In this document: in pieces, positions 1-46,133 of the stretch
Layout: every line of letters starts with the position of its first letter
Numbering within the stretch: position 1 is the stretch's first letter
DNA from: Acidimicrobiales bacterium
Lineage (GTDB): Bacteria > Actinomycetota > Acidimicrobiia > Acidimicrobiales > Bog-793
DNA: 46,133 bases
Assembly: GCA_050742375.1 (NCBI GenBank)
Contig: JBOGHY010000059.1
Span: 1 to 46,133 of the forward strand
Reading direction: 5' to 3'
Translations under genes and position numbers: made by a program
Notes under the pieces: generated by a model
Databases searched by the model: none
Told to the model about the DNA's origin: nothing
Seen by the model: only the letters and a program-made list of their open reading frames with translations

Positions 1-210
1 CTCGTGGGACTCGAGTGTCACTACGCCCGCTACTCGCCTTTCGAGCGGGAGGCCCTCGCCGACCTGGCGCGAAGGCTCGGTCTCGTGGCGACGGGGGGCT
101 CGGACTTCCACGGCTCCTACAAGCCCGGCATCTCGGTCGGGTTCGGGACGGGGGATCTGCGAGTCGAGGACGGCGTGCTCGACGAGCTCAGGGACCGGCT
201 CGGCCGTTAG
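1..210 (+). CDS. PHP-domain phosphoesterase, C-terminal fragment (5' end outside window)
   Basis: The ORF runs in from the window edge. The ...LVATGGSDFHGSYKPG... motif is typical of PHP-family (TrpH/YciV-like) phosphoesterases. Codon bias is GC3-rich. Confidence 0.65.
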   Translation, partial: LVGLECHYARYSPFEREALADLARRLGLVATGGSDFHGSYKPGISVGFGTGDLRVEDGVLDELRDRLGR

Positions 211-222
211 CCGCAGCCGAAG

Positions 223-507
223 GTGGCGCATCGACTCGGGCCAGGGCGCGTGCGGTATGGTTTGCTCGTGCAACCTCGGCGGGTGGTGGCGCTGATCGTC
301 GCGATAATCGGGCTTCTCGCACTTGTCGTCGGCCTGATCTACTTGAACGTCTCGGCCGAGTCTCTGCCGTCGTTCTTTCCGGGACACCTCGTAGGGGTGA
401 GGGCGAAGCACGGCGACCGCGGCGGAGCGGGCATCGCCCTCGGGATCGTTCTCCTCGTCATCGGGGGTTACTTCCTAAGGCAGCGCCGGAGCCCCTACCC
501 GCGCTGA
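223..507 (+). CDS. small membrane protein (two predicted hydrophobic spans), function unknown
   Basis: 94-aa ORF with a GTG start. It has two hydrophobic stretches (VVALIVAIIGLLALVVGLIYL and GIALGIVLLVIGGYF). The start codon is uncertain and no family was recognised. Confidence 0.4.
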   Translation: MAHRLGPGRVRYGLLVQPRRVVALIVAIIGLLALVVGLIYLNVSAESLPSFFPGHLVGVRAKHGDRGGAGIALGIVLLVIGGYFLRQRRSPYPR

Positions 508-535
508 CGAGCTCGGGTAGGGGAGCGGGCTGGCC

Positions 536-1402
536 TCAGTAGCCGGCGAGCATGCCGTAGCGTCGGCCGAGCTCGAGGCTGCGCCCGAAGATCCAAAGCC
601 CGAGGGGTAGGAGAACCGCGCAGAAGGCGAGCAGCAGCAGGATCGCCTGTCCGGTATCCGGGCCGTAGATGCCCGACGCGTGTGGCATGAGCGCCTTGCG
701 CATCCCGGCGATGACATATGTGTTCGGGAAGAACCACGCCAGGACCCTGAGCGGAAGAGGAAATACGTTTAGCGGCACGAACTGGCCGGTGAAGACCATT
801 GCAAGCATCATGTAGATGCTCGCGATGGGGTCCCCTCTTTTCGCCAACACCCGAATTGCTCCTGCCGTCACTCCGATCGCGAGCCCAGTGAGGACGGCCA
901 GGACCGACAGGGCGAGGACTGCCGGGATCTGGCCCGGTACGAACTGTGCCCCGAGGCCGAGCGAGGCGAGAAGTATCACTCCCGCCATGAACGCGCGGTA
1001 GATGCAGGGCCAGGTCCCAAGGGCGAGGGGTATGAGGCGCCAGGACACCGGCTCTATCAGCAGCATCTCGAGGCGTCCCTGCTCGATCGCCCAGTCGAGC
1101 TCCTGGCCGAGGCCGAGCACTCCCGCGGCGCAGAGCTGGGCCGCCGCGAGCCCTATGGCGGCAAAGCTGAGATAGTCGGGGCCGACGGCCGCCGACGAGT
1201 GAATGAGGCGGCCGAGGAAGACGTAGGCGATCACCGACAGGACGACGCTTGCCTGCATGAGGATGAAAGAGAGCGGATAGCTGAAGGTCGCGCGGGCTCC
1301 CATGCGGACAAATGCCCACGTCACCACGACGGCGCGCCGCGAGCGTACGACGATGGCCGGGCGCCGGCGCCTGGTAAACGTCGGAGACAGCGCCGCCGTC
1401 AT
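536..1402 (-). CDS. ABC-2 type transporter permease
   Basis: 288-aa polytopic hydrophobic ORF. Its ATG overlaps the TGA of the upstream ATPase gene (ATGA at 1399-1402), indicating an operon with the ABC ATPase. Confidence 0.8.
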   Translation of the reverse strand: MTAALSPTFTRRRRPAIVVRSRRAVVVTWAFVRMGARATFSYPLSFILMQASVVLSVIAYVFLGRLIHSSAAVGPDYLSFAAIGLAAAQLCAAGVLGLGQELDWAIEQGRLEMLLIEPVSWRLIPLALGTWPCIYRAFMAGVILLASLGLGAQFVPGQIPAVLALSVLAVLTGLAIGVTAGAIRVLAKRGDPIASIYMMLAMVFTGQFVPLNVFPLPLRVLAWFFPNTYVIAGMRKALMPHASGIYGPDTGQAILLLLAFCAVLLPLGLWIFGRSLELGRRYGMLAGY

Positions 1403-2409
1403 CGGAAAGGTCCCTTTGCCGGTCCGCCGGCATGTCGAAGGATTCCGTAGATGACCTCACGCAGGGGCTGGCGGGACTCCTCGACGCCCGTCAAGCCGTC
1501 GAGCACCCCGTCGAGGCGGGCGATCAGCTGCCCGACCGGTAGGTCGCTTCTGGCGGTGAGCTCGTTCGGCGGGAGGGCGACGTCGTCGACAAGGTCGACG
1601 TCCGACAGACGGGAGAGGTGCAGGCGAGCGCGTGCGCTATCGACGGCGCCGATGAACCGGAAGGTGATCGTCCTTTCCTCGGGGCGAGGCAGGTCGTCGA
1701 GCGGGCCGTCGTAGAGGATCCTCCCGGCGTCCATGAGCAGCACCCGGTTCCGGAGCGCCTCGATCTCCTCGAGGCGGTGCGAGCTGATGAGCACCGCCAC
1801 GCCGTCGTTGCTGGCAACCTCCTCGATGTCCTGGAGGAGCTCATAGGCACCTACCGGGTCGACGCTGGCGGTGGGCTCGTCGAGGATCAGCACACGGGGA
1901 CGATGCATGAGCGCTCGCGCCAGTTGGAGGCGTGCGCGCATGCCTGCCGAGAGGGCGAAGCCGACTCGATCCGCCACGTCGCTGAGGCTCACGAGCTCGA
2001 GCACCTGCTTGATCCGCCGCCGGAGCAGGTGGCCGGCGAGGCCGGCGAGCTGCCCGTGGAAGATCAGGTTGTCTCTGCAGGAAAGTCGCAGGTAGAGCGT
2101 CTGGTCCCCCGCCGGAACGAAGCCCACCTGGGCGCGGACCGACTTCGGAGCCCTTTCGACGTCGAAGCCGCAGACCCGGATCGAGCCGGACGTCGGGGTC
2201 GTGAGGCCTGTGATCACCCGGAACAACGTCGACTTGCCCGCCCCGTTCACCCCTACGATGGCGCAGCTCTCACCCGCTTTGACAGTGAGCGAGACCCGGT
2301 CGAGCGCGAGCACGGGCTCCGAGATGGCCGAGCGGAGGAGCACCTTCATCCACCTCGGGGACGGGTAGTAGATCTTGGTGAGATCTTGGACCTCGACCGC
2401 CGTCGGCAC
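1399..2409 (-). CDS. ABC transporter ATP-binding protein (ABC-2/DrrA-like, with a C-terminal extension)
   Basis: Walker A GVNGAGKST, ABC signature LSAGMRARL and Walker B LILDEPT are present. It has a GTG start and about 100 aa of C-terminal extra domain. Confidence 0.9.
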   Translation of the reverse strand: MPTAVEVQDLTKIYYPSPRWMKVLLRSAISEPVLALDRVSLTVKAGESCAIVGVNGAGKSTLFRVITGLTTPTSGSIRVCGFDVERAPKSVRAQVGFVPAGDQTLYLRLSCRDNLIFHGQLAGLAGHLLRRRIKQVLELVSLSDVADRVGFALSAGMRARLQLARALMHRPRVLILDEPTASVDPVGAYELLQDIEEVASNDGVAVLISSHRLEEIEALRNRVLLMDAGRILYDGPLDDLPRPEERTITFRFIGAVDSARARLHLSRLSDVDLVDDVALPPNELTARSDLPVGQLIARLDGVLDGLTGVEESRQPLREVIYGILRHAGGPAKGPFR

Positions 2410-2561
2410 CTCGACATTGTTCCACCCGTACTACCTGTGCTGGAGCGGCGAGCCAGGTGGAGCCGGCCCCGGCCCCGCCCCCGGTGCGGAGCCGGTCCGC
2501 GGCGGCTCGCCCCGATGGAGTCGAGAACCTATCCTCGCGTCCGGTGGGAGGCGCCCGGCTG

Positions 2562-4310
2562 GTGCACGTCACGACCCCCGACATGAGCCTCGTGCTGCTC
2601 CTCGGCCCGCAGCTTCGTGCCTTTTCACGCGCCGGTTACGAGGTGATCGGATGCTCGGCCCCCGGACGCTACGCCGACGAGCTCGAGTCGTGGGGAATTC
2701 GCCACGTGCCGTTGCGGCACTCGACCCGCTCACAAGATCCGGCCGCCGACCTCCTCACTTTTGGCGAGATGGTCAGTGTGTTCCGGCGCCTCGAGCCCGA
2801 CGTCGTGCACACCCACAACCCCAAGCCCGGGATCCTCGGCCGGTTGGCGGCCCGGGCGTGCGGGGTGCCCGTGGTGGTGAACACCGTCCACGGCCTCTAC
2901 GCCCAGCCGGGCGACGGGGCCGGACGGCGCCTGGCGGTGTATGGGGCGGAGCGCCTGGCGTCGTGCTGCTCGGGGGCAGAGCTGGTGCAAAACGTCGAGG
3001 ATCTGGAGGTGCTGAGGCGTCTCGGGGTGCCGGAGCGAAAGCTCACCCTCCTCGGGAACGGGGTCGACCTCGAGCGGTTCTCGCCTCGGGGAGACGACCG
3101 GGCCCGGTCGTCCATCCGCCAGGAGCTCGGGGTCGCCCCGTCCGACGTCGTGGTCGGAGTCGTCGGGCGCCTGGTGTGGGAGAAGGGCTACAGGGAGATC
3201 TTCGAGCTGGCGGCTCGCCTCAAAGGGTGCGAGCCGCCGGTGCGTGTCGTCGTGGTCGGCCCCGAAGATGCCGGGAAGAAGGACGCCGTCGGAAAAGAGG
3301 CGATCCGGGAGGCACGCGCTCACGGCGTCTGTTTTCTCGGCGAGAGGAAAGACATGGAGCGCCTCTACACCGGCTTCGACCTCTACGTGCTTGCCTCCCA
3401 CCGGGAGGGCTTTCCGCGCTCGGCGATGGAGGCGGCCGCCATGGGGCTGCCGGTGGTGGCCACCGACATCCGCGGCTGCCGACAGGTGGTGGAGGATGGC
3501 CGGACCGGGATCCTCGTCCCGCCGCGGGACGCCGCCCGCCTGGCGGCCGCCGTGGGGCGACTCGCGCGCTCGCCGGCGGAACGGGAGACGATGGGGTCGG
3601 CCGGCCGCGAGAAGGCGCTTTTGGAGTTCGACCAGCAACGCGTCATCGATCTGACGCTCGACACCTACGACCGGCTCCTCCGTCGGATAAGCGTGCCCGG
3701 GGGAGCGAGCGCAGGGTTGAACTACCGGCTGGCCAACCACAAAGACGCCGGCGGGCTGGCCGAGCTCCACGCCAGGGAGCTGCCCGGCAGCTTCCTCACG
3801 TCGCTCGGGAGCGGGTTCCTCGAACGCCTGTACGAGACGATCGTCGCCTCGGAGCAGTCGTTCGCCATCGTGGCGGTGGCAACGGACCGACGCCTCGCCG
3901 GCTTCGTCGCCGGCACGGGCGACACGGGCGCCCTCTACCGGCGCTTCCTCGCCCGCAGGGGAGCGATGGCGTCAGCGGCAGCCATCAGCGCGCTCGTGCG
4001 ATCGCCGAGGCAAGCCCTCGAGACTTTGTCCTACGGATCGGGCCGGGGCCGGCCGGCCACCGGAACGCTCCCGCGCGCCGAGCTGCTGTCGCTTGCTGTC
4101 GATCCCGCTTGGCGCCGAAAGGGGGTGGGTCGCGGTCTCGTCCAAGCCTTCCAGGCCGAGATCGGGCGAAGGGGAGCGGCGGCGAGCCGCGTCGTCGTCG
4201 GGTCGGGCAACGTCGCAGCCATCTCCTTGTATCAAGGATGCGGCTTTCGCCCGGTGTCGAGCCTCGAGGTGCACCGAGGCGAACGCTCCGAGGTGCTCGT
4301 GTGGCCCTGA
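2562..4310 (+). CDS. glycosyltransferase family 4 fused to a C-terminal GNAT N-acetyltransferase domain
   Basis: The N-terminal ~380 aa has the GT4 pattern (HVTTPDMSL..., HTHNPKPG, EGFPRSAMEAAAMGLPVVATDIRGCRQVVEDGRTGILVPP). The C-terminal ~200 aa has the GNAT motif A region LSLAVDPAWRRKGVGRGLVQAF. The ORF is open from 2457. GTG 2562 is preferred because GGGAGG lies 11 nt upstream and homologues start near this motif. Confidence 0.8.
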   Translation: MHVTTPDMSLVLLLGPQLRAFSRAGYEVIGCSAPGRYADELESWGIRHVPLRHSTRSQDPAADLLTFGEMVSVFRRLEPDVVHTHNPKPGILGRLAARACGVPVVVNTVHGLYAQPGDGAGRRLAVYGAERLASCCSGAELVQNVEDLEVLRRLGVPERKLTLLGNGVDLERFSPRGDDRARSSIRQELGVAPSDVVVGVVGRLVWEKGYREIFELAARLKGCEPPVRVVVVGPEDAGKKDAVGKEAIREARAHGVCFLGERKDMERLYTGFDLYVLASHREGFPRSAMEAAAMGLPVVATDIRGCRQVVEDGRTGILVPPRDAARLAAAVGRLARSPAERETMGSAGREKALLEFDQQRVIDLTLDTYDRLLRRISVPGGASAGLNYRLANHKDAGGLAELHARELPGSFLTSLGSGFLERLYETIVASEQSFAIVAVATDRRLAGFVAGTGDTGALYRRFLARRGAMASAAAISALVRSPRQALETLSYGSGRGRPATGTLPRAELLSLAVDPAWRRKGVGRGLVQAFQAEIGRRGAAASRVVVGSGNVAAISLYQGCGFRPVSSLEVHRGERSEVLVWP

Positions 4311-5281
4311 CGTGGCTGTGGGCCGGACTCAGCGCCTTCGGCGGGGCGCTGCTCACGGCCCCGCTGTGGATGCGAGTGGCCCGCGCCACGGGACTGCTCG
4401 ACCGGCCCGGTCCGCTGAAGGTCCAACAGGTGGCGGTTCCCTACCTCGGCGGCGCCGCCGTTCTTGCGGGCATCCTCGTAGCGGCGTGGACCCGCGTGCG
4501 CGCAGAGGAGGTGTCGGTCCGGATCCTGGTGCCGCTCGGAATAGCCCTCGCCCTAGGCGTCGCCGACGACGCCTTCAGCCTGCCGGTGGCGGCGCGGGTG
4601 CTCGGCGAGATCGGACTCGGGATCGCGCTCGCATGGGCCGTTCCCACCCGCTTCGGGTCGGCCGCCTGGATACCTATCGTCCTATTGGCGCTCTTGCTCG
4701 TGAACGGGATCAACCTCCTCGACGGCCTCGACGGCCTGGCGGCGGCGGTGTCGGCCGCCGCCGGTGTGGGCTTCGCTCTTTTGCTAGCGGGAAGCGGGCG
4801 GATCGCGGGGGCGAGCCTTGTCGGCGCGGTTGGGGGCTTTCTCTTCTTCAACCGTCCTCCCGCGCGGCTCTACCTCGGTGACGGCGGCTCGTACCTGCTC
4901 GGGGCTGCGCTTGCAGTGCTTACCCTCCTTGCGTGGGGACGGGCTGTCCCCACGGCGACGTCGCTTTCGTGCTTGCTCTTTGTCGCCCTGCCGGTGGCGG
5001 AGATCGCCTGGGCGCTCATCAGGCGCCGGCGCGCTCACCTGCCCCTTCTCGCAGGCGACCGGGGCCACAGCTACGACAGGCTCTCGGGGCGGGGCTGGCG
5101 AACCGAGGTGGTCGTGCTGGCGACGGCAGGCGTCCAGTTGCTTCTCGTCGGGCTCGGTGAGGTCGCCGCTCACCTCGGCGTCGCCGGGGCGGTCGTCATC
5201 TTGGTCCTGGTAGGCGCCCTCGCGATGACAGGAGGGGCGCTCGCAGGCTTCCTAGGGCTGGCCGACGAGGCGGTCCACTGA
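4301..5281 (+). CDS. WecA/MraY-family polyprenyl-phosphate N-acetylhexosamine-1-phosphate transferase
   Basis: This is the C-terminal 326 codons of the 968-aa ORF in the track. Family motifs present are VADDAF, NGINLLDGLDGLAA and FFNRPPARLYLGDGGSYLLG, with about 10 hydrophobic spans. GTG 4301 overlaps the upstream stop by 10 nt. Confidence 0.85.
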   Translation: MALTWLWAGLSAFGGALLTAPLWMRVARATGLLDRPGPLKVQQVAVPYLGGAAVLAGILVAAWTRVRAEEVSVRILVPLGIALALGVADDAFSLPVAARVLGEIGLGIALAWAVPTRFGSAAWIPIVLLALLLVNGINLLDGLDGLAAAVSAAAGVGFALLLAGSGRIAGASLVGAVGGFLFFNRPPARLYLGDGGSYLLGAALAVLTLLAWGRAVPTATSLSCLLFVALPVAEIAWALIRRRRAHLPLLAGDRGHSYDRLSGRGWRTEVVVLATAGVQLLLVGLGEVAAHLGVAGAVVILVLVGALAMTGGALAGFLGLADEAVH

Positions 5282-5368
5282 CCTGCTCCGGCGCCGTCCC
5301 CGGCACGAAAGGAAGGCTTCGACCACCTCGGCCAGCTCCGAGTCGTTCATGGCGGAGCCGCTCGGCAG
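5148..5368. repeat. direct repeat copy 1 (221 bp): the intact 3' end of wecA plus a 38-codon remnant of the degT 3' end
   Basis: By-eye alignment to 8791-8898 plus 10570-10682 gives 214/221 identity. The minus strand of 5252-5368 encodes ...SAMNDSELAEVVEAFLSCRGRRRSRSVDRLVGQP*, identical in kind to the DegT C-terminus. Confidence 0.9.
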
Positions 5369-5556
5369 CGCCAACTGGCTTGTTCTTCGCCGGATACCGA
5401 ACGCCAGTCACTTCAGGGTATGGTGCCACCTCTCGTTCACGTCAGGTGGGACGTCATGGGCTACGGGGGTTCTTGACCGATCCTATTTGCGATTCTACAC
5501 TCGCGCCACTATGTAGGAACTTTTCACACGGGCAGGAGTCAGAACAACGGAGGGTT

Positions 5557-6654
5557 ATGGACGGTCATGGCATCAGGGCGATTGCCTTCTATCTTCCTCA
5601 ATTTCATCCGATTCCACAAAACGATCAATGGTGGGGAGCGGGCTTCACGGAGTGGACGAACGTTGCGAAGGCGCGCCCGCTCTATCCGGGCCATGTCCAA
5701 CCAATATTGCCGTCGACGCTGGGCTTTTACGACCTGCGAGTCCCTGAGGTTCGTGAGAAGCAAGCTGCGCTTGCCCGCGAGGCTGGTTTGGAGGCGTTTT
5801 GCTACTGGCATTACTGGTTCGACGGTGACCAACTGCTGCAACGGCCGTTCGATGAGGTGCTTGCTAGTGGGCAGCCTGACTTTGGCTTCTGCCTTGGGTG
5901 GGCAAACGCTTCTTGGACGGGGGTGTGGTGGGGAGCGCCGGGGCGGCTGCTGATTCGTCAGACTTACTCAGGCACGGAGGACCACATCCGGCACTTCGAG
6001 TCCCTCACGCCTGCCTTCTTCGACCACCGTTACATGACAATCGATGGGAGCCCAGTATTCATCATTTTGAACCCGATGGAGCTGCCGGAACCTGCTCGCA
6101 CGTTGGCTCTATGGCGATGCTGTGCTGAGAAGTCAGGCTTACCAGGGCTATTCGTCATCGGAATCATTGGACAGGACCAGGATCCCCGTTCCGTCCTCGC
6201 CGATGGCTTCGACGGCTACTTGGTTCACCCCTCTTGGCAAGCGGCCGCCCTGCGACGGCTCGCGCTGCCGAAGCGGGCTGTATGCAAGCTGGCGACCGGC
6301 CCACTGGTGGGTCGCTACACGGACTTGACGGCTGTCATGATCGAGATGGCAAGGAACATCAAACCTCGTCAGTTTCCGGTTGTGGTCCCTGGCTGGGACA
6401 ACACGCCCCGAACGGGGAGGCGCGGCATCGTTCTGGCGGGCAAGTCACCAGAGCAGTTCGCAGCGCAAGTCAGAGTGGCAATCGAAGCGTTGATGCATCG
6501 ACGGGAGAGAGAGCGGTTGCTTTTCGTAAAATCGTGGAATGAGTGGGCCGAGGGTAACCACCTCGAGCCTGACAGCAAATGGGGGCACGCGTTCATTCAA
6601 TCTCTTGACGGTACGCTGAGACGATACGGAGAACAATCTCGCGCTCTCGTGTGA
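5557..6654 (+). CDS. WbsX-family glycosyltransferase / GH99-like domain protein
   Basis: The N-terminal motif IRAIAFYLPQFHPIPQNDQWWGAGFTEWTNV is characteristic of the Glyco_tran_WbsX family. ATG 5557 is preceded by GGAGG. GC content is visibly lower than in the flanking genes. Confidence 0.8.
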   Translation: MDGHGIRAIAFYLPQFHPIPQNDQWWGAGFTEWTNVAKARPLYPGHVQPILPSTLGFYDLRVPEVREKQAALAREAGLEAFCYWHYWFDGDQLLQRPFDEVLASGQPDFGFCLGWANASWTGVWWGAPGRLLIRQTYSGTEDHIRHFESLTPAFFDHRYMTIDGSPVFIILNPMELPEPARTLALWRCCAEKSGLPGLFVIGIIGQDQDPRSVLADGFDGYLVHPSWQAAALRRLALPKRAVCKLATGPLVGRYTDLTAVMIEMARNIKPRQFPVVVPGWDNTPRTGRRGIVLAGKSPEQFAAQVRVAIEALMHRRERERLLFVKSWNEWAEGNHLEPDSKWGHAFIQSLDGTLRRYGEQSRALV

Positions 6655-6818
6655 AGTCCTTATCCACTTGATGCGATGCACGAGCGCCTCGTCGCTCGAG
6701 CGTAGGCGGGTCGATAACGACTCGAACGTCGAGTCGAAGTGAGCTGCGGGGCGGTCTGAACGCTCATCGAGATCTCCTCACTGGGGGCCAGCAGATCTCG
6801 GAAAGCCTCAGGGCGTGT

Positions 6819-7440
6819 TGGGGCTCACCCCGTTTTGCGGGCCCGGCTCATCGACGAGCGGCACGGCGCCCCACCAGAGGTCGGCGGTGGGAGGTAGAAC
6901 GACTCGCCACCGGTCCTCTCGGGCAGGTGTGGTGTGCATGGTGCAGCCGCCGCCCGACTGTCGGGGCGGCGAGCGTCTTCGGCATGACCTCGACGGCGAA
7001 CGAGGCAACCCGCCGCCCCGCCTCGACGACCGACGGGTCTAAGGCTGGCGTAAAGGTGCTCGAAGATCGCCGGGATCACTCGACGCCATGTGCTCACGTG
7101 CCGAGCAGGCTCCGAGGTGACCCGCCAGGTCGGTGAGCAGTGCAGATCGGTGGCTTCTGTCGCCGAGGAGTACGGGGTTGCCTGGGACACCGCCTCGTCA
7201 GCCGTCACCCACCACGGCATGCCCGTTGTCTATGACCCGCACCGGGTCGGGCACGTGCGGGCTCTCGGGGTCGACGAGCACTCCTATCGCCGCCACGCGA
7301 TAGCACTCCATCATCCACGCGACCGTCCTCGTCGATCTCGACCGCCGGGTCGTGATCGACCTGTTCGAAGAGAAAGGCGCCATCAAGCTGCGAGGTTGGT
7401 GCGCTGTGCGCTCGAAGAGATGACTGAGGGGCGTGAGGGT
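6819..7440 (+). pseudogene. ISL3-family transposase remnant (N-terminal part only, frameshifted)
   Basis: One frame gives ...CRSVASVAEEYGVAWDTASSAVTHHGMPVVYDPHRVGHVRALGVDEHSY. The next frame gives SIIHATVLVDLDRRVVIDLFEEKGAIKLRGWC followed by a stop. This follows the order of ISL3 HTH and early DDE motifs. A possible terminal repeat GGGGCTCACCCCGTTTTGCGGG lies at about 6819. The boundaries are approximate. Confidence 0.5.
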
Positions 7441-7869
7441 GGTCCGGCCTTCGCCGTGACATGAGCGGCTCAGCTCCCCCCTCTGCAGCTGTGACGAGGC
7501 TGCAGGACTCGCGCCTGGTGGCACTCCCTCCAAAGGGGCTCTTGCCGCCCTGCTCAACCTGCCGCCAGTCGACGACGGACCGGACCGTCTACCGGGCTCT
7601 CCGGCGACGATCCGAACGGGACTCTCACCCGCTGGTTTCATCCAACCTTGCAGGATGCAGTATAGATCAATATATGAGGAAGAGGTACGTGGAACTGGCT
7701 GGCGACCCTATCAGTTCGCAAAGGTCTTCACAGGATTGAGCGGACCTCCGTTAGCAGAGGATGCTCGCGAGCGTCAATACCGTTTCAGTTACGCGCAGCT
7801 GTGGGTCAACAGTTCATATCATCGTGCCCGACACGGAGCGGTCATTGCCTGCACAAAATCACCTCGTTC

Positions 7870-8759
7870 TTAAGATGTCTGAGAAGTTCGATGGTCTTTT
7901 GATGTAGATAAACTTGACTTTCGCCAGTAAACCGCCGAGCCGTCGATTTCGACAATCTGGTCCTCGATAGCATGGGCATTCCGATAGTCCGTGATCGCCA
8001 TCGCGCACCGGTCGATCGAGTGGTAGTCGTCGATAATACAATAGCCGCCGAGAGAGAGCTTTGGGTAGAGCGCCTGGAGGGCTTGGAGAGTTGACCGTAC
8101 AGGTCACCGTCTATACGAAGCAGGGAAAGCTTGTTTATGGGAGCATTTAGTAAGGTCTCCCGAAACCAGCCGATTATGAACTGAACCTGATCGTCCATTA
8201 ATCCATAACGATCGAAGTTGTGGCGGACCTGATTGGCTCCGACGGATAAGATGCCATGTCGCGCAAGGTTCAGGCCACGGTCGGCTGGATACCTGTCGGG
8301 GTCCGACGGAGGCACTCCTTGAAATGAGTCGGCAAGCCAGACCTTACGATCGCTCACCCCGTGGGCCTTGAGGACGCCCCGCATGAAGATCGACATGCCG
8401 CCCCGCCAAACGCCGGCCTCAATGACGTCACCAGGAATGTCGTCGGCCAGGATGCTTTCGATGCAGGAGCGTGCATTCGCCAGGCGCTTCAGTCCCGTCA
8501 TCGTCTCCGCTCTGGCCGGCCAGTCCCGCCCGTTCTCTCGCTTGGCCGGGTCAAATTGGCGTTTGATGACCAGCTCTAGATGTGCCTTGCCCAGCAGAGG
8601 TGCCAGCCGGTGAGCTACCTGTACCCAGTGACTGGTAGGCGCCCATTCGGACCGGACGCCCGCCACCAGGTCGCTGTCCTCGAAGAGCGCACGCGACAAC
8701 GCGCGCGCTAGCAAGTCCAAGTAGAGATCGGCGCCAGCGTCTGACGTTCCCATATTCAC
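7870..8759 (-). pseudogene. TylF/MycF-family (macrocin-type) O-methyltransferase, frameshifted
   Basis: The N-terminal frame reads ...GDVIEAGVWRGGMSIFMRGVL...WLADSFQGVP...LLRIDGDLYG. After about 8090-8094 the family sequence continues in another frame (TLQALQALYPKLSLGGYCIIDDYHSIDRCAMAITDYRNAHAIEDQIVEIDGSAVYWRK) to TAA at 7870-7872. Confidence 0.75.
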
Positions 8760-8790
8760 GATCCTATGTCCAGTGCCAGTTTCTCTTCAT

Positions 8791-8898
8791 TCGGGCTCGG
8801 TGAAGTCGGCGCTCACCTCGGCGTCGCCGGGGCGGTCGTCATCTTGGTCCTGGTAGGCGACCTAGTGATGACAGGAGGGGCGCTCGCAGGCTTCCTAG
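8791..8898. repeat. direct repeat copy 2, left half (remnant of the wecA 3' end), ending in the CTAG target duplication
   Basis: Matches 5148-5255 with 5 mismatches in 108 nt. CTAG at 8895-8898 abuts the IS1380 left inverted repeat. Confidence 0.9.
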
Positions 8899-10565
8899 CC
8901 CAGATCGTTCACGCGTCTCCGTGAGCTGATCAGCCACCATCCGCGAAAACGCCCTCCTGGTAAGGGAAACTGAGGTCGTCCAAGACGTCAGTTGCCAGGC
9001 CAGGAGGGCACTTCCGAGATGGACGTTACCAGTACCCGCGCGGTGAAGGTGGGAGCCTCTGGGAGGGGCGTCGTCGCCCACGTCGGCCTCCACGCACTTG
9101 GTGCATTCGCCGACAGGCTCCATCTTTCCCATTTGCTCTCGGCGACGATCCCGCAACGGCCGCTGCTCGTGCACGACCGGGGAAAGGTGCTGGTCCAGAC
9201 TGCCCTCATGCTGGCGGGCGGCGGGGAGAGCTGCGCCGACATCGAGCACCTGCGGGCACAGGAGTCGCTCTTCGGCCTCGTGCCGTCGGACTCGACGACG
9301 TACCGCACCTTTTTCGAGATCAGCCCGGAGACGCGTCGTGAGATCGGCGGGGCGGTGGCCGAGGTACGCGAGCAGGTCTGGGCACGCTCGGCTGCGACGA
9401 AGTCCGGCCCGGTCGTATTGGACATCGACGCCAGCCTCGTCCCCATCCACTCCGAGAACAAGGAGTGCGCCGCTCCGAACTTCAAAGGCGGCTACGGGTT
9501 CCATCTGATGTTCTGCTTCGCCGACGCAACCGGTGAAGCACTCTCTGGGTTGCTTCGCCCCGGAAGTGACGGCTCCAACACCGCGGCGGACCACATCACC
9601 GTCTTGGACGAGGCGATCGCCCAGCTGCCGAAAGAGGTCCGGGCCGGACATAGCGCTGGAGACGACGCCTCCCTCGTTCGCCGACAGGTGATCTGTCGCA
9701 CCGACTCGGCCGGGACGACGGCAGCCTTCCTCTCGGCCCTTCGGGCCCGAAACGTCGGCTTTTTCACCTCGGCCATCACGAACACCCAGATACAGGCCGC
9801 CATCTTGGATGCGATCGGGATCGAGGGCGCCTTTGTGCCAGCTGTCACCCAGGACGGAGAAGAGCGACCTCGGACAGCGGTCTGCGAGCTGACGAGCCTC
9901 GTCGAGCTCTCGTCTTTCCCGAGCGGCACCCGCCTCATCGTTCGCCGTGAGCCGCTCCACCCCGGAGCACAGCGAAGCCTCTTCCCCTCCCTCGAGCACC
10001 GCTACTGGGGCTTCTACACCGATCAAGAGGGAGATCCGGTCAGCCTCGACGTCACGATGCGCGCCCACGCGCACGTCGAGAACCACATCTGCCGCCTGAA
10101 GGACTCCGGTCTCCTGGCCTTCCCGTTCACCTCCTTCGAGGCGAACAAGAACTGGATGGCCGTCGTGATGCTGGCGGCCGATCTCGTCAGGTGGTTCCAG
10201 CTCCTCTGCCTCGATGGCTACTTCGCCAGCGCCCGGCCGAAGGCGCTCCGCTGGGCGATCTTGCACGCGCCCGGCCGCATCGTGCGCTCTGGTCGCCAGG
10301 TGATCGTGCGCCTCCTCGCGAACTGGCCCGACGCCGGAGCAATCCTTCGGGCCTACCGCCATATCGAGGCGCTCACCTGAGCGCCGAACTCGCCAGAAGT
10401 CGACAGCTCGAGCTTCTCCGCGCCCCGAGCTCGGCAAACGGCACTCTTCTTCGACAAATGCGGTCACTTACGGACCGTCGAATAACATCACTCAAGCGAC
10501 GAGAGGCAAATCTCAGCACTTCGAGCTCGTGGAGCTCGCTCAATCACCCGCGTGAATGATCGAGG
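8899..10565 (+). mobile_element. IS1380-family insertion sequence (1667 bp) with a 4-bp CTAG target-site duplication
   Basis: The imperfect terminal inverted repeats CCCAGATCGTTCACGCG (8899-8915) and CGCGTGAATGATCGAGG (10549-10565) match at 14/17 positions and start with CC. CTAG flanks both ends (8895-8898 and 10566-10569). There is a single transposase ORF. Confidence 0.85.
9019..10380 (+). CDS. IS1380-family DDE transposase
   Basis: 453 aa. The N-terminus MDVTSTRAVKVGASGRGVVAHVGLHALGAFADRL and the C-terminal ...HVENHICRLKDSGLLAFPFTSFEANKNWMAVVMLAADLVRWFQLL resemble IS1380-family transposases. ATG 9019 is preceded by GGAGGG. The track ORF starts at an upstream TTG (8992). Confidence 0.9.
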   Translation: MDVTSTRAVKVGASGRGVVAHVGLHALGAFADRLHLSHLLSATIPQRPLLVHDRGKVLVQTALMLAGGGESCADIEHLRAQESLFGLVPSDSTTYRTFFEISPETRREIGGAVAEVREQVWARSAATKSGPVVLDIDASLVPIHSENKECAAPNFKGGYGFHLMFCFADATGEALSGLLRPGSDGSNTAADHITVLDEAIAQLPKEVRAGHSAGDDASLVRRQVICRTDSAGTTAAFLSALRARNVGFFTSAITNTQIQAAILDAIGIEGAFVPAVTQDGEERPRTAVCELTSLVELSSFPSGTRLIVRREPLHPGAQRSLFPSLEHRYWGFYTDQEGDPVSLDVTMRAHAHVENHICRLKDSGLLAFPFTSFEANKNWMAVVMLAADLVRWFQLLCLDGYFASARPKALRWAILHAPGRIVRSGRQVIVRLLANWPDAGAILRAYRHIEALT

Positions 10566-10682
10566 CTAGGGCTGGCCGACGAGGCGGTCTACTGACCTGC
10601 TCCGGCGCCGTCCCCGGCACGAAAGGAAGGCTTCGACCACCTCGGCCAGCTCCGAGTCGTTCATGGCGGAGCCACTCGGCAG
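10566..10682. repeat. direct repeat copy 2, right half (CTAG plus the functional 3' end of degT)
   Basis: 10570-10682 matches 5256-5368 with 2 mismatches in 113 nt. CTAG at 10566-10569 is the second copy of the IS1380 target duplication and contains the degT stop codon. Confidence 0.9.
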
Positions 10683-11768
10683 GCAGAGTCCGCGCTCGAA
10701 GATCTGCTCGGCCACCTTGCCGCCGACGGCGCGGCAGCCTTTGAAGCACGGCTGCAGGTGCATCGGCTTCCAGGTGGGTCGCGCTTCTATGTCGCAGGCC
10801 TCGAGGTGCCGTCGCACCTGTTCGCGGTCGGCGCCGAATACCTGAGGGTCGATCGTGAGGCAACTGAGCCAGAAGTTCGGCTCACCGCCCGGGTCCACCG
10901 GCATGAGCTCGACGCCGGGGACGTCCCCGAGCGCCTCCCGGTAGAAGGCATTGACCGCGTGGCGACGCTCCACCCGCCGGGGAAGATCCTCGAGCTGCGC
11001 ACGGCCCAGCGCCGCGAGCAGGTTGCTCAGGCGGTAGTTGTAGCCGACCTCGGCGTGCTCGTAGTGAGGGAGTGGGTCGCGCGCCTGGGTGGCGAGATAG
11101 CGCGCCCTTTCGATCAGCTCTCCGTCGGCGCTCACGAGCATGCCGCCGCCGCTCGTCGTGATGATCTTGTTGCCGTTGAACGAGAGCGTCGCGGCGCTCC
11201 CGTAGGATCCAGCCGCACGCCCGGAGCGCCTGGCGCCGAGGGCCTCGGCGGCGTCCTCGACGAGGGGTACCCCGTAGCGCCCGCAGAGCGCCTCGATCGC
11301 CTCGTAGTCGGCGCACTGGCCGTAGAGGTCGACGGCGACGACGGCGGAGGGGAGCCGGCCGGCAGTCGCTGCGCCCGAGAGCTCCTCGTCGAGGAGCCCG
11401 GGGTCGAGGTTCCAGCTAGCTGGAGAGCTGTCGAGCAGGACCGGTCGGGCCCCAAGGTAGCTCACCGCCGCCGCGGTCGCGATGAAGGTGAGCGTGGGCA
11501 CGATCACCTCGTCTCCCCGTCGCACCCCGACGAGCTGGAGCGCGAGATGGAGGGCGGCCGTGCCGCTCGACAGCGCCACGGCGTGCGCCACGCCGAGGGC
11601 ATCGGCCATCTCGGCCTCGAATGCGTCGACGTGCGGGCCGAGCGGCGCGATCCAGTTCGAGTCGAAGGCGTCGAGGAGCATCTCCCGCTCGCGAGGCCCA
11701 GCGTCGGGGGGAGAGAGGTAAAGGCGCTGCCTCACCATCGGGCAGGCTACCACGACGTCTCTACTCAT
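10566..11768 (-). CDS. DegT/DnrJ/EryC1/StrS-family PLP-dependent sugar aminotransferase
   Basis: 400 aa. It has the typical N-terminus ...LSPPDAGPREREMLLDAFDSNWIAPLGPHVDAFE and the PLP-lysine region LSFNGNKIITTSGGGMLV. Its 3' end converges on wecA. Confidence 0.9.
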   Translation of the reverse strand: MSRDVVVACPMVRQRLYLSPPDAGPREREMLLDAFDSNWIAPLGPHVDAFEAEMADALGVAHAVALSSGTAALHLALQLVGVRRGDEVIVPTLTFIATAAAVSYLGARPVLLDSSPASWNLDPGLLDEELSGAATAGRLPSAVVAVDLYGQCADYEAIEALCGRYGVPLVEDAAEALGARRSGRAAGSYGSAATLSFNGNKIITTSGGGMLVSADGELIERARYLATQARDPLPHYEHAEVGYNYRLSNLLAALGRAQLEDLPRRVERRHAVNAFYREALGDVPGVELMPVDPGGEPNFWLSCLTIDPQVFGADREQVRRHLEACDIEARPTWKPMHLQPCFKGCRAVGGKVAEQIFERGLCLPSGSAMNDSELAEVVEAFLSCRGRRRSRSVDRLVGQP

Positions 11769-11852
11769 TCCTGGAGAGCCGGTAGCATCAGGGGTGGGGA
11801 CTGGGGATGTTTCAGGGGCGGCGGGTGCCCGGGACGCGACGGCGGGGGAACC

Positions 11853-12524
11853 ATGGAGCCTTCATCGAAGGAGGGCCAGGGGGAGCCTGTGGCTCTACGC
11901 GTGCTCGTCGTCGGGTCGCGCAAGCTCTACCTGCAGGCCCTGTGCGAGCTCCTCTGCGACCGTCACGGCCTGCAGGCGAGGCTTGTGCACACGAAGCACG
12001 CCCTTCGCGATCCGAGCGGGCTCGCCCCCCATGTCGTGGTCGTCGACGTCCCTGCGGGCGACGACGAGACGGCGCCGCTCGTGAAGTCACTCCGAGGCAG
12101 GCATCCGACGGCGAGGGTCGTCGTGCTCACCTCCGCCGGCGCCCGCGAGAGCCGACGACTCGCCGCCAGCGTCGAAGCCGGCGGTTGGGCAAGCCTCGCC
12201 CGTAGGGCCGCCGATCTGGCGGTCGAGCTCTGCCCGAGGGCGCGACCGGCGAACGTTAGGCGACCGCGGTCGCCCTCTACTCCCAGTCTGCTCGACCAAC
12301 TTACCAAGCGGGAGATGTCGGTGCTCGATCTCGTCGTCTCGGGCGAGACGCGCCCCGCTATCGCCGAGGCGCTCGGCATCTCCCCCAACACCGTGAGGAC
12401 CCATATCCAGAACATCATGGCGAAGCTCCTGGTCAGCTCGCGGACCGAGCTCGTGGCCCTGGCGCTCGAGTCCGGTCTGCGGCAGTCCGCGAGAGCGGGC
12501 GAGGCTGATCGATGGAGGCTGTGA
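11853..12524 (+). CDS. LuxR/NarL-type regulator with an atypical (pseudo-)receiver domain
   Basis: This is the C-terminal 223 codons of the long track ORF. The LuxR HTH reads LTKREMSVLDLVVSGETRPAIAEALGISPNTVRTHIQNIMAKL. The receiver-like N-terminus lacks the acidic DD pair (VLVVGSRKLY). The start is ATG 11853. Confidence 0.8.
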   Translation: MEPSSKEGQGEPVALRVLVVGSRKLYLQALCELLCDRHGLQARLVHTKHALRDPSGLAPHVVVVDVPAGDDETAPLVKSLRGRHPTARVVVLTSAGARESRRLAASVEAGGWASLARRAADLAVELCPRARPANVRRPRSPSTPSLLDQLTKREMSVLDLVVSGETRPAIAEALGISPNTVRTHIQNIMAKLLVSSRTELVALALESGLRQSARAGEADRWRL

Positions 12525-13192
12525 GCGTGATGCTCGGAGGGCCGATGCCCGCCGTGCTCGAGGCGCTCGAGTACTCCCTCAACAGGCGGTCCGAGCTCTC
12601 TGTGCTCGGGATCAGCCTCGGCGTCGAAGACCTCGTCGAGCGGGTGCGCCAGAGCCGACCGGCTGTGGCCCTCGTCTGTGCCGACGTGCCCGAGTGGGAC
12701 GGAGTGAGGGCATGTGCCGCCATCAAGAACGAGGGGGGTCCGAGCCGGGTCGTCGTCGTAGGCGGAGAAGGCGACCACACGACCCTGCTGGCGGCGGTGA
12801 GGGCCGGCGCCGACGGGTTCACCACCGTCGCCGACTCGATTGAGGACCTCGCAAGCGCCCTTCGCCAGGTGAGCCGGGGCGAGTCCTGGGTGCCACCCCT
12901 CATGCTCGGAGCGCTACTACGAGGTCTCATCGAGTTCCGCCGGGACGACGACGCAGCGGTCGAGCGTTTCGCCAGCCTCGGCATACGCGAGCGCGAGGTG
13001 CTCGCCGGGATCGTCGCCGGGCTCGACCACCACGCAATCGCTGCCAAGCTGTACCTGTCGCCCCACACCGCACGCACCCACACCCAGAACATCTTGTCCA
13101 AGCTCGGCGTGCACTCGCGCATCGAGGCGGCGCGCCTCGTCTTGAACCACGACCTGTTGAATCGCTTCCGCCACGAGGACTCTGAGAGATGA
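12512..13192 (+). CDS. LuxR/NarL-type regulator with an atypical (pseudo-)receiver domain, second copy
   Basis: The LuxR HTH reads IREREVLAGIVAGLDHHAIAAKLYLSPHTARTHTQNILSKL. The receiver-like N-terminus again lacks the DD pair (VMLGGPMPAV). It overlaps the previous gene; an alternative GTG at 12521 would form a GTGA overlap. Confidence 0.8.
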   Translation: MEAVSVMLGGPMPAVLEALEYSLNRRSELSVLGISLGVEDLVERVRQSRPAVALVCADVPEWDGVRACAAIKNEGGPSRVVVVGGEGDHTTLLAAVRAGADGFTTVADSIEDLASALRQVSRGESWVPPLMLGALLRGLIEFRRDDDAAVERFASLGIREREVLAGIVAGLDHHAIAAKLYLSPHTARTHTQNILSKLGVHSRIEAARLVLNHDLLNRFRHEDSER

Positions 13193-13211
13193 GCTCGACC
13201 AGGAGCAGCCG

Positions 13212-13499
13212 ATGAGGTCGCCCCGCCTCCCGCCCGCCCTCGCTCCCCGGCGCGCCCCGGGGGGCCGCCTCGAGACGCACCGCGGAGAGCTGTTCATCTC
13301 AGATCGGGAGCGGGACGTCGTCGTCGCCGTCAACAAATCTGCGGCGGCGCTGTGGGAGCTCTGCGACGGCGCCACCACCGTCGAGGAGATGGTGGGCGCC
13401 GTCTGTGAGCTGTCCTGCATCCCGGTCGAGCAGGCTCGGGACGACGTCGAACGGACCCTCGAAGAACTCGCTGGCGCCGGCCTTTTGAGCATGGAGTGA
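13212..13499 (+). CDS. PqqD-family protein (RiPP recognition element-like), copy 1
   Basis: 95 aa. The pattern ...VAVNKSAAALWELCDGATTVEEMVGAVCELSCIPVEQARDDVERTLEELAGAGLL matches the PqqD fold signature. AGGAG lies 6 nt upstream of the ATG. Confidence 0.75.
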   Translation: MRSPRLPPALAPRRAPGGRLETHRGELFISDRERDVVVAVNKSAAALWELCDGATTVEEMVGAVCELSCIPVEQARDDVERTLEELAGAGLLSME

Positions 13500-13621
13500 C
13501 GGGCCTTGTTGCGATGAATGGAGCCCTGTTTGCGGGACGGGCTTGTCGTGGGGACGGGCCTTCTGCGGGCACGGGATCGATCCGCGCGTCGGTCCTTGCG
13601 GGCGTGGCCTAGCATTGCGGG
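13498..13621 (+). promoter_or_regulatory. array of degenerate direct repeats (GACGGGCYTKBYGYGG / TGCGGG) in the PqqD1-wzz intergenic region
   Basis: GACGGGC occurs at 13498, 13536 and 13553, each followed by a CTTGTTGCG-like tail. TGCGGG occurs at 13531, 13564, 13597 and 13616, with spacings of 33, 33 and 19 nt. No function has been demonstrated. Confidence 0.35.
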
Positions 13622-13645
13622 ACCCCCAGAGATGAGGGCTTAGCC

Positions 13646-15307
13646 GTGGAACCCGCTGAATACCTTCGGATCGTGCGGCGTCGGTGGCCGGTCATCGCCG
13701 TGCTCGTGCTGCTCGGCCTCGTCGTCTCCTACGTGACCGCGCCTTCTTCGCGGCCGCCGCCGAGGCTCAAGGTGTCCTCCAGCTACGCCGCCACTACGAT
13801 CCTCAGCCTTCCCTCGACGGTGGCCGACCCGAGCGGGCTCAGCCTCGACTCGATGGCCTTCCTCGCCGACTCGGGACCGGTGGCAGAGATGACCGCCGCA
13901 TCCCTGCACGACCCTGGCGGCAGAGCCGACATTGAAAGCCGCGTGCAGGTCTCCGCCAAGGACGTCGTGAGCGCCCTCGAGATCACCGCCTCGGCCGCGA
14001 CGGCGCCTAGGGCCTCGCGCCTCGCGAACACCTTCGGCAGGGAGCTCATCGACTTCATCAACGCCGACCTCCGTTCGACCTACCGTTCCAGTCTGTCAAG
14101 CGAGCACTCTCAGCTGAACGCCCTGTCTGCAGTCGTGTCCCACCTGCAGGCGGAGCCGGTCTCGACACTGTCACAAGCCGAGCTCGACCAGGCAAGATCC
14201 CAGTACGTCCAACAGTACGTGACCTATGAACAGGCCGTTGTAGCCGGTCCAGGGCATACGGGACTGCACATCATCGAACCTGCGAGCAGTGGTGGGGCCA
14301 GCCTGGTCGCCGCAGGTTCTGCAAGCTCCGGGGCGGCGCCCACGAGCGGAAGCCGGAAGAAGCGTCTCGCTCTCGGAGGTGCGGCGGGGCTCGTGGCCGG
14401 GCTCGGGGTCGCCTTCGTCTGGGAACGCCTGGACACGCGGATCAGGACACGTGAACAGGCCGAGTCCGTCTTCGGGCTCCCGGTCCTCGGTGAGGTTGCG
14501 ATCACGCGTCGAGTCGGTCGGCGGCCCGGTCTCGTCGTGGTCGACGACCCGGTCTCGTCCTCCGCAGAGGCCTTCCGCATGCTGCAGACGGGCCTTTTGA
14601 TGTCGAGGGTCGACGAAGCACCGGGTAGTAGGCGAAGCGCCGTCCTTTTGGCGTCGCCCTCTCCCCTCGAGGGCAAGGAATCGGTGCTCGCCAACCTGGC
14701 GGCGAGCTTCAGCGAGGCGGGCAGCTCCGTCGCGCTCGTGGCCGCGGACGCGTTCGACCAGTCGCTCCCGTCGCTCGTCAGGAGTCGCCGGCCGATCAAC
14801 CGTCGTGGCCGGGGAGCTTCGTTCCGTGCGAAGCTGGCCCCGACTCCCGCCGAGGATGCCCGCGCCATGCCTACGGCAATCGACGGCGTCTCGCTTCTCA
14901 TGAACGGCACGCGCCCCGAGATGGGCAACGGTCACGTGCAGCGCCACCTCGACCTCGTCAGCACGGCTCGGGAGACCGCCGACGTGGTCTTAGTCGACAC
15001 CCCTCCCGTTCTCATCACTCACGACGCCAGCCTGTTCTCGAGCGTGGTCGACTCGGTCGTGCTCATGTGCGAGCTCGGGCGGCTCTCGGCCCGGGACGCG
15101 TCGCTCGCGGCCGACCGCCTGCGACACGTGGGTGCTCCGCTGCGGGGAGTCGTCCTCGTGGAGCGGGCAGGGCCGTTGTCGCGGCTACCCGCGGCGAGCT
15201 CAGGGTCACCCCGGGCGTCGTCGGCACACGGACAACGAGTCGGCGCTTCGAGCTCGACCCGGGTGCCCGTTCAGGCTGAGGGCCCGCCGGCGCCGCCGGG
15301 GGATTGA
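13646..15307 (+). CDS. polysaccharide chain-length determinant (Wzz) fused to a BY-kinase-like P-loop domain, non-canonical
   Basis: The N-terminal Wzz-type region reads EYLRIVRRRWPVIAVLVLLGLVVSYV, and a second TM segment lies mid-protein. The C-terminal CpsD/CapB-like domain has SPSPLEGKESVLANLA (Walker A-like) and VVLVDTPPVL (Walker B). There is no Tyr in the last ~60 aa. Confidence 0.8.
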   Translation: MEPAEYLRIVRRRWPVIAVLVLLGLVVSYVTAPSSRPPPRLKVSSSYAATTILSLPSTVADPSGLSLDSMAFLADSGPVAEMTAASLHDPGGRADIESRVQVSAKDVVSALEITASAATAPRASRLANTFGRELIDFINADLRSTYRSSLSSEHSQLNALSAVVSHLQAEPVSTLSQAELDQARSQYVQQYVTYEQAVVAGPGHTGLHIIEPASSGGASLVAAGSASSGAAPTSGSRKKRLALGGAAGLVAGLGVAFVWERLDTRIRTREQAESVFGLPVLGEVAITRRVGRRPGLVVVDDPVSSSAEAFRMLQTGLLMSRVDEAPGSRRSAVLLASPSPLEGKESVLANLAASFSEAGSSVALVAADAFDQSLPSLVRSRRPINRRGRGASFRAKLAPTPAEDARAMPTAIDGVSLLMNGTRPEMGNGHVQRHLDLVSTARETADVVLVDTPPVLITHDASLFSSVVDSVVLMCELGRLSARDASLAADRLRHVGAPLRGVVLVERAGPLSRLPAASSGSPRASSAHGQRVGASSSTRVPVQAEGPPAPPGD

Positions 15308-15317
15308 GCATCGATCC

Positions 15318-15644
15318 GTGGGCGATGAAGTGGTGCCGCCGGCGGCGACTCCCCAGGAAGACGCCTTTTCCGAGGGCACCTGGGCCCGCTCCGACTCCGT
15401 CTATTGGCGAGTCGCCGGGAGCACCCTCGTCGTGCTCGGTGGCAGAGACGGCGATGGAGCTCCGAACATCGTCTACGGCTCAGGGGCAGTCCTCTGGGAG
15501 ATCTTGGAGCGCCCCATCTCTCTAGCAGAGCTCGGCGAGGAGCTCTCGGCCCGCTACGGCGTGCCGCGAGCGATTATCGCCGAGGACGTGTCGCCGGTGC
15601 TCGAGCAGCTGAGCCGCCTCGGCCTCATCCACAAGAGCCCGTGA
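15318..15644 (+). CDS. PqqD-family protein, copy 2
   Basis: The C-terminus ...VYWRVAGSTLVVLGGRDGDGAPNIVYGSGAVLWEILERPISLAELGEELSARYGVPRAIIAEDVSPVLEQLSRLGLI fits the PqqD pattern. GTG 15318 was chosen because the ORF is open from 15132 only by overlapping the wzz 3' end. Confidence 0.7.
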   Translation: MGDEVVPPAATPQEDAFSEGTWARSDSVYWRVAGSTLVVLGGRDGDGAPNIVYGSGAVLWEILERPISLAELGEELSARYGVPRAIIAEDVSPVLEQLSRLGLIHKSP

Positions 15645-15682
15645 CTTCGTCACAGGACAAGAGCCCGTGACTTCGTCACAGG
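15631..15682 (+). repeat. perfect 26-bp tandem duplication (ACAAGAGCCCGTGACTTCGTCACAGG x2) at the PqqD2 stop / nucleotidyltransferase start
   Basis: 15631-15656 is identical to 15657-15682. Each unit contains the palindrome GTGACTTCGTCAC. Copy 1 carries the PqqD2 TGA and copy 2 carries the downstream GTG start. Confidence 0.95.
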
Positions 15683-16935
15683 GCGCCGACGTCGAAGATA
15701 TGTCGTGGCTCGTCCACCGCGTCGCCGGCTACGGGCTCCAAGGCGCCGCCGTGCAGCCCAGCGAGCCCTTCCTCGCCGCGCCTCTCCCGCCAGAGCGCTG
15801 GAGGCTCTTCCTCGACGAGGCGGGGTACGAGCGAGTCCTCGGCCTCGTCGCAGGCGCCGTCTCGAACGGCATGCTCGCAGTCACCGAGGAGCAGGCCGGC
15901 GAGCTCCACGAGCACCACGTGGCCCAGCTGTGCGGAGATCTCCTCCGTGAGGGCGAGCTCGTCGGGGTCGTGGCCCTGCTGAGCGAGTCAGGCCTCGACT
16001 ACCGGGTGCTGAAGGGAGCCGGCGTCGCCCATCTCGACTACCCGGACCCCGCCATGCGGTCTTTCTGCGACGTCGATCTGCTCGTTCGCTCCGACGAGTG
16101 GGACGAGGCGATGGCGGCGCTCCAGGCACATGGTTGGAGGCGCCAGTTCGGCGAACCCCGCCCCGGCTTCGACCGCCGCTTCGTGAAAGCCATGCTGCTG
16201 ACGCGAGACGGCGGAGCTTCTGAGCTCGATCTCCACCGCACTCTCGCCCTCGGCCCCTTCGGGCTCACCGTCGTTCTCGCGGATCTGTGGCAGCACCTCG
16301 AGCTCGTCAGCCTGGCAGGGATGCATGTCAGGGCGCTTGGTAGAACGGCGCGTTTCCTGCACGCCTGCCTCCACGCCGTTCTCGGGGACTACCCGCCTCG
16401 GGTCGTTCCCCTCCGCGACGTCGCCCAGATGCTCTTTTCGGGTCGTCTCGACGCCGAAGAAGTCGTCGCCATGGCGAGGGCTTGGCGGTCGGAGGCCGTT
16501 GTGAGGCGGGCGGTCGAGCTCGCCTGCGTCACTCTCGGCATCGGTGCCGGCGACGAGCTGGCCGAGGCTCTTTCGAGCATCGAGGCGCCGCGCCGACAGC
16601 TCCGGGCGCTCCGGTCGTACGAATCTCCGAGCCGGTCCTATGTGAGGCTCTGCGTGGAGGCGACGAGGGCCATCCCGCGACTGTCCGACAAGGCTCGCTA
16701 CCTAGTGGCGCTCGGCTTTCCAGATGCTGAGTTCGCCGCCGGGCGGTACTCCGGGCGGACCGAGCGGTGGTGGAGGGCTGCCCGAGTGCTGCTCAAAGCG
16801 AGACGCGGCAGCGGGCGGCGCTCGATCCCGAGAGCCCCCGAGGCGGCCGAGCCTCGGGCGGTGAGCCCCGAGCTAGCTCCGATCTCGCCCGGAAAAGACG
16901 TAGCGGGCTCCCCGGGCGTGGGCCAGATGGAGTAA
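15667..16935 (+). CDS. PF14907-type (NTP_transf_5) uncharacterised nucleotidyltransferase family protein
   Basis: 422 aa. The region LLSESGLDYRVLKGAGVAHLDYPDPAMRSFCDVDLLVRSDEWDEAMAALQAHGW matches the family core (KG..., R.F.D.DLLV) as recalled. An HMM check is needed. Confidence 0.65.
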   Translation: MTSSQGADVEDMSWLVHRVAGYGLQGAAVQPSEPFLAAPLPPERWRLFLDEAGYERVLGLVAGAVSNGMLAVTEEQAGELHEHHVAQLCGDLLREGELVGVVALLSESGLDYRVLKGAGVAHLDYPDPAMRSFCDVDLLVRSDEWDEAMAALQAHGWRRQFGEPRPGFDRRFVKAMLLTRDGGASELDLHRTLALGPFGLTVVLADLWQHLELVSLAGMHVRALGRTARFLHACLHAVLGDYPPRVVPLRDVAQMLFSGRLDAEEVVAMARAWRSEAVVRRAVELACVTLGIGAGDELAEALSSIEAPRRQLRALRSYESPSRSYVRLCVEATRAIPRLSDKARYLVALGFPDAEFAAGRYSGRTERWWRAARVLLKARRGSGRRSIPRAPEAAEPRAVSPELAPISPGKDVAGSPGVGQME

Positions 16936-16997
16936 CGAAGTTGATGCATCTTTCGTACCTCCCGGCCGGTCGCAGTCGTTACCCTTAGGACGGACAT

Positions 16998-17023
16998 GAG
17001 CCGCGCGGCAGCTGGCGCGGCTC
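16998..17023 (+). terminator. GC-rich stem-loop (9-bp stem, 8-nt loop) between the nucleotidyltransferase gene and the first leader-bearing small ORF
   Basis: GAGCCGCGC-GGCAGCTG-GCGCGGCTC forms a perfect 9-bp stem. It ends 7 nt before the GGAGGAAGG ribosome-binding site of the 17051 ORF. There is no U-tract, so it could be a terminator, a processing site or an attenuator. Confidence 0.4.
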
Positions 17024-17050
17024 CGCCTCGAGGAGGAAGGGTCGACGAAG

Positions 17051-17467
17051 ATGACTGACGAGGAGATCACCGAGAGCCTCGGGAGCTCGCGCTTTTCCCG
17101 CCGGAACCTGATCAAGGCCGGCGCCATCGTGGGCGGCACGGTCTGGGTCGCTCCCGTGATCGACAGCTTCATCAGCCCGGCGCTAGCGAGCTCGAGCAAC
17201 GCGTCCGGCTCCTCGTTCTGCTGCTCGTGCACGGGTCCCGTAACAGCGACGACAGCTACCGCCTGCGACCCGCCGACGCCGCCCGGGTTCAAGCCTATCC
17301 AGACGCTGGCTGCATGCATATCGTACTGCGCCGGCTACAGCACATATACCTTCTGTGTGGCGGCTCCCGGTAAAGGGTATTTTGGCTGCCCTGGTGGCCC
17401 GAGTAACAACATCTGCACTGCCGGTGGCGGAGCCACCTGCGGCGACTGCGTGACCGGTTCGACCTGA
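17051..17467 (+). CDS. small twin-arginine-leader protein with a Cys/Ser/Thr/Gly-rich C-terminal region (candidate modified substrate)
   Basis: 138 aa with a strong RBS (GGAGGAAGG). The Tat-like motif is SRRNLIKAGAIVGGTVWVAPVIDSF, followed by ALA-SSS. The last ~85 aa contain 11 Cys. It is a paralogue of the 19984 ORF in the leader only. Confidence 0.7.
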   Translation: MTDEEITESLGSSRFSRRNLIKAGAIVGGTVWVAPVIDSFISPALASSSNASGSSFCCSCTGPVTATTATACDPPTPPGFKPIQTLAACISYCAGYSTYTFCVAAPGKGYFGCPGGPSNNICTAGGGATCGDCVTGST

Positions 17468-17537
17468 GCCTGAGCCTCCGGCACCGACCGCGGGCAGCGA
17501 GGCCGTTCGAGCGCAAGCCTGAACGGGAGTTCCTAGA

Positions 17538-17562
17538 GCACCCCACTCAGCCTATGGGGTGC
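17538..17562. terminator. possible bidirectional hairpin between convergent genes (8-bp stem)
   Basis: GCACCCCA-CTCAGCCTA-TGGGGTGC overlaps the stop codon of the 17552-18403 gene and lies 71 nt after the 17051-17467 stop. Confidence 0.3.
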
Positions 17563-18403
17563 CGTTGGCGGCGAGCTGCGCCATAGTGGCGGCGATGGCG
17601 TCGCTGAGGCGGCCGACGCGCATGCGGTAGGCGAACCCGTTCTCCATCGTGTCTGCGAGGAGCTGAAGGGCGCCCCCGCCCACCTTGGCAAAGTTGAACG
17701 AGTTGGCGATCATCTCCACCACTGCCGCCGCCCGGCTGATCGGCTCGAGAGCCGTCTCTGATCCGGGTTCGTAGCGGGGGAAGATCACCCCGGCGACCGG
17801 CACCGGCGTGCCGATGGGATCGGGCCGGAGGCTCGCCGGATGCACCTGGCGCTTCCCGCTCGCCCTCTCGTCGAGCTCAGGGGAAAGTCGGCCCGCCAAT
17901 CCCGGCAGCAGCCCGATCGACGACTCGCTCATCAGCAGTGGCCTCGGGAAGGGCAGGAGACGAGCCGTCGACGGCTCGATGAGCGCCATGTCGTCGCTCA
18001 GGTACTGGCAACCTGCCCTCACGAGACCGGCCACCAGTGTCGTCTTGCCGGAGCCGGGACCTGCAGGAAGGAGCAGGCCTCTGCCCCCCAACGAGACCGC
18101 ACCCGCGTGCAGTGCGAGGAGGCCGTCGAGGCACTTGATGGCCGCCTGGTGGACCTCCCACAGCAGGCGGTCTATCGGTCCACTCAAGATCGTCTGGCCC
18201 AGCAGCTCTGCTCCGTCAAGGAAGAGCCGGTAGGGCTCGACCTCCTTCGGCTGGTAGGTGAGCCGGTAGTGCGGCGCCCCGGAGGTGGCGACCTCTTCGC
18301 ACAGGCTGAACGGCGCAAGAAGGCCCTCGACGAGCGACGTGTACGTCGGGTCGGTCGTGACGTCGAAGACGTAGCGGGCGGCTCGATAGCGTCTCTTCAG
18401 CAC
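17552..18403 (-). CDS. HPr-kinase C-terminal-domain-like P-loop protein (HprK-related kinase), copy A
   Basis: 283 aa. The core reads LALHAGAVSLGGRGLLLPAGPGSGKTTLVAGLVRAGCQYLSDDMALIE...LLPFPRPL, as in HprK-related kinases found with PqqD proteins. Confidence 0.75.
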   Translation of the reverse strand: MLKRRYRAARYVFDVTTDPTYTSLVEGLLAPFSLCEEVATSGAPHYRLTYQPKEVEPYRLFLDGAELLGQTILSGPIDRLLWEVHQAAIKCLDGLLALHAGAVSLGGRGLLLPAGPGSGKTTLVAGLVRAGCQYLSDDMALIEPSTARLLPFPRPLLMSESSIGLLPGLAGRLSPELDERASGKRQVHPASLRPDPIGTPVPVAGVIFPRYEPGSETALEPISRAAAVVEMIANSFNFAKVGGGALQLLADTMENGFAYRMRVGRLSDAIAATMAQLAANGTP

Positions 18404-18405
18404 GT

Positions 18406-19344
18406 GTGCATCACGCCTACTCTATGGCCGTGACTAGGGGCCAGACCGGGGCAGAAGGCCGGCGGCTGAGCGACGACCCAACGAGCGCCTTTTGCCGAGA
18501 TCGGGTCACCTACGAGCGGTGCTACGAGCTGTGCAAGTTCGCCTGCCTGGTGCAAAGCAATGACCCCGAGCTGAGAAGACTCGTCGAGCTGCTGCTGGGC
18601 CCCTTTGCGGCATCGAAGAGCGCGGGCTCCTCGGGACGAACCTACCTGATATCGCGGACCGGCCCGGAGCGCGTGTCACTGCAGGCGGACGGCGAGGTGG
18701 TCCTGAGCGACGTCCTGGCTTTCGAAGTCTTCCACTTCCTGCTCTGGGACGTGAGCCAGCGGGCGATCTCATCTGAGAACGAGCATCTGGCGCTCCACGC
18801 CGGTTGCGTCGTACGTGGTGGTCGGGGGCTCGTGCTGCCGGCGCCGTCGGGCTCGGGGAAGTCGACCCTCACCGCCGGGCTCGTCGCAGCGGGTTGTGAC
18901 TACCTGAGCGACGAGGTGGCCCTCCTCGACCTCTCCACGGGGATGCTCCGCCCCTTTCCGCGGCCGCTCGGGATGTCGCAGCGGGCGATCGGTTTCCTGC
19001 CCGGGCTCGAAGGTCGCCTGCCGCCGGAGCTGACGATCGGAGACCGACCCGAGGGTCACGTCCCGCCGGCCGCCATCCGCCCTAACCCCCTCGGCGGGCC
19101 GTGCGAGCTCGCCTACGTGATCGTCCCCGAGCACGTCCCCGGCGGCCCCACGCGGCTCGAGCCGATCCGGAGAAGCGAGGCCGTCCTCGCCATGGTCGGA
19201 AACGCCTTCAACTTCGGCCGGTTCAAAGGCGCCGGCCTTGTCGCCCTCGGACCGATCCTGCAGGGCGTCCGGCCCTACCGTCTGAGAATGGGGGATCTCG
19301 AAGAGGCGGTGGCCCTGGTGATGTCGGCCATGGTGCTCCCATAG
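18406..19344 (+). CDS. HPr-kinase C-terminal-domain-like P-loop protein (HprK-related kinase), copy B
   Basis: 312-aa ORF. The core reads LALHAGCVVRGGRGLVLPAPSGSGKSTLTAGLVAAGCDYLSDEVALLD...LRPFPRPL. The start is uncertain: the annotated start lies 2 nt from the divergent copy A start. Confidence 0.75.
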   Translation: MHHAYSMAVTRGQTGAEGRRLSDDPTSAFCRDRVTYERCYELCKFACLVQSNDPELRRLVELLLGPFAASKSAGSSGRTYLISRTGPERVSLQADGEVVLSDVLAFEVFHFLLWDVSQRAISSENEHLALHAGCVVRGGRGLVLPAPSGSGKSTLTAGLVAAGCDYLSDEVALLDLSTGMLRPFPRPLGMSQRAIGFLPGLEGRLPPELTIGDRPEGHVPPAAIRPNPLGGPCELAYVIVPEHVPGGPTRLEPIRRSEAVLAMVGNAFNFGRFKGAGLVALGPILQGVRPYRLRMGDLEEAVALVMSAMVLP

Positions 19345-19355
19345 AGCCGAGCCGC

Positions 19356-19703
19356 TCAGCCGGAGAGGCCCGCCTCCTTGCTGCTCGGCTCCCCCTCGGC
19401 GCGCTCCAACAGACCGAGAGCGCAGAGCTCCCGAGCGAGGGCGAGGAGGTCGGGCAGGACCACGCCTGGGCTCGTTCCGTACGCCTCGGCGAGCTCCTCC
19501 GCCAGCTCGTTTAGGCGGGACTGCCCGTCGAAGAGGCTCCAGGCGAGTGACCCGGTCGGGTTGAGCAGGTGCGTCGTCTCGGTTGTCTCGTCGTAGACGA
19601 CCGACTCGCCGTCGATCTCGAGGCTTGCCACCCCGGGTCGCCGGCGACCGACGAAACTGGCATCGACCGCGCTCCTCGGCTCGGAAGCTTCCTGTGCGCT
19701 CAT
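19356..19703 (-). CDS. PqqD-family protein, copy 3
   Basis: The sequence ...LEIDGESVVYDETTETTHLLNPTGSLAWSLFDGQSRLNELAEELAEAYGTSPGVVLPDLLALARELCALGLL fits the PqqD pattern. ATG 19703 is preferred over the longer 19874 ORF. Confidence 0.7.
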   Translation of the reverse strand: MSAQEASEPRSAVDASFVGRRRPGVASLEIDGESVVYDETTETTHLLNPTGSLAWSLFDGQSRLNELAEELAEAYGTSPGVVLPDLLALARELCALGLLERAEGEPSSKEAGLSG

Positions 19704-19983
19704 CTGGCCGACAATGCTAGGGCGAGGCGCTAGGATTCTCTGCGTGCGTAGGCTGCGCCAACCGCCCGGTGGTGGGTTCGCCCGGCTCGGTCTGCGTCTC
19801 AGATGGCCCACACGGGTGCACCCTAGGCCGCACAGGCCCAACATCTGAGCACCACGGAAGGCGGCAGTGTACATTCTCCGAGACGCGCTTGCCTAGAGTC
19901 ACCGGTGCAGCTTCACGCGGGAAGGGATTTTCTCCGTGGAGGAGCCCTAGGCGCACAGGACCGGCGTCGGAAGGAGCCAAGTC

Positions 19984-20580
19984 ATGGACACCACCACGGA
20001 GACTGACACCGAAGAGCACAGCTCGCGGGGGCTCTCGCGACGCGATCTGATGAAGGCCGGCGCCGTAGTCGGCGGCGCCGTCTGGGTGGCGCCGGTCATC
20101 GACAGCTTTGTCAACCGAGCGGCGGCGGTCTCGGGTTCTCCGACGGGGGGACTTAGCTCCGGGTGCTCCTGGAGCTATGTCGTCTGGAGGTATACGGCCG
20201 ACGAAACTACGGTGTATTACACGGGCTTCAAGGCTGACAAGTGCGACAACGACAACAGCAGCCAGTCTGCCGATAACGCTTCACAGGTTTCAACAAGCTG
20301 CCCCACTGACACATATACGTTGGTACCTGGCCACCCCCGGCCTACGGTCACCTATGGCACTACTGTGCCCCCGAGCCCCAATACCCAGCCGCTCGCCACG
20401 CTCACGCAAGTGTGTAGCAACTTTTCCGGCGCGGGCTCGGGAAAGAACGCACAGATCACTGCGGGGACTGGCGTCGAGATATTGGCCATCTTCAGCTTCG
20501 GCGCCAGTTATGTTACGGGCGTGTGTCCAAATCAGACAGGTGGGGGCAACAGCATCGACGTGCTATGTGGTGGTCAATAG
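19984..20580 (+). CDS. small twin-arginine-leader protein with a Ser/Thr/Gly-rich, 6-Cys C-terminal region (candidate modified substrate)
   Basis: 198 aa with RBS GGAAGGAG. The leader SRRDLMKAGAVVGGAVWVAPVIDSF is 21/25 identical to that of the 17051 ORF. The remainder is unrelated to it. Confidence 0.7.
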   Translation: MDTTTETDTEEHSSRGLSRRDLMKAGAVVGGAVWVAPVIDSFVNRAAAVSGSPTGGLSSGCSWSYVVWRYTADETTVYYTGFKADKCDNDNSSQSADNASQVSTSCPTDTYTLVPGHPRPTVTYGTTVPPSPNTQPLATLTQVCSNFSGAGSGKNAQITAGTGVEILAIFSFGASYVTGVCPNQTGGGNSIDVLCGGQ

Positions 20581-20739
20581 GGATATGGACGGCGGCCCGG
20601 TAGTTTGTTGCCCAGCCACGGTGCCGGAGCCCTATCGCAGATACGGTCGCACTGGCTAACTGAGGGCAGCCTCGTGCCCGTGGCTTGAATCGCGTCACTG
20701 ACCTGTGCCGTGGCTCCCGATGAAGACTGATCAGAGGCA

Positions 20740-21924
20740 GTGAGCACTGGAGCGTCTGCCGTTCGAGCCGGCTCATCATCGACCGAGTCGCGAGTGGTGG
20801 TGCTGCATCTCATCAAGAGCCTCAGCGGCGTCGGCGGCGCCGAGCAGCTCTTGCTGTCGCTCACCGCCGCGGGCGATCGCAAAAGCTTCGAGTACCACGT
20901 CGCTCACGTGCTCGTTGCGCCGTCGGGACACCTGGTCGAAAGGTTCGAGGCCGCAGGCGTGGAACTGCACGACCTCGGCGTCTCCACTCACTACGACATG
21001 CGATGGCTCGGAAGGCTCCGGCGCCTGCTCGTCGGGCGCCGGGTTGCAATCCTTCACGTCCACCTGCCCTACGCGGCGGGCTTCGGTCGCCTCGTCGCCC
21101 ATTCGGTCCGACCACGTCCTCGAGTCGTCCACACCCAGCACAACATCTGGGGGGAGAACCCGATGGCGACCCAGGTGCTCCATCGCCTCACCTGCCGTCT
21201 CGACGACGCCGACATCGCCGTGTCGCAGGCGGCATGGTCGGTGCTCCCGCCGAGGCTGCGGTCGAGGACAGAGGTGGTCGTGCACGGCCTCTCGATGGCT
21301 GAGCTCGACGCCCCTCGGCGGTCGAGAGACGAGATCAGGGCCGAATTCGGCCTGCGCCCGGGCGAGGCGCTCGTGACGACCGTGGCCAACCTGAGGCAGG
21401 AGAAGGGCTACGACGTCCTGCTCGGGGCCGCCAGGCAGCTACTCGAAGAGGGGTTGGCGGCTCGCTTCGTCGCCGTCGGAGCGGGCCCTTTGGCAGACGA
21501 GGTGGCCAGGCGCAGAGACGGCCTCGCCCTCGGAGACCGGTTCGTGCTCGCCGGCTTCCGTGCCGACGCCAAGGAGATAGTCGCCGCCTCCGATCTGTTC
21601 GTGCTCGCCTCCTACCACGAGGGCTTCCCCGTCGCAGTGATGGAGGCGCTCGCTCTCGGGGTGCCGGTGGTCTCGACCGCGGTCGGCGACGTGCCGCTTG
21701 CCATCGGCAGGACCAGGAGCGGTCTCGTGGTGCCGCCCGGCGACTCGAGCTCGCTGGCGGGGGCCATGAGGACGCTGTTGCTCGACGGGGCGCTTCGAGA
21801 ACAGATGGCTGCGGCGGCTCTGGCGTCCCGGCCAGACTTCGACGTGAGGCGGGCCGTCGGACGGGTCGAGGCGATCTACCGGGGCCTGCTCGGCATCGCC
21901 GCCCCCACGTCTCAGGTCCGGTAG
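20740..21924 (+). CDS. glycosyltransferase family 4
   Basis: GT4 motifs are present: VVLHLIKSLSGVGGAEQ and YHEGFPVAVMEALALGVPVVSTAVGDVP...GLVVPPGD. The likely true start is one of the GTGs at 20794-20802. The 3' end overlaps the convergent asnB-like gene by 13 nt. Confidence 0.85.
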   Translation: MSTGASAVRAGSSSTESRVVVLHLIKSLSGVGGAEQLLLSLTAAGDRKSFEYHVAHVLVAPSGHLVERFEAAGVELHDLGVSTHYDMRWLGRLRRLLVGRRVAILHVHLPYAAGFGRLVAHSVRPRPRVVHTQHNIWGENPMATQVLHRLTCRLDDADIAVSQAAWSVLPPRLRSRTEVVVHGLSMAELDAPRRSRDEIRAEFGLRPGEALVTTVANLRQEKGYDVLLGAARQLLEEGLAARFVAVGAGPLADEVARRRDGLALGDRFVLAGFRADAKEIVAASDLFVLASYHEGFPVAVMEALALGVPVVSTAVGDVPLAIGRTRSGLVVPPGDSSSLAGAMRTLLLDGALREQMAAAALASRPDFDVRRAVGRVEAIYRGLLGIAAPTSQVR

Positions 21925-23870
21925 GTCTCCAGCCACTGCTCGAACATGAGGACCGCCCAAAGCTTGTCGGTGCGGTCACCAGTGCCGCCGAGGTGCTCCT
22001 GCCAGCAGGAGTGTACGGCGGCCGAGTCGAGGTATCCCTCGGCGTCGAGCCGCTCCCTCGCGAGGAGCTCGTCCGCCCAGCTTCGCAGCGGCCCGCGCAG
22101 CCAGGCGCCGATCGGGAGCCCGAAGCCGGACTTCGGCCGCTCGACGAGGTCGCTTGGGACGTGGCGGCGGAGCAGTTCACGCAGGATCCACTTGCCCGTA
22201 GTGCCTTTGATCTTGACCTCGGCGGGGATCCGCCAGGCGAGCTCGACCACGCGGTGGTCGAGCATCGGCACGCGGCTCTCCAGGCTGACCGCCATGGTGG
22301 CCCTGTCGAGCTTCACCAAGATGTCGTCCGGGAGGTAGCTGACGAGGTCGAGGTACATCATGCGCGAGGCCTCGTCGTCGAGCTCGATCGGGACTGGCGG
22401 GAGGCCGAAGGGGTCCTCCGGCTCGCGGCCGAGCATGGGCAGGCTCCCCTCCTGCCAGGTGGAGGCCACCATCCGGTAGAGCGCATCGGTGCCGTTGACC
22501 GCCAGCACGCGTGCGAGCTTTTGCACCTTGATCCCGGGTATTCGCATGCGCGCCCGGCGGGGAAGCAGGGCTCCAAAGCGGGCAAAGAAGGCGTCCCAGC
22601 TCGAAGGAGAGGGCGCCGTGAGAATGCGTGCAAGTGCCCTCCGGAAGGGGTCGGGCACCCGGCCCATGGCCCGAAGGATCGGCGGGCCGAAGGTGTGCCG
22701 GTTGTAGCCGCCGAAGAGCTCGTCTCCCCCGTCCCCAGATAGCGCCACGGTGACCTGTCCACGGGCGAGCCTGCTAACGAGGTAGGTGGGTATCTGCGAG
22801 GAGTCGGCGAAAGGCTCGTCGTAGATGTGCGCCAGCTTGGCGATCACCTCGCGGGTGTCCGGCGCGCTCAGGAGCAGCTCGGTGTGCTCGGTGCCGAGGT
22901 GGCGGGCGACAGCTGCAGCATGGCGCGACTCGTCGTAGGCGGGGTCCTGCGAGCCGATCGTGAAGCTGCGCACGGCCCCGCCCGCCCGGGAGCACATCAA
23001 CGCGACGACCGTGGAAGAGTCGATGCCGCCCGAGAGGAAGACGCCGACTGGGACATCCGCGTTGAGGCGTAGCTCGACGGCGTCTCCGAGCGTCTCCTCC
23101 AGGGTGTCGACGAGCTCTGGCACCGGTGCGCGAAGCGGATGCGAGGCTCCCTCGGCCGCCACCTCAGCGGCGGACCAGTACGCCCTCGCCGCCTCCGGCC
23201 CTCGACCCGGGGCCCCGGCCGGAACGACGAGGAGGGTTCCCGGCCGCAGCTTGAAGACGCCTTCGTAGATCGTGTGAGGTGCCGGAACCCGGCTGAGGGC
23301 GAAGTAGAGGGCGAGCGCCGCTCTGTCGAGCTCGGGCCGGAATCCCGGGAAGGATAAAAGCGCCTTCAGCTCCGAGCCGAAGACGAGGACCGAGCCCGCC
23401 CAGCCGAAGTAGAGGGGCTTTTCGCCGAGGCGATCGCGGGCCAAGGTCAGGGCGCCTTCGCGCCGGTCCCACAGCGCGAAGGCGAACATCCCGTTCAGCT
23501 CCGAGAGAGCCTTGTCGATCCCCCAGTGCTCGATCGCCGAGAGCAGCACCTCGGTGTCCGAATGCCCGCTGTAGCGGGCTCCGAGCCCCTCGAGGCGGTG
23601 GCGCAGGGAGGCGAAGTTGTAGATCTCGCCGTTGTAGGCAAGGACGTAGCGCCCGCTCTCCGAGGTCATCGGCTGGTGTCCCTCGGCGGACAGGTCGATC
23701 ACGGCGAGGCGCCGCGAGCCGAGCGCCACCCCGGCATCTGGGTCGGCCCATGTCCCAGCGTCGTCGGGTCCACGGTGCACCAAAGTGGCCGCCATCGCGG
23801 CCGCCGTCGCCTTCAGGGCGCCGGCGTCGTGCTGCTGGCGGAGGTCGAAAAGCCCGGCGAAGCCGCACAC
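21912..23870 (-). CDS. asnB: asparagine synthase (glutamine-hydrolysing)-family amidotransferase
   Basis: A GTG start directly precedes the Ntn nucleophile Cys (V/M-CGFAGLF). The Gn-AT II domain (RGPDD, LAYNGEIYN) and the PP-loop VGVFLSGGIDSS are present. It is 652 aa from GTG 23870; the track ORF extends to 24134 without family support. Confidence 0.9.
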   Translation of the reverse strand: MCGFAGLFDLRQQHDAGALKATAAAMAATLVHRGPDDAGTWADPDAGVALGSRRLAVIDLSAEGHQPMTSESGRYVLAYNGEIYNFASLRHRLEGLGARYSGHSDTEVLLSAIEHWGIDKALSELNGMFAFALWDRREGALTLARDRLGEKPLYFGWAGSVLVFGSELKALLSFPGFRPELDRAALALYFALSRVPAPHTIYEGVFKLRPGTLLVVPAGAPGRGPEAARAYWSAAEVAAEGASHPLRAPVPELVDTLEETLGDAVELRLNADVPVGVFLSGGIDSSTVVALMCSRAGGAVRSFTIGSQDPAYDESRHAAAVARHLGTEHTELLLSAPDTREVIAKLAHIYDEPFADSSQIPTYLVSRLARGQVTVALSGDGGDELFGGYNRHTFGPPILRAMGRVPDPFRRALARILTAPSPSSWDAFFARFGALLPRRARMRIPGIKVQKLARVLAVNGTDALYRMVASTWQEGSLPMLGREPEDPFGLPPVPIELDDEASRMMYLDLVSYLPDDILVKLDRATMAVSLESRVPMLDHRVVELAWRIPAEVKIKGTTGKWILRELLRRHVPSDLVERPKSGFGLPIGAWLRGPLRSWADELLARERLDAEGYLDSAAVHSCWQEHLGGTGDRTDKLWAVLMFEQWLETYRT

Positions 23871-24179
23871 GGCCCGAGCATCCCACAGGCCCGGGGCCCG
23901 ACCGGGCCTGGCGCCGTCTACTACCTTGGCGGAACGCTCGATCCGCACCTCTTCCTCCGGCCCCGGCCCCCGTGCAGCGGCAAGCTGGCGTGCGACCTGC
24001 AGGCCTTCAGGCTGCCCGAGTTCACCGAGCCGCTGCGCTTCGCGGCGGCCGCCCTCGGCGCCGGTCTCGTTGTCACGGTCCCCTGGCGGGCATTTAAAGC
24101 CCGGCGCGCGGCTTCGACGAAAGCCCCTCTTCACGCCAAGCCCCTATCTCCGACCGACTCGCCCCTCGCGATCGCAGGG

Positions 24180-25001
24180 GTGCTCTTCGGCGCCTGCGCT
24201 CTCGCCGGCTACGAGCGCACCGGCCATCTCGTCGTGGGGCTCTCGGTCGCCGTCGTGCTGCTCGCCGCCGGCGGCTTCCTCGCCGATGTCGGGAGGGTCC
24301 CGCTGCTGCTGCGGTTCGTCCTCGCGCTGCCCGGGGCTTTCGTGCTCTTCGGGCACTCGGCTCTGCCGGATCCCACCTGGGCCCGAGCTTTCGCCGCCGG
24401 GGTTGCCATTGTCGGCTCAGGGCTGATCGCCGACCTTGATCTGCGCACGGCGGCGCTCGGTCTCGGGCCGGTATTGCTGGCGGTGACGACCTTCGGGCTC
24501 TACGAGTCCGAGCCCGATCCCGACTTCGCCCTCCTGCTCTTCGGCGCCGCGCTTCCGCTCCTTCTGCTCGGCTGGCCCGTGGTGCTCGCACGACTCGGCG
24601 GCGCCGGTGCAGGTGCGGCGGCGGGCTTCATGGCCTGGGCCGGAGCCGTCGGCGGTAGGGGTCTGTTGAGTGCCGTGGTCGCCGGGGGTGCCTGCCTCGG
24701 GCTCTTTGCGATCGAGCCGCTCTCCCGCCTCGTGTGGCTCGGCCGGAGAAGCCTCTTCGAGCGGTTGCCCCGGCGCTACTGGGTGGCACCGGCAATCGCA
24801 GCCGTCCAGCTCGGCCTGGCGGCGCTGTCCAGCCGGATCGCCGCCTTCGGGCGGAGCCCCCTCGAGGCAGGCGTGATGGGGGGGGTCGGTCTCGCGATCT
24901 GCGTAGGCTTGGCGTTCCTGCTGAGCTCGAGGCGCCGCGTGCCAGCCGCCGGCGCCTCCCCGGCCGGCGAGCGGCCAGAAAGGGGGGCTCCGGGTCGATG
25001 A
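24180..25001 (+). CDS. polytopic membrane protein, function unknown
   Basis: This is the C-terminal ~273 codons of the 491-aa track ORF, whose upstream part overlaps asnB. It has strong GC3 bias, about 8 hydrophobic spans and an ATGA overlap with the downstream epimerase gene. The start (GTG 24180) is uncertain. Confidence 0.45.
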   Translation: MLFGACALAGYERTGHLVVGLSVAVVLLAAGGFLADVGRVPLLLRFVLALPGAFVLFGHSALPDPTWARAFAAGVAIVGSGLIADLDLRTAALGLGPVLLAVTTFGLYESEPDPDFALLLFGAALPLLLLGWPVVLARLGGAGAGAAAGFMAWAGAVGGRGLLSAVVAGGACLGLFAIEPLSRLVWLGRRSLFERLPRRYWVAPAIAAVQLGLAALSSRIAAFGRSPLEAGVMGGVGLAICVGLAFLLSSRRRVPAAGASPAGERPERGAPGR

Positions 25002-25978
25002 AGATCCTCGTCACCGGCGGCGCCGGCTTTATCGGCGCCAATCTGTGCGCCAGGCTCGCCGTGGAAGGGATCGGCCAGGTCGTCGCGCTGGACGACCTGT
25101 CGACCGGGAACCGGGAGAACCTCGACGGCCTCGCCGGCGTGGAGCTCGTGGAGGGGAGTGTCCTCGACAGGGCCGAGCTTCGGCGAGTCACAGAGGGTGC
25201 TGCGGCGATCGTGCATCTGGCAGCGCTCCCGTCTGTGCCCCGTTCGCTCGTCGACCCGATCGGGAGCCACGAGGCCAACGCCACGGGCACGCTCAGCGTC
25301 CTCGAAGCCGCACGTGCGGCCGGCGTCGGCCACGTCGTGGTGGCGTCGTCCTCCTCGGTCTACGGCGCCAACCCGACGCTTCCGAAGTCAGAGGAGATGG
25401 CTACGCTGCCGCTCAGCCCCTATGCCGCCAGCAAGCTCGCTGCCGAGTCGTACGCCCTCGCCTACGCGCGCTCCTTCGGGCTCGAGGTGCTCGCCTTCCG
25501 CTTTTTCAACGTTTTCGGGCCCCTTCAGCCGGCAGGCCACGCCTACGCGGCGGTCATCCCGGCCTTCGTCGACGCTGCTCTCGGCGGACGAGCCCTCCAG
25601 GTCCACGGCGACGGGCTACAGACGCGGGACTTCACCTACGTCGGGACCGTGACCGAAGTGCTGGCCGGCGCCGTCCGCAAGCACATCTCGGCGCCCGGAC
25701 CGGTCAACCTCGCTTTCGGCTCGCGCCTCTCGCTCCTCGACGTGATCTCCACCCTCGAGAGGATCCTCGACCGGTCTGTGTCGGTCGAGCACCTGGGCCC
25801 ACGGCCGGGCGACGTCCGACACTCACAAGCCGACGGCTCGCGGCTGCGCGCACTCTTCCCGTCCCTGAGCCCCGTGCCCTTCGAGGTCGGCCTTGCCGAG
25901 ACGGTCGCTTGGTTCGAGCGAGCGCGACCTAGCGGGAGTGGGATCGGCCCGCTCACGGACCATCCATCTGCCTCATGA
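24998..25978 (+). CDS. NAD-dependent sugar-nucleotide epimerase/dehydratase (extended SDR)
   Basis: The N-terminus MKILVTGGAGFIGANL is a Rossmann GxxGxxG motif. SSSSVYG and SPYAASK (YxxxK) are present. 326 aa. Confidence 0.9.
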   Translation: MKILVTGGAGFIGANLCARLAVEGIGQVVALDDLSTGNRENLDGLAGVELVEGSVLDRAELRRVTEGAAAIVHLAALPSVPRSLVDPIGSHEANATGTLSVLEAARAAGVGHVVVASSSSVYGANPTLPKSEEMATLPLSPYAASKLAAESYALAYARSFGLEVLAFRFFNVFGPLQPAGHAYAAVIPAFVDAALGGRALQVHGDGLQTRDFTYVGTVTEVLAGAVRKHISAPGPVNLAFGSRLSLLDVISTLERILDRSVSVEHLGPRPGDVRHSQADGSRLRALFPSLSPVPFEVGLAETVAWFERARPSGSGIGPLTDHPSAS

Positions 25979-26067
25979 TCGGCGCCTGAGCGAGTTGGGC
26001 CCACATAGCCAGCCGTGGGCTATCAAGCATGGCGTAGCTGCACTTCTGTGCCAGACGTGCGGTAGCG

Positions 26068-27015
26068 CTACGGACCCAGCCTTTCGCCTCGTCGCTCCCG
26101 GCGGCCAATGTGTCCCGTCGCTTCCGACCTGGCCCGCCCTCCGTGCGACGGCTTGCCCAAGATCAGTCTCAGCACCTTTCTGCGCGACACCATCACTCCA
26201 CACTTGTGAGCTATTGCGTACACCCACATGCCCCTTGTTCGTCGTCTCGCCAATAGAGGCGCATTCAGAACTAGCCAGGCAATCAGACGCCACCAGGGCG
26301 TCACCTCGGCATGCTCCAGCATCGGAAACCTGCTTTTGACACGTTCGCCAGCGCGTCCATAACGGTACGCTTGCTCTGCGAGCCCCGTCAGCTTTCGGCG
26401 ATAGCGGACTCGAACAACAGCACCCGGCACAAAGCCAAGGGAATAACCGGCCAGTTGCGCTCGCCAGCACAAGTCCCTGTCCTCTGCGCCTTCCGAACGC
26501 CAACCTCCAAGTGCCGTGAATACCGTACGACGAATACCGAAATTTGCCGACGAGGCGAACGGGAGCGGTTTAGCGTCGAGGACAGCTGCCGTCGCCGGCC
26601 TCGGGCGCCATGCAGCGATGTCAGCATTCAGAGATGCCACATCAAAGCCACCCCCCACCAGATCAAATTCAGAGAGAGCGCCCACTAGGGCAGCAACCCA
26701 CCCTTGGCATACAACATCGTCGGCGTCACAAAAGAGAATAAGCGAGCCACGGGCGGTGTCAACGCCGCGGTTTCGCGCAAAAACAGCCCCGCGACGTTGC
26801 GAGGCATCTATCACTCGCACACCGCAGAGAGGCCGACTTCGCACCATGGCTGGACCCCCATCCGAGGAGCCATTGTCAGCCAGAATAATCTCAAACGACG
26901 GATAGTCAGTTTGTTGTGTCAACGCATCAAGTTGCTCCATAATCGTGGAACACGAATTGAAGATAGGAATGATCACAGACACGCCTGGCTGCCCGACTGT
27001 GTTCGCCATTGTCAC
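26068..27015 (-). CDS. glycosyltransferase family 2
   Basis: The sequence VSVIIPIFNSCSTIMEQLDALTQQTDYPSFEIILADNGSSDG...ARNRGVDTARGSLILFCDADDV contains the DxD region. GC is lower than in the locus core. Confidence 0.8.
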   Translation of the reverse strand: MTMANTVGQPGVSVIIPIFNSCSTIMEQLDALTQQTDYPSFEIILADNGSSDGGPAMVRSRPLCGVRVIDASQRRGAVFARNRGVDTARGSLILFCDADDVVCQGWVAALVGALSEFDLVGGGFDVASLNADIAAWRPRPATAAVLDAKPLPFASSANFGIRRTVFTALGGWRSEGAEDRDLCWRAQLAGYSLGFVPGAVVRVRYRRKLTGLAEQAYRYGRAGERVKSRFPMLEHAEVTPWWRLIAWLVLNAPLLARRRTRGMWVYAIAHKCGVMVSRRKVLRLILGKPSHGGRARSEATGHIGRRERRGERLGP

Positions 27016-27040
27016 CCAGCTGTCATATCTCAGGCATCAG

Positions 27041-28345
27041 CTAGACGGACTCGAGAGAAGAAGCCGCCGAGTCCCGTGTTGCCACTGATGGCAACCGTGA
27101 CTCCGATGTTGTTGATCCCCGCTGCCAGCTTACAAGTACAAGAAGGAAGGGAAGTAGCGATGTCTTTTCTCGAGATAGAATACCCAGGTTGCCGATACTC
27201 GCGAACAATACGATCCATATGAGAGAGTAGACGGCCGCTCCGAGGAAATACGGATACCGACGTATCGAACGGAGGCCAGTAAATAATCGGCGCCACGAAA
27301 CTACTAGGAGTACTGTGACGAAGAGATTCTCGATCGAGCTAGCCAGCTGGCCCTTTCCATGAGCCTGGAAAGGAAGTGGACGAAGTACGACATAATAGAA
27401 GTCCTTAGGTAAAGCAGCTATCGACAGGGAGGTTGAAGCCGTGTCACTGGATCCGAACTGCCCGGGGCCACCTCCTGTTCGTGCAGCCGTGCCGGTATTG
27501 ACCGCGTTCTGTTTCAAGACGTGGTCGACAGAAGCAATGCTCAGACTATGCACGCCAAAAAAATGTGCCGTCTCCTTAGCCAAGAGAAGGCCGCCCCCGA
27601 CTAGGACAATGATGCCGAAGGCCTTCGTCAAGGGAGCGAGATGGGAAGTGTATCGCGCATTACCGACGATGTAGGAAGCGGCGAGTGCTACAAAGAAGAT
27701 GAGTGCGACATGAGGGCGGACGAGAGCTGTGAGGGCGAGCCCGCTGGCAAGGGGTAGCAAGCGGCCCCGCCGTCCTGTCAAGATCCGGGCACCGCCGAGA
27801 GCTGCAAGACTGAGGCCTAGCGAGATCAGTGCATCCTTGCCGATCGCAGATGTCCAGAAGAGAAGGGATGGAAGAAAAAAGAGGAGTAGGGCATAGCGCC
27901 GGTGATCGGCTTCGGGCAACGCCATATAAAATGCCCGATAGAACAGCGCCAGACTTAGGAATGCTAGGAACGCGAAGATGAATGCACCACCCAGAAAATT
28001 GGCCCCGATGACGGAATAAATGATACCGGTGATGATGCGGGTGGCACCATCGCCAATAAGTGGGCCAACATGAAAGGCAAAGTCTCCATGGCGTATCAGT
28101 TCTGCGACCTGGCTCCCATGGCCGCTGTATCCGTAGGCATCCGCGGCGCCACCATAGAAATGGTCTACAACGTAGATCCAGACGGGAGCGCACACGAGCT
28201 TCAGTATTCCGGACGCGAGGACAACTCGGAAGATCCGAGGATCTCGGTCACGTCGAGCCACTGCTCGGGCGACGGCGGGAACGGCAAAGACCGCGAGCAG
28301 AAGGCCGACAATCAAGCCGAACCAGGCTCCTTCAGAGATGCTCAT
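27041..28345 (-). CDS. polytopic membrane protein, possible polysaccharide polymerase (Wzy/EpsG-like)
   Basis: 434 aa with at least 10 hydrophobic spans and one larger loop. It sits directly upstream of the GT2 gene in the same orientation. The product assignment rests on context only. Confidence 0.55.
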   Translation of the reverse strand: MSISEGAWFGLIVGLLLAVFAVPAVARAVARRDRDPRIFRVVLASGILKLVCAPVWIYVVDHFYGGAADAYGYSGHGSQVAELIRHGDFAFHVGPLIGDGATRIITGIIYSVIGANFLGGAFIFAFLAFLSLALFYRAFYMALPEADHRRYALLLFFLPSLLFWTSAIGKDALISLGLSLAALGGARILTGRRGRLLPLASGLALTALVRPHVALIFFVALAASYIVGNARYTSHLAPLTKAFGIIVLVGGGLLLAKETAHFFGVHSLSIASVDHVLKQNAVNTGTAARTGGGPGQFGSSDTASTSLSIAALPKDFYYVVLRPLPFQAHGKGQLASSIENLFVTVLLVVSWRRLFTGLRSIRRYPYFLGAAVYSLIWIVLFASIGNLGILSREKTSLLPFLLVLVSWQRGSTTSESRLPSVATRDSAASSLESV

Positions 28346-29267
28346 CAGCGGGTCTGCAGTCGAGGGCTCGCATCGGGCGACATCTTGTCAGCGTTTGGCT
28401 CTGGATAGAGGCGGTGGGATAAAGCCACTCGTGGTCTCGGGCGAGCAGGACCAGAGGACCAGCGCAAGTGACCACGCTGTCGCGTCGAAGATCGGGAGCG
28501 GGACTCATCGCCGTTGTCGCTGTTCGGCCAGGCACGTGTCCATCCCGGCGGTCTCCTCTTTGCCGGCATGCCACAGCTGTGACGTTGAGGCCGCAGTATT
28601 GAAGCTAACCATGGGACCGCTCAGGCGTCAATGGGGAATACTCGGGGATTGCGCGCGCTTGGCGGTCGGCTGCATGTCGCAGGTGGTGAGGCAAGTCGAT
28701 GCGAGCTGGCGCCGCCGCTGAATGACATTCGTGTAGTTCGGTGACCGACACCGAAGAGGCCTCCCCTTCTGGGAAGCGGCCACGATCGAGACCAGTCTTG
28801 GCAACGAGGACCCGGGCGGCGGCATTGACTCGAGCCCGGCCCGGCCCCTCCCGAGCAGCACTTTCGTCACCCTCTCTCGCCGAACGCCTCGGTGAGTAAG
28901 CCGGCGGCTGGGAGGCCATGGCACGCACGACCGCCGGGGCCTCGCACCCGAAACCGTCGATCACCATCTGTGGGGTCAGCCAATGTCACGAGCCCTACCC
29001 CGCACCTCTGATGTATGGAAGCCCCCTATGTTGGTGACGGTCTTTCCGGCACGCCAGGGTGGTTGCGTCCCGTTCGATCGGCACGCAGATCACGTTTATC
29101 CTCGCGACGACTCCGGGAGTCAGCTCAGCGACCCGCGATTGGAAGGCTGCACGATGGATCATCGCAGCGGCCCCTACCACGACTACCGCGCCCCGGCCAT
29201 CGCCGGAGGGACGTCACCCGCAGGGCGGTACTCAAGCCCGGCAGGAAGATTGCCGATAGAGAAGCAC

Positions 29268-30953
29268 ATGATCCGGAACCTGCCGAAGAGGTCCAAGCGT
29301 GTCTTCGAGACCGCGTCCGCGCTAGTACTCGTAGTTGGTGCTGCAGGCCTCCTAACTAATCAGGAGGGAACTGCTGCGACAGGACATCTGACTGTTGCCA
29401 GGCAAACTGCAATCGAGACCACCTCCTTATCTTATTCCGCCCGACCGGCCTCCAGCTCGCGAGAACTCGGACTCGTATCTCAGCTCCGCCTCATTTCGTT
29501 GGCGAGTACCAGGCCGAGCAGCTCTACGTATCAAGACGTCATTACCCACGTCCGCGCACAAGAGACTATCTACCAACCTCCGAAATCACTTCCGGCGAAC
29601 TGTTCGAGGGATGTCGCACCGGCACTCTATCGATGGCTCAGTTCTCTTCCGGATGGAACTGCCCAAAGACCTACGGTTGTCGTCTTTCGCTCCACGAGCT
29701 GCTACCAGGTTGACGAGACGCTTCCAATCTGGCAGCGGAGCTACATAGAACTTGATGGAAACGGCGCACACCTCGTGGCCACGACAAACGGCACAGGTGC
29801 GCCTTACGTGGGCATCGACTATGGTGAGAGACGCGGGAGGCACTTTCCCTACTACTTCGTCCAAAACCTGGTTGGCAGTACCGGCAGCGACAACCGCTCC
29901 GTTTTTTTGATTGATGACTCATCTCACATCGTCGTCTCCGGGTTTCGTGTTAAAGGCTCCAACAGTTGCAAGCTTGTTCCGTACTATAATTGCTACATGC
30001 CCTCGCTCGAAGGGCAGGCCGGCTTCGTGGTGGGCGGGAGTAGGGACATCACTATCACCGACAACGTGATCTCACACGTGTGGGGCGACTGTGCTCAAGT
30101 TGGAGATTACAACGCCGACGACCACGGCTGGACCGATGGCGTTACGTTCTCTCGAAACTCCTGCGATCATCTCGGGCGCCATGGCTGGTCATCCAACAGC
30201 GGCGAGAACTTCAGGTTCTCCGACAACACCTATTCGATGATTGCTTACGATGCGGTCGACCTGGAGGACGACAGCGGCGGGCCGACGATGCCCGTCGGTT
30301 GCACCACTGGCTGCTCGGGCGCAGGCTGGGTCAACGTCACGTCCAGCTACGAGCGCTTTGCCGACGTAGGCTTGGATGGCATCGCAGTCCAGGGTGGCGC
30401 GAACATGACCGGAGAAAGCATCAACTTCCGCCACGACACCTTCGGCGGGGGCACCCCGCAATTCTTGGCGTATACTAACGAGCCTAATCCGTACTTCGGT
30501 CCAATCTCGCTGACCAACTCGATCGCGACATCGTCGGCGATGAGCAACTACCGTGATGGTGTGGAACTGACAGGGGTGGTCAATGGCATATCGCGCTTCA
30601 CGGACAATGCCCTGCTCAACATGGCCTACGGCTGCACCACTACGTGCGAGTACCAGCAACCCTATGGGTTCGGGATCTGGTCTTCCCGCAACATAGTTAT
30701 CGAGAACAACAACGTGGAGGCGGCAGGCCACGTGGCCGAGATTGACTCGAGAACGGACTCTTTGACTGGGCGCAGTCCTAACCGTGCTTCTCCATCAATC
30801 AACGTGACCGTCTGTGGGAATCGTTACAGCCTCCCTTCAAGACCTGAAGAGCAGTCGCGGTGTCGAGTTGACACAACGAGACGTCATCGGTCAGTCCATC
30901 AATTGGCGAACGACACGTTGGTACATCTCCTAGTGTCCCGAGCCAGAGATTAG
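29268..30953 (+). CDS. secreted/anchored right-handed parallel beta-helix repeat protein; 3' end altered by the IS630 insertion
   Basis: ATG 29268 gives an N-terminal anchor/signal (MIRNLPKRSKRVFETASALVLVVGAAGLL). Repeated ...ITITDNVISH..., VTFSRNSCDH..., FRFSDNTYS..., IVIENNNVE segments are typical of pectate-lyase-like beta-helices. The reading frame runs 21 nt into the IS630 left end before stopping. Confidence 0.6.
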   Translation: MIRNLPKRSKRVFETASALVLVVGAAGLLTNQEGTAATGHLTVARQTAIETTSLSYSARPASSSRELGLVSQLRLISLASTRPSSSTYQDVITHVRAQETIYQPPKSLPANCSRDVAPALYRWLSSLPDGTAQRPTVVVFRSTSCYQVDETLPIWQRSYIELDGNGAHLVATTNGTGAPYVGIDYGERRGRHFPYYFVQNLVGSTGSDNRSVFLIDDSSHIVVSGFRVKGSNSCKLVPYYNCYMPSLEGQAGFVVGGSRDITITDNVISHVWGDCAQVGDYNADDHGWTDGVTFSRNSCDHLGRHGWSSNSGENFRFSDNTYSMIAYDAVDLEDDSGGPTMPVGCTTGCSGAGWVNVTSSYERFADVGLDGIAVQGGANMTGESINFRHDTFGGGTPQFLAYTNEPNPYFGPISLTNSIATSSAMSNYRDGVELTGVVNGISRFTDNALLNMAYGCTTTCEYQQPYGFGIWSSRNIVIENNNVEAAGHVAEIDSRTDSLTGRSPNRASPSINVTVCGNRYSLPSRPEEQSRCRVDTTRRHRSVHQLANDTLVHLLVSRARD

Positions 30954-32168
30954 GGGCATAAGTGTCATCAGGCCTCGGAAGCGCGCGCGGCCGCCGCCGC
31001 CGATTCCCGCTCGCAGTAGCGGGCAAGGCTGGCGAGAATCTGATCGGCGGTCTTCACCCACACGTAGGGCCGGGGGTTCTCGTTCCAGTTCGCGATCCAC
31101 TCGCGGATGTCCTTCTGGAGGGCCTTCACGTTCGTGTGGGCGCCGCGCTTGATCTTCTTCGTGGTGAGCTCGCCGAACCACCGCTCGACCATGTTGAGCC
31201 ACGACCCCGAGGTGGGCGTGAAGTGCAGGTGAAAGCGCGGGTGGCGCAGCAGCCAGCGACGGATCTCGGGGGTCTTGTGGGTGGCGTGGTTGTCCAAGAC
31301 GAGGTGCACCTCGAGGTCGGTCGGGACCTCGCCATCGATCTGGACGAGGAACTTCTTGAACTCGGCTGCTCGGTGATGCTTGCGAAGCGAGCCGATCACC
31401 TTGCCCGAGGTCATGTCGAGCGCGGCGAAGAGGCTGGTGGTGCCGTGGCGCACGTAATCGTTGTTTCTGCGCTCGGGGGTGGCGGGCATCATGGGCAGAA
31501 TCGGCTGGAAGCGGTTGAGCGCCTGGATCTGCGAGGACGCAGAGCACGACGGCTCGCTCGGGCGGGTCCATGTAGAGCCCGACCACGTCACGGACCTTCT
31601 CGATGAAGAGGGGGTCGGTCGACAGCTTGAAGCTCTCGGCTCGATGCGGCTGGAGCCCGAAGGCGTGCCAGATCCGCCGGATGGTGGTCTGGCTCATGCC
31701 GACCTCCCTCGCCATCGAGCGCGTCGACCAGTGGGTGGCGTCCTTCGGCTTCTCCTCGAGTGTCTTCACCACCACCGCTTCGACCTGGTCGTCGGTGATG
31801 GTGCGCGGCACGCCGGGCCTCGGGTCGTCGAAGAGGCCATCGAGTCGGCGCTCGACGAAGCGACGGCGCCACTTGCCGACCATGGCCTGGCTCACCGACA
31901 GGTGTGCGGCCACGTCCCGGTTGGTCCCACCCTTCGCGCAGCTGAGCACGATGCGTGCGCGCATCGCAATCGCCTGAGCGCTCTTGTGCCGGTTGCTCAG
32001 ACGCTCGAGGCTGAGACGCTCCTCGTCGCTCAGCACGAGCTCTGCCTTCGGCCGGCCCATGATTGCCATGTCGTCTCCCATCGTCGCAGGTACGACGTGG
32101 AAACCGCGCTAGCCACCCAGAAATTCCCAGATGGTCGACATTTCTTTCAAATCTCTGGCTCGGGACAT
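30933..32168 (-). mobile_element. IS630-family insertion sequence (1236 bp) flanked by a TA duplication
   Basis: The terminal inverted repeats GTGTCCCGAGCCAGAGATT (30933-30951) and AATCTCTGGCTCGGGACAT (32150-32168) match at 18/19 positions. TA is present at 30931-30932 and 32169-32170. Confidence 0.85.
30968..32081 (-). pseudogene. IS630-family transposase, split into two frames with loss of the first catalytic-Asp motif
   Basis: Frame 1 reads MGRPKAELVLSDEERLSLERL...MDPPERAVVLCV. Frame 2 reads SSQIQALNRFQPILPMMPATPERRNNDYVRHGTTSLFAALD...LVLDNHATHK...SGSWLNMVERWF. Where relatives have VDEKSQIQAL, the sequence reads GTC-C-TCGCAGATCCAG. Confidence 0.8.
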
Positions 32169-32275
32169 TAGCGGGAAGGGGGCAGGCCCCCCTCCCGGCC
32201 TCCTCCCAACGCGGCCGCGTGCTCATTGATGCTGTCGGGCCAGCAAAGCCGCCCCTCGTGCGCTATCGCGTGTGC

Positions 32276-32797
32276 ATGACGACGGTGACCAACATCAACG
32301 ACGTGCTCGATGGCCACATCGGCCTCGATCTCTCCTGCGTCGATCGGTTGCTCTGCAATGCCTACCTCCCGAACCTCCAGGTGTCCGGACAGGTGGTCAC
32401 CTTCCTCACCGCTCACCTCGGCTTCCCCATCCCCTCGCCTGCGCTGCTCGAGAAGATCGGCAACCGCTTCCGACGCGAGGTCAAGGCCTTTGCTGGCGAG
32501 CACGACATCCCGATACTCGCCCTCGGAAAGCCCGACCGCACGCGCTGGGACGACCGCAAGCTCGATCACGTCCGCCCCTATCTCGATGCAGCAGAAGTCG
32601 AGGGGCGATTTGGCGTTGTCGCCATCGTCCAGTCCCAGGAGTTCCAGTGGGTCTTCTCGGCGAAGAACCGCTCCAAGGTCCCCGGGGTCGTGAGCTTCGA
32701 CTTCGTCAAGGAGGAGCGCCGCGTCGGGATCTACTACTTCTACATCTACGACGCCGAGTTCGGACGGGGCTTCATCAAGGCGTGCACCTACTTTCCC
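32276..32797 (+). CDS. conserved actinobacterial hypothetical protein, exon 1 (gene interrupted by a group II intron)
   Basis: The 174 codons MTTVTNINDVLDGHIGLDLSCVDRLLCNAYLPNLQVSGQVVTFLTAHLGFPIPSPALLEKIGNRF...FIKACTYFP end exactly at the intron GTGCG. Confidence 0.75.
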
Positions 32798-33404
32798 GTG
32801 CGCCACGAGGCGCCATGACACCGGGCGGTGATGAAAGGGCGCCGCCTCCGGATTGTCGCAGCAATCTGGTGAAGCTGGGGGCAGCCTGACCCCGGAGGCA
32901 CGGGAGCAGGTGGGAGCAGCCCCGACAACGCCGGGACGGTTCGGCACCGCCAGATGGGCCGGGTCCGGCAAGCGAGACGGGACGGTGTACGAATGCAGAA
33001 ACCAGCGGTGGAACCCCCTCAAGAAGTGCGCCGGCTCGAACCTGGTGGATCGGGGCCGGAGGGCAGTGCGCGCTCGCCGGGAAGCTGCGGCGGGCGACAT
33101 CAGGTCGGAATTGGGAAGTCCGACCTGGTGGTCACGGTGAATGTCTGCGGCGTAGCCGGGACGAGGCTGCAGGGGAAGAGTTGGGCACCAACCCCGTCGA
33201 CCGGTACATGGTGAACGTGGGAACCGTCGTCACGCACCCCACACCGACGCCCAGCCAGGGCGTCGGCGGGAAGGCATGCCGTCTGCTGATGGCGTGGCGA
33301 TGGGACGGAGGGTCCGTAGTAGTCCGAGGCCGGGAAAGCCGGTCACATGGCGAAGGGACCCAGCGAGTTCGCAGGAAGGTCGTTGGAATGCCAGGAGGTC
33401 GCCG

Positions 33405-34835
33405 GTGAACACCGACGCTTCGTGGCCCGACCTCTATGAGGCCGAGTCTCGGGTACTGGGGATCCAGACCAAGCTGCATCAATGGGCTGCCGACGACCCT
33501 CATCGTCGGTTCTGTGACCTCTTCAACCTCGTCGCCGATCCCGCTTTCCTTGTGGTCGCATGGGATCGGGTGCGGGGCAATCGGGGGGCACGGTCGGCTG
33601 GAGTCGATGGGGTGGAACCCCGCTCCATCGTCTTCGGCAGGGATTGGTTCCTCACCGAGCTGCGAGACGATCTCAAAGCCGGGCAGTTCCGACCCAGTCG
33701 GGTGCGTGAACGGATCATTCCCAAGCCCGGCTCGTCAAAGGGCCGTCGCTTGGGCATCCCCACCGCCCGGGACCGTACCGTGCAAGCATCCCTCAAGCTG
33801 GTGCTCGAACCGATATTCGAGGCGGACTTCAAGCCGGTCAGCTACGGCTTCCGCCCGAAGCGGCGAGCCCAGGACGCCATCGCCGAGATTCACCAGTTCA
33901 CCTCTCGTTCCTACGAGTGGGTGCTCGAGGGTGACATCAAGGCGTGCTTCGACGAAATCTCGCATGTCGGCCTTCAAGACCGCGTGCGAGAGAGGATCGG
34001 GGACAAGCGTGTCCTGGGCTTGGTGAAGGCGTTCCTCAGGTCCGGCATCCTCACTGAGGACGGGATCGAACGGGACACCATCACCGGCACCCCGCAAGGG
34101 GGCATCCTCTCGCCGTTGCTAGCCAACATTGCTCTCTCGGTCCTCGACGATCACTTCGCCGCGGCTTGGGAGGCGTGGGGCGACTTCAATGCCCGCAGCT
34201 ACCGGAGGCGCAAGGGAATGGCCACCTACCGCCTGGTGCGGTATGCCGATGATTTCGTCGTGTTGGTGGCCGGCACCCGAGCGCATGCCGAACAGCTGCG
34301 GGACGAGGTCGCCGCGGTGCTCCAACCGATGGGCCTTCGCCTTTCGGAGGAGAAGACGACGATTGTCCACATCGACGAAGGCTTTGACTTCCTCGGCTGG
34401 CGCATCCAGCGTCAACGCCGACGGGGGTCGGACAAGCGGTTCGTCTACACCTGGCCGTCGCATAAGGCGCTCGCCTCGGTGAAGGCCAAAGTGCGGGCGC
34501 TCACCCGAGGAGGCACGAATCAACCACTGTCGGTCCTGCTGCGCCGGCTGAACCCGGTGCTTCGGGGCTGGGCCAACTACTTCCGACACGGCGCCTCGTC
34601 GGCGACCTTTGACTACCTCAACGCCTTCAGTTGGCGGCGGGTGGTCATCTGGCTCCGTCACAAGCACCGCCGTGCCAATTGGGCGTGGCTCCGCCGTCGC
34701 TACCTTCCGGGGTGGCGGCCGACGGAAGGCGAGATCACCCTGTTCAACCCGTGTTCGATGGCGGTTACCCGCTATCGGTATCGGGGAGCGCAGATTCGCT
34801 CGCCGTGGCCCACAGCGGACGTGACGGTCGCATAG
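33405..34835 (+). CDS. group II intron reverse transcriptase/maturase (no recognisable HNH endonuclease domain)
   Basis: RT motifs are present: RIIPKPGSSKGRRLGIPTARDRTVQ, GFRPKRRAQDAI, TPQGGILSPLLANIAL and RYADDFVVLV. The maturase X region reads LNPVLRGWANYFRHG. GTG 33405 is preceded by AGGAGG. The ORF is open from 33276. Confidence 0.9.
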   Translation: MNTDASWPDLYEAESRVLGIQTKLHQWAADDPHRRFCDLFNLVADPAFLVVAWDRVRGNRGARSAGVDGVEPRSIVFGRDWFLTELRDDLKAGQFRPSRVRERIIPKPGSSKGRRLGIPTARDRTVQASLKLVLEPIFEADFKPVSYGFRPKRRAQDAIAEIHQFTSRSYEWVLEGDIKACFDEISHVGLQDRVRERIGDKRVLGLVKAFLRSGILTEDGIERDTITGTPQGGILSPLLANIALSVLDDHFAAAWEAWGDFNARSYRRRKGMATYRLVRYADDFVVLVAGTRAHAEQLRDEVAAVLQPMGLRLSEEKTTIVHIDEGFDFLGWRIQRQRRRGSDKRFVYTWPSHKALASVKAKVRALTRGGTNQPLSVLLRRLNPVLRGWANYFRHGASSATFDYLNAFSWRRVVIWLRHKHRRANWAWLRRRYLPGWRPTEGEITLFNPCSMAVTRYRYRGAQIRSPWPTADVTVA

Positions 34836-34857
34836 TCCAGCGACTTGAGCTCGTGGA

Positions 34858-34891
<34 letters not shown>

Positions 34892-34956
34892 GGAGGTGCG
34901 GGCCGGGGAAACGGACCGCTTGAGAGAGCGGCACTGCGCCCCGGCCCGATCCCTAC

Positions 34957-36063
34957 TATCCGGGAAAGGTCTGGCTGAACGGACATGAGTGGGCCAAGCG
35001 CCAGGCTCGGCGCGCCGGGCTCGACTTTGGCGAGCTCGCCAATGGCTTCTCCTCCTGTGAGGATCCGGCTGGACTCCAAAGGGTCTGCGACCGCTTCGGC
35101 CCCCGGGACGTCCAGACCTTCTTCGACCGCTGGCGCGCGGTCATCCCGAGCCCGTTCACCGACGCGGACCGGAAGGCTGGCTATGACTACGAGCTCTCCA
35201 TGCGCCAGGTGGAGATCAGCCGCACCCTCGTCTTCGACGATCCACGCCGGGCGCGGAGCTTCTTCGAAGCGCTCGTTCAGGACAACATCGACGTCGGTCG
35301 CCCCGAGCAGATCGCAGCCGTCTTCGGGATGCAGCTGCGCACGAGGGGTCCGCGAAAGACCACGGGCACCTTCCGGACCAGGGTCTTCTCACCGGGCACC
35401 GAGGTGAAGATCGACTTCAGCTTCAAGCACAGCCGGGTCAAGCAGTACCTGAAAGAGGGGAGAGCCCTTCGCATCGAGACCGTCATCAACAAGCCCAAGG
35501 ACATCGGCCTCCTCTCCCGGCTCGAGCACCTCACCGAGCTCGTCGCCCGGGCGCGCCAGGTCAACGACCGTCTGCTTATGATCGAGAGAGCCGGCCAGGG
35601 CTGTGCCATCGGCACTGCGCTCTTCGAGCGCATCCACCAGCCTTACGCGAAAGCGGGCCAACGAACCGGAGCACTGCGCTTCGGGGATCAACGCGCCATG
35701 GCCCTAGCCGGTGCTCTCTGCCTCGTCGTCCACGCCGTCACCGGCTTCACCAACAAGAGCCTTCGCGGGCAGGTGGCCGGACTCCTCGGCAGGGACTACA
35801 GCTCCTCGCAGATGAGCTATGACCTCCGCCGCCTGCGCCTCCACGGCCTGATCGCTCGCCAGGAGGGCACCAACACCTACACCCTCACCTCGGAGGGAAT
35901 CCGCGTCGCCGTCTTCTACACCAAGCTCCGATCGCGCCTACTCGCGCCCCTGCTCGAGGCCAACAAGCCCCCGGCATCCCCAGAGCTGCGCAGCGCCCTG
36001 CATATCATCGACCACGCCGTCGCGGACTACGTGGTCGGCGCACGGCTCGGAGCCGCCGCCTGA
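34957..36063 (+). CDS. conserved actinobacterial hypothetical protein, exon 2 (winged-helix-like C-terminal region)
   Basis: It continues YPGKVWLNGHEWAKRQARRAGLDFGELANGF...MRQVEISRTLVFDDPRRARSFFEALV...YDLRRLRLHGLIARQEGTNTYTLTSEGIRVAVFYTKL in the same frame as exon 1. The spliced product would be 542 aa. Confidence 0.75.
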   Translation, partial: YPGKVWLNGHEWAKRQARRAGLDFGELANGFSSCEDPAGLQRVCDRFGPRDVQTFFDRWRAVIPSPFTDADRKAGYDYELSMRQVEISRTLVFDDPRRARSFFEALVQDNIDVGRPEQIAAVFGMQLRTRGPRKTTGTFRTRVFSPGTEVKIDFSFKHSRVKQYLKEGRALRIETVINKPKDIGLLSRLEHLTELVARARQVNDRLLMIERAGQGCAIGTALFERIHQPYAKAGQRTGALRFGDQRAMALAGALCLVVHAVTGFTNKSLRGQVAGLLGRDYSSSQMSYDLRRLRLHGLIARQEGTNTYTLTSEGIRVAVFYTKLRSRLLAPLLEANKPPASPELRSALHIIDHAVADYVVGARLGAAA

Positions 36064-36069
36064 AACTTG

Positions 36070-36981
36070 TCACAAGATCCAGAAGTAGGTCCACTTGACC
36101 GGGCCGAGGGGCTTGGAGATGTCCCAGCTCCACACCTGGTTCGGGGCCTCGGCGATGAGCTCGGGCTTCTTGCTCGCGGGGTGCGTGGCGTGGCGGCGCC
36201 CGTCGCCCACCTCGTCGTGGGCGCGCAGCACCCGGTACATGGTGGGCACCGACGCCACGTAGATCCCCTGGTCGAGAAGCTTGGCGTAGGCCGTCGCCGA
36301 CGAGTCGTCGCAGAACTCCTCCGAGTTGAGCGTGGCGTGCACCTCCTTGCGCTCCACCTCGGTGAGCGCCTGGGGCTGGGGAGCCCGCACCGACTCGCGC
36401 CGAGGCGGAGCCGCGCTCTGGCGGTGGCGGCGGTACCAGCCGGCCCGGGACACCCCAACGGCCTCGCAGGCGGTCCTGGTCGGCACCGACACGTCCTCGA
36501 GCCCGGCGACGGCTCCGTCAACGAGCTGGGTCACCTCGTCTCGCCCCTCTCCTCCGGCGCGCCGTCGGTGACGAGCTGCTCCAACAGCGCTGAGAGTTTT
36601 CCCTGGACCTCGATGATCTTGCGGGCCTTGTCGAGCTCGCCGGTCAGGCGCTTGTTGTCGCACCGGAGCTTGCCGATCTCCTTGTCTCGGGGGTCGGCGG
36701 CCGGAGGTCCCGCCGACTTGGGCGAGCTCGGCCATGCCGCCGCGGTCGCGCTGCTTGCGCCACTCGGACAGCAGCGACGAGTAAAGGCCCTCGCGGCGCA
36801 AGAGGGCGCCCTTCTCGGCCTTGTCCAGGCGGTCGTACTCCTCGAGGATCCTCGCTTTGTACGCGGCCGGGAACCGGCGCGTCGGGCGGGCGCGCTTGGG
36901 GACGACCTCGACCTCGGGGTCAGTGTGGTCCATCACGCGATGTTGGGCGCGCGACGGTGGAGTGGTGGATCGTGTTGGTCA
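36070..36981 (-). pseudogene. IS3-family element remnant (orfA plus the N-terminal part of orfB; frameshifted and 3'-truncated)
   Basis: The HTH region is [43 protein letters not shown]. The leucine-zipper region [38 protein letters not shown] lies in a different frame. The orfB start ...YRVLRAHDEVGDGRRHATHPASKKPELIAEAPNQVWSWDIS is cut off just after the first DDE Asp. The terminal TGACCAACACG... sequence is at 36981. Confidence 0.75.
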
Positions 36982-37017
36982 TCGTGGAACTTCCGGGTCT
37001 ACTGACGGTTTCGTGGG

Positions 37018-37761
37018 TCAAGCTGCCCAAGGTAGCGACGGTGCGATGCCAGATCTGGCGAGCATGATCATCGTGATGAAGCTTTCGGGATGACGAAATC
37101 CTCGGGCAGCCGATCGGACGCGACCGATGGCTGCGTTGTTCGACTCAGAGATGCCGGTCGTGAAGCCCCACTCGATGGTCGCCTCGATCGAGGCCCGGTA
37201 GTGGCGGATCGTCCGGGCGAGCTTGACGAAGGCTTGCAGGCGGGACCTGCTGGCGAAGTAGAGCCAGTCATCGAGGGCTTCCATGGCCTTGGCGGGGGGC
37301 ATCGACATGACGTCTCTCAGCTCCTCTTTCAGTTGCCAGGCCCGGAACGACCGCCTGTTCGCCTTCTCGAGGTCCCTGATGACGCCTTTCTGAGAAGGGC
37401 TCAGGTTCTCCCAGTTGCGCAACAGCAGCCATCTGAGCCCCTTCAGCTCCTTCGCCGTCTTGGTGCCGCCTCTTCGGCGGAGGTGGTTCCACTCCTCCCG
37501 TCTCACTTCGTCAAGGGCGTCTGTCGCCCAGGCGACGACGTGAAACGTGTCGAGGCAGACGACGACGTCGGGAGCACGCTCGGCAACGACGGCCCGTATC
37601 CACTCGGCCCCGTCGCAGCTCACGAACTCGAGCTCGGCGCAGCGAGTTTCGCCGAGGGCGTCAAAGAACTCCCCGACCGTCTCTTTGGAGCGTCCCTTCG
37701 CCGCCCAGATGACCTTTCCGCTCAGGTGGTCGCGGACGACGGTCAGGTAGCGATGGCCTTT
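37018..37761 (-). pseudogene. ISL3-family transposase, C-terminal part
   Basis: KGHRYLTVVRDHLSGKVIWAAKGRSKETVGEFFDALGETRCAELEFVSCDGAEWIRAVV...LDTFHVVAWATDALDEVRR...ISESNNAAIGRVRSAARGFRHPESFITMIML shows ISL3 DDE-domain motifs. It is preceded in frame by a stop at the insertion junction. Confidence 0.8.
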
Positions 37762-37842
37762 TCAGGGGTCGGTGGTGCGCATCATGTGCCTTGAGCAGGC
37801 GGGTCATGTGGCGCACAGGTGAGCGTGACCAGGTCAGGGCCG

Positions 37843-38382
37843 TCAGCGGTTGAGCCGGGCCATGAGCTCGCGGTTGATCTGTCGCGCGGCCTCGAGCTCT
37901 TCGGTGCGGCGGGCGAGCCCCTCCTGGACGTCGAAGAGCGCCTGCTCGAGCTCGGCGACGCGCCCGGTCGCCGCGAGCTCTGCTCGCAGCGATCCTTCGC
38001 CGACCTCCTTCGCCATGACCTCGTCGCCGAGCAGCTCGCCGAGGCGGCGCTTGAGGGCCGCCAGGTCCTGCTCCAGGCGGTGGTTGGTCGCCTTCGCGTT
38101 CTCGAGGTCCGCTCGCAAGGAAGCGGTCGTGACCCGGGCATCCCCCGCCGCCGACCTGGCTCGGTCCTGAGCAAGCTCGGCGCAGCGACGGTCGACTTCG
38201 GCGCGCAACTCGGGATGGTCGTAGAGGAACCGACGACTCACGCCTGCCATTCGGGCGACACGAGCGACTACGAGCGGCTCACCGACACGTGCCATGGAGT
38301 CGACGGCGGCGAGGACGCGTACCGCCTTGGCCTCCGAGTCGGCCCGGCGCTTTCGGACCAGGTTCTCGACACGATCAGCCAC
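37843..38382 (-). CDS. small third gene of the recombinase element (DUF6262-like / TnpC-position protein with a coiled-coil tail)
   Basis: GTG 38382 overlaps the upstream stop by 8 nt (GTGGCTGA). The 179-aa product reads ...AVRVLAAVDSMARVGEPLVVARVARMAGVSRRFLYDHPELRAEVDR... followed by a heptad-like tail. The family name is recalled from memory. The track ORF is open to 38748. Confidence 0.65.
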   Translation of the reverse strand: MADRVENLVRKRRADSEAKAVRVLAAVDSMARVGEPLVVARVARMAGVSRRFLYDHPELRAEVDRRCAELAQDRARSAAGDARVTTASLRADLENAKATNHRLEQDLAALKRRLGELLGDEVMAKEVGEGSLRAELAATGRVAELEQALFDVQEGLARRTEELEAARQINRELMARLNR

Positions 38383-40954
38383 CGGTCGCGTCCTTGTGGC
38401 CGCCGGCTCGTTCGATGGTCGGGAACAGCGTCGGGCGAGGTTGGCGCGCCAATCCACGGAACTCGACGGGGAACGTGGTCGCGAGTGCAGCACGCTCCTT
38501 GCGCACCGTCGCGATCGCGGCCTCGATGCGTTCGCGCTCGTCGGGATCACAGCCGGCCAGGACCTCACTGTTGGAACGGACGAGTCGGCGAACCGCCTCG
38601 ATCTCCTCTGGGCTCGGCGCGGCGTCGGCCCGGGCCCATTCAGTGAGCGCCTGGGTCGCCGCCGCCAGGCGCTCCCTGTCCGCGAGCAGCTGGGCGAGGT
38701 ATCCCTCGAGCTCGGGCTGGAACGAGGGATCCGTGCGGAAGTACTCACAGCCCAGGCAACGGTGGCGGAATGGACATGAATGTCCTTCGGCTCCGACGTT
38801 GGTGGGCTCGGTGCAGACTCCGAAGGGAACTGCGACCTGACCGACCTGCTCTCGCAGGGCCTCGGAGGAGCCGAGCACCGCGATCCCCGGCCGCACGCGA
38901 CCTGCGTGCGCGTCGAACTGCAAGGGTCCGAGCGCGTCCTGAGCGGTGCGCTTTCGGCGAGCAGTGACGCGGTAGTAGGTCAACGTGACTCGCACCGTGC
39001 CATGACCGAGAAGCTCCTTCAAGGTGTCGACCGGCGTGCCCGCGTCCGCGTGGCGCTGGGCGAAGCTGTGGCGAAACGCGTAGGGGAAGACGCGTTCTCG
39101 TGGAAAGGGAACCGGGATCCCGGATGCGTCGCGCTCGGGGCCGTCGAGGCGGTCGAGCGCGTCGACCCACCGGCGCATCACCCACGCCAGCCAGCTCGCC
39201 GAGACGGGCCGGGTGCCGTCGGGGTTCTTCAGTGCCCGCGGAAACAGCACGAGGCGCTCGGGTGGCATCTGGGGGAAGGCGGCCCGCACCCGGGCTTGTT
39301 GGGCGGAGATGATCCTCGCCTCCCGGTCGTTGATCGGCAGCCGGCAGCCGAGGGCTCCGACCTTGGGCATGTCGTGGACAAGCACCGGGCTCGCCCGCTG
39401 CTCGCCGTCGTCGCCGACATGGCTGTCGTAATCGAGGCAGGACAAGGAGAGCGTGCACAGCTTGCTCGTGCGCCGTCCGACACCAGCGGCGAGCTCGACA
39501 GCGGCACGAGCCATCGGGCCCGCCATCTCCTGGAGTACAGCCAACGACTCGTCGCTCAGCAGCTGGGACATGACGACGTCTGGGAGGGCACGGCCGAAGT
39601 CTTCGGGGTCCCGGCGGACCGGCGGCAGGCGGTCGCCTCGCCGCAGAGCCACCTCGTCGAGGAGACCGGCCATCGGGCCTCCCGGGCCGGTCAGTCCGAG
39701 TGACCGGGACTCTCGCAGAAATTTTGCGACGGCATCGAGGATCCGACGTCGCACGTAGGGCGTCAGCGCACCGGCCGCCTCCAGGTGACCCAGCCGGGCG
39801 CAGAAGGCCTCGATGTCTTTGCGACCGAGCGCGGCGGGGACCGCACCGGCGTCCTCGCGGCGAGCGAGATGTTCGGAAAGGGTCCCGAGCGCGTTCAACG
39901 CCGTCTGCACCGTCACCTTGCCCCTCGAGGACAACGCGTCGGCGGCCCAGGCTTTTGCCGACTCCTTCAGCCATCGCTGGGTGATCGCAGGCGACGAGAT
40001 CCTGCCGTTTTGGTGCAGGTGGCTGCCGCCGGCGAAGGAGAGCCGCCCGCGCTTGCCCCAGTGGCGCAGATCCCAGACGTCGCCTTCGCGCTCGCTGTTG
40101 GCATCGGAGGACGCGAGCGCGGCCTCGTCGGCGCAGCGTGCGAGGAACCGGCGCACCGCCGCAGTCAGCTCCGTCCCGTCCATGTGGGCGACGCTGGTCA
40201 CGCGCTGGCGCCGGAGGTGGTCGACCGCGGCGCGAAGGTCGGTGGGCATGACTCGGCGGCCGGCCGCAAGGGAGCCCTGGACGCCGAGGAGCACCTCGCA
40301 GATGACCTGGGCGGGCAGCCCGGCGAGCACGACGCGACCCTGGCGATCGCCCCGACATGGCAGCGCGTCGTGAAAGAACGCTTCGAGCTTCGGGCGCCCA
40401 GCCTTGCGCCACGCCTGATCGTGGGCCTCGCAGAGGCCGTGCACCTTCCTCGCCACCAGGCGACCGCAGGAGACGACCGCGCAGGTCCCGAGCGTCGGTC
40501 GAGGTGACGCCGGCTCGAAGGTCCTGTCGCCGTCGACGTAGGCGGCCACGCTCTGGTGGCGGGTGAGCCGGGTGCGATCGCACGACAGGCACAGCCCATT
40601 CGCGACGGCGGGTCGACAGGCGCCAGGGAGCCGGCACACCGCGCACAGCCGCTCACCGGGACGCCGTCCCGGGATCCCGGCCGGCAAGAACTCTGCGAGT
40701 GGACGTTCGGCGTCCTTCGCCCGGCGAGTCGCACATCCCCCGCACAGGCGGTTCTTGCACCAGGCCTCGCTGCCACAGCCGGCGACCGCGCAGACCTCGT
40801 AGCCGAGGAGGCGGTGCGCCGGGTCGGGGGTGAACACCTCCGTCGCCGGATCGAAGCCGAGCCCGACCATGGCGGCCATGTCGATCGCGGCGGCGAGCCC
40901 GGCCCGGTCGGCGAAGAGCGGGACCGCCAGAGGGGTAAGCCGGGCCGCTCTCAC
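38375..40954 (-). CDS. large tyrosine recombinase (phage-integrase family) with an N-terminal Cys-rich repeat region
   Basis: The catalytic region reads ...VFPYAFRHSFAQRHADAGTPVDTLKELLGHGTVRVTLTYYRV. The C-terminal region reads GHSCPFRHRCLGCEYFRTDPSF. GTG 40954 forms a GTGA overlap with the upstream integrase stop. 859 aa. Confidence 0.85.
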   Translation of the reverse strand: MRAARLTPLAVPLFADRAGLAAAIDMAAMVGLGFDPATEVFTPDPAHRLLGYEVCAVAGCGSEAWCKNRLCGGCATRRAKDAERPLAEFLPAGIPGRRPGERLCAVCRLPGACRPAVANGLCLSCDRTRLTRHQSVAAYVDGDRTFEPASPRPTLGTCAVVSCGRLVARKVHGLCEAHDQAWRKAGRPKLEAFFHDALPCRGDRQGRVVLAGLPAQVICEVLLGVQGSLAAGRRVMPTDLRAAVDHLRRQRVTSVAHMDGTELTAAVRRFLARCADEAALASSDANSEREGDVWDLRHWGKRGRLSFAGGSHLHQNGRISSPAITQRWLKESAKAWAADALSSRGKVTVQTALNALGTLSEHLARREDAGAVPAALGRKDIEAFCARLGHLEAAGALTPYVRRRILDAVAKFLRESRSLGLTGPGGPMAGLLDEVALRRGDRLPPVRRDPEDFGRALPDVVMSQLLSDESLAVLQEMAGPMARAAVELAAGVGRRTSKLCTLSLSCLDYDSHVGDDGEQRASPVLVHDMPKVGALGCRLPINDREARIISAQQARVRAAFPQMPPERLVLFPRALKNPDGTRPVSASWLAWVMRRWVDALDRLDGPERDASGIPVPFPRERVFPYAFRHSFAQRHADAGTPVDTLKELLGHGTVRVTLTYYRVTARRKRTAQDALGPLQFDAHAGRVRPGIAVLGSSEALREQVGQVAVPFGVCTEPTNVGAEGHSCPFRHRCLGCEYFRTDPSFQPELEGYLAQLLADRERLAAATQALTEWARADAAPSPEEIEAVRRLVRSNSEVLAGCDPDERERIEAAIATVRKERAALATTFPVEFRGLARQPRPTLFPTIERAGGHKDATGG

Positions 40955-42093
40955 GACCGCTCCTCGTTCGCCCACAGGTTGACCGGACCGAGGCGCTCCA
41001 CTGCGGCCCGTTGGGCATCGACGTCGGGGTGGAGGTAGGTCTCGGTCGAGCGGATCGAGGCATGGCCGAGCAGTTCCTTCACGACGTCGAGGCCGGCTCC
41101 CCTCGACAAAAGCTCGGTGGCCGTCGCGTGACGGAACAGATGTGGGGTGACCGCCCGCTCGAGCCCTGCTCGCTTGGAGAGCGCGGCGAGCCACTTGCGG
41201 ACGGTGTCGGCGGACATGGGGCGACCGAGGGGTTCGTGGGAGAGGTTGACCAACACGAAGTCACAGTCCGCGGCCGCCGAGCAGGCACCTCGCTCGCGGA
41301 GGTAGCGGTCATAACAGGAGAGCACCTCGGAGCGCACCGGCACTGAGCGCTCCCCGGACTTCGCCCTGGCACCGTTTTGGTTGTCCCGGTCGACGACGTG
41401 AAGGTGCGGTCCGGGCACCGGGCAGCCGAGGTTCGCAGCACTCGGCACGAGATGGAGGTCGGAGCGCCTGAGCCCGAGGGCCTCGCCGACCCGAAGCCCG
41501 CAGAACCACAACAAGACAAGGAGGAAGCGGTCGCGCCAAGAATGAGCCGCCACGAGCAGCGCCTCGACCTCGTCATGGCGCACCGGCACGGGGCGTCGGG
41601 TGCGACGCGCGCGCTGGAGGTGGCGAGGACGCGCGAGGTAGCGAAGTCCCGATCTCTCCGGGCGCAGCTCTGCGGGCAGGTGGCGGTCGTCACCGACCTC
41701 GTAGAGGGCCGCGAGCACCGACGCGTCGAGGCTGCCGTCTGCGACGGCGTGCTTGTAGAGCTCTCGGACGACGGCGAGGAGATGGTTGATCCGCCCCGGG
41801 CTGCGCACGTTCCCTCGACCGGCACCATTGCGGGTGATGGGGCTCGTCTTGAGCATCGCGATGAACATCCCGAGCGACTTCGCACCGGCGAGGAGGTCAC
41901 GCTCGGTCCGCGCGCACCACGACAGGTAGCAGGCGAGGTCACCGGCGTAGGAACGAGTCGTGCCCTCTGCGCGCCCGGCCCCGAGGCGGAGGTGGCGCAG
42001 GTAGGCGTCGGCGACCGGAACCGGCCGCCACTCCTCGTCGACGACCGTCCAGTAGGCGAGCGTGTCGGTCAGGGTGATGCGAAGCGCCTGCAT
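40951..42093 (-). CDS. tyrosine recombinase/integrase (XerC/D-like size)
   Basis: 380 aa. The N-terminal SAM-like core-binding region reads YLRHLRLGAGRAEGTTRSYAGDLACYLSWC. Catalytic motifs are GLRVGEALGLRRSDL and TPHLFRHATATELLSRGAGLDVVKELLGHASIRSTETYLH. Confidence 0.9.
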   Translation of the reverse strand: MQALRITLTDTLAYWTVVDEEWRPVPVADAYLRHLRLGAGRAEGTTRSYAGDLACYLSWCARTERDLLAGAKSLGMFIAMLKTSPITRNGAGRGNVRSPGRINHLLAVVRELYKHAVADGSLDASVLAALYEVGDDRHLPAELRPERSGLRYLARPRHLQRARRTRRPVPVRHDEVEALLVAAHSWRDRFLLVLLWFCGLRVGEALGLRRSDLHLVPSAANLGCPVPGPHLHVVDRDNQNGARAKSGERSVPVRSEVLSCYDRYLRERGACSAAADCDFVLVNLSHEPLGRPMSADTVRKWLAALSKRAGLERAVTPHLFRHATATELLSRGAGLDVVKELLGHASIRSTETYLHPDVDAQRAAVERLGPVNLWANEERS

Positions 42094-42211
42094 CCTGGCC
42101 TCTGGTGGCTCTCACTTTGCACGTGGCGCACGGTATCCAGAGGGTGTGACTCCGACCCTCGTTTCCGACCCTGCGATGCGCACGACGCGCGGGATCCCCC
42201 ACTCCAGAAAA

Positions 42212-42727
42212 ATGGCCCTTTCTCGACTTCACTTCGTCGATCGAGATGGCGACGAGGCCAGCGAGCAGATCGACCCGCCCGAGCGCCTCGGTGGCGACAC
42301 GTACGCACATGTTGTCGACCGCCCGCCAGCTGAGCCCGTAGCGCCTGGCGACCGCCGCCTTGTTGGAGCAGATGGCGTCGTAGACGACGAGGTCCTCGAA
42401 GTCACGGGTGAAAGAGCTGTCATGACGGGCAAATGCCACTCCGGCGACGGTCGGGCCGTGGACCGGGCAGGTGACGCGGGGCGCCTCGGCGACAAGCTCG
42501 CAGGTGGCGTGCCCGACGTCGATGTGGCGCCAGCGCCTTTCCCCCCCGCCGCGATCGAAGAAAGGCGAGACGGCTCCGCAGCGGCCACAGCGCCCCCTGT
42601 CACGCGACCTCGGGCGCACTCTCACCGACAGATGGGGACGGGGCGAGCTCGCCTCCAGATCGAACCCGCAGATCACGACCGCCGAACAGAGCCCGAGCAC
42701 CGTCCTGAGTACGCTTTTCACGCGCAC
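42212..42727 (-). pseudogene. ISL3-family transposase, N-terminal part
   Basis: The zinc-ribbon-like RCGRCGAVSPFFDRGGGERRWRHIDVG...VTCPVHG, the HTH region KAAVARRYGLSWRAVDNMCVRV and the sequence ...AISIDEVKSRKGH are followed by junction-derived sequence. Confidence 0.8.
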
Positions 42728-43381
42728 GCCTTCCTCCTTCCTCGATTTCCAGCTCTATCAGCCAGAAACCGTAGGCGGGAGAAGGCGTGTTGCCGCGTCA
42801 GACCGGCTCAGCGACCCACGAAAGCGACACAAGACCCGAACTTCCCTCCCCGCCTTCTCAGGTCAATGTTTCGGCAGGTCGATCTGCCTCAGGCATTGTT
42901 GACACAGAGGGAACAGTGGCATTCGAAGGGCGAAGCGACCGGGGTGAAGACGCACGACTTTGTCGACAAAGAGTTCGGACGAGCTGATCGCCGTCGCGAC
43001 GACCTCGCCGGGGTTGCGGATCCATGCCGAACTCGACGAAGCTGCTAGGGCACCGGCGTGAAGGTCTCCGACAAAGTGCTTGCCGCCATCTCGCTACGCC
43101 TTGCACGACTTCCACGGCGACTGGAACTACACTATCAGCCCGCGGACTGCGCATTCAAACCAGCGGTGGCGAGGCCCCCGACCTCAAGCGCGGGTATTCC
43201 CGGGTATCTGCTGACAGATAGCCGCTCATTCCAGAAGAACCTCTTTCCCCTATCCCGATCACGAGCGGGTTGACTGATCGGGGCTAAGGTTGGGCTAAGG
43301 TGGCTTGACCGGTCGAGAGGTGCCAGGGACAGCCAGCGTGTCGGCAAGCCCGCTCGCGACAACGACCGGCATGAAGGGGCA

Positions 43382-44521
43382 GTGGTGACGAGTAAGGTGG
43401 CATTGGAAGTACGCGTGGAGGCCACGCCGCTTACGTTTCTCACGTGGCATCTCATTGCAGGCCTGTCACTGTTGCATGCCACCGACGAGGTAAAGGTCAT
43501 ATTCAAACCTCCTAGTCCTAAGAATCGCTCGCATTTGTCAACTCCCCGAATCCGGTCGCCTTGTGTGAAGATGCAAGTGCGTGATAGGTCTGCTGACACG
43601 TTGTTATCAGTTTGTCTCGATCTAGGTGACGGTCCAGATATCAGTCCGGCTTGTCTAGATTCTTCAGTCGACGTGATCTTTAAGAGATCCCTCGTCGGCA
43701 GGTCATCGAGGCCATCGGGAAAGCGAGTGCTTCCCTATGGACTCGTGTTCGAGTGTCGAAGTGGTCATGAGGGCTTATTGCTTCAGCATTCATTACGGTC
43801 TATACAAGGTCTCTGTCCACCAGCCGACATTCAGGATATAAAGCTCATTGGATGGACCTTGAAAACCACCGGTCGCCTGGTGGCAGGTCGATGGTGGAAC
43901 ACGAAAGAGTTGCCTCGACGTCTTGCTCAATACGAGCACCACTCTGACGCACCCGCTGAAGAAGCGATCTTCTTTCAGACCCGTGTCTGGGATCCAAGTC
44001 TCGGCTCCGACCCGGTTGATCGACAGCGTGTCAATGGTGTCCGAGTCCAAACGATACGGACGCTCAAGCGTACCTTTGGCAAGCGCTTTGTTGGGGGACT
44101 TGTGCCCTCTCGCTACGCGATTGCTACATATCCCGATTGTATAACATCATGGGGCAGTGACAACAACCAATATACCGCGCAGCTGCGCCGCTGTGCTATT
44201 GCGGTCTCGACCACCGGCCTGTTTGGCTCAGTTCCATTTAAAATTCCCGAGTATTTGGCCGCCGCACGAGCTATAGTCACGGAGCCACTGAGAGTAATAT
44301 TGCCTAGACAACTCCGGGCGGAAGGAGAAATCTTAACCTTTGCCACCGCGAGCGAATGTGTCGAACAGTGCGATCGCCTGCTAGCGATGCCCAGGCTTCG
44401 GAATGCACTCCGTAGGAACGCTGCTGAGTACTACGTACACAACGTTCGCCCCGATTCTCTACTCAGAGGCCGGTTCCGGGACCTGCGAGCTGAGGGTCCA
44501 CCGCAGATTAGCCGAGGTTAG
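43382..44521 (+). CDS. hypothetical protein with a C-terminal region resembling CgeB/Glyco_trans_1_2-type glycosyltransferases
   Basis: 379-aa ORF in a lower-GC patch. The C-terminus AVSTTGLFGSVPFKIPEYLAAARAIVTEPL...FATASECVEQCDRLLAMPRLRNALRRNAAEYY resembles that domain as recalled. The start is uncertain, and the gene is isolated between mobile elements. Confidence 0.4.
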   Translation: MVTSKVALEVRVEATPLTFLTWHLIAGLSLLHATDEVKVIFKPPSPKNRSHLSTPRIRSPCVKMQVRDRSADTLLSVCLDLGDGPDISPACLDSSVDVIFKRSLVGRSSRPSGKRVLPYGLVFECRSGHEGLLLQHSLRSIQGLCPPADIQDIKLIGWTLKTTGRLVAGRWWNTKELPRRLAQYEHHSDAPAEEAIFFQTRVWDPSLGSDPVDRQRVNGVRVQTIRTLKRTFGKRFVGGLVPSRYAIATYPDCITSWGSDNNQYTAQLRRCAIAVSTTGLFGSVPFKIPEYLAAARAIVTEPLRVILPRQLRAEGEILTFATASECVEQCDRLLAMPRLRNALRRNAAEYYVHNVRPDSLLRGRFRDLRAEGPPQISRG

Positions 44522-44675
44522 CCGCGATCGGTCAAGCTACTGATTGTGGGAATGTCAAGAGCCCGGAGTGCTGGCTCTTCCGGTTTCAGTCCCGATGGCC
44601 TGGCGGCCACCCACGATGAATGAAATGCTGGTGCTGGCTGTCGAGCAAAGTCGCCGAGCCCCGATTGCAGTCTGA

Positions 44676-46133
44676 GGTGCCGTCCCATCCGCGGTGTAAA
44701 TAGACGACGGGCGTAGGTTCCTTCCAAAGCTTCCAACCCAAGAAGGAGACCCACACCCGTGTCCACCCGAGTATCACCCATCCAGCGCATCCGCGCCGAC
44801 ATCGACGAGCTTTTCGCCTCCGACCGGGACCTCGGCGACGTCCTCGAGGACGTCGCCCGCCTCGGCGTCCGCCTGTTGATGCAGACGGCCCTCGAGGCCG
44901 AGGTCACCGAGTTCTTCGGGCGGGAGCGCTACGCCCGGGGCAAGCGTGATCGAAAAGGGAGCCGCAACGGCTACTGCCCGACGACCATAAAGACGACTGC
45001 CGGCCCGGTCACACTCGATCGCCCGAAGCTGCGAGGCACCGACGGCAAGTTCGCCTCCCGCCTGCTAGGCATCGGCGTCTGCCGGACGAACGCCTTGGAG
45101 TCGCTCGTCATCGCCGGCTTCATCCGAGGACTGTCGGTCCGCGACGTCGAGGCGAGCCTGGCCGATGCCCTCGGCGCCGAGGCGACGCTCTCGAAGTCGA
45201 CGGTGAGCCGCATCTGCGAGGCGATCAAGGACGAGTTCGAGGTCTGGTCGAAGCGCGACCTCTCGGACCTGCGGCTCGACTACCTGTTCTTGGACGGAAG
45301 CCACTTCAAGTTCCACGAGGGGGCGGCCTCCGAGCCGGTGCTGGCGGCCTGGGGAATCACGAGCGACGGCGAGCCCGTCCTCGTCGGCCTGGCGCCCGGG
45401 AGCACCGAGTCGCACGACGCCTGGGCCGACTTCTTGCGAGAGCTCGTCCTCCGCGGCCTCACCCCGCCCCTCCTCGTCGTCTCCGACGGGGCAGCCGGGT
45501 TGATCGGGGCGGTCGAGTTCGTCTTCGGCCGCTCGCTTCGCCAAAGATGCCTCATCCACCGCTGCCGCAACATCTTGGCCAAGGTGCCGGCGAGCGCCCA
45601 GGCCGAGGTGAAGGCCGCCTTCTGGAAGCTGTTCGACGACGTCACGTCCGAGCCGGGCCAGGGCGCCGTCGAGGAGGTGCGCCGGAGGATCGCGGCGTTC
45701 GCCAAGCACTACGGCACCACCTACCCGGCCGCTGTCAAGTGCCTCCTTGCCGACGTCGAGTCCCTCACCGTCTACCTCCGCTTCCCGAGAGAGCACTGGA
45801 AGCGGATCCGCCACTCCAACTTCATCGAGCGCACCTTCGGCGAGACCCGCCGCCGGGTGAAGGTCATCGGCCGGCTGCCCGGGGAGCGGAGCTGCCTCAG
45901 CCTCGTGTGGGCTGTTCTCGACCGAGGGTCGCGGGGATGGCGAGGCGTGCAGCACAACCCGGCCACCACCCGACTGCTGGCAGACCTGCGTCACCAGCTG
46001 CTCGACCCGCCCGTGTCTATCACCGCCAAGAAGGATGAGGAGAACGCCGTCACAAGGACTGATACAGCAGTCGCGTAAAGTCAGACAAGGAGCCGCCGCT
46101 CGCCGTCTTTTACACCGTCAGCGGGACGCCACC
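44676..46133 (+). mobile_element. IS256-family insertion sequence (1458 bp), complete, ending at the window edge
   Basis: The left inverted repeat is GGTGCCGTCCCATCCGCGGTGTAAATAGACG... (44676 onward). The reverse complement of the last ~45 nt is GGTGGCGTCCCGCTGACGGTGTAAAAGACG.... There is a single Mutator-type transposase ORF. Confidence 0.85.
44759..46078 (+). CDS. IS256-family (Mutator-type) transposase
   Basis: 439 aa. Family motifs present are EAEVTEFFGRERYARG, RNGYCPTTIKTTAGPVTLDRPKLRG, LDYLFLDGSHFKFH, LLVVSDGAAGLIGAVEFVFGRSLRQRCLIHRCRNILAKVP and SNFIERTFGETRRRVKV. It has a GTG start with AAGGAG upstream. Confidence 0.9.
   Translation: MSTRVSPIQRIRADIDELFASDRDLGDVLEDVARLGVRLLMQTALEAEVTEFFGRERYARGKRDRKGSRNGYCPTTIKTTAGPVTLDRPKLRGTDGKFASRLLGIGVCRTNALESLVIAGFIRGLSVRDVEASLADALGAEATLSKSTVSRICEAIKDEFEVWSKRDLSDLRLDYLFLDGSHFKFHEGAASEPVLAAWGITSDGEPVLVGLAPGSTESHDAWADFLRELVLRGLTPPLLVVSDGAAGLIGAVEFVFGRSLRQRCLIHRCRNILAKVPASAQAEVKAAFWKLFDDVTSEPGQGAVEEVRRRIAAFAKHYGTTYPAAVKCLLADVESLTVYLRFPREHWKRIRHSNFIERTFGETRRRVKVIGRLPGERSCLSLVWAVLDRGSRGWRGVQHNPATTRLLADLRHQLLDPPVSITAKKDEENAVTRTDTAVA

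Follow-up and report, generated by a model that had tools for sequence, protein, structure and literature searches.

Our findings support a model in which a 4,453-bp insert that splits an ISL3 transposase gene in an Acidimicrobiales bacterium is a Tn554-family transposon, site-specific and without cargo, from an actinobacterial branch with a long TnpB, and moves by excision and re-integration of a circle (probability roughly 0.85). The window, the whole stretch of DNA analysed, comprises 46,133 nt (GCA_050742375.1, contig JBOGHY010000059.1). The element adds a member to a class that was catalogued in 2012 and of which the ends, crossover site and targets had never been defined. Comparison with related loci now gives a testable anatomy, in which a 6-bp crossover hexamer is framed by inverted arms of about 13 bp, with GTGCGCCAC motifs in subterminal position, and an unexpected ecology, the elements sitting almost exclusively within the recombinase genes of other mobile elements, at conserved Gly-His codons.

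The Interrupted ISL3 Element

The host ISL3 element occupies 36995-42837. Its inverted repeats are intact, at 36995..37019 on the side of the transposase C-terminus and at 42813..42837 on the N-terminal side (26-nt arms, 85% complementary, the second extending over 42813-42838), and it is bordered by an 8-bp target duplication, GAACTTCC, read directly at 36987..36994 and again at 42838..42845. The transposase gene, on the reverse strand, is split at its KGH codons, as the preliminary description had it. The N-terminal part (42727..42212, ending ...IDEVKSRKGH) carries the Zn_ribbon_ISL3 and HTH_Tnp_ISL3 domains (PF14690 and PF13542; NF033550 positions 2-138). The C-terminal part (37018..37752, RYLTVV... 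to the stop; KGHRYLTVV when read from 37761) carries DDE_Tnp_ISL3 (PF01610, E 3.6e-59; NF033550 positions 136-370) and joins the N-terminal part in frame. With the element and one hexamer deleted, the joined halves form an ORF of 416 aa; uninterrupted ISL3 transposases match the whole of it (100% of the length), with a best identity of 81%. The reconstructed ISL3, at 1,384 bp (about 1.2-1.5 kb being expected), aligns end to end with an intact ISL3 at 79.8% and without a gap at the insertion point; the insertion is thus discrete, and the intact relative provides a clean empty site. Domains, inverted repeats, duplication and length are all those of the ISL3 family. The KGH motif sits just past the first catalytic Asp of the transposase, and the host ISL3 is now inactivated by the insert.

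Ends and Junctions

The element proper lies at 37759..42211 (reverse strand, 70.2% GC), limits that follow from the termini conserved in about 75 relatives; the exact element is this interval plus one hexamer. The hexamer, GGCCAT on the coding strand and ATGGCC on the plus strand, stands at 37753..37758 beside the right, tnpC-side end and, identically, at 42212..42217 beside the left, tnpA-side end, where it forms the Gly-His codons of the ISL3 KGH and is likewise repeated in relatives. An 11-bp core had been proposed for the junctions. Both 11-mers are present, ATGGCCTTTTC (37753-63) and ATGGCCCTTTC (42212-22), but the systematic repeat across about 75 related loci is the hexamer only. At one junction the remaining 5 nt are the element's own terminal TTTTC, at the other they belong to the Arg-Lys codons of the ISL3, and the longer resemblance is peculiar to the window copy. 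Terminal inverted repeats, held in the preliminary description to be absent, do exist: the ends form an imperfect 13-14-bp inverted repeat (TTTTCTGGAGTGG and the reverse complement of CCGACCCCTGAAAA), conserved family-wide as TTTTCWGGRGTC (TTTTCWGGRGT / ACYCCWGAAAA). On the coding strand, the left repeat (42198..42211) reads TTTTCTGGAGTGGG and is conserved in relatives; the right one (37759..37772) reads ...CCGACCCCTGAAAA, its family consensus, ...cgACcCCAGAAAA, being the reverse complement of the left-end consensus, TTTTCaGGgGtc. Subterminal GTGCGCCAC motifs, on the reverse strand, emerge from alignments of 61 distinct right ends (37808..37816) and 37 distinct left ends (42123..42131). The left motif lies inside a conserved block, TGTCACACCCTCTGGATACCGTGCGCCACGTGC; the right one, a putative protein-binding site, is in the family consensus one arm of the palindrome GTGGCGCAC-N4-GTGCGCCAC. 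In Tn554, too, the terminal inverted repeats are imperfect and the junction sequence is 6 bp long (PMC10214605).

A Tn554-Type Gene Trio

The insert encodes three co-directional ORFs, of 380, 859 and 179 aa, translationally coupled through start/stop overlaps (GTGA and GTGGCTGA), as originally described. The tnpA-like gene (40951..42093, reverse strand, as are the other two) specifies a 380-aa tyrosine recombinase (PF00589, E 6e-29) with the motifs GLRVGE (199), HLFRH (318), LLGH (341) and TYLH (352). The 859-aa large tyrosine recombinase of the tnpB-like gene (38375..40954) matches PF00589 on its C-terminal catalytic part, at residues 620-665 only, and its AlphaFold model (pLDDT 77) matches the core-binding and catalytic folds of Tn1549 Int, XerA/H, IntI, lambda Int and Cre. 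The 179-aa product of the tnpC-like gene (37843..38382) combines an N-terminal DUF6262 domain (PF19776, E 1.2e-12) with a coiled coil. Pfam and NCBIfam scans detected no DDE, HUH or serine recombinase among the three products, and 4,453 bp leaves no space for more genes.

Each protein is homologous to its counterpart in Tn558, our reference for the Tn554 family (Enterococcus hirae pF104_1), and the gene order is the same, which bears out the earlier reading of a cargo-free, Tn554-type element that has entered the KGH-coding motif of an ISL3 gene site-specifically. Identity is only 24-26% in BLASTP comparisons: 26% over 355 aa for TnpA (E 1e-31), 25% over 166 aa for TnpB, in the C-terminal part only (E 5e-8), and 24% over 103 aa for TnpC (E 4e-7), with DUF6262 in both TnpC proteins. 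The layout, a normal tnpA, a large tnpB and a DUF6262-encoding tnpC, is that of the Firmicute members Tn554, Tn558, Tn6188 and Tn6674; the TnpC of Tn6188 is indeed named a "DUF6262 family protein" (PMC11947258). The Tn558 proteins are shorter (361, 637 and 121 aa), and, relative to Tn558 TnpB, the element's TnpB has about 200 additional N-terminal residues with three Cys clusters invariant across 35 homologues (C55/60/71/74, C104/107/122/125 and C158/163/175/H178). Further residues invariant in this set, the catalytic Arg, His and Tyr among them, are R494/R495, R628-H629, H651, Y660 and C714/727/733/736, and a CPxxxxCxxC motif past the catalytic Tyr is common to both TnpB proteins. Firmicute members carry resistance genes, whereas the element is cargo-free and resides in a high-GC actinobacterium. 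Site- and orientation-specific insertion inside a conserved coding motif is a further common trait, Tn558 lying directly after the HNHPSGD of a radC/JAB gene. The primary target of Tn554, on the other hand, is radC (att554), as against an ISL3 transposase gene here and recombinase or transposase genes in the relatives; we regard target choice as a trait of the single member, not of the Tn554 family.

The preliminary description considered such elements essentially uncharacterised in high-GC actinobacteria, and in a 2023 survey of tyrosine-recombinase transposons, Staphylococcus and Enterococcus were still given as the only known sources of Tn554-related elements. The class had in fact been defined, in silico only, as "actinobacterial transposons related to Tn554" by Van Houdt et al. 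(2012; PMC3414803): an abnormally long recombinase (over 600 aa, with a long N-terminal extension and the catalytic motif at the C-terminus), next to it a recombinase of about 350 aa, and a TnpC homologue, all co-directional (families Famint27/33/53/62 plus the TnpC-like protein), on plasmids and chromosomes of Mycobacterium, Streptomyces, Rhodococcus, Nakamurella and others. Ends, att sites and targets were not given in that study, which speculated on several similar attB sites. With its 859-aa recombinase, normal recombinase and TnpC-like gene in an actinobacterium, the element answers to this definition. With 826 cluster representatives at E <= 1e-30, the family of long TnpB proteins is large, and tblastn retrieved 142 plasmid records, nearly all from Actinobacteria, including Streptomyces, Rhodococcus, Mycobacterium and Arthrobacter. 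Among plasmid relatives, identity to the element reaches 38% at most; in one of the closest, on a Streptomyces plasmid (38%), the termini of the window's clade were not found, and the end and target rules given here may perhaps be valid for this clade only.

Targets and Independent Insertions

The comparison set consists of about 75 related loci from Actinomycetes and Acidimicrobiales MAGs, mostly short metagenome contigs whose left and right flanks possibly come from different copies. Conserved ends lie 4.43-4.53 kb apart, except in L063 and L075 (about 4.3 kb) and L017/L077 (4.87 kb). These relatives share the terminal inverted repeats, with a hexamer flanking both ends, and their junctions are related to that of the window copy, as had been expected of further copies of a discrete element. 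Every classifiable flank is a mobile-element recombinase gene, entered in the same orientation and in one reading frame. Tyrosine-recombinase genes are hit at LGH in 51 loci, among them phage-type integrases and the third gene of three-recombinase operons, and ISL3 transposases at the window's KGH codon in 18; the others are Mu/rve-type transposases (4 loci), IS5/IS1182-type transposases (2 loci) and the family's own tnpB (1-2 loci). One relative, L022, is 93.4% identical to the window element over the full 4,453 bp. The host ISL3 transposases of the two copies are only 36% identical, yet the insertion codon is the same, so that the two insertions are independent.

In the window and in about 24 loci, the same hexamer stands on the left and on the right; in 9 loci the two differ, solely at codon wobble positions 3 and 6. 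This would fit a carry-over between synonymous sites, with one hexamer brought along from the previous site in place of a true target duplication, and also contigs joining flanks of different copies; in two pairs of loci (L030/L031 and L043/L052) the left flank is shared and the right flanks differ.

Why these elements lie where they do can be read in two ways. On balance, we favour the view that the clade is a specialised parasite of other mobile elements, homing in one orientation to Gly-His (GGNCAY) codons in the catalytic-motif regions of unrelated recombinase genes (ISL3, IS5-like, Mu-like, phage-type integrases, third genes of trios and its own tnpB) and inactivating them while riding along. 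Alternatively, the hexamer alone would be recognised and the apparent homing would reflect survivorship, insertions into host genes being purged and those into multicopy, dispensable mobile elements persisting and spreading. All targets are indeed dispensable mobile-element genes, and we found no DNA determinant beyond the hexamer, nor other DNA similarity, common to the ISL3 and recombinase-gene targets. Nonetheless, we regard survivorship as unlikely. GGNCAY occurs 269 times in the 46-kb window (5.8 per kb), and the hexamer thus cannot be the sole target determinant; yet the classifiable sites, about 75, all lie within mobile-element genes, none being intergenic, and a single frame and orientation prevail at all of them. 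Near-identical elements at the same codon of 36%-identical ISL3 genes argue in the same direction. Moreover, among ISL3 targets the codon position is constant although the hexamer varies (GGCCAC, GGCTTC, GGGCAG, CACCAC, CATCAT, CGGCAC), which points to recognition of the flanks.

Targeting of recombinase coding motifs has not, in the literature we found, been described for any tyrosine-recombinase transposon. If specialised parasitism is confirmed, the clade would clearly exemplify layered parasitism between mobile elements of bacteria, act as a natural inactivator of both insertion sequences and recombinase trios, and provide a compact three-protein system. Its target choice has seemingly switched several times, which recommends the system for studies of how tyrosine recombinases recognise their targets and perhaps for attempts to reprogram this recognition. 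Recognition would then be modular, with a constant 6-bp crossover region and a context reader that can change, possibly the TnpB N-terminus with its zinc clusters. A comparable preference for the recombination machinery of other mobile elements is displayed by the Tn5053/Tn402 "res-site hunters"; these are, however, DDE transposons (TniABQ) that target resolvase-bound resolution sites, not coding motifs, and do not use tyrosine recombination.

Proposed Movement of the Element

From the arrangement of ends and junctions, we suggest that the TnpA-like and TnpB-like recombinases (380 and 859 aa) would recombine both junctions across the 6-bp hexamer, assisted by the DUF6262 TnpC-like protein, thereby releasing a circle and restoring the ISL3 gene. 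Given the hexamer and the terminal inverted repeats, the circle junction should consist of an inverted arm, a 6-bp spacer and an inverted arm: right inverted repeat, hexamer and left inverted repeat (ACCCCWGAAAA-GGCCAY-TTTTCWGGGGT), the form of a classic recombinase core site. For the window copy, the joint would read ...CCGACCCCTGAAAA-GGCCAT-TTTTCTGGAGTGG... and the restored ISL3 site ...GTCGAGAAAGGGCCATCGCTACC... The circle would then re-integrate, in a single orientation, at a GGNCAY-type hexamer within a recognised context, which in this clade would be the Gly-His codons of conserved motifs in the recombinase genes of other mobile elements. As candidates for reading this context we propose the Cys clusters, three in number, that are conserved in the N-terminal part of TnpB, and the GTGCGCCAC motifs in subterminal position.

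The window copy might instead be an immobile relic or a domesticated, fixed insertion, its ORFs kept by chance or for another function. Look-ups of the exact proteins returned only the window's junction again, in two other assemblies, so that they are known from one insertion site; no excision product, circular junction or same-strain empty site was seen, and the circle-type joint was absent from all fetched related loci. Yet the three coupled ORFs, the catalytic residues, the terminal repeats and both hexamers are intact, and another ISL3 harbours a copy with 93% identity. Moreover, the assembled contigs of many relatives are about 4.4-4.7 kb long, which multicopy repeats would be expected to yield. 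A relic is therefore rather improbable, less likely even than survivorship, and the window copy may well still be active. Still less credible is a reversible genetic switch, in which excision would restore the ISL3 or recombinase gene and the element would regulate its host mobile element, as excisable gene-interrupting elements do. The in-frame insertion at a catalytic motif and the full-length ORF regained on removal of the element and one hexamer would suit a switch, but regulated excision is without evidence; one family hits five unrelated recombinase classes, and parasitism fits this better than co-adapted regulation.

Relation to Other Multi-Recombinase Elements

Several adjacent recombinase genes and a 6-bp junction sequence also recall RIT elements, strand-biased circularizing elements (SEs) and GInts, and the element shows a weak NCBIfam match, far below cut-off, to the gamma-mobile-trio recombinase GmtY (E 8e-11); such an identity is nevertheless refuted by gene content, the third protein being DUF6262/TnpC-like and not a recombinase, a fourth gene or Tfp/GinC-like protein being absent, and the best pairwise homology being to TnpA, TnpB and TnpC of Tn558. 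According to published work (PMC10214605), Tn554-related elements and SEs alike are marked by target specificity, a 6-bp footprint and the pairing of a normal with a large recombinase. SEs and GInts further resemble the element in a small TnpC/Srap-like protein; their footprint is carried from the donor flank, as may hold for the element, and one SE was seen to insert into insJ of an IS3; they are set apart by four core genes, including the non-catalytic Tfp/GinC, by cargo, and by their Gamma- and Betaproteobacterial hosts. RITs, like the element, are compact, cargo-free and bounded by inverted repeats, with overlapping genes; however, these genes encode recombinases only, three tyrosine recombinases (ritA, ritB, ritC) without DUF6262, whereas the element's third product has no recombinase domain. 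In our data set, RIT-like trios are prey, not kin, of the element family, their third gene being its most frequent target.

An ISL3 Transposase Gene Split by a Discrete Element

In the window, the minus-strand reading frame of an ISL3 transposase is split at its KGH motif, as the preliminary description had read it, and both parts could be located with Pfam and NCBIfam models. The N-terminal part (42727..42212), ending in ...IDEVKSRKGH, carries zinc ribbon and HTH domains and spans positions 2-138 of the NCBIfam ISL3 model; the C-terminal part (from 37761), starting with KGHRYLTVV, spans positions 136-370 and matches DDE_Tnp_ISL3 (E 3.6e-59). Apart from the insertion the host ISL3 is complete, measuring 1,384 bp without the insert and bounded by terminal inverted repeats of 25-26 nt (36995-37019 and 42813-37) and an 8-bp target duplication, GAACTTCC (36987-94 and 42838-45). 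Once the halves are fused and one repeat copy is removed, the result is a 416-aa ORF to which thousands of unbroken ISL3 transposases align across its entire length (top identity 81%). The rebuilt DNA can likewise be aligned from end to end with the intact ISL3 of another contig (L102; 1-1382, 79.8%), which has no gap at the insertion point and reads ...AAGAAAGGCCACAAATAC... there. The full-length fused ORF and the gapless alignment thus bear out the earlier view of a discrete insertion.

The insert holds three tightly packed minus-strand ORFs, tnpA-like (380 aa, 42093..40951), tnpB-like (859 aa, 40954..38375), and tnpC-like (179 aa, 38382..37843), with the start/stop overlaps GTGA and GTGGCTGA already recognized. 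Outside them lie a 118-bp leader and an 84-bp trailer; no further enzyme is encoded and, as had been stated, no cargo. The 380-aa protein is a full tyrosine recombinase (PF00589, E 6e-29), with the Arg, His-x-x-Arg, LGH, and Tyr motifs in place. On the 859-aa protein PF00589 is limited to residues 620-665, and an alignment of 35 homologues (37-94% identity) reveals invariant R494/R495, R628-H629, H651, and Y660, three N-terminal Cys clusters (C55/60/71/74, C104/107/122/125, and C158/163/175/H178), and a Cys4 cluster C-terminal to the catalytic Tyr (C714/727/733/736). Approximately 350 residues of its AlphaFold model (mean pLDDT 77) match core-binding and catalytic folds, the structural matches being Tn1549 Int, XerA, XerH, IntI, lambda Int, and Cre. 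The 179-aa protein consists of a DUF6262 domain (E 1.2e-12) followed by a coiled coil.

Element Ends and a 6-bp Junction

The comparison set comprised 21 genome and 80 metagenome loci in which a relative of the 859-aa protein is encoded; their sources are Actinomycetes and Acidimicrobiales MAGs as well as metagenomes of soil, peat, and permafrost. Across relatives the left end, TTTTCWGGRGTC..., and the right end, ...GACYCCWGAAAA, are conserved and form an imperfect terminal inverted repeat of ~13 bp; the statement that terminal inverted repeats are absent has therefore to be withdrawn. Directly outside each end lies a hexamer, usually identical on left and right: most loci have GGCCAC, the window copy has GGCCAT, and other loci show GGCTTC, GGGCAG, CACCAC, GGACAC, GGGCAC, or AAGACG. 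The two similar 11-mers previously noted at the junctions do exist, but not as an 11-bp core. Each is the hexamer plus 5 nt, contributed by the element's own TTTTC on one side and by the ISL3 Arg-Lys codons on the other; since these 5 nt differ in origin and only the hexamer recurs beside the ends in the other insertions surveyed, the longer core was dropped for the 6-bp hexamer, and the 5-nt resemblance is a coincidence private to the window copy. The element accordingly extends over 37759-42211 (4,453 bp), most relatives being 4.43-4.53 kb long, with exceptions of ~4.3 kb (L063, L075) and 4.87 kb (L017/L077).

Circularized ends would give ACCCCWGAAAA-GGCCAY-TTTTCWGGGGT; for the window copy the circle joint would read ...CCGACCCCTGAAAA-GGCCAT-TTTTCTGGAGTGG..., and excision would leave the restored ISL3 site ...AAGTCGAGAAAGGGCCATCGCTACCTG.... 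This putative joint would be arranged like a tyrosine-recombinase core site, with inverted arms on either side of a 6-bp spacer; inverted arms around a spacer are the known core architecture of dif, lox, and FRT sites. Joints of the circle type (right end, 4-9 nt, left end) occur in none of the fetched loci, nor solo element ends in the window. A conserved subterminal block near the left end holds GTGCGCCAC (window position 42123-31), and at the right end the family consensus is a palindrome, GTGGCGCAC-N4-GTGCGCCAC (window motif at 37808-16); these motifs are candidate binding sites. A search of a Streptomyces plasmid element of 38% identity (L108) did not reveal the same termini, and we therefore claim the end and target rules solely for the clade with recognisable termini, which reaches down to ~35% TnpB identity (metagenome loci such as L092).

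Left and right hexamers are unequal in nine loci, solely at codon positions 3 and 6. For Tn554-related and strand-biased circularizing elements, published work describes carry-over of the donor hexamer, and these wobble-only differences fit donor carry-over and chimeric metagenome contigs equally; two pairs of loci (L030/L031 and L043/L052) have a common left flank and different right flanks. At the right junction of one locus, L005 (around ...CCCCAGAAAAGGCCACTTTTCGCCACGCC), 5 extra nt, TTTTC, the first five of the element's left end, stand between the hexamer and the resumed target gene, which looks like a circle-joint fragment or an offset crossover.

Relation to Tn554 and Other Known Classes

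As reference we used Tn558, a genuine member of the Tn554 family, on Enterococcus hirae pF104_1 (L104), reached via a Bacillus cereus DUF6262 trio; it encodes TnpA (361 aa), TnpB (637 aa), TnpC (121 aa, annotated DUF6262), orf138, and fexA. In pairwise BLASTP the 380-, 859-, and 179-aa proteins match their Tn558 counterparts with 26% identity over 355 aa (E 1e-31), 25% over 166 aa (E 5e-8), and 24% over 103 aa (E 4e-7), the TnpB match being confined to the catalytic end and a common CPxxxxCxxC motif. The TnpC of Tn6188 is likewise listed as a "DUF6262 family protein" (PMC11947258). An actinobacterial Tn554-related class was described from Mycobacterium, Streptomyces, Rhodococcus, Nakamurella, and others (Van Houdt et al. 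2012; PMC3414803), and the window element fits its definition, whereas membership in the recombinase-in-trio (RIT), strand-biased circularizing, or GInt elements was rejected on gene content. The proposed Tn554-type nature is thus supported, but not the claim that such elements are essentially uncharacterised in actinobacteria, since the class had been catalogued: the kind is already known, though in silico only. A more recent account reports Tn554-related elements from Staphylococcus and Enterococcus only, with the transposition route unresolved (PMC10214605). Searched against plasmids by tblastn, the window TnpB yielded 142 records, of which nearly all were actinobacterial and none exceeded 38% identity, and a TnpB profile search with a threshold of E <= 1e-30 retrieved 826 cluster representatives. 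With the entire element as megablast query, no plasmid matched.

Tn558 on pF104_1 sits in a radC/JAB gene, interrupted directly after the catalytic-motif codons HNHPSGD (L104, 2150-2260 and 8860-8960), so that the Tn554 family as a whole may tend to insert where a conserved catalytic motif is encoded. The Bacillus cereus plasmid pJ62_1 (L103, 1893-5387 and 6199-9807) carries a Firmicute trio of a 410-aa recombinase, a 626-aa recombinase, and a 131-aa DUF6262 protein, adjoined by an additional recombinase gene and an additional gene of the DUF6262 type; perhaps two Tn554-like elements lie side by side here, or one inside the other.

Insertion into Recombinase Genes of Other Mobile Elements

Targets were called by translating the flanks in the hexamer frame, rebuilding the empty-site ORFs, and scanning these. 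In 18 loci the target is an ISL3 transposase gene, entered at the same codon as in the window, (V/I)DE(V/I)S(W/Y)(R/K)K(G/H)H / xYLTLV, which upholds the KGH-coding motif as target. In 51 loci it is a tyrosine-recombinase gene, entered at the LGH motif, with the catalytic Tyr following 9-10 residues later; most of these have in common ...VIALWLGH / ExxxTTxIYLHADxxxKERA...PGRYRPPDxLLAFLxxL, and phage-type integrases are also among them (L005, L030/31, L043/52, and others). Where flanks were long enough (L036, L013) the interrupted gene comes last in a set of three overlapping recombinase genes (417, 308, and 336 aa), an operon of recombinase-in-trio architecture. Further targets are an IS5/IS1182-type DDE transposase (L017, L077; TVDTEARHGH / K), a Mu/rve-type transposase with hexamer A(A/G)GACG (the sub-lineage L011, L021, L041, and L050), and, in L019 and L020, the family's own tnpB. 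All classifiable insertions are co-directional with the target gene, and both intergenic DNA and genes that do not belong to mobile elements are free of them.

Co-inheritance of the element with its ISL3 is rejected: across the full 4,453 bp the window element shares 93.4% identity with that of L022, whereas their host ISL3 transposases share only 36%, which points to separate insertions at the same codon position of distant genes rather than one inherited event. The hexamer alone cannot account for the targets, GGNCAY occurring 269 times in the 46-kb window; in ISL3 targets the codon position is fixed and the hexamer variable, which argues that flanks are also read. Beyond the hexamer, no convincing DNA determinant common to ISL3 and recombinase-gene targets emerged. 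Overall, we suggest, with a probability of roughly 0.85, that Gly-His codons in the recombinase genes of other mobile elements are the homing targets of this clade. As far as our literature searches reach, such homing is undescribed; they returned nothing on target specificity of actinobacterial elements or on interrupted ritC genes.

In a neighbour-joining tree built on the last 1 kb of the elements, the window's clade occupies ISL3 genes throughout and a large clade trio recombinase genes, while ISL3 and recombinase targets interleave in another; target class thus has phylogenetic signal yet has switched repeatedly. The nested case in L019 (1040-1688) and L020, with flank DH/RSVQTTMGYYRV...CPIRFQCAGCGFYRPDPSY, shows an element of this family interrupting a further tnpB-type gene, 41% identical, at its LGH-equivalent codons, and is self-family nesting.

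Exact-protein look-ups of the window TnpA and TnpC found no second insertion site, all matches showing the same junctions (GCA_974105215.1 and Logan SRR27067711). Several element contigs (L001, 126/126; L004, 127/127; L023; others) have flanks of exactly 126-127 nt, that is, k-1 for a k=127 assembly, a de Bruijn graph outcome when filled and empty target copies coexist in a sample; this is indirect evidence of target-site polymorphism. Two MAGs (L002, L003) share the same element: L003 has the ISL3 N-part at left (hexamer GGCCAC) and an unrelated right flank after GGCTTC, and L002 an inverted ISL3 C-part at left (GAAGCC, the reverse complement of GGCTTC), a pattern that points to an inversion between copies in opposite orientation, or to misassembly.

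Mechanism and Significance

The data show the enzyme set, the end anatomy, the 6-bp junction, and the orientation specificity; they also show that the target ORF can be restored precisely and that independent insertions recur. With the corrections made here the element is supported as a member of the actinobacterial Tn554-related class. TnpA and TnpB would recombine across the hexamers, excising the element as a circle that would integrate at a matching hexamer. TnpC may be an accessory or directionality factor, by analogy with the role published for Tn554 TnpC, and site choice might draw on the TnpB zinc clusters, on the subterminal motifs, or on both. New here are the class's first definition of ends and crossover site, and the probable homing to Gly-His codons of recombinase genes.

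Genomic Surroundings

The ISL3/element nest lies within an IS-rich stretch of the window, alongside low-GC glycosyltransferase genes. A plus-strand group II intron ORF (33276-34835; reverse transcriptase with RVT_1 and GIIM maturase domains) is followed downstream by a stretch that matches Rfam Intron_gpII (34856-34956) with 53 bits against a gathering score of 40, and an IS256/Mutator-family transposase ORF (44759-46078; PF00872, E 5e-72) lies ~2 kb from the nest. A minus-strand ORF (30930-32081) has HTH_32, HTH_28, and HTH_23 domains stacked in the manner typical of transposase N-termini. The ORF abutting the ISL3 end (36070-36936) has no Pfam match at E <= 1e-4; its N-terminus looks like that of an IS3-family OrfA. 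GC content dips to 0.55-0.63 at 26000-31000 and 43000-45000, against ~0.68 elsewhere in the window, and these dips hold a GT2 glycosyltransferase (26068-27015) and a Glyco_trans_1_2 gene (43382-44521), regions that may represent a horizontally acquired polysaccharide cluster invaded by IS elements.
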